DNA of 36,253 nucleotides from Folioceros fuciformis (GCA_049999805.1 JBNGIO010004591.1:1-36253); one strand, 5' to 3'. Counted from the first letter of the stretch, positions 1-36,253 are shown. Numbers and translations: made by a program. Notes: generated by a model not told the origin, from the letters alone.

Positions 1-916
1 GTACTAGTTGGCATAGACCTTGAAAACATGTTAGCTAGAAGCCAGCCTTAGGCTTATGGTTACGATACATCTTAGCACAAGCCTTAAAAAGGCTAGAAAA
101 GGCCTTGGAGCCAACCTTAAGCTTGCGGCTATAGTACTCCTTAACATAGGCCTTGAAAAGTTTAGAAAAGGCCTTGCCTATGGTCCCATGGGTCTTGATG
201 GCTAGGGGATGAAGTTGTGCCCCTACTACTACTTAGGAGAGTAGTTACTAAGTTTTGTTTTGACACATACTTCATTACCAAAACTTGTTCTCCTTGGCCA
301 AATAGTTCCTAGAGCAAAACACTATTGTGCAAAATATAAGGCAACCTCTCAAGAAAGAAGCCTTCTTTCTTGGCCAACGAGGAAATGTGACACATAGAAG
401 CCCCTCTCCTTGGTCAACAAGAACTCGACATTTCAATGAATAGCAATACGTGTAGCAATGTGATGGTAAGTAAGCAAGTGGGCTCCCCAAGACATTAAGG
501 ACTGGTCTATAGCTCCTAGCATGGAGAGAGTAGGCTAAAGTGTGAAGAAGTCTAAGATAAGTGCATAAGGCATAGTACGTGAAAAAAGAAATTAATACAA
601 TGTACAAGAATCATGAGTCCTTGAATTATTTGTTTGTGGAGGCATTTAAGGTCAACAATGTCCATTATATTACTCATGCACTTTAAAAAATAATGTTATA
701 ATAAAATACTAAAGCAAGCTCTTTAGCAATCCCATCAAAGATTTGGAGTACGCTAAAAAGTGGAGCCAACGTTGATGATTTTTTTTTTCTCTTTCGAAAC
801 CAAGGAAGACATCATCGATGTGATCGATTATGTACGATGAACTAGGAGGAAGGGATTTTCAATGATGTACACAATAAGTCCTTTGCAACCATCATCTAGA
901 AAAATTAATTTTTTTC

Positions 917-1061
917 ATAATGTTTAAAATTGTGGTAAGGAAATGTTTTGAGGTAGGCCAAGATTAGGATAATGTTTAAAATTGTGGTAAGGAAATGTTT
1001 TGAGGTAGGCCAAGATTAAGATAATGTTTAAAATTGTGGTAAGGAAATGTTTTGAGGTAGG
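917..1061. repeat. Tandem repeat, 52-bp unit, about 2.8 copies
   Basis: ataatgtttaaaattgtggtaaggaaatgttttgaggtaggccaagatt starts at 917, 969 and 1021. Confidence 0.95.
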
Positions 1062-2186
1062 AGCATTAAAATGTTTGGTTTTACCATCCTTTGACCGTAG
1101 TTTAGTTTGCAAATCATATTCTCTTTATTTACTATTGTAGTTTAATCCACCTTATAGGGTGCAAGAAAAATAATGTCTGCCTTCGAACTAAGAGCAAGTT
1201 TGAAAAAATCTCTAATTTTAAACTTAATCACTCCATAAAATTTTGCATTATGCTTTGCAAACTTATTTTTTCTTGGATTGATGTTGAAGTTACATTGCAA
1301 ATTATATAGCATTTCAGTTAACAATAGTAGAGTTATCTATGATTTTTACGTTCATTTGATACCTCGATGCTTGGTATTTAACCAAGACCTCAAGGGTTAC
1401 TGAATATAATGCTTCTCTTTTTAACATGATGACCCAATCATATCTAAAAAGCAATTTGTATATGAATCTCTAATGCTTTTCTAGTATTTTATTCTCATTA
1501 ATACATTTATAGAATGGATCTTAAATTTTGTTACCTTGGTATTGACAACATGTGAATAGAGTTATGCTAAAGCTATCAACTTGAAGCATGAAAGTTTTAG
1601 TGTATGAGTCAAAGGTTAAAAAAATTTATTTTCTACCACTTGTTCATACAATAGGCCCCTTTTAATTATAAAATTACAAGGTATTTAATATGTCATTTTA
1701 ATATTATCACCATCAAGTATATGGAGCAATGTATGCATTGCCTAGAAGTTAAAATGACTGGTCTATGGATTCAAAAAATGAGGGATAAAACTAAATCATT
1801 AACCCTTAAATGTTTGGAGCTTTAGACCCCTCCTTCCTTTTTTTGGACTAAGTCCTTTGCAAACAAAGAATTGCAAAATGATTCGATTCTTTTGAATTAA
1901 TATTGATTTTTTTTATATGGATGCATATTTTTTAGATTACCTTAAGTTCATATTTAAGTCCATCAATCATAGTCAACTTTCAAATGAGATCTAGGATTGC
2001 ATGTATCTCATACATATATCTTAAAATAAGAGCTTAAAGTAGATGATCTTAAGCTCTTATAAATTTAAGTCTTTAGGGTTACAAACCTTATACTCTTAAA
2101 CCTCATTTACTTACTCCATAAAACGAAAGTCCAACACATACTTTGATCACTCTAGGCTCTTAGGGCACATTATAAATCTCCACGGT

Positions 2187-2429
2187 GCCTCCTCTATAAA
2201 CCTTGCACTAAATCTTGTGCACCACTCACAAACAAAACACATGGAGGTGGAGTATTTTTTCATCAGAGATTTGATCAAGAGTGAATAGGTTCTACTCGAG
2301 TATGTGCCAACAGCAGAAAATCCAACAGATGTTATGACAAAAGCTCTAGGAAGGGAGCTACACGAGAGGCACATGAAAGGTCTTAGAATGGGGAAGCCTA
2401 GCGACTTCCTTAGTCCTGCTGCCTATTAA
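2187..2429 (+). mobile_element. Ty1/copia pol remnant (RNase H C-terminus)
   Basis: In-frame translation ASSINLALNLVHHSQTKHMEVEYFFIRDLIKSE*VLLEYVPTAENPTDVMTKALG matches the copia pattern H..TKHI.I.YHF.RD...L.YVPT..N.AD..TK.L; one internal stop; ends with TAA at 2427-2429. Confidence 0.85.
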
Positions 2430-4093
2430 GTTAAACTACTAGTCACATTCCCAGTTTACACTGTCTTCTTTCTCACTATTTGCGGGCACACTTACATGAC
2501 TGTCAAAGGAACCAGGCTCAGTGGAATTAGGGTCATTCTCGAAAGCAGTGGTGAAGCTTTCATCTGATATTGGGAAGTTCCTTTTTCTATGCTCCATATA
2601 AGAAATCCTCTCCTCAATCTCAAGGCTTCGCTCCTCTTCTAGCCTTGATTCAGATCATATAGAGCAAGTAGGAGCTTATCAAAGAACCGTGAGAAGTAAA
2701 TCAACAAGGATGCTAGCGTAAATAGTGGACAGGGTATATTTACAGTAGAAGCTGACTACATGGCGCTCGAACTCCCGGTAGTGGTTTACCCTCACTCGCA
2801 TAATCTTAAAGCGAGTGTATGGCACTTATACCACAGAGGGGTACAAGGAATTGCAATAGAACCAAGGCTCACAATCTTGGTTTCCTCATCTGAATTTGCT
2901 AGAACTGGAAACTTTATCAGCACAGCAGACCTATGATCAGAATCAGCATACGCATACTCACCATCTTTGAAGCGGAGCTTGTCACAATTATCTCTTGAGA
3001 ACAATTTCTCTTTAGGAGTTGCCACCTTACAGAGAGCTGCCTTACTGGTAGAGCCAATATTTGTGTGAGAGGCCGCAGTTCCTGTCAAGCGTTGTTGCTC
3101 CAGAAAAGCTCGAGTTGTGCCGCGTGGCCTCCCTCGCAGACGCTTTCCACCTCTTCCACCTCGAGCAGCAGGAGCAGGCATCTCTGCTGGCCTTTGTTGA
3201 TGAGAGCAGGTAGCTATTCTAGTCGGTTTGCTTGCAAACCACTCTAGGTTGTCATGGTGGCGGACGCGACGCTTTATAGGAGTGCAGTCAGTAGATGAGG
3301 ATGACATCTTGAGCTTAGAAATCCTACATCCCAACAGCTTACAAATGATAAGGCTTGAAGTTAATGGGATAAGTGCTGGAAATTACCTAAGGCACGTTTG
3401 GTTAAATAGGGTTAAAATCCACGCACCCATTCGTTTGGGTTACGATGTTTCATAGGCAACGTTTCAGTTAGTTCTTGTTGTTCATAAGATAAACTCATGA
3501 ATATACTTTTTTTTAAGAATATAATTAATTATTTTTATTTTTACATACATTTTCAATACTTTGAAAGAAGTGAAGAGACATGCTATAAGGGCTGCAACAC
3601 ACTTGTCAAAGTTTTTACAGATATGCTCCATCGCATTTCTTAAAATGCAAAGGTGTGGGTGCAATTCAGTAGACACACACATAGTGGAGCTTTACGCTCA
3701 GGTCATCTCACAGTCTCATACGCGACCCGTGGAGGAGAAGACGAAGAGGTAAGACATTTTAAACTATGTACACACTATATGAAACTAGATATAATATAAC
3801 CCTAATCTCATAATGCTAACATCACTACTCTTTCATATGCTACACAATGACCTCCTCTTCCATACCAATCTTCTAGTGACTCTTTCAATAACTATCTCTC
3901 TTGTAGTCTAAGTTAAGTCTTACTAGTACTCATACACTTTTGAACCAAAGGCAACATGCTCCTTATGCAAGCTCTCTTGTATACTTTAAATTATTTTGTT
4001 TAGGTGGTTTCATGAAATCATGAGCAAAGTTAGTGAAAATTTGACAATAATAATTAAGTAAGCACGCTACGATAACAACTACGAGTTGCACAT

Positions 4094-4193
4094 NNNNNNN
4101 NNNNNNNNNNNNNNNNNNNNNNNNNNNNNNNNNNNNNNNNNNNNNNNNNNNNNNNNNNNNNNNNNNNNNNNNNNNNNNNNNNNNNNNNNNNNN
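4094..4193. other. Assembly gap (100 N)
   Basis: Run of N. Confidence 1.
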
Positions 4194-4305
4194 GTGAAGA
4201 AATCAAAAACAAAAATAACGAGAGCATGGCATCGAGCATTAAGCATTCTAACCTTGTTGGGTAAGAAAGTCTACTATGTGGTTGACTAAAGAGATAGTGA
4301 TGGGC

Positions 4306-4485
4306 ACAAGTCATTCCAGAGGCACCTTCGACGAAGAGGCTAGGGCAATAACAAGTCATTCCAGAGGCACCTTCGACGAAGAGGCTAGGGCAATAACAAG
4401 TCATTCCAGAGGCACCTTGGACGAAGAGGCTAGGGCAATAACAAGTTATTCCAGAGGCACCTCCGACGAAGAGGCTAGGGCAATA
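4306..4485. repeat. Tandem repeat, 45-bp unit x4 (probably TE-internal)
   Basis: acaagtcattccagaggcaccttcgacgaagaggctagggcaata at 4306, 4351, 4396 and 4441; no spacers between units. Confidence 0.95.
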
Positions 4486-5520
4486 AAAGAGTCCCCTACG
4501 CAGATGGAAGGGACTCCTCCCTACAATGATAGAAAGGGCACTCTCTACAACAAGAGGGTTAGTGGAGTATCACCTTTTGTCTCCGTCACCCTCAATCGAG
4601 GATGGAGTGAACTATGAGAACTCTCTTAGTATCCCATCAATAGAGGAAGGGACAAATGGCATCACACGCAACAATAAGAAACTTCCTCCAGAGGGGCTCT
4701 TACCCAACAAAAATTCTTGACACTACTTTTGGTGATGAGTAGGGAGATACTAACACCGCGCACTGTGCGGATGAGCTGAACTCTTGGAAACCCGAATGAG
4801 AAGACAACTAGAATATAGGGTTAAGATATGTTGATACACGTAGATCTTTAATCCTTATTAGGCTACTGGAATAGATATAGACCTTTATATCATCTTTTGT
4901 AGTCTCGGGAAAATGGCGGTGGCTATTGTAAAAGTGGTCCCTCCAATGTCATCTTACAAGTAGCCTTTGAATTGTGGAAAAGATGTCACTTGTAAACTTA
5001 TAATCCTTCGATTATGGCGAAGTTGAGTTTCGCCTTCATAGCTTATCACGCAAAAAGATGTCTGGTTTTTTTTTTGTTTCGTGAAAAAGGTGATGTCTAG
5101 TTGAATAAGAAGAAAATAAAAGGAGGTTGGAGGTGGTTTGGTGGTGTAAATGAGAATATGAGCTTAGGGTGGTCAAGACGTTCAAGGAGGTGAGATAAGA
5201 GGAGTAGGGATTAGTGATCGAACTCAAGGGAAAGGAAGTGATGGTTTTGCCAATATAATAGGTGGTGTTATTAGAGGGATCGAGATTGGTCTTCGAATGT
5301 TGCACACATGGCTTGAGGGAGTGAAGACGTGGTATGTAAAGTGGGACAACAATGTTATGCACTAGTTTATTTTTTAATTTTTGTGTCATAGTGTAGCACA
5401 CTCAACATTGGGTGGTGCCTTAGCAAAGTGTAGCACACATTTAGTAATGATAACAATAACACTATGGCAAGTTGGAAGAAAACTAGCTAGAAGCTTGAAT
5501 GTTGGGTAAATAGCCAATGG

Positions 5521-5842
5521 GAATGTCATACTCATCAACAATTGTGCACAACATGTGGAGAAAGGTGGGTTTATGTAGAAAGGTGGATTTGCACTTGTAA
5601 AAGTACTAGTGTTAGGACACAAGTGCATAGTCAACTAGCTAGAAGCTTGGATGTGTTGAGATATTCGGCCCTCCTTATAAAGCGTAAAATAATGTCAAAC
5701 AGCTAACCTAAAATAAGTAGTTAGGGTTAGAAGGTAGTTACACGAATAACCATAATGTGTCACCCGCGCACGCAAAAAAATAGCTACTGCGAATGTCACA
5801 CTCGTCAACAGTTATACACGACATATGGAGAAAGGTGGGTTT
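5521..5842. repeat. Diverged direct repeat of about 52 bp, copies 270 bp apart
   Basis: gaatgtcatactcatcaacaattgtgcacaacatgtggagaaaggtgggttt (5521) versus gaatgtcacactcgtcaacagttatacacgacatatggagaaaggtgggttt (5791). Confidence 0.8.
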
Positions 5843-6148
5843 GCTCCCATGAAAGTGAGAGTGCCCCAACACAAGTGGAAGGTGTGTCACTGCTTCATAC
5901 GAAAGCGGGAAGTGGAAGCAATGCAGTTGCATGGAGACAAATGAAAGCTATGAAGATGAAATATATGAATATTCAGTAGTTACCATCAACTCCATGCTAA
6001 GAGAAAAACTAATTGACCTATGAAAATCACACTCGAACCAAGACAAAGAAGATTGCCGACATCCTAGTGAATGATTTGGCATTTAATGCATTGGACTATG
6101 TTGTGGGAATGCTCCTCAATCAAGTTTGCTCATCCAACATTTTGCAAT

Positions 6149-6224
6149 CCTATCCCTAGTCCAGATGCTTAATGGTAGACATGGAGCCTATCCCTAGTGA
6201 AGATGCTCAATGGTAAACATGGAG
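6149..6224. repeat. Tandem duplication, 38-bp unit x2
   Basis: cctatccctagt..agatgct.aatggta.acatggag occurs twice. Confidence 0.8.
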
Positions 6225-7014
6225 TGCCACATTGCAATAGAATTTGAGGAAGGGGCATTTGAGAGTTTGCTCTTATAGAAACTGATATTGTGGGATTGAA
6301 AACAATAACATAACCACATTTTTAGTATCTAGACATGTATGATGACCTGGATTTCAATCCAAAACTCCAAAATATTCGTTCTTGATTCGTCAAGCCATAA
6401 TACTTGCCGTTTTTTCCACGGCATCAAATGCTATGTCATGCCACGCCAAACCTTGCCTTGCCGAGACAGATAGAGCTGCCAAGCGTGCCGGGTCTTGAGA
6501 TGGTCAGGGATGAGATGCGGATCTGATTTTTGTTTCTACATATTTTGTCTCCCAAGCTTGCGTCAAGGTATGGCTAGATAGCTCTCTATTTCGACAATTG
6601 CTATAATCTCCACAAAGAGACATTAATCATACATGACTGAAACGGAGACCAAGACTTGACGGAGAAATGCAGGTCACAGGGTTGCTCTCAGTGCAGCCGG
6701 CGCTCGCCAAGGCTGCGGCGACCAATGGAGCGATCGACTGGTCTGAGAGCTATGGCATGTACACATAGAGATGGGGATGGGCCAGGCGGTGACCATTTCC
6801 CAATGACAGCCTGCAATACGAGCGTAGTACATGAGGATCCTACATGGGCAGCATAGAAGGAAATCTCCAATCATGGGGATTATAGAGTCTGGAAGAACTT
6901 ACAATTGCACCAGCAGCGCCAAAGAGAGAATGCACTGGGCTTTTGACGGCGTCCCTGGCCAGAACAGGAAGGAAGGAGGGAAGGAACAAGTCGAGCAGCA
7001 GGGCCTAACCATGG

Positions 7015-9195
7015 TCAGACAGTTGCCGTTGCAGACCGTCTCTCTAAGAAATGGTTGAGGACTATGTCCTTCACCACAGGATCCTGTTGCACCAACCGCT
7101 TGGCATGAAACTCTTCAGCTTCTTCCACCCTACCTGCCTCCCGCAGCACCTCTTCTATAGTAGCGGCACTCATACGAGTGATTTTTGTGCCCGACCTGAC
7201 CATCTCCTCATACACCTCCACGGCCATGGCCACCTCCTTCGCTTCCAAGCATGCCGCCATCACTGTTGTGAAGGCGAAGGCATTGGGAAGAGCACCCTTT
7301 TCAGGCATCTTCCGCAGAAGATCACGTGCCTCCTGCAGTTTGCCCAGGCGTCCCAAGGTCCGGAGGATCACTGCAAACGTCTGGTTGTTGGGCGGACAGC
7401 GAGCCTCCAGCATCTGCTCATACATGCTCATGGCCTTGTCATGCTCACCAGCCCTGCCCATGGCATCGATGAGGATGGTGTAGCTGATCTGGTTGGGCTG
7501 GCACTTGCATTCTGTCATCTGCTGAAACACCTGCAGAGCTCCCTCCAGGGCATTGGCCTTCACATAGGCGTTGATGATGGTGTTGAAGGTCACCACCGAC
7601 ACCTCCAGGCCCTGCGCCTGCATCTCATTCAGCAACTCGTCGATCTTCTTCAGATCACGGGCCTGGCCCACCAGGTCGATCACCTTGTTGTATTCATACA
7701 CGCTGTGTTTGTACCCTTCCTCGTTCTTCAGCCACTGGAAGAAGTTCCAAGCGGCATCCGGGTCTCTCACCCGCTTCAGAACCTCCACCACGAACTCGTG
7801 ACTCTTCTTCGAGATGCCCAGATGCTGGAGCACTTGCACGGCACTGGGACCCCAGTTGGACACCAGTCTCACCACGCTGTTCACACTCACATCAGCCGGG
7901 TTCAGCTTCACCACCTTCCCTCCCACTTGCACGTACAGCATCTTGCCCTGTTTCGGCTGGGGGCCTGGAGCTGCAACAACAGCACGAGCAGATACTGCAT
8001 TGCCTGACTCCTCTACTGCAACGCTGTTTGACGAGACTACTGCTGCTGCAGCACCATCCTCCTCTCTCTTGCTGCTCCTAGCTTGCACAGTGCCTCCATA
8101 AGCCTGCTTCATGAGTGCGTCAGCTTCCTGAGTTCTTCCCACCTTCTGCAAAGCCTTGGAAAGCAGCACGTACATGCTCCTGGCAGGCCTGAGGCCCGCG
8201 GCCTTCATGTTCTGCAGGCAGAGCAGAGCCTTGTCGGCCTCCCCGGCCTTGGCGTACGCAGAAATGACTGCACTGTGGGTGATGGCTGTGGGCTTGCACC
8301 CGGTCTCCGACATCCGCTGGAACAGCTTGTAGGCTTCTTCGAACTTCCCGGCCTCTCCCAGGCTGTGGATGAGGACGGTGTATGTATGGACGCTGAGGCG
8401 GCATCCGGCCTCCACCATGCGCCGGTACACAGAACTGGCATCGTCATGCCTTCCTGCCTTGGACAGCATGTCGATGAGCACCGTGTATGTCACCACATTG
8501 GGCTTACAGCCGGGGTTGGCAGGATCCACCATGAGCTCGAACACCTTGATCGCTTCCTCCACATTCCTGCTCCTCCCATAGGCTGTGATGAGCGCCGTCA
8601 TCACCACCGTGTTCGGCTTCACCCCAGCCGCCCGCATGTGCTGCAGCAGAGCGGGCAAGGTGGCCGGATCTCGGCCCCGCCCCAGGCAGTCGATCATGGC
8701 CGCGTATGTGTATACATTGTGGGTGAAGCCATCCTGGGCTGCCACCCACTGGAAGAATCCCCAGCCGGCCTTGGCAGACTTCACCTGCTTTAGCGCAAGA
8801 TTCACCACATAGCCCGTAAACCGGATTCCCAGAGCCGCCACCGCCTGCTCTGTCTCCGGGCTCCAGCCCTTCTCCCCTAGGATGTTGCTCACGCTTTGAG
8901 CAGCCTGATGATTCACGGGTGCCTGCAGAGGCGAGGAGGCAGCTGTCTCCTGCTGCTGCTGCTGCACGCAATGCAGCAACAGCCTGGACCTCTTTTGCTG
9001 AATGCAAGAAGAAATGCCATGTCCCTCGTCCAAGGATGCCAACCCAGTTCGCAGACTGCCGTGCCTGAACAGCAGCAGAGCTGAGCCGGAGCCTGAGCCT
9101 CCGGTCTGGTGCACCGGGAGCAGACTCGCCAACCTTGCCCGAGGAATCTGGTACCAGCTGCTGCCACTAGCCAAGGCTGGGCACATGGGTTGCAT
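7015..9195 (-). CDS. P-class pentatricopeptide repeat protein, two 6-motif tracts, probably organelle-targeted
   Basis: 726-aa intronless ORF, ATG at 9195; canonical 35-aa P motifs (e.g. VVTYTVLIDMLSKAGRHDDASSVYRRMVEAGCRLS, VVTFNTIINAYVKANALEGALQVFQQMTECKCQPN); S/R/A-rich N-terminus. Confidence 0.93.
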   Translation of the reverse strand: MQPMCPALASGSSWYQIPRARLASLLPVHQTGGSGSGSALLLFRHGSLRTGLASLDEGHGISSCIQQKRSRLLLHCVQQQQQETAASSPLQAPVNHQAAQSVSNILGEKGWSPETEQAVAALGIRFTGYVVNLALKQVKSAKAGWGFFQWVAAQDGFTHNVYTYAAMIDCLGRGRDPATLPALLQHMRAAGVKPNTVVMTALITAYGRSRNVEEAIKVFELMVDPANPGCKPNVVTYTVLIDMLSKAGRHDDASSVYRRMVEAGCRLSVHTYTVLIHSLGEAGKFEEAYKLFQRMSETGCKPTAITHSAVISAYAKAGEADKALLCLQNMKAAGLRPARSMYVLLSKALQKVGRTQEADALMKQAYGGTVQARSSKREEDGAAAAVVSSNSVAVEESGNAVSARAVVAAPGPQPKQGKMLYVQVGGKVVKLNPADVSVNSVVRLVSNWGPSAVQVLQHLGISKKSHEFVVEVLKRVRDPDAAWNFFQWLKNEEGYKHSVYEYNKVIDLVGQARDLKKIDELLNEMQAQGLEVSVVTFNTIINAYVKANALEGALQVFQQMTECKCQPNQISYTILIDAMGRAGEHDKAMSMYEQMLEARCPPNNQTFAVILRTLGRLGKLQEARDLLRKMPEKGALPNAFAFTTVMAACLEAKEVAMAVEVYEEMVRSGTKITRMSAATIEEVLREAGRVEEAEEFHAKRLVQQDPVVKDIVLNHFLERRSATATV

Positions 9196-9543
9196 CGCTG
9201 CCCGCCACGAAGTGATGCACCAGAGACGGCCTCAAGCTCTGGCTGATAAAATCGCCCCAACCATCTCTAGTGCCTTGCTTTTTGTATTTCAAGCTTCCAA
9301 CCGCCCAGAAGACGAGCCAACAGTAAGGTGTCCCTGTAGCACCAAGATTTCCAGAGATCAAGCAAGCAGTCAAATAATCCATTCTTAACAGGCCTCAAGG
9401 TGGCAAATGAATCATTGCTTCTAGCAATCGCTAGCAGTAGCTTGCTCGTATGACAAACCTTTACTGCCTGCACTTTGGGTGGGAAGAATGGTTCCGAGTT
9501 CACAACGTTGTGATCTCTCTGTTGTGTGCTACACGGGATAGAT

Positions 9544-12500
9544 ATGCCTGCACGTCTAAGTCAATCCTCTGCTCCGAGTGCTGACATTCGGAATCCGAGG
9601 GACGTCGGTGGTCTAAGAAGGACTCCTGCTCATCTGCGTTCAGGGAACCAACGGGTGTCAATTAATGAAGCAACCATGTGCAGCAGCTTTGCAAGGAATC
9701 CAGCTGCGTGGGATGCTCCGCTCGTTGATGGGCATACGGAGACGTGTCACCGGCAAACAGGTGCTCGTTCGTCTACCTGGAGCGTGAGGGATGATGGTAA
9801 CGTTCGGGGGCCTGCAGGATACGGAAGTGGCGTGACGGCTGAAACAGTGAGCAACCTATGTCAGCAGGGGAAGCTTGGCAAGGCCGTTGAGGGTCTGGAA
9901 GCATTGGCGCATGGAGGGTGTCATATTTCGAAATCTCTTGTCTATGCTGTGCTGAAAAGGTGTGTAGCTGAGAAAGATCTGCTTTCAGGCAGGCGTGTTC
10001 ATGCTGTAACCGTGAAAAAGGGCTATGGGTCGGACACGTTCTTGTGCAACCACATCGTGCGGATGTATACTGCTCATGGCCAGTTGCAGGAAGCGATGGA
10101 TGTGTTCACCGTGGTTGCTAGACCAGACGCGTTCATGTGGTCATCGGTTATCTCTGCGCATGTTAAGCACGGAAAAGATGAGCGTGCCATACGATTGTAT
10201 CATGGAATGTGCAGGTCTGGTGTGAAGCCTGATGGGCACGTATTTGTAGCTGCCCTTCAGGCTTGTGCAAGGGGAACGGACCTGAAATCTGGGCAGCAGG
10301 TGCATGCTAATGTGTTGGCCAGTGGGGTTGAGCCTAATTTGTTTGTCTGTAATAGTTTGGTGGACATGTATGTTAAGTGTGGCAGCTTGGAAGAAGCTCG
10401 AAGAGTGTTCGACGGAGTTGGTAAAAAAGATGTGGTAACGTGGACTACAATGATGCAAGGATATTCTCAGCACGGCATGGGGGCCGAAGCCCTTCGTCTC
10501 TACGCTGTTATGCAAGAAGAAGGCACCGAGGCACCAAATTCCATGACATTTGTCTGCCTCCTGCAGGCTTGTGCAAGTGTCGGCGCCCCAGCTTTGGCGA
10601 TGGGGAAGCAACTTCATGCACAGATCAGAGAAAAAGGGTACGAAGCAGATGGATTTTTAGCCAGCAGCCTGGTAGACATGTACGCAAAGTGTGGCAGCCT
10701 AGAGGATGCTCGGACCGTGTTCGAGGGACTTGGGCAACGTAATGTGGTGATGTGGACCGCTATGATAGCTGGATATTCCCGGCAGGGCATGGGACAGGAA
10801 GCCCTCAATGTTTACAGGGCGATGCAAGAAGAGGGTATTGTAGCACCCAACACTGTGACGTTTTTGTGTCTTCTACAGGCATGTGCAAGTGTCGGCCCTC
10901 CAGCTTTGGAGAGCGGGAAACACCTTCATGCGCAGATTAAAGAGAGAGGTCTCCAAGGTGACGTATGTATGGCAAGCACTGTGGTGGACATGTATGCCAA
11001 GTGTGGCAGCCTAGAGGATGCTCGGAGTGTATTTGACAAGATTGGTCAAAAAAATGTGGTCACGTGGAGTGCGATGATAGCAGGATACTCGCAGCAGGGC
11101 CAGGGGCAGGAAGCCCTGGACCTTTTCAGGGCTATGCAAGAAGAAGGCTTTGTCGCACCGAATTATGTGACATTTGTGTGCCTGCTGCAGGCATGTGCAA
11201 GTGTGGGGACCTCGGCACTGGAGAAGGGCAAGCAGCTTCATGTACAAATTAGAGAGCGAGGGCTTCAGGGTGATGCGTTTGTAGCCAACACTTTAGTGCA
11301 CATGTACGCCAAGTGTGGCAGCTTGGAAGACGCCCATAGCTTGTTTGATCAGCTTGATGAAAAAGATGTGGTGACGTGGAATGCCATGTTAGCTGCGTAC
11401 TCCCACCGAGGCCTTGGCCATGAAGCTCTTTCTCTTTATAGTGATATGCAACAAGAAGGTTTGGCTGCACCTGATTCTTTGACATTTGTGTGCCTACTGC
11501 AGGCCTGTGGAAGTGTGGGCATCGTGGCTTTGGAGATGGGGAAGAAGCTCCATGAACAAATTCGAGATCGGGGGCTTCAAAGTGAAGTGTTTGTAGCCAA
11601 CGGTTTGGTAGACATGTATGCAAAGTGTGGCAGCTTGGAAGATGCTCTGAGGGTCTTTGATGGACTTGGTCAAAAAGATGTGGTGGCTTGGACGGCCCTA
11701 ATTTCAGGATTTTCTCAACAGGGTATGGGCCAGGAAGCGCTTCGACTGTACAATGCTATGCAAGAAGAAGGCATCTCTGTACGCAATCCAGTGACATTTG
11801 TGTGCCTCCTGCACGCATGTGCAAATGTGGCCGCGTTGCATACGGGAAGGCAGCTACATGCCCAGATTGAAGAACAAGGGCTTCAATCCGAGGTGCTTGT
11901 GGCCGGCAGTTTAATAAACATGTATGGGAAGTCCGGGAGCATGGTTGATGCACAGAATGTGTTTGACGGAATGACCGAGAGAGATGTTGCGACGTGGAGA
12001 GCACTGATCGCAGGCTATACCTGCCAGGGAGACAGTGATGTAGTCTTTGACTTGCTTCACAGAATGAGAGAGGATGGCATACAGCCAGACGGTATTACAT
12101 TCCTTAATGTGCTGAAAGCCAGCAGTCACGTAGGTCTACTGACAAAGGGGTGCAAGTTTTTTGAGGCCATGAGCAAACACTACGACGTTACTCCAACCGT
12201 GGAGCATTACACATGTATGGTTGATCTCCTGGGCCGTGCAGGCCAGCTGGATGAGGCTCTATGTTTGGTGAGGACAATGCCTGTACTGCCCAGCTCTATT
12301 ATTTGGCTCACTCTGTTGGGTGCTTGCCAAAAGTGGAGCAACCTGGAGATAGGAGGCCATGCTTTCCATGAAGCAGTTAAGCTGGACGAAAAAGATGCTG
12401 CATTGTATGTACTGATGGCTAACATATATACTAGTGCCGGCATGTGGGAGCAAGCACAAGGGATGCACTCGAAGAGGAAAGGAATCAGGGCATGGAAGCA

Positions 12501-12732
12501 GCCAGGGCAAAGCTGGTGGACAGGTATGGACGGACTTGTGCACAGTTTCTCAGTTGGAAAACGAAGAACCCCACGGGAAAGCAATTCTGAAACAAGTTCT
12601 TTGAAACAAGGAAAAGGGTATATGACATTAGACGGCCAGCAGAAACTTCCGACTGACCGGAAATTTTCACCGCACATAGGCGCGTTTCTGAACATTTACA
12701 GGCAAATCGACAATCGTGAAATCTCCCAGTGA
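9544..12732 (+). CDS. PLS-class PPR protein (about 8 PLS triplets, E1, E2, truncated WW-type DYW start), putative organellar RNA-editing specificity factor
   Basis: Intronless ORF; first in-frame ATG at 9544 (alternative 9676; the ORF track starts at a GTG). Repeating DVVTWxAMI / TFVCLLQAC / LVDMYAKCGSLEDA triplets with a 312-bp period; S2 VEHYTCMVDLLGRAG; E1 IWLTLLGAC; E2 YVLMANIY; KQPGQSWWT...VHSF; no HxE/CxxC motif. Confidence 0.95.
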   Translation: MPARLSQSSAPSADIRNPRDVGGLRRTPAHLRSGNQRVSINEATMCSSFARNPAAWDAPLVDGHTETCHRQTGARSSTWSVRDDGNVRGPAGYGSGVTAETVSNLCQQGKLGKAVEGLEALAHGGCHISKSLVYAVLKRCVAEKDLLSGRRVHAVTVKKGYGSDTFLCNHIVRMYTAHGQLQEAMDVFTVVARPDAFMWSSVISAHVKHGKDERAIRLYHGMCRSGVKPDGHVFVAALQACARGTDLKSGQQVHANVLASGVEPNLFVCNSLVDMYVKCGSLEEARRVFDGVGKKDVVTWTTMMQGYSQHGMGAEALRLYAVMQEEGTEAPNSMTFVCLLQACASVGAPALAMGKQLHAQIREKGYEADGFLASSLVDMYAKCGSLEDARTVFEGLGQRNVVMWTAMIAGYSRQGMGQEALNVYRAMQEEGIVAPNTVTFLCLLQACASVGPPALESGKHLHAQIKERGLQGDVCMASTVVDMYAKCGSLEDARSVFDKIGQKNVVTWSAMIAGYSQQGQGQEALDLFRAMQEEGFVAPNYVTFVCLLQACASVGTSALEKGKQLHVQIRERGLQGDAFVANTLVHMYAKCGSLEDAHSLFDQLDEKDVVTWNAMLAAYSHRGLGHEALSLYSDMQQEGLAAPDSLTFVCLLQACGSVGIVALEMGKKLHEQIRDRGLQSEVFVANGLVDMYAKCGSLEDALRVFDGLGQKDVVAWTALISGFSQQGMGQEALRLYNAMQEEGISVRNPVTFVCLLHACANVAALHTGRQLHAQIEEQGLQSEVLVAGSLINMYGKSGSMVDAQNVFDGMTERDVATWRALIAGYTCQGDSDVVFDLLHRMREDGIQPDGITFLNVLKASSHVGLLTKGCKFFEAMSKHYDVTPTVEHYTCMVDLLGRAGQLDEALCLVRTMPVLPSSIIWLTLLGACQKWSNLEIGGHAFHEAVKLDEKDAALYVLMANIYTSAGMWEQAQGMHSKRKGIRAWKQPGQSWWTGMDGLVHSFSVGKRRTPRESNSETSSLKQGKGYMTLDGQQKLPTDRKFSPHIGAFLNIYRQIDNREISQ

Positions 12733-12736
12733 AGAC

Positions 12737-15700
12737 TCATCGAACCCGGATTGAGTTATACAGAGCAACATACTGCCCAGCCGATTTGTTCCAGCTGTTG
12801 TCTACTTGCATGACCTTGGAGGTCAAATCCAGCCACCACGCAGGCTCTACAGGCAGAAACCTTCGGTTAAGCAACGCAAGGACGGGACAGCCATACCATA
12901 AGTAACGATACCCAAGACGTACTTTCTTTGTAGTACTGGAGAGCCCGCCCCAATGCGCTGTCCAAAGCTGCTTCGCTGATACCATCGAACACAAATCTGC
13001 ACAGAATAGGCCGTCCCAGTTGAATCACGCAACATATTGTGCACAATCGCTTCACTTCTACCTGTCCTGACAAAAGCACCAGCGCTTACCCGTTGGCTGT
13101 ATGTGCGGATGCCTGGTCATCTACGTCGAACACAGTGTCTGCCAAGCCTCCAGTCCTTCGAACCACAGGAATCTAACAGTACACGGACAGCATCATCAAC
13201 AGATTGGAGATTGCATCCCCTGTCAGCTGAACTTACAAACGCCCAAATATGTATCGTGTTAGCCAGCAAGAAACTTTGCCTTGGCAGAATAGGGCGGGGC
13301 CAGGAGATTACAGCTCCATAGCGCATGCCAATCATCTGAGTTAAGCCACACGGTTCAAACATCGATGGCACTAGCACAATGTCGGCAGCAGCGAACAGCA
13401 AGTGGGCCAACTCTTCACTGCAAGAAACAGATGTCAAGTCTCTTCAGAACACGACGGGGCGACAGTAGAACCAGCAAGAAGTAGAAAGTGCGGATCAAGA
13501 ACCGAATTCGACCTGTAAGTTGGCAGCACTCGGATCCGTTTGTTGTCCTCCAGCTGAGAGTCACAACAGTCGTACACAGAAAGTTCAGATTTTGTGCAGA
13601 TGTTACACTAACCTAACGCGCCTGGTGAAGTCACCAGCTCTGCTAACAACAGCTTTTCCTCCCCCAAAAACGAGTAGTACCTGACGTGCCAGCTGCTCAA
13701 ATTCACCTTGCACACGAGCTTCAGGAGCTGTTCCTAGCAAGATGAATTGGCCCCCCTAACCACACACACACACACAATTACCTTAGGTGCCTGTGCAAAC
13801 ATAAAAAATAAGGTGACAGACCAGCGCGAAACAGAATATTCTCTTGAAAGCAAATACCAGCTTCTCAACATGCCAGAGTGCATGGCGGATTAGGTGAATC
13901 CCTTTCTGAGCCACTAATCTAGTTATGCAGACCACCAGTGGCAGACGCTGCCTCTCACGGCCGTTAACGATGTCTGTAGGCGGGGTATCAAGGTCCAGAC
14001 TCAGCCCTCTTTGTACATAGTGCTTACAGATCTGCTTGCCATCAAGCTCCTGTGCTGCACAGATCACAAAACCAAGCCACCCGGCTGAGGTTTAGCAGCT
14101 GATACCTCCGGTGAACAGCAGTTTTGAACAGGACAACCAAGAAAGTTAACTTCACAATCGGTTGCTTTGCACTCTCCATAGATGGCAATGGCGTGTGGAG
14201 TACCTGTAAAACCTACTGGGAGTACTGGATCTTTAGCTGGATCCCAAAGCACGGTGTCTATTCCATTCAAGATACCAGAATACCTGCGTACCACAGGAGA
14301 CAGTGTTAGACGACTACAGTGAAGCACGGTCAACCTCAGACTATCAAGGAGGTACAGCCCATACTTGTTACGGTGCTTCATCAAAGTGCTTGACAGCCAC
14401 CCTGAACATAAAGTCTCATTCACATATGTTGGTGACACAGTTCTGCAGAGAGACGAAAGTGCTCAAACCATGAGCGCACAAAATCCCTAGAAGCTACAAG
14501 GCTAAAAGTATGTGACAAGCAATTGGAAGGTGATGTACATCCTGATCCCTTCCATCCCAATCACTTCAAACGAACGACTGACATAACATTTCATAACCGA
14601 AACTATTTCAAAAGCTTACGTGACAGCATTGCTGTAAACGATCCCCCCTTTCAACAAACTGAGTCTTTCAGGGTTGTGACCAATCGTTCGATCATCAACT
14701 GCCTGTCAAGCCGGCAGATAGAGTCACATGAATAGTGATCACGTGGTACATACATGCTTCTGAAATGTGAGAAGTCAGTACCTTGTCTGGAACTAGATAT
14801 AGAGCACCGTCTAAGCCACACATGTCCAATTGCTCAGACCTGCAGTGGGCCAACCAAATGAACACGGCATTGAAGAAAGTGCCACGTGGAGAAAACAAGC
14901 AGAAAGATAAGAGGAACAGAAACGGGTAGAGGAGGGGCTAGGGCTTGCCTGCATTCTCCATGGTGCTCCATGTTGTGGATGGTGAGCACAAGTCGTATAT
15001 TCTGCCATACCACATGTACGCACATGATACAAACAATCTGTTATGAAGACGTGCTCTTACATGTGCTCGAGAATTAACACCGGAATAAGCAGAGACAGAC
15101 CCGGAGAGCCAGATGATGGTATATATCCCAGTACAGCAAAGGAAGGCCGCCCACATGCCATTCATGCGCGTGTATTATATCCGGCTGTGTTCGAGTTACC
15201 TGCAACAAGACCGCCGTGGGTAACAGCGAGCAATGCAACCCATGGTTGGCACAGGAAGGGAAGCACAGAACGAGGGTACACCAACCTGCATCCATTCCAA
15301 ACATGCTCGACTGAAAAACAAGTAAGCTTCCAGCTCATCATACGAACCTCCGTAGATACGATTTCCTCTGAAGAAGTGATTAGATGGATGCACAAAGATG
15401 ACAGGCACTCCAGACACAGTGCCTTTGTAATTGGTGACCGAGACCGTGCCTCCCCTATGAAAACATAGGTACGTCTCAATTGCTGTCAAATTCTCTATCT
15501 GGTCCCTGGGAATGCATTCATAGAAGGGTAGCATCACCTCCACCTTGTGGCCCCTTTCAATGCATGCCCGTGCTAGACCCGTGACGACGTCAGCCAGGCC
15601 TCCAACTTTGGCCAAGGGTGCCATCTCGGCAGTGACATGCACGACATGCAGGCTCTGCCCATCCACTGGGACATGGTTTGAGGCATGGGATCCAGCCACC

Positions 15701-16416
15701 GGACGGTGCTCCCCATCGCCCCCTCCGTCCTTAGGAAACCTCCGCTTCCAGAAAGGTTCAGCATCCGAGGGAGACGGCCATACAATGTCGGTAGTGTCGG
15801 GGAAGAGAACGCTTGGTCGTTGCCTGCGAGCCGCAACGCCAGCTAGCTGCAAGAACAAGACAAGGGAGTTGCATTCACAAATGCAGGCAACCAATTTGCC
15901 ACACACTCAATTCAGTGAAACCCACCGGCTGTTCAGCCGCCGCGCTGTCGCCACTGGACAGGCTGGGTGGGGCAGCCACCACTCGTGACTCCAACTCCTC
16001 GACGCGTGCACGGAGCAGCTCATTCTCAACTTGCAATTGAGCAATCTGTGCACAACAGGAGCAGTAAGGACCTTGTGTGGATCTTACCGCGAGGCATCTG
16101 GCAATCAGGCAAACCAGACCTTGTCCTCATCAGACCCATCCAACTCCAGGCCCTGCTCCTCGGTCTCGGTCTGCTGCTGTTGAGACTCCAGTCCAGATGA
16201 CAGCGGTATCGAGCGACCAAAATTCGCGGGCCGACGGCACCGCGCACCAAAGGAATTCGACAGCGTTGGGGCACATTCCGTGGATACGAATGTGCCCAGC
16301 TTGGCATTCCGGCATGCAATTGCCCTCTTGGTTCCGCCCGCTTGCCAGCGGGCGCCAGCAGCAGCAGGCCCCAAGGTCCGGCACTGGGTAGCGAACGCGG
16401 CAGGGGAGGCCGCCAT
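12737..16416 (-). CDS. SS6: Soluble starch synthase, SS6 (SSVI)/SS4-related clade, plastid-targeted; 16 exons
   Basis: Exons read by eye: 16416-16120, 16045-15926, 15846-15286, 15199-15101, 15001-14949, 14839-14782, 14702-14620, 14442-14365, 14283-14204, 14054-13858, 13755-13681, 13553-13513, 13417-13312, 13172-13090, 12996-12923, 12846-12737. Motifs [73 protein letters not shown]...PFWK and [13 protein letters not shown] recall SS6 (subclass assigned from memory, not by search). Confidence 0.9.
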
Positions 16417-18203
16417 GTCTATCTTGGCTTCAGATCAGAGCATGCCAAGTTGGCCACAGCAAATGCAAGAAGTTGGAGCAGAGGCAGAGCGTGGCAAGCT
16501 CGCTAGCTGATGAGCCGCATGCGAGCTCGGCCTGCCTCACGGTGAGGCTGGCCTTCGCTGGGTGGCCTGAAACCGATCCCGCTATCGCGCACCATAATAT
16601 TCGCTTTGGTGGGACAACGCTGACAAAACGTCTCACACGCACTACACTATAGAGTGTTGCCTTCTAAAACCGTCCTTGAACCCGATCCCGTTCGCGCTTC
16701 CGCCTCCCCTTTCCCTTCCTCTTGCTCTTCGTTATGTTCCTGGATCGCGTTAGTCCAAAACCGACGCGTTGGTTTCATTAAGTTATGTTTTAGTAGATCA
16801 GGAGTATGTTATATGTGCCTAGCAGCCTGTGGTGGGAAGATCGATTTTTTTCTTGCTGGGTTGCCTCACTAGGTATGTCCACAAGTAGTTATTGCTTTGG
16901 AGAAAAGAGGAAATTTTTTTGCATAACTAGTACACTTGGTGTACATAAGTGGTCTTGAGAATTGAGAAGTGTGTGCTTGGGAATAAGTATGGTCTTGAAT
17001 AAATATAAATTTTTATAAGAAATACATTATTACTGCGCTATCACTTGAAATGAGCTAATTGCCCAAAGCTTGAATTCAATGGTGCAACATTATTGGCAAT
17101 GACTATTTTTTCATCTTGTGTTGTTACTCGAAAACTTAAACTATAACCTTCTAGCGTTACATTCTTTTGCCAATTTTGTCCCCAATTGTGTGTTATGGGC
17201 AACCACTTGAATTGGAATGCTTCACCGACATAGCGGAGACTACTCTATTTTCACTTTATGTATTGCTAAGAGTTGTGTACATGTTTTTGTCAAAGCATGA
17301 GGTGGTGAGCTAGACAGCTCTACTAAGTATTATTTGCTTTCAGCATCTCGTCGGGTTGGATTCAGATGATGCAAACCAAGCGCTTATGTGCTGCTAGGGA
17401 ACATATACATGAGTGCAAGCAAGTGAGTAGCATAAGGAAAGAGAGTATGAGATAGGCAATAGGTAAACTCTTGGCTAGCAACAGCAACTGAGCATGAAAT
17501 CCACTTGTTTTCATTGCCATACTCACACTCATACCTATTCTCGCACTTGTTGTCATATTCACACTCATATCTATTCTCAAAACTAGTGGACTCATAGCCA
17601 CCGCATTGTTTTCACATTCACGCTCATACTTGGTCTCACACCTATTCTTACACTCACACTATTAGCATGCATAGTAACGGCAACATCTCAATCAGAATTA
17701 AGATTATAGCTCAAATTTGGTGAAAGCTTGGCTACGGTCATGTGATTTACCTAAGATTTAAGTAAAAACCCTTCCCTTCATAACTTGCAAATTGCGAGTA
17801 TGAAGAATTGAAGTCAAGTCAAGTAAGCAATATACTCCACATGGGTTATGGAATGAGATGATTTAGATTTCCGTAAGAAGCCCTTACCATTACTTCTCTT
17901 AATAACTTACAACTTACAAGCGCAAAGAAGTGTAGTGAGGTAAGATGAGCGATATGCCTAACATGGGTTATGGAATAAGACGGCATATGGTATGTAGAGT
18001 GGAATCCACCAAAAAAGGTTATCCCATAAGGCATTAAGCAAAGAAGAAATCTAGTCTAGCTTCCCCATATTGGGATGTAGTCCTACTATTTTTGCTCAAC
18101 TTTGAAGGATCTACATTAACTTTGGCTCGGGCTATAAACAACCAACCACTTGAGAAGGTCGTCTCTGGCTCGACTCTAGCTTAGGCTATAAAAGACCTAG
18201 CAC

Positions 18204-18490
18204 TTGAGAAGGTTATCATATAAGACGTCAAGGCAAGAAGTGAGAAGGTTGTTCTATATAACATTGAGGCAACAAGTGAGAAGGTTGTTCTATGTAACAT
18301 TAAGGCAAGAAGTGAGACGGTTGTTCTACATAACATTAAGGCAAGAAGTGAGACGGTTGTTCCATGTAGCATTAAGGCAAGAAGTGAGAAGGTTGTTCTG
18401 TGTAACATTAAGGCAAGAAGTGAGAAGGCTGTTCTATGTAACATTAAGGTAAGAAGTGAGAAGGTTATCCCACGTGACATCAAGGCAAGA
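18204..18490. repeat. Tandem repeat, 36-bp unit, about 8 copies, in TE-like DNA
   Basis: gtgagaaggttgttctatgtaacattaaggcaagaa variants at 18204, 18240, 18276, 18312, 18348, 18384, 18420 and 18456; a flanking block near 18130 recurs near 18580. Confidence 0.93.
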
Positions 18491-20608
18491 AGAGACCTAG
18501 ACTACCTCCCTCATACTTAAATATCATTTCATTCTTTGCTCATCTTTGCAATCTCTAGCTCTAGCTTCATCTCCATTTTGGGTTATAAACAACCAACCAC
18601 TTAAGAAGGTTGTCCCATGATATCAAGCCAAGAAGAGACCTAGCCTACCTCCTTCGTATTAGGATGTGGTACCATTTATTTTGTTCTAGTTTAAAGTGTG
18701 TTCTTAGGGTGTAGTGTAATTTTAAGAAGTTTTGCACTTATGGAGTAGTACATAATGTGATAAGGAACATAAGACTTTAAGTGAAAGAAGGTCTCTTGGA
18801 GAGTAGAAGGTCTCTTGAAGAGTAGTAGTCTAATACGAAATAAAAGACTTTTTAGTGCAAGGACCATGTTTCTCAAGAAGTAATAGTTTGATAAGGAACA
18901 AAGGAATCTTAGAGTGTTACTCAGCACCCCAAAGTAGAACTTCACCCCAAAGTAGAACTTTGATGAGGGAATTGTCTTGAGAAGTGTGTACATAATAAGG
19001 GAAGCGAGTATAATAATTATCGACAAGGAGTAACAAAAGACCTAGCTTATTATAGTTGTTTTGTAGCTCATTGATGTAGTACTTTGGAAATGAAACCAAG
19101 TTCAATATAAGAGGAAGACCAAAAATGAATGTGATAAGAATGAACAAATATTAAGCTAAGTTGCATAATTAGGTCCTTAATTTGGATTAGGTAGTCAACA
19201 CGTTTAATAAGAACTTTGCATTCTCCCTTATAAATGAATAACCAAAGACGTAAATACATACATGCTCAACATGACAAATGTTCAAACTTCGGGTTTAATA
19301 TCTCCTATATGTGCACCCACATTGCAAGTCTTGAAACATGGGCTAAGATTTCAAGTCCCTACATGTGCAAGGGCATATGAATTATTAGCATTGATTGTTA
19401 CATGCTTTAGCCATGTCGTATTAAATTCTTTCTTGAGAAGGTAAATAAGATACCTCATTACTCACATAGTTGTTATGGTATGGAAATGAAGACGATAATG
19501 GTTTGCTTCTTCAAAATCCCATTTAGACATCATAACCTAAGATCTTGATCACTTACAACATATATTTTTTGTCCTTAAAATGTATATAAAAACATCATAA
19601 TTTTCAAGCCCTTTTGTGTTATGTTTGGTTGAAGGCTAATGGTACAATGGTGGGTGTAAAGCTAACCTTTGTTCTTCTTACAAAATTAATAAATAGTTCA
19701 AGATACTTTACATTTATTGGTTTAATTTGCAAATTGTCCCGTAACATGTTGTTTCTCACGTCTTATTATTGAGCATCCAAACAAGTAATAAGAATTGTGC
19801 TATCTCCTCCTGCTTAGGAATTTGCATTTGAGACTTGCAAGCCCATGAACAAGGACTTGTTGAGGTTAACCAAAGAGTGTGCAAAAATCTGTCCCAAATA
19901 CAGAACAAACGGATCTCCCTCCTTCCCGTATATTGGCTTTCTTTGGGCAATGGTTTGGGTAGCTTTGCAGAAAGCGCTGGCTAATGCAGTTTAGAGGTCA
20001 GTTAGGTTACGAATGCCCCATGAACCCGTGGCTTCTTGAGCACCCGCGCGAACTATGGATTTCTTGATTAGGGGCAGGTAGGCCCTTTTATCATCTCTAA
20101 TTGCTATATCACTGGTGCAGTCATTGGTGCTCTTCCTGGCTCGTGGGTAAATGAGATTTCCCTCGTTTCTTTTAATAAAGTGCATTTTTCCATTCGAGTC
20201 CCTAGATTTGTCTAGGGTTAAAATTAACAGTCGCTTGAATTTGTGGCCCAGCAGCATAAGGTGTGAAAAGGGCAAGTGCAAAAAGCGGGGAGTACATGTA
20301 GTAACGACGAAAGGGAGCCAGTTTGAAATACACTCCATACATAGGTGCAGGACGCTAAACAGGCTTGTAGGCTTGTCCGTGTGGAAGGTGCCGTCTTACC
20401 GCGATAAGGGTAGTATGTCGGACCCCATGGAAGGCCTTGGTCCCGACTCCCTCTCCCTTCTCTGCCGCTTTCTTTGTTCTTGCCGGGTAGTCTGGGCGTC
20501 AGCCTAGTGCCGCAGATTGGCAGGCATTTGCGGGGTTTGGTTGCAGCAGGTTCCAGAGGGCTCCAGACTTCGTGCAGGCCAGGCGTAGGTTCCAGTATCA
20601 GCAGCAGT

Positions 20609-22772
20609 ATGGGGAGTGCCAGCAAAGAGGAGGCGGATGTCAAGTCGGAGGATGGCGGGGAAGAGCAGCTGACGCGAAAGGACTCTGGTCAGTTCGCTGA
20701 GGGCGACAAGGTGCTGGCCTATCATGGCCTGCTTATTTACGAGGCAAAGGTGGTCTTTTTCGTCTTGAAACCCACACTGCTGGGCCACCAGCCATTCTGC
20801 TGCTTGTCTAATGCTTCTCAACCTAGTCGTGCCGCAGTTGTGTTGTGGTCACGTACTGACGTGCCGTGTGCTTCTTGCAGATTCAACGTGCTGAGTACCG
20901 GAAGAAAGAGTGGAAGTACTTTGTGCACTACCTGGTCAGTTTCTTGAAACACTTTTGTTGGACGAGTCCTTTGTTCCCGAGTCTTCCGTTGCCTGATTTC
21001 GTCACTTTCTTCAGCTCACTGAGTTTGTCTCGGTTTTCTGCAGGGCTGGAATAAAAAGTGAGCCTCCTTCCACTAGTTAGCATTTGGTATCAGGCCAAGT
21101 CAAAGTGTTTTTATATCGTTGCTGTCCTACTCGCTATTGATCATGAAGTTGTCACTTTGGTATTGAAGTAATTTGTGGGGTTGTTGCGTCTGCTAGTTGT
21201 TTGTAATGAATTGCTTGCAAGTTCAGCTGAGCTGAAAGGGTGCTCGAGGTGTGGGTTCTGACGAGATGAGATATTGTGATGATTGGGCATGAAGAATAGC
21301 TGGGATGAGTGGGTGGGAACGGATCGCCTCATGACTCTGACTGAAGCAAACCTGGAGAAGCAAAAGAAACTGTTCAAGAGTCAGAACGGAGAGAAGAATA
21401 AGGGACGCATCTCCCAAGGCAAGAAAAGCGCTCCTTCTGGTAAGACCTGGTGTAACGCATTCAGGGTGATGTGCTGAATATGGATGGCTGAAATTCTGAC
21501 TTTGATTTGTCTGCCCATGTAGACATAAAAACTGAGAAAGAGGAGAAATCATCGGGTAACGTTTCCATCTGTGGTCTATATGATGCTGAAGTCTGAGGGT
21601 CCTTTTGCACTGTTTGAGGTCCTTTGGCCGAAGCCTCTGTGTGGAGGAAATGCCCATGCAGGACGATTCTATTTGACTTTGGACCTCTTGACAGCTGACA
21701 TTATTTTGGTGTTTCTTTACAGTGGGTAAAGGGAAGAAGCGCAAGGCTGATTCAATCGTTGAGGTCAGTCTCTTAGACCTTGTCATGAATCCTGGCCAGG
21801 CTCCGTGATTTTGTTCGATCTGGAGAGGATTCTTGTTGATTGTACGCAATACAGGAAAAGGAGAAGGAGACAGAGGAACCAGATCAAGTCATGAAAATAC
21901 CTTTACCTGGCACCCTGAAGAAGAGGCTTGTTGATGAATGGGAATTCATCACCCAAATGGGGAAGGTGATTGGCTGTCATGGGGGTGTGGTGCGGTTTAT
22001 TTAATGGGGTGTGTGGTACTAACCTGCCCTTGTTTGCCTCACTTGGGAACAGTTAATTAAGCTCCCAAGGAGCCCCTGTGTGGATGATATCCTCAAGAGA
22101 TATCTGGAGTTCAAATCGAAGAGGGACAACGTGTAGGTGCACTGCTACCATGTTTTAACCCCGAGTTTGTACTGTGTCTTCATCCAGTGGCTCGTGGGTT
22201 CGTGTACCTGTTTCTTGCGTGCAACTAAAGGAAGATGGTTATTGTGCAGAGCTGGTGATTCGCTTGCAGAAATCCTTAATGGGCTTCGCAGCTACTTTGA
22301 TAAGGCTCTACCGGCTATGCTTCTCTATAGGCAAGAGCGTGAGCAGTATGCCGAAGCTGTTCCAGAGGATAGCCCTCTGGCACCTTCCTTCATTTACGGA
22401 GCAGAACATCTCCTCAGACTTTTTGGTTGGGCCAGGAGCCTCCTATTTCAGCAGATGGTTCTGGTGCTATATTTTCCAGTACTGAGATTGTTTCCGTGAC
22501 GAATGTGCAGTCAAGATTCCAGAGCTGCTGGCATTCACAAATATGGAGGAGGAGGCATTGACTCAACTTCAGCAGAAGCTGACCGACTTTCTGAAGTCAG
22601 TGTCTACACTTGGGTGTCGGTACGGAACGAACGCGTTTCATTTTCTCCTGGTGGTCCCTGACTGGACTGGTTGTTTGCTAGGTTCCTGCAAAAGAATCAG
22701 ACCAACTTCTTTCTTTCTTCGTACGATGGCGTCAAACCAGAAAGTGGTGGAAAGAAGGAATCGAAGAATTAG
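20609..22772 (+). CDS. MRG1: MRG-family protein (chromo-barrel plus MRG domain; MRG15/Eaf3 homologue); 11 exons
   Basis: Exons 20609-20749, 20881-20934, 21044-21057, 21300-21439, 21523-21556, 21723-21763, 21855-21965, 22053-22132, 22250-22425, 22511-22595, 22682-22772, all GT-AG. FAEGDKVLAYHG..IYEAK, YFVHYLGWNKNWDEWV, LKKRLVDEWE, GLRSYFDKALPAMLLYRQER, YGAEHLLRLF. Confidence 0.93.
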
Positions 22773-23113
22773 TTGGTAACTCGCACAGACGGGAGAAGCA
22801 CATGCAGTACGGAGTGTTTAATAAAGGTCTTCTCTCAGTTGTGAATATCTTAAAGATCCTCTTGGCTCGTGGAATTTGTACATTATTTTGGTCGCGGGAA
22901 GTTATTGAACTGTTAACAAATCTGGGCGGTACAAGATATGTTGAGGGATATGAAACTCCATTAGCAATCACATCCCACCGTTTACAAAGGGAGGGGGTGC
23001 ATAACGACATCCCGGGGTGGAAAGAGATCACACGTTTAAGGCACACGTCCAAGGCAAACGAGGGACAAGCAAAAATCGACTGGAGCGTCGCTGCAGGGGA
23101 ACTCGAAATGTCT

Positions 23114-26100
23114 TTAGTCACTCCCCCATCTTCGCTTCCTCGCCGGTCTCTCTTGGTTCACTTCGACAGTCTGCGTCTGATCGCTATTATTTTCGCTCTG
23201 TAGCTTTCTCGACTCGGAAAATTTTCTGCGCAACCGTTCCTTTCGGTCCTCCGCCGCCGAGTGCTCCTGTTTCTTCTCAACATGAGCACTCTCGGAGGTG
23301 TCGACTCCTTTTTTCGGAAGGACATCCAATGCGCCGGGATTATGATCCGACCACTCCCTACCCCTTGTTTCAGATGCTTGTCGGCCAGTTACGTTACTCT
23401 CTTGCACTTTGCCGACTACCTTCTTTCTGGCCCTCGCACTAACATTAACCAATTGGTGCCTCGTCTTGCCTGAGCTGCTAGCTTCACCCACCTGTTCACA
23501 CAAATCACCTCGGTCAACCTCTGTGGCAAGGCAACCTCACACCATCCGTTAGAAGTGCTAGTTTTCAGAAGCTGCGTTACCTTGTCTTCCCTAGTCACCA
23601 ACTCCAGGTCATTTAGGCTTTTCTTACGAAGCTCTTGACCCCTACGCCGGCCTCGACCTCTGAGACCGTTCACTTGGTAGTCATCCACAACACTATTAAC
23701 AGCCTGCACAGGCAGGGTCAGGGAAATTCAACATGAAGATACAATTTCAGGTCTTCCATGATCTATTATCACGACAGGCACAACACGCTGCCATCCCTCT
23801 CAAGACACTACCTTTTCTGTGGCAACAGCAGAATGCAGGGAATCATTTTTTCTCTTCCTGCGGGTATCCACATTGAAATCCTCCAAAGATTCAACACCAA
23901 CTGCCTTATCATCTGCCTTTCTGCCTGAGATCCTTATCCCTTTATCCTCCTTTGATGGCCTTGTATCTGTGCTCCTATAGTGATCAGCAGACTCTCGTGT
24001 TGACTCCCGAATGGACTCCCGCCCTGATTCCTGTACAGAGTCTCGTGCCACGTCTCTCCCCGACTCACGTGCTGCTTTTCGGCTTGCCTCCCGGACTGAT
24101 TCTCTCCCTGAGTCTCGTGCCACTTCTCGCCCTGACTCTTGGGCTGCTTCCCTTAAAGATTCTCGTCCCAACTCCCTCGTTGATTCTCTCCCCAGATCTC
24201 GTGCGGAATCTCGTCCTGACTCTCGTGCAGAGTCTCGGCCAGACTCTCTTCCAGCCTTCCGCCCGGACTCTCTTGCCATTTCTCGCCCAGATTCTCTTAC
24301 AGTTTCTCGACCAGACTCACGTAGAGTTTCTCGCAATGAGTCCCTCGCCGAGTCCCGCCCCGACTCTCTAACAGAGTCCCGCCCCGACTCTCTTGCAGAT
24401 TCCCGCCCNNNNNNNNNNNNNNNNNNNNNNNNNNNNNNNNNNNNNNNNNNNNNNNNNNNNNNNNNNNNNNNNNNNNNNNNNNNNNNNNNNNNNNNNNNNN
24501 NNNNNNNNCCCGCCCCGACTCCCTAGCAGATTCTCGCACCGACTCTCTTGCGAAATCCCGCCCCGACTCTCTTGCAGATTCCCGCCCGGACTCTCGTGCA
24601 GATTCCCGCCCGGAAAGACCTCCAGGCTGAGCAGTCCTGTCATCGTTCCTCCGGGAGGGATATCTCGAGTGCATATAATGCTCTCTTTCAGAACCTCTGG
24701 TCCATCCATTTCTGTGTTTAGAGTAAGCTTGATCATCAGACTCTGGGCCCTCTTTACCACGAGAATCATCCCTGCGTGACGCAGACCTTCCACTTTCCCT
24801 TCCTCTACCCCGTTCAGACATGGACGTAGGCACGTCATGGGGCGTATCTTTCTTTTGGCTCCAATAGGACCTTTCCCCATTTTCCTGGGTGCCTTTCACG
24901 TCGTCTGACCTTCTCTGAGTCGATTCAGATTTGGATCTGTATGAACTGTCAAGGTCTCGTCTTTGACTGTAAGAACTTCCTTCTTGCTTCTCTCTCCTGG
25001 ACTGTAATTCAGATTTCCTTTCCCTTTCTTCTCTCTGCCTTGAGTTGCCACCCCTTGCCTCCAGCCTTCCATCGTCCACTTTCCTCATCTCAACACTTCG
25101 CTCCCGCTTGTCCTGTCTATATTCCTTCTTTGTATGAACCTGCGATTCATGCTTACTGGCTTCAAATGGCAACGCAGCATCGCTACCTGAGCTTTCATCA
25201 CGAGCATCGTACAGGTCATTAGAAAGCTCTAAACTGCACCCTGAATCCTCCTGGCTTGCACTGTTCTTCCTGCTGCTCGCCTTCGGGCCGTACTCCCTTC
25301 CAGATCTTGTCGACTTATCTGACAGCTCATGAGTTTTCTGCCGCTTAGGATACTGAACAGGCTCATCGACATCTTGCTCCTCCAGATCATTTGCCTCATC
25401 CCCTAAGCCTTGGGACGGTTTATGCTCTTGCTCACCAGAGTTCTCGTCTTCTTCATGGTACCCAACTTTACACAACTTGGAGCGGATTGCTCCACTGTCT
25501 CTATCGTCAAAATCATCTGACTCCCATGGTCTGCTGCTTTCTGAGTCTTTAACAGTTCCGAGTACACCCCTTGGTCCCCATCCACCTGACCCAACATTGC
25601 TTGGCTCATCATCCCCCATCGGCATGTGTCCCGGTTGTTTAAGGTGCCCTGGCTGTGGGGAAGGAAATAGGGGAGGTGGCCCTCGCCTGCAAGTTAAGAA
25701 CAGCTGCTAGTTATATACTCAAGACTCTAAGAGGACTTTCAATCCATTCATGACATCGAACTCAAAACCAACACCTGGCCTAGCTAACTTCTCTTGGTGG
25801 CGGACTTCACCTTGGAGGTTCAATAAAATCTGGATGGCGAAGACCGAAGGCATCTTGACGAGGCCCTTGCCCTAAGAGGGGGCCGGGCCTTGGCCCTCCA
25901 TAAGGAGCCCGCCTTCCTGATACACCTCTGCATACATACTCATAAAGCGAAGAATTGTTATCTTGCTCAGTGACATTGAGCCCACACAATTAACATAATT
26001 GAAGGGGACAGCATACCGGCCGAGTGGAGGAAGACAAAACTGTTCGCCTGGAAGCACCCCATAACCTGGTGTTGGACCTTGATGTGGCCCAATCATGCCA

Positions 26101-28865
26101 CCAGTTAAAAGGTGTCGCGAGCCATCCATGTCTCTCCGGCGTCCAGAAACTCCAGGCGCACCTGCTCCCAAGACACTTGGATCCCTGTCCCACAAGTCGT
26201 TTGCTGGTCCAAAAGACTGTGGTTCTGGCTCGGCTGAGGCCCCTTCGTTGACATCCCTCTCCTCCACGTATGCAGCCTCCTCCTGCTGTGTCACGTCATT
26301 GTCTTCTTCAGCATCTTGGGGCATGATCTGAACCAATCAGGGTAAGAATTGGTTACCGAATGCATGTACAGAGAGACAACCAGAGAGTTGATACACATGT
26401 TAGATAAGCAGGCTGATTCAGTAAAGAAAGTCAAAGCTGAAGCATAATTTCCAACCTGTATCACAGCATCTGAATCACGAGTCCGTTGTCGACGCACATC
26501 CACAGAAGGGCGCCTTTCTGCTCCTCCTCCTTCTACTTGAATAGCGCGTCCTGTTGGCTGTGAAACAGACATCAATTAGGAGTTTCCCACAATCGAGTAC
26601 CTCTGTGTTGTTATTACCTTGGAAGAACAGGCACCTGACCTCAATGGAGACACGGGACGAAGCAAGAAAACCAACACTACTGCGTCTAAGAAAGAATGAT
26701 ACCCATAACCCAGCCTCTCAGCTGTAAAAGAGATCAGGCTGGCTTACCTGCATAGCATGAAGCCACGCTGCTCCACGACCCCCTCCCTCATTACCAATTC
26801 TTGCCCCAGGTCCTGACCCAGCATTATTTTCCAAGCCTCGTTCTTGCATGTTCTTGGAATCACCAAACGCATCAAGCATACCAGCTGCAGCAGCTAGTTC
26901 TGGGGGGAGATCTGGATCATAAGCCTGCGTCCCAAAACGAAGCCTTCAGAACGCTGTCACTCATGGAATTGATAAACCTGACTGTCAATTCACTTGGCAC
27001 AAAACTCAAAGCCAACCATGTACGTTGTCATTACAAACACCCACTCACTAGCTCTTACTGCTGTCGAGCAGCGTCACTGAACAAAACAGGAGGGAGAGCA
27101 AAAACCTGCTCAGAGCGCCCACTCTCGTAAACACGAATTTTGCTTTGCATTGTTGCTTCCACACGCATTTTGGACTGAATAAAATCAGGACTCCAATTCA
27201 AAATGTGCTCGATAAATGCAGGTGGTACAGAATCTTTAAGGCAAGATGGTAAAGTACTGACGTGTCCATAAATTTCTTACCAAATGGCGGCAGTAAAGCT
27301 TCCAAGAAAGTTCATCGAAACCATAATTGAAATAGTCAGTGCTGTCCACGCCTGTCCGTCTCCATGGTTTGTCCTCCAGAGAGTCTATATCAATATCAAA
27401 CACTGTCCTGCAGCAAAGCTCAACATGAACATGCCTGTGATAAATACACTGCCTCCTCATCCCCGGCACACTGGTGTACAATAGGCTTATCCGAGCAACC
27501 CTAGATAAGACAGCTGCTCGCAGAGATCAGAGCTTACTTCGTGGGTGGAAGATTGAAGTCTCCGTAATTGAGAAAAGGTTGGGAACCACTGGCATCATTC
27601 CCATACCGATTACCCCGAGGCTGTCCAGCCCTGCGAGGTCCACCTCCAGCACCATTCGACTCCCCCCTGCCAGCGGGGCCCGGTGCAAGCCACTCTCCAG
27701 CAGGAGCCCGACCCCCTGGAGCTGCCGAAATTGCTGGGGCCTGCGATCCTCCAGCTTTCGCACTTTGTCTCACATACTGAACATTCACACGACCGAAAGG
27801 TCATCCATCAAGCAAACACGTATGCAACAGCTCAGGCTCGAAGGCGCGGTACATCACCCTCACCTTGAACTGCCCATGATGAGGCTGCTGGGCATGATAT
27901 CCTTGTCCACTATACCCGATACGGGGCGATGCGACAGCTGTGGCCGTCTTAGGAGTACCACCTTTCTCTTCCCCCGGAACCCCAGCAACTTCCGCAGGAG
28001 TGGTGGCAGCAGGTGGCAGCGCCACCACCTGCCCTGGGGACGCAGGAGGCGACTCCTCCCATTCTTTCCCCTCCCCCGCTTCCTTGTTTGCAAGGAGGAC
28101 CAGATTACCTGCATCCTCCTCATCTTCATTCTCGACATCCCCCTCTCCGTCGGGGTAAGCTTCCGCGGAAGTGTTCAAGACGATCTTAAAGTCATCGTCC
28201 TCGCTCTCGCTATCCCAGTCGTCCGCCTTGTCGCTGTTGCCGAGCCGCGATTTCCCTTGCTCCCCGAAGAGTTGCGGCTCCGGCATACCATTCTGCTCAC
28301 TCTCCCAGGGCTGATCCCCGGCTTCGCCCTCCGACTCGCCGTTGATAGGGGCGGTCCCATGGCCCCCTGAGGAAGCGCCTCGAGACGAACCAGTAGCGGC
28401 AGAGGCACCCAATTGGATGCCGATAGCAGCTCCGTGCCGCCCCACCGTGGCTCGTGCCACCATTCCATCATGCCCATTGGATCCAGCGTCCAGCTGCGGG
28501 CTGCTCCTGGACTCCTGCAAGCTGTCACCGTAGAGCTGGCCATACAGCAGAATTTCTTCATTCTCCGCCTCCTTGGGGCTCCCATGGAACATGCCGTCAG
28601 CCTGCTCCACAGAGACCGAGCTTTGGGGCAAGGGAGCCCTGCTGCTGCTACCTGTGCCTGTGCCAGAGCCAGTGCCTGTGCCCGTGCCAGAGCCAGTGCC
28701 AGTACCCGTGCCCGTGCCAGAGCGGGACGCCGAGAACGAGGAGGGGCCATACAGCAGAGCATCCTCGTCCTCGTAGGTGGGCTCACTGGAATTCTCAGCA
28801 GGCCTGCTTACACCATCCACTCCGAAATCAGTGTAGAGGTTGCCAAAGTCATCGTCGTCGTCCAT
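23114..28865 (-). CDS. FIP1: FIP1[V]-like pre-mRNA polyadenylation factor (Fip1 motif), multi-exon, spans an assembly gap
   Basis: Start MDDDDDFGNLYTD (ATG 28865); WDSESEDDDFKIVLN; spliced FK|YVR; Fip1 motif TVFDIDIDSLEDKPWRRTGVDSTDYFNYGFDELSWKLYC (27407-27281); EATMQSKIRVYESGRSEQ; YDPDLPPELAAA; PTGRAIQVE; C-terminus ERPARKRRWGSD* ending at 23114. Confidence 0.92.
23990..24615 (-). repeat. Coding minisatellite in FIP1 (12/24-nt period; RESG/RESA/RDSA units)
   Basis: Translations RESARESGRESARESGRDFARESVRESARESGR and RESGRETVRESGREMARESGRKAGRESGRDSARES flank the N gap. Confidence 0.9.
24409..24508. other. Assembly gap (100 N) within the FIP1 coding repeat
   Basis: Run of N; the apparent frame change across it is expected from an arbitrary gap length. 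Confidence 1.
28650..28722 (-). repeat. Coding Gly-Thr dipeptide repeat in FIP1 exon 1
   Basis: SGTGTGTGTGSGTGTGTGSGTGTGSS. Confidence 0.85.
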
Positions 28866-29800
28866 GAGGCCCGGAACGCACCCACAGAATGCAAGCAACG
28901 ACAACAAGAATCCCACACACCCCGATCGTCCTGCTAAACCTGCCTGCTTCTGCACCTCCTCCTCCTTCCTTGCCTCCCTCCCGCCCTCCCTCCTTTCCTC
29001 ACTTGCTCCCTGGCTCGCTGCCTCCCATCTTCTCCTTCCCCCTTTCCCTGCTCCCCCCTTTTCCTGCTCCTTTCCTTCGCTACGCACCCTAAACCCGCAT
29101 ACACGTTGTAGGTATCTGGTGCGTGCTTTTTATTGGGTTCGAACGGGATAGTCCCTCAACCCATCAAAATCATGAAACAAGGGGTGACGCCAACTCTTCA
29201 GATTCGCAACAAAACATTGGTCATATTAATCTTTCGGCGGATTACCTACATATATAGATGGGAAAAAAACCCGACTGGGGATAATAGGAAATCAAACTTT
29301 TACTAGTTAGGTGAGTTGGTGTATACACTTAAGGAGCATTAAAACCTTAGCTAATATATATAATATAATATAATAATTAAGATATATTGAAGAAAAGCAA
29401 ATCTAATATTACTCACATGGTGAAAGTTTTTTAAATAACTTGTGTCAAAGCTTAGTAATTGTGTTGTATGACAATGAATTATTCAAGATAGTTGATACGT
29501 TCATTGACACGATATCTTTTCTAATGAAAGCCCTCTTATTTATTTTAGAAAAATAAGATCTAGCCTATGGAGGAATAAACCATGATAGGAACACTAAGGG
29601 CTAACTCCCTCAAGCCTAATGAGTACCGATAGTACCTAAATCAACATGGTTTGGGAGAAGTACAAGTGGGGTATTTTCTATGATTGAAAAAGAGATGGAA
29701 AGTCCCATCTACTCCAAAGATTGGAGGAACAACCCCATTAGGGCCAAAGGCAAAAAAGAGGTACTCTCTCCCTACAAATATCATTTTAAAAAACTACGCT

Positions 29801-29931
29801 CCCAAAATGTCGTGATGTGGAAGAACCATGTCTACTTACCAATTCCCAAAAGATCATGATGTGGAATAATAATGTCTACTTACCAATTCCCAAAATGTCA
29901 TGATGAGGAATAACAATGTCTACTTATCAAT
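29801..29931. repeat. Tandem repeat, 44-bp unit x3
   Basis: cccaaaa.gtc.tgatg.ggaa.aa..atgtctactta.caat at 29801, 29845 and 29889. Confidence 0.88.
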
Positions 29932-30029
29932 GTAATCTCTCTTACCGATGTTGTTGTTATGCATATGGCATTAGCCAACACTGCACAAGCCGGACAAGAC
30001 CCTTCCTAAGTTTTCACCCTCTGCCTGGA

Positions 30030-33000
30030 AACTTGGATTCTAAACATCCTTCTCAAGATTTGTGGCTCCTTGACAGTGGAGCAACAAAGCACATCCAGTA
30101 TACCTCTTTGCCTGCTCCTCAACTTGTCTACATGGGAGATAGCTCTCCACAAATGGCTGTTGGTACGGGAGTGGTAAAAGTGTAGCTTCAAAATCATGTA
30201 GTCTTCATAAAAGACGTCCTGCACGTTCTTGCACTGACACACAACTTGATGTCAGTTATGCAAGCTACTAGATCTCCAAACAGCAAGATTACCTTCACAC
30301 ATAAAGGTTGTCAGATCTCCTTTAGACTCTCCTCTGGGCAGTTAGTGCAATTATTTTATCCTCAAAGTGGCAAGTTGTTTTATGTGGCTTCAGGCATCCT
30401 ACCCGAGTCACTACGTTCAACAACCACCACACACAGTTTAGTAGCTACAGATGCTACAACTACTTTCTGGCACTTACGCTTAGCCCACTTACATCTGCAG
30501 GGCATGTAGCGGATGTCCACAAAAGGTCTGGTTTTAGGGTTACCTCCTAAGTTAGGAGCTTTACCTCTATGTCCCGGCTGTGTCGTAGGCAAGCACGCCA
30601 GCCAGCCTTATCCAAGATCCCATACCAAAACATCCCATGTCCTTGAGTTGGTACATGCTGACCTTTGTGGACCGATGCAGACAGCAACTTTGTTAGGCAA
30701 ATTATACATGTTTGTCTTGCTAGATGATTTCAGTCACTGGACAAACACAAACCTCAAACACTTCCTCAAACACAAACCCGAGGCATTTCTGTGTTTCAAG
30801 ATGTTCCAAGCTTATGCAGAGAACCACATTGGATAGAAGATCAAGATTTTTCCTAAGGACAATGTGGGAGAACTTACCACACCAATTTTTGAGGGACATC
30901 TCCTCTCACACGGGATCCAACACCAAAAGATAGTCCCATATTCACACTAACAATTGGGAACGGCTGAGTGCCGCCATCGCTCCATTATGGACGGTGTTCG
31001 CAGCTCTCTGCACACTGCTGGCCTCCCAAATTATTTGTGGGCAGAGGCTGCTGCTTGCGTTTGCTATGTTCAAAATCGTTGTGGCACTTCCACAGTTGAA
31101 GACAAGACACCTTATGAAATCTGGAAGGAGCAGAAACCGAACGTCAGCCATCTTAGGATTTTTGGCTGCACTGCCTACAAATATGTTCCCCCAGAAATTC
31201 GCAAGAAATTGGACCCTCGTTCCATCCCACTTACCTTTGTCGGATATGGAGAAGAGATTGGTGTGAAAGGTTACCGGCTCTACAATCGCCACAACCGTAG
31301 TTTTTCGTTGGCCAGGAATGTCATCTTTGATGAAGCTTCTATTCTGAACGCTCCTCCTCGAGATCCTTCGCCAGCAGCCAACGCGATGACACCACTCCTT
31401 CCTGTTACCACCTATGCGGACAACGTCTTTCAACCACCTCCCATTCCGGTGCCACTTCCCCACCCAACAATCCCTAACTTACCAGCCGCTCCTTTACCAC
31501 CCCTTCCTAGAGCTTTCCCTCCCGATCCTTACAACACGCACTGGCTTTACCACAAAGATCCTGCTCAGCCACAGGGGGGAATAGGATCAGATCCTGACGT
31601 TGCTGAGCATGATGGATTTCAAGGACCAGATCCTGATGTTGCTGAGCCTGATGGACTTCCATCTTCTAACAACACAACACGACGCTCTACCAGGTCCAAC
31701 AGAGGGATTCCAAGTGTAAAATTTCATGATCTCTCCTTTGACAAATCCCAAGGCCTTTCTGCACATGCTCTCTTTAGTGCTGACATTGTTCCTGTTAAAA
31801 AAGCACTAGAAGGATCCGAATCCAACTCTTGGAAACAGGCAATGGACAGTGAATATCAATCCTTGGTTTCTAACAACATCTGGACCTTGGTTGATCCACC
31901 GAAAGGTAGAAACATCGTGGGCAGCAAATGGGTCTTGAGAAAGAAGCACAACGCAGATGGCTCTCTAGCTAGGTTCAAGGCCAAACTCGTAGCAAGAAGA
32001 TTCACACAAAAGAGTGGAGTCAACTACTCTGAATCCAGTATCTTCAGCGCGGTAGTTAAACTCACCTCTCTTCGTGTGATGATAGACCTAGCTGCTCTAT
32101 ATGGTCTCGCTATACATCAGCTAGATGTGGAGACCGCGTTTTTTCATGGGATTTTAAAAGAAGAAATCTACGTTCAACGGCCTCCTGGATATGAAGTAAA
32201 AGGCCAAGAGTCCAAGGCGTGCCTTCTTCAGAAAACACTATATGGACTGAAGCAATCTCTGAGAGGCTGGTACGAGCGTCTACTTCGATATTTACTCAGC
32301 CTGGGTTATGTTAAAAGTATTGTGGACTCTAGAGTCTTCACAAGAAATAGGGGGCAACAGATGCTTATGATGGGTCTCTATGTAGATGACCTTATCATGG
32401 TTTCAAATGATGAAAAGTATTTAGCAGAGTGCAAATTTGCTCTTCAGAAAGAGTTCAAAATGACTAATAATGGGAGTACGTCATATTCTCTTGGTATTCA
32501 GGGCGTTCAGAATTCGTCTAATCATACTATCACTTTGCATCAGGGTACGTATGTTTCTAACTTACTGACCAAGTATGAAATGTCTAGCTGCAAACCTGTA
32601 GACACACCCATGCAAACAAGCCCAAGACTAAGTAAGACTATGTCACCTCAAGTAGATGATGAAGCTACTGAGATGCAATCAGTTCCGTATGCAAGCGTAG
32701 TAGGCAGTGTTCAGCATTTAGCTCAATACACTAGATTAGATATAGCGTGTCCTAATGGCCACGTTTCTCAATTCCTGCCAAATCCTGGAAAGTTACATTG
32801 GGTAGCAGCTAAAAGAATCCTTAGATATCTTCAATGAACGAGAACCAGTGGAATTCAGTACAAAGGAGGTCCTGATGCTGCAACCAAGCTTATAGGTTGA
32901 ACTGATGCAGACTATGCAGGCGACCCAAACTCTAGAAAATCCACAAGTGGTTACATGTTCATGCTTGCAGGGGGGCCTGTGAGCTGGAAGTCGAAGAAAC

Positions 33001-33578
33001 AAACCTTGATTGCACAGAGTTCAGCTAAATATGAATATATTGCTGCTGCCTCAGCCGTCAAGGAAGGACTATGGATCGTTTAGCTACTTCGAGACCTTGG
33101 TTACCCACAAGAAGGCCCTTTGGAATTAATGTGTGATAATACAGCTACCATTGCTCTCTCAAAAGATGTGAGGTTTCATGAGCAATCAAAACACATAGAA
33201 GTAAGATATCATTTCCTCCGTCTCAAGGTGGACTTAGGAGCGCTAGTGTTGACGTACGTATCCACTGAAGACCAACTAGCCGACATTCTCACCAAGCCTT
33301 TGGGGAAGATTAAACATGAGACCTTCAGTTCAAGATTGGGACTCGTTGATTTGTGATACACTGCTGTTTTAGATCATTTTGCTTCAAGGGGGGTGTGTGA
33401 AACTGGTTATGTTTTACCTGAAGTTCGTTTCTCCTTTTGTTTAGGGACGCTATATGAACAGACGTGACTCTTCGTTCTGCTCTTGTATAATGCCTTTGCA
33501 GGCTCATAATAAAAAAAAACATACGACTCGTTGTTCTTCTGTGCGTGTCGTGTGTCTGGTCTAAATCGCTTTGGTTCA
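30030..33578 (+). mobile_element. Ty1/copia LTR retrotransposon, 5'-truncated (no 5' LTR or gag seen), inactivated pol (PR-IN-RT-RH)
   Basis: One frame with in-frame stops: protease WLLDSGATKHI; WHLRLAHL...CPGCVVGK; integrase LELVHADLCGPM; RT IVGSKWVLRKK, LYGLKQS, LYVDDL; RNase H DADYAGD, CDNTATI, SKHIEVRYHF, DQLADILTKPL; pol ends at 33356. The 5' boundary is approximate. Confidence 0.95.
33386..33578 (+). repeat. Polypurine tract and probable 3' LTR (about 180 bp)
   Basis: aagggggg PPT at 33386-33393, then TG(TG)AA; TATA-like tatatgaa near 33451; aataaa/A-run near 33508; ends ...ttca at 33578. No second LTR copy in the window confirms the ends. Confidence 0.65.
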
Positions 33579-33579
33579 T

Positions 33580-34062
33580 GTTGAGGATGAGATTTTGAAG
33601 CCCATCGCTGATTGGGAGTATCTGGCAAACAAGCCTAAGGTGGTTATCGTAAATGCCTGTCGAGGCACTGGCAACCTTGTTGCAAAGAAGCAAGCGGAGG
33701 GGCCAAGCACCGGCAACCTTGCCTCTAGCAGCAAGGAGAAGGGGTTAGACGTTGAGGGAAGCCAGGTTGTCAGCCAGAGAAGTCAACTCCTGTCTTCTGT
33801 GACCGACTGTCTTACCGTCTTCTCCACCAGTCCTGGAGTTGAATCTTTGAGAAATGTCAAGGAAGGCACACACTTTATCATAGCTTTGATGGAAGCCATC
33901 AATCGGGGCTCTCAAACAGAAGATGTGTTGAGCATTCTAACACGCGTGATTGGCAAGGTCACGGACATGAAGGGCCAGCGTAAACCCGAAGCAGGATACA
34001 AGGAGGTATTCCAGTGTCCCGAGCTGCACAGCACACTTCGGAAAAAGAAATACGGGTCTTAG
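33580..34062 (+). pseudogene. C-terminal part of a caspase-like (C14A-type p20 end, linker, p10) protease gene, N-terminus missing at the LTR junction
   Basis: VEDEILKPIADWEYLANKPKVVIVNACRG (Cys codon 33658-33660) fits L.GKPK.FI.QACRG; DCLTVFSTSPGVESLRNVKEGTHFIIAL...EDVLSILTRV...QCPELHSTLRK fits the p10 pattern. No ATG or catalytic His before the Cys; in-frame TAA at 33562. Confidence 0.75.
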
Positions 34063-34828
34063 CCACACCATGCTCTTCTCATGCCTGGCTTGCGTGAGTA
34101 GCGTGTGGCCAGGGCCTGTTATGCCTTCAATCAAGTGTCAGGTATCGTCTTCAGTTACGCACTGTTTGTTGGTGCATCAAACTGCCTCGGATACGATCTT
34201 CTCGATTCTCCCTTTCTACGCATCAACTAGTTCCTGTTTGGCAAGGGAGACGTCTCATAGCGTCCTGATGTGGATGAACAGATGCTGACTTGTGGAGGCT
34301 ATGGGTAGGAAGGGAAGAACATGCGTGTTTGTACACACGGTCAGCTGCAGCTCTTGGTTTCAAGAGACAAGTCGAGATTTGCGGTCCTCTGGCTCCAGGT
34401 TTGCGGTCTTGTGGTTTTTACATCTTTTGTACACTGTCAGGATGTATTATCCATCTTCCCGACCAGCCACAGCTGGGACAGGATGTCCCTCCCTGAAATC
34501 GCGTCTGGAGCTCCTAGGAGCCTTCATGTCACAGTGACATTAGGCAGAACGGAGCAGTAGTTCACTGCTTGTGATAACTGGACTACGTTTGCCAGCACAG
34601 TATTGCTCTAGCTCATGCACAGCATAGCAGGCAAGTAGCAAGTATAGGAGTATATCACGATGAAAACAGGTACACTAGCCCGAATAACACTGTGGCATCT
34701 TCATCCTGTCTCCTGGTTTCGAGCATGTCCTTGTCTCATTCTTCTATGAAACTCGGATTCTCTTTCCGTTACAAAGTTGGCACTCTGAATGCAGGTAGTG
34801 CCCTCTGAGGAGGAGCTGGTAGCGCCTG

Positions 34829-34958
34829 CCTGCCGCTACTGTGGGTTTGCAAGTCCGGTTACCCTCGGCACTCGCGCTTTGTTCCCTTCCCTGCCGCTAC
34901 TGTGGGTTTGCAAGTCCGGTTACCCTCGGCACTCGCGCTTTGTTCCCTTCCCTGCCGC
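34829..34958. repeat. Perfect 61-bp tandem duplication (2 copies plus 8 nt)
   Basis: cctgccgctactgtgggtttgcaagtccggttaccctcggcactcgcgctttgttcccttc at 34829 and 34890. Confidence 0.95.
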
Positions 34959-35385
34959 AGCTGCTAGGATGTCGTGTGTTTGGTTAGAGTGGCCGCCGGG
35001 AGTTTTGGGGATGCTGGGTTTGAGCTGCAGCGGTGTTTTGCAATACACCTAGGCTTATGTTTGTCTTTCCTGCCCTTACAACTTCCAAGCCAGCAAGCTT
35101 CAACGGGGTGTAGGACATAGTGTTTAGCTTTCAAGACGGGTGCTTGAACCTACAGCTGTACGTAGCTCAAAGTTTGAAGGGTGCAGCCCGTGCTTCTGAG
35201 ATGCCTGCTGTTTCCTCGTGTGCCTGGGTAGGATGGATTTGTGGGTGATCTAAGGTACAGCGATGTGAAGAGCTTCCTCTTGACTGCGGCGTCAGGGTTA
35301 GCAGCTGTGCTTTGTGATGAGATGCAGGGTTCGAGCTGCTGACCCTGATATGGTATTGTATTTGTATGAAGAAAACCATCTCCAG

Positions 35386-35424
35386 AACATTAATGGTAAA
35401 CACCTTGGGCTTGTTTGCCAGGTA
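35386..35424 (-). pseudogene. Small inverted fragment homologous to the caspase-like gene
   Basis: YLANKPKVFTINV; 31/39 nt identical to 33619-33657. Confidence 0.6.
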
Positions 35425-35571
35425 TGTAACTGTATTCATTGAAGGGTTCCATCACGGGACGCAGTAATGCGGCAGACAAGCCAAAAGTGTGTTATCACCA
35501 ACGGTAGATAACAATTATTAGATAGGTAATGAAATCCAACATCCAAATGGCCGGGGGCTTGCTCGGTGGAT

Positions 35572-36253
35572 CTACCATTTGATGAATTCGAAGCGAGGAG
35601 CCGATTTGGTCGGGGCTTGATCGCGATCGAAACTACCTTCCTGGCCCAGGTCTCCTATGAGCTGGTCCACCATGTCGAAGGTGACGTGGTCCATGGCGAA
35701 GATGCGGCTCAGCTCCCGCCCCTCTTCATCCTCGTGGTTGGACAAGGAGTACTTGTCCACCAGCTCGTCCCTGGGCCTCTTGAACAGCACGGAGAGCGAC
35801 ATGGGCGTGTGGTACACAAACAGGTCGGTTCGAAGCTCGGACTCCAGTCGCCGGAGTGTCTGCTCCATGTAGTCCGCCACTGCCAGGTTGCGCAGGGCCT
35901 TCTGGGTGAGGCTTGTGAAGGAGTTGCTGGCGATGGAGTTCCACAGCAGCAGCGGCGACAGGCCGCTCCGGGAGCCGGCAAACGTGGTGTCGGGAGTGCC
36001 GATGTATTCGGGGGTGTCCGGAGGCTGCAGCTGGTACTTGGTCCTGGTCATGTAGATCCCGGTGGGCACAGGCGAGCCGACCCACTTGTGTCCGCTGGTG
36101 GAGATGGAGTTGACAAAGTCGTTGCGAAAGTCGAAACTGGGCCCTTTGTTGCCGGTCAAGCCTGCCTGGTGCGCCATCTCAACGAAGGGCATGTAGGCCG
36201 CCCCTAGCGCGCCGTCGACATGGAACCAGAAGCCGCGGCGGTTGATGACGCAG
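35572..36253 (-). CDS. Group II PLP-dependent amino-acid decarboxylase (histidine-decarboxylase-like), 3' part; continues beyond the window
   Basis: Open frame from the window end: CVINRRGFWFHVDGALGAAYMPFVEMA...FDFR...SISTSGHKWVGSPVPTGIYMT...YIGTPDTTFAGSRSG; HVDGA and SGHK (PLP Lys) motifs; TAG at 35574-35572; no intron in the visible part. Confidence 0.9.
   Translation of the reverse strand, partial: CVINRRGFWFHVDGALGAAYMPFVEMAHQAGLTGNKGPSFDFRNDFVNSISTSGHKWVGSPVPTGIYMTRTKYQLQPPDTPEYIGTPDTTFAGSRSGLSPLLLWNSIASNSFTSLTQKALRNLAVADYMEQTLRRLESELRTDLFVYHTPMSLSVLFKRPRDELVDKYSLSNHEDEEGRELSRIFAMDHVTFDMVDQLIGDLGQEGSFDRDQAPTKSAPRFEFIKW

What the first reader, a model, noticed from the sequence alone, without database searches (positions are those of the whole stretch)
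33580..34062. True-caspase-like (p20/p10, NACRG) protease sequence in a land-plant genome
Seen: KPKVVIVNACRG, a roughly 45-aa low-complexity linker (TGNL twice; GLDVEG as a possible processing site), then a p10-like block (D.L.VFST.PG..SLR...GT.FI..L...DVLSILTRV...Q.P...STLRK). Established: land plants encode metacaspases (D-x-C-H-S-G, Arg/Lys-specific) and are held to lack C14A caspases, whose hallmarks include KPK..IQACxG and the p10 S-W-R arginine of the Asp-binding S1 pocket. That Arg appears retained here (SLR), while Gln is replaced by Asn. Inference: this lineage may carry an unrecognised caspase-like protease family, possibly in cell death or immunity and possibly horizontally acquired. 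This copy lacks the catalytic His region, so any functional members would lie elsewhere in the genome.
Basis: partly seen in the sequence, partly recalled or inferred. Interest (0 to 1): 0.88.

Follow-up and report, generated by a model that had tools for sequence, protein, structure and literature searches.

The report
Truncated caspase-like gene copy in a bryophyte-type plant
This is a broken, half-length copy of a gene from a small, apparently undescribed family of animal-caspase-like proteases found in liverworts and hornworts, which matters because plants are generally said to have no caspases.

Summary
Window 33565-34062 (+) is an open 165-codon frame that matches Pfam Peptidase_C14 (E 8.5e-18), but only profile positions 102-233. 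It holds the Cys loop KPKVVIVNACRG, a 45-residue linker and a p10-like part with the SLR arginine.

It is a 5'-truncated, probably dead copy. The His-bearing half is nowhere in the window. There is no start codon upstream of the Cys. Homology ends at about 33578, against the 3' end of a degenerate copia element. Paralogue contigs from the same organism read on in frame across that point.

The copy is not contamination. It lies in gap-free sequence between plant genes. It belongs to a supported clade with Marchantia, Riccia and Nothoceros proteins, apart from the animal caspases sampled (tree unrooted).

Family members keep the His-Cys dyad and both S1 arginines, with Asn in place of the caspase Gln. 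By sequence profile, predicted fold and predicted dimer they resemble caspases more than paracaspases or metacaspases.

UniProt auto-names some members "Caspase family p20 domain-containing protein". Ten literature searches found no paper describing the family, and abstracts from 2025-2026 still say plants lack caspases.

Biochemical specificity, biological role and evolutionary origin remain untested.

The parts
33565..34062 (+). Stop-to-stop open frame of 165 codons plus stop. Homology to the caspase-like family runs from about 33578 to 34053. No ATG lies upstream of the Cys codon (first Met is residue 109).
33631..33666 (+). Active-site loop KPKVVIVNACRG. The catalytic Cys codon is 33658-33660, and Asn takes the place of the caspase Gln.
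   Evidence: (aligned to KPKLFIIQACRG of caspase-3)
33667..33801 (+). Linker of 45 residues between the Cys loop and the p10-like part (TGNL twice, GLDVEG). Its length and sequence vary among relatives.
33802..34059 (+). p10-like part: DCLTVFST..SLR (Arg codon 33850-33852, aligned to the S1 Arg of the caspase SWR), GTHF, QCPELHSTLRKKKY.
33394..33577 (.). Junction segment between the copia polypurine tract (AAGGGGGG, about 33386-33393, read by eye) and the truncation point. Inferred remnant of the 3' LTR. Other genomic copies begin at 33394 or diverge after 33408 and 33514.
   Evidence: loose ends; X1 record 2 bridges 33082-33645; two searches found no matching 5' LTR
29907..33356 (+). Degenerate Ty1/copia-type pol region, broken into several frames.
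   Evidence: frames; RVT_2 2.9e-64 and SH3_retrovirus 2.2e-24 on 30951-32837, the only part scanned
35388..35424 (-). Inverted 37-nt remnant, 84% complementary to 33619-33655, reading YLANKPKVFTIN. It has no Cys motif after it and a frame break before it. It overlaps the end of the decarboxylase mRNA contig.
   Evidence: E 0.048; E 0.13
34139..34278 (+). Stretch skipped with GT..AG ends (the tool gives the cut as +3) in an RNA-like contig downstream of the frame. The adjoining piece 34279-34736 matches the window exactly, which suggests low-level spliced transcription on the + strand.
   Evidence: table 5; record 21

Best explanation
Window 33565-34062 is the 3' half of a caspase-like (Peptidase_C14, caspase-type) gene. 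It keeps the active-site Cys loop, the inter-subunit linker and the p10-like part. The 5' half, with the catalytic His and the first S1 arginine, has been lost. The break is at about 33578, where the homology abuts the 3' end of a degenerate copia retrotransposon. I infer that a copia insertion into the coding exon, followed by deletion or rearrangement, removed the upstream half. With no His, no start codon and no upstream exon, this copy cannot make a protease, so it is a gene relic, perhaps weakly transcribed. It derives from a real plant family seen in liverworts, a hornwort and this organism. Complete members have the caspase fold, a His-Cys dyad (xAHG ... NACRG), both arginines of the caspase S1 pocket, a variable linker and a predicted caspase-like beta6/alpha5 homodimer interface. 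My inference is that intact members are dimeric cysteine proteases that cut after acidic residues (Asp or Glu). They would be regulated through differing N-terminal domains (two alpha/beta-hydrolase domains in Marchantia, an unknown domain in P0002 and P0151, none in P0103) and possibly by linker cleavage. Shown: homology, truncation, genomic context, family membership, residue conservation, predicted fold. Inferred: how the truncation arose, substrate specificity, dimer activation, biological role.
For: Truncation:
- Pfam covers only profile positions 102-233 of 233. The family HMM covers only positions 114-263 of 272, and no other frame in the window scores better than E 0.13.
- tblastn with P0001, P0002, P0004 and P0005 finds only this segment.
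- The in-frame codons just upstream hold a stop and no family similarity.
- In one search a 1240-nt RNA-like contig (X3 record 17, 38 other letters and 8 gap letters over 33580-34115) carries different letters upstream of 33578. By my hand translation these give ten further sense codons in the same frame, resembling the family's D-x-x-G-x-K segment. A DNA contig shows 8 letters of nearly the same continuation (one differs). So 33578 is a breakpoint rather than an exon edge.

Plant context:
- Copia pol lies directly upstream (RVT_2 2.9e-64), with PPR/E-motif, starch synthase and PLP-decarboxylase genes in the window.
- The only N runs are at 4094-4193 and 24409-24508.
- X1 record 2 bridges 33082-33645.
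- GC3 is 0.57, within the 0.50-0.84 of the five neighbouring host genes.

Family:
- The best of 190 hits is a Nothoceros transcript at 41% identity.
- A 24-row clade holds the window, 5 named bryophyte proteins and 18 unnamed ones, against 48 others (SH-aLRT 96). FastTree gave a 13-row clade with support 96.
- Marchantia members lie on a 28 Mb record and Riccia members on 56 Mb records.

Caspase-likeness:
- The family profile against PDB gives caspase-6, -3, -7 and -8 at about 1e-36, and all 60 rows shown are caspases.
- The AF2 model of P0103 has pLDDT 92.1. All Foldseek rows shown are caspases.
- VIA Z-scores: caspase-9 28.9, caspase-3 28.5, MALT1 22.7, AtMC4 18.8, AtMC9 17.9, Yca1 14.9.
- The nearest Atlas clusters are animal caspases at 0.96-0.97.

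Residues:
- His in 19 of 20 clade rows that cover it.
- Cys in 23 of 24.
- First S1 Arg in 18 of 19.
- p10 Arg in 17 of 18.

Homodimer:
- Score 0.66, best of 3 controls 0.00.
- The mark was reached by 21 of 30 proteins solved as pairs of one chain and 0 of 23 solved as single chains. On eukaryotes it was reached by 17 of 29, but by only 1 of the 7 with no older solved relative.
- Runs agree in at least 77% of contacts, and partner pLDDT is at least 75.
- The interface uses residues 250-258 and 224-238, the last strand and last helix.
Against: - The frame is fully open over 165 codons and aligns without frameshift to relatives. That would also fit a still-used terminal exon.
- RNA-like contigs identical to the window exist just downstream (34279-34736) with a GT..AG joint, so the locus may be transcribed.
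- No LTR pair or target-site duplication was found, so the insertion-plus-deletion history is inferred only.
- I could not search the whole genome, so upstream exons more than 33 kb away cannot be formally excluded.
- The paralogue contig that shows the upstream continuation lacks one base at 33874 relative to the window, so that paralogue may itself be broken.
- The homodimer pass may come from the model's memory of solved caspase dimers.
- The tree is unrooted and holds no metacaspase, paracaspase or bacterial outgroup.
- Gln-to-Asn in the pentapeptide is a departure from canonical caspases, and its effect on specificity is unknown.
- Two clade members lack key residues (P0151 has no Cys; P0195 has no His or p10 Arg), so not all members are enzymes.
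- X3 is RNA only by the tool's guess.
Confidence: 0.85

Rival explanations
1. The segment is the intact last exon of a working gene whose His-encoding exons lie upstream, separated by a copia element sitting in an intron.
For: The frame is open for 165 codons with no frameshift against relatives. A pyrimidine-rich tract and an AG precede 33588. Window-identical spliced RNA-like contigs lie just downstream.
Against: No His half was found in the 33.5 kb upstream by tblastn or by the family HMM. The space upstream of copia is taken by the 5' end of a FIP1-like gene on the other strand. Paralogue RNA-like and DNA contigs read straight through the point in frame, so the family has no intron there. 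There is no ATG before the Cys.
Confidence: 0.07
2. The fragment was never disrupted in place. It is a partial gene copy moved or duplicated together with transposon sequence, one of many dispersed fragments.
For: Many contigs at 90-99% identity pile up on the conserved parts. In X1, 53 of 71 laid contigs are under 99% alike, and summed depth is 192 in bin 33576-33697 against about 11 in flanking bins. A second tiny inverted remnant lies 1.7 kb away. No 5' half lies beside the copia's other end.
Against: Summed contig depth is not copy number, by the tool's own caution, and the 71 contigs also include copia copies. The junction contig has single-copy-like depth of 12. No terminal repeats of a capturing element were seen. 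This rival differs from the best explanation only in history, not in what the element is now.
Confidence: 0.25
3. It is animal or other non-plant DNA wrongly joined to a plant contig, or contamination.
For: Outside the plant clade, the nearest named relatives are animal caspases.
Against: The sequence is gap-free from the FIP1-like gene through copia and the fragment to the decarboxylase gene. DNA-run contigs cover the junction and flanks. The decarboxylase is strongly represented in the same organism's RNA-like run. GC3 is in the host range. The fragment sits in a clade with proteins from chromosome-scale liverwort assemblies and a hornwort transcriptome, apart from the animal sequences.
Confidence: 0.02
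4. It is a divergent metacaspase, paracaspase or orthocaspase (basic-P1 type) that only superficially resembles caspases.
For: Pfam Peptidase_C14 covers all these groups. The pentapeptide is NACRG rather than QACRG. MALT1 scores Z 22.7.
Against: All 60 PDB rows shown for the family profile are caspases, at about 1e-36. Identity to caspases is 21-27%, against 13-16% to metacaspases and MALT1, and Z is 24-29 against 12-19 for metacaspases. Both S1 positions hold Arg, not the acidic residues of basic-P1 enzymes (the acidic-pocket rule is recalled knowledge). None of the 30 hits I looked up is named metacaspase. No NCBIfam or PADLOC bacterial family matches the caspase domain.
Confidence: 0.03

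Closest known systems
Animal caspases (MEROPS C14A), especially effector caspases-3/-6/-7 and caspase-8/-9
   Same: Full-length alignment of the family profile at E about 1e-36. Same predicted fold (Z 24-29, rmsd 2.1-2.9 over 196-227 residues). His-Cys dyad, KPK...ACRG loop, both S1 arginines, a linker between large and small parts, the C-terminal Q.P...S.L.KK motif, and a predicted beta6/alpha5 homodimer.
   Different: Asn replaces Gln in the pentapeptide in 21 of 24 clade rows. The clade lies on one side of a supported branch, with all sampled animal caspases on the other (unrooted). No CARD or DED was found by Pfam; instead there are alpha/beta-hydrolase domains, or unknown or absent N-terminal regions. 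The hosts are plants. Activity is untested. The window copy lacks the whole His half.
Marchantia polymorpha MARPO_0108s0037, Mp_6g00860 and Mp_6g00900; Riccia fluitans R1flu_002472; Riccia sorocarpa R1sor_005734; Nothoceros aenigmaticus transcripts
   Same: They share the clade with the window fragment and the NACRG/NSCRx signature and p10 Arg. They are plant-encoded.
   Different: The closest relatives (a Nothoceros transcript, P0002) are only 41-44% identical to the window fragment. [quoted passage not shown] UniProt already auto-names them 'Caspase family p20 domain-containing protein', and one NCBI record says 'protein SERAC1'.
Caspase-like proteins reported outside animals (Reticulomyxa, some viruses; Klim et al. 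2018, PMC5982838, passages read)
   Same: They set a precedent for caspase-type rather than metacaspase-type C14 proteins in non-animal eukaryotes.
   Different: The host lineages differ. That paper's text has no occurrence of Marchantia or Physcomitrella. I did not compare those sequences with this family.
Plant metacaspases (C14B; AtMC4, AtMC9) and the paracaspase MALT1
   Same: Same superfamily and Pfam family, with a His-Cys dyad.
   Different: Fold scores and identity are lower (Z 17.9-18.8 at 13-15% for metacaspases; Z 22.7 at 15% for MALT1). The family has Arg at both S1 positions, and it is predicted to dimerise through the last strand. That metacaspases are monomeric and basic-P1-specific is recalled knowledge, not tested here.

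Membership tests
Caspase (MEROPS C14A) | Caspase-hemoglobinase fold with the large part, linker and small part in one chain | tested here: met
   Tested on family member P0103, not on the window fragment. AF2 pLDDT 92.1. Z 28.9 to caspase-9, 28.5 to caspase-3, 27.8 to caspase-8. All Foldseek rows shown are caspases. The window holds only the Cys loop, linker and small part.
Caspase (MEROPS C14A) | Catalytic His-Cys dyad | tested here: not met
   In the window copy the Cys is present (33658-33660) and the His region is absent. In the family it is met: His in 19 of 20 and Cys in 23 of 24 clade rows covering the position.
Caspase (MEROPS C14A) | QACxG pentapeptide | tested here: not met
   The window has NACRG. 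21 of 24 clade rows have Asn at the Gln position and none has Gln. The five animal reference rows all have QACRG.
Caspase (MEROPS C14A) | S1 pocket arginines (equivalents of caspase-1 Arg179 and Arg341; numbering recalled) | tested here: met
   The p10 Arg is present in the window (SLR, 33850-33852), aligned to the caspase-3 SWR. In the family the first Arg is in 18 of 19 rows and the p10 Arg in 17 of 18, and both align to caspase-6 ERRGT and SHR. The first Arg lies in the part missing from the window.
Caspase (MEROPS C14A) | Cleavage after Asp | not testable with these tools
   Needs enzyme assays.
Caspase (MEROPS C14A) | Homodimer through the last beta strand | tested here: inconclusive
   For two copies of P0103 the score is 0.66 and the best of 3 controls is 0.00. 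The interface uses residues 250-258 and 224-238. Runs agree in at least 77% of contacts and pLDDT is at least 75. The pass may come from memory of solved caspase dimers.
Caspase (MEROPS C14A) | Closer in sequence to caspases than to other C14 groups | tested here: met
   All 60 PDB rows shown are caspases, at 1.5e-36 to 1.5e-33. Of the 30 hits looked up, 10 are animal caspase-type proteins, 4 are bryophyte, 16 are unnamed and none is named metacaspase. Atlas scores are 0.96-0.97 to caspase clusters.
Caspase (MEROPS C14A) | Orthology to a metazoan caspase subfamily | tested here: not met
   The clade lies on one side of a branch with SH-aLRT 96, and all sampled animal caspases lie on the other. 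The tree is unrooted and has no outgroup.
Metacaspase (MEROPS C14B) | Best profile and fold match to metacaspases, with an acidic S1 pocket | tested here: not met
   Metacaspases score Z 12.0-18.8 at 13-16% identity, below caspases, and none is among the 60 PDB rows shown. Arg sits at both S1 positions.
Ty1/copia LTR retrotransposon (the neighbour) | RVT_2 reverse transcriptase and integrase-side domains | tested here: met
   RVT_2 2.9e-64 and SH3_retrovirus 2.2e-24 on 30951-32837.
Ty1/copia LTR retrotransposon (the neighbour) | Pair of LTRs | tested here: not met
   No direct repeat links 28.9-30.3 kb to 33.36-33.6 kb.

The most novel reading that the evidence does not exclude
Bryophytes carry a working clade of true caspase-type proteases. 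These would be dimeric, cut after acidic residues and carry a signature NACRG site. In liverworts they are fused to alpha/beta-hydrolase domains. They would act as executioners or signal processors in immune or developmental cell death. If so, caspase-type enzymes either predate animals and were lost in seed plants, or were transferred between kingdoms.
Probability: 0.25. Interest if true: 0.9.

Novelty: new variant of a known kind. Interest (0 to 1): 0.7.

Why it matters
Plant cell-death research rests on the statement that plants have metacaspases but no caspases. The abstracts of a 2025 Nature Communications paper (PMC12521494) and a 2026 review (PMC13272413) still say so; I saw both only in search listings.

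Here a window of a plant genome points to a family that is caspase-type by sequence profile, predicted fold, catalytic residues and S1-pocket residues. The family sits in chromosome-scale liverwort assemblies and hornwort transcripts, and is transcribed in this organism.

Marchantia is a transformable model plant. The questions [quoted passage not shown] therefore become directly testable by knock-outs and enzyme assays.

The window copy itself is of little functional interest. It is a relic showing that the family turns over by transposon-associated decay.

Tried and rejected
- **Whole-genome search.** No genome is held for this window, so full-length paralogues could not be located.
- **Longer relatives of the fragment.** The search for homologous proteins with lengths 'longer' gave none at E <= 0.001 among 723 candidates. 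The tool calls this weak evidence, and later searches did find longer relatives.
- **Word-index searches.** A search with P0002 gave only P0151. A search with alignment A1 gave 17 proteins. Both are word-index limited, so the family's range is a lower bound.
- **Prokaryote genomes.** The pattern scan matched 16 stretches and none was a relative. It used one narrow peptide pattern, so this is weak evidence against a bacterial donor.
- **Metagenome contigs.** 24 loci encode a relative, the eleven with longer matches at 25-33% identity and the rest matching only the short Cys-loop region. They were not used further.
- **RNA support.** No RNA holder is on record. X3 is RNA only by the tool's guess. 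I treat it as RNA-like because of its GT..AG joints and very uneven depth.
- **LTR pair and target-site duplication.** Not found.
- **N-terminal 175 residues of P0002.** No Pfam family, no Atlas hit, and AF2 pLDDT mostly under 50 there. The fold is unresolved.
- **Bacterial families.** NCBIfam and PADLOC gave nothing for the caspase domains.
- **Earlier scan notes.** Three look-ups returned nothing.
- **Literature.** Ten searches found no paper on bryophyte caspase-type genes. The six Marchantia gene identifiers occur in none of the texts searched. Subscription journals and supplementary files were not searchable.
- **Acceptor site.** I considered the AG at 33586-33587 as a splice acceptor. 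I rejected it because paralogue DNA and RNA-like contigs continue in frame upstream of 33578.
- **Origin of unnamed clade members.** The 18 unnamed members (Logan, JGI, ENA) could not be assigned to organisms.

Full report
**1. The observation**

The window has a stop-to-stop open frame at 33565-34062 on the + strand, 165 codons long.
- KPKVVIVNACRG;
- a 45-residue linker with TGNL twice and GLDVEG;
- a p10-like block with DCLTVFSTSPGVESLR, GTHF, and QCPELHSTLRKKKY at the end.

The match is statistically solid:
- Pfam Peptidase_C14 scores E 8.5e-18, but covers only profile positions 102-233 of 233.
- A single-sequence search of PDB chains returns caspase-3 and an ancestral effector caspase (6e-8 and weaker). 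KPKVVIVNACRG aligns to KPKLFIIQACRG, and SLR aligns to SWR/SYR.

**2. Anatomy of the locus**

The His-bearing half is absent from the whole window. tblastn with four longer relatives and an HMM of the family run over all six frames find only this frame (E 1.1e-50, HMM positions 114-263 of 272). The one other signal is a 37-nt inverted remnant at 35388-35424, which reads YLANKPKVFTIN (E 0.13).

Other features of the frame and its surroundings:
- The frame has no ATG before the Cys, and a stop lies three codons upstream of where homology begins.
- Directly upstream lies a degenerate Ty1/copia pol region (RVT_2 2.9e-64), split over several frames.
- That region ends in a polypurine tract near 33386-33393, read by eye. 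I found no LTR pair.
- The rest of the window is plainly plant: a P-class and a PLS/E-motif PPR gene, a starch synthase exon and a PLP-decarboxylase.
- A FIP1-like gene lies on the minus strand, recognised by eye from the frames.
- The only N runs are at 4094-4193 and 24409-24508, so the stretch from 24.5 kb to the window's end is gap-free.
- GC3 of the fragment is 0.57. The five host genes measured range from 0.50 to 0.84, and copia is 0.40.

**3. Evidence from sequencing runs**

Three coded runs of one coded organism hold the stretch. Laid on 32600-36253, they show the following.

- A DNA contig (X1 record 2, depth 12) bridges 33082-33645, from copia across the junction into the fragment.
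- Several flanking contigs match the window with no differences.
- Run X3 behaves like RNA: it has GT..AG joints, depth 700 on the decarboxylase, and depth 0 in the first eight bins (32600-33575), which cover the copia part. The tool labels it RNA only as a guess.
- X3 holds a 1240-nt contig that matches 33580-34115 with 38 other letters and 8 gap letters, so it comes from a paralogue.
- Upstream of 33578 that contig carries different letters. By my hand translation they continue the same frame for ten sense codons and resemble the family's conserved D-x-x-G-x-K segment.
- A DNA contig shows 8 letters of nearly the same continuation (one differs).
- The family therefore has no intron at this point, and 33578 is a breakpoint.
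- That paralogue lacks one base at 33874 relative to the window, so it may itself be frameshifted.
- Other short RNA-like contigs of higher depth (121-171) do not show this deletion.
- Many contigs at 90-99% identity stack on the conserved parts. This indicates several paralogues, though summed depth is not a copy number.
- Downstream, a contig identical to the window (34279-34736) and a joint 34138 to 34279 with GT..AG ends suggest weak spliced + strand transcription of the locus.

**4. The family**

A full HMMER scan of 1.84 billion representatives gave 190 hits at E <= 0.001, 6 at E <= 1e-10, and none above 44% identity among the top ten.

I looked up 30 of the 150 listed hits:

| Origin | Count | Examples |
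|---|---|---|
| Bryophyte | 4 | two Nothoceros aenigmaticus transcripts; a Marchantia polymorpha cluster of 9 sequences including Mp_6g00860 and Mp_6g00900 on a 28 Mb record; Riccia fluitans |
| Animal caspase-type | 10 | insects, molluscs, turtles |
| Unnamed | 16 | Logan, JGI, ENA |

A further search added Riccia sorocarpa and more unnamed sequences.

Two trees support a distinct clade:
- FastTree on 152 rows gave a 13-row clade holding the window, with support 96.
- IQ-TREE (quick, LG+C20) on 72 rows gave a 24-row clade holding the window, the 5 named bryophyte proteins and 18 unnamed ones, against 48 others, with SH-aLRT 96.

Both trees are unrooted and contain no metacaspase outgroup. For the second tree I chose 72 of the 199 proteins then held.

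Domain architecture varies. The Marchantia 807-residue proteins carry an Abhydrolase_6 match on residues 23-228 and a second region (342-575) matching PADLOC DUF626_VIII, ahead of a C-terminal Peptidase_C14 domain. P0002 and P0151 have an unassigned N-terminal region of about 175 residues. P0103 is the protease domain alone.

**5. Caspase type or metacaspase type?**

- **Profile against PDB.** The family profile (alignment A1, 12 rows) matches caspase-6, -3, -7 and -8 over nearly its whole length at 1.5e-36 to 1.5e-33. All 60 rows shown are caspases.
- **Predicted fold.** The AF2 model of P0103 is confident (pLDDT 92.1, pTM 0.91). All Foldseek rows shown are caspases, with target-normalised TM 0.74-0.83.
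- **Search of 48,161 representative chains**:

| Structure | Z | Identity |
|---|---|---|
| Caspase-9 | 28.9 | 26% |
| Caspase-3 | 28.5 | 27% |
| Caspase-8 | 27.8 | 27% |
| Sf-caspase-1 | 24.8 | 26% |
| CED-3 | 23.9 | 21% |
| Caspase-4 | 23.8 | 22% |
| MALT1 (paracaspase) | 22.7 | 15% |
| AtMC4 (metacaspase) | 18.8 | 15% |
| AtMC9 (metacaspase) | 17.9 | 13% |
| Yca1 (metacaspase) | 14.9 | 16% |
| TbMCA2 (metacaspase) | 12.0 | 14% |

- **Language-model features.** The nearest clusters are animal caspases at 0.96-0.97.
- **Residues in the clade**:

| Position | Present in |
|---|---|
| His | 19 of 20 rows covering it |
| Cys | 23 of 24 |
| First S1 Arg | 18 of 19 |
| p10 Arg | 17 of 18 |
| Asn at the caspase Gln position | 21 of 24 |

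P0151 lacks the Cys. P0195 lacks the His and the p10 Arg.

- **Homodimer prediction for P0103**. The score is 0.66 and the best of 3 controls is 0.00. The mark was reached by 21 of 30 proteins solved as pairs of one chain and 0 of 23 solved as single chains. On eukaryotes it was reached by 17 of 29, but by only 1 of the 7 with no older solved relative. Runs agree in at least 77% of contacts, and pLDDT is at least 75. The symmetric interface uses the last strand (250-258) and the preceding helix, as in caspase dimers. The pass may reflect memory of solved caspases, so it shows likeness only.

**6. How it most likely works**

The window copy cannot be an enzyme. It is a relic, most simply explained by a copia insertion into the coding exon followed by loss of the upstream half. 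This history is inferred; no target-site duplication or partner breakpoint was seen.

Intact family members are predicted to be dimeric His-Cys proteases. They would have a basic S1 pocket and therefore prefer acidic P1 residues. The shorter Asn in place of Gln might shift or widen this preference, which is speculation.

Regulation by N-terminal domains and by linker cleavage is inferred from analogy with caspases. The linker is not conserved, so GLDVEG as a processing site has no support.

**7. Comparison with what is known, and novelty**

Abstracts seen in search listings still state that plants lack caspases or genuine orthologues: PMC12521494 (2025), PMC13272413 (2026), PMC10896300 (2023) and PMC5756287 (2017).

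Klim et al. 2018 (PMC5982838, passages read) reported caspase-type proteins in Reticulomyxa and in viruses, and argued for an early split of caspases from metacaspases. Marchantia and Physcomitrella do not occur in that text.

Other checks also found nothing on this family:
- The Marchantia gene identifiers occur in no searchable paper.
- A Marchantia HGT preprint does not mention caspases.
- The NLR survey PMC11218826 mentions the word caspase only within the term caspase recruitment domain (CARD).

UniProt's automatic name "Caspase family p20 domain-containing protein" shows that databases flag the domain. The sequences are therefore public, but as far as my ten searches reach they are undescribed. 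Subscription journals and supplements were not searchable.

**8. Verdict**

The local feature is a dead fragment. The family it reveals is a caspase-type variant in bryophytes. Its activity, role and origin are open and experimentally tractable.

Noticed in passing
P0039 (Marchantia polymorpha, 807 aa), residues 342-575: The second alpha/beta-hydrolase-like region of the Marchantia caspase-domain protein matches the PADLOC candidate defence family DUF626_VIII (E 2.7e-14). One NCBI record names the protein 'SERAC1'. Liverwort NLRs with hydrolase N-termini trigger cell death in Nicotiana (PMC11218826, passages read). I did not test whether these hydrolase domains are related.
   Followed up: partly
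P0151 and P0195 (unnamed clade members): P0151 has VISGHG where the others have NACRG, so it has no Cys. P0195 has AYG for AHG and lacks the p10 Arg. These are likely pseudo-proteases within the family.
   Followed up: partly
window 35405-36253 (-): The 3' part of a PLP-dependent decarboxylase gene (Pyridoxal_deC 7.9e-06) is covered without differences by a 2015-nt RNA-like contig of depth 700, the highest in the laid region. Its 3' end overlaps the inverted caspase-like remnant.
   Followed up: partly
window 34829-34950 and 29800-29931: An exact 61-nt tandem duplication lies downstream of the fragment. A 44-nt unit is repeated three times (86-89% alike) just before the first copia frame.
   Followed up: no
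window 34912-35505: A 1926-nt RNA-like contig from a roughly 93%-alike paralogous locus matches 34912-35295 and 35421-35505, skipping 125 nt with GT..AG ends. The flank of the fragment is therefore also repeated elsewhere and transcribed.
   Followed up: no
window 4094-4193 and 24409-24508: Two runs of exactly 100 N (scaffold gaps). The second lies inside the FIP1-like gene's repetitive Arg/Ser/Glu-rich exon.
   Followed up: no
window 9514-12732 (+) and 7015-9231 (-): Two intronless PPR genes lie head to head. One is PLS-class with an E motif (PF20431, 2.4e-11) but no DYW match listed. The other is P-class.
   Followed up: no
window 18181-18520: Open frames on both strands made of a degenerate short peptide repeat (LLALMLHRTTFS-like). 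This suggests a tandem minisatellite in an AT-rich intergenic stretch.
   Followed up: no
P0035, P0037 and other ENA/JGI/Logan hits outside the plant clade: Several unnamed environmental proteins also carry NACRG rather than QACRG (18 of the 151 proteins held have NACRG, NACQG or NSCRG). They fall outside the bryophyte clade on long branches. Caspase-type proteins with Asn may therefore be wider among uncultured eukaryotes.
   Followed up: partly
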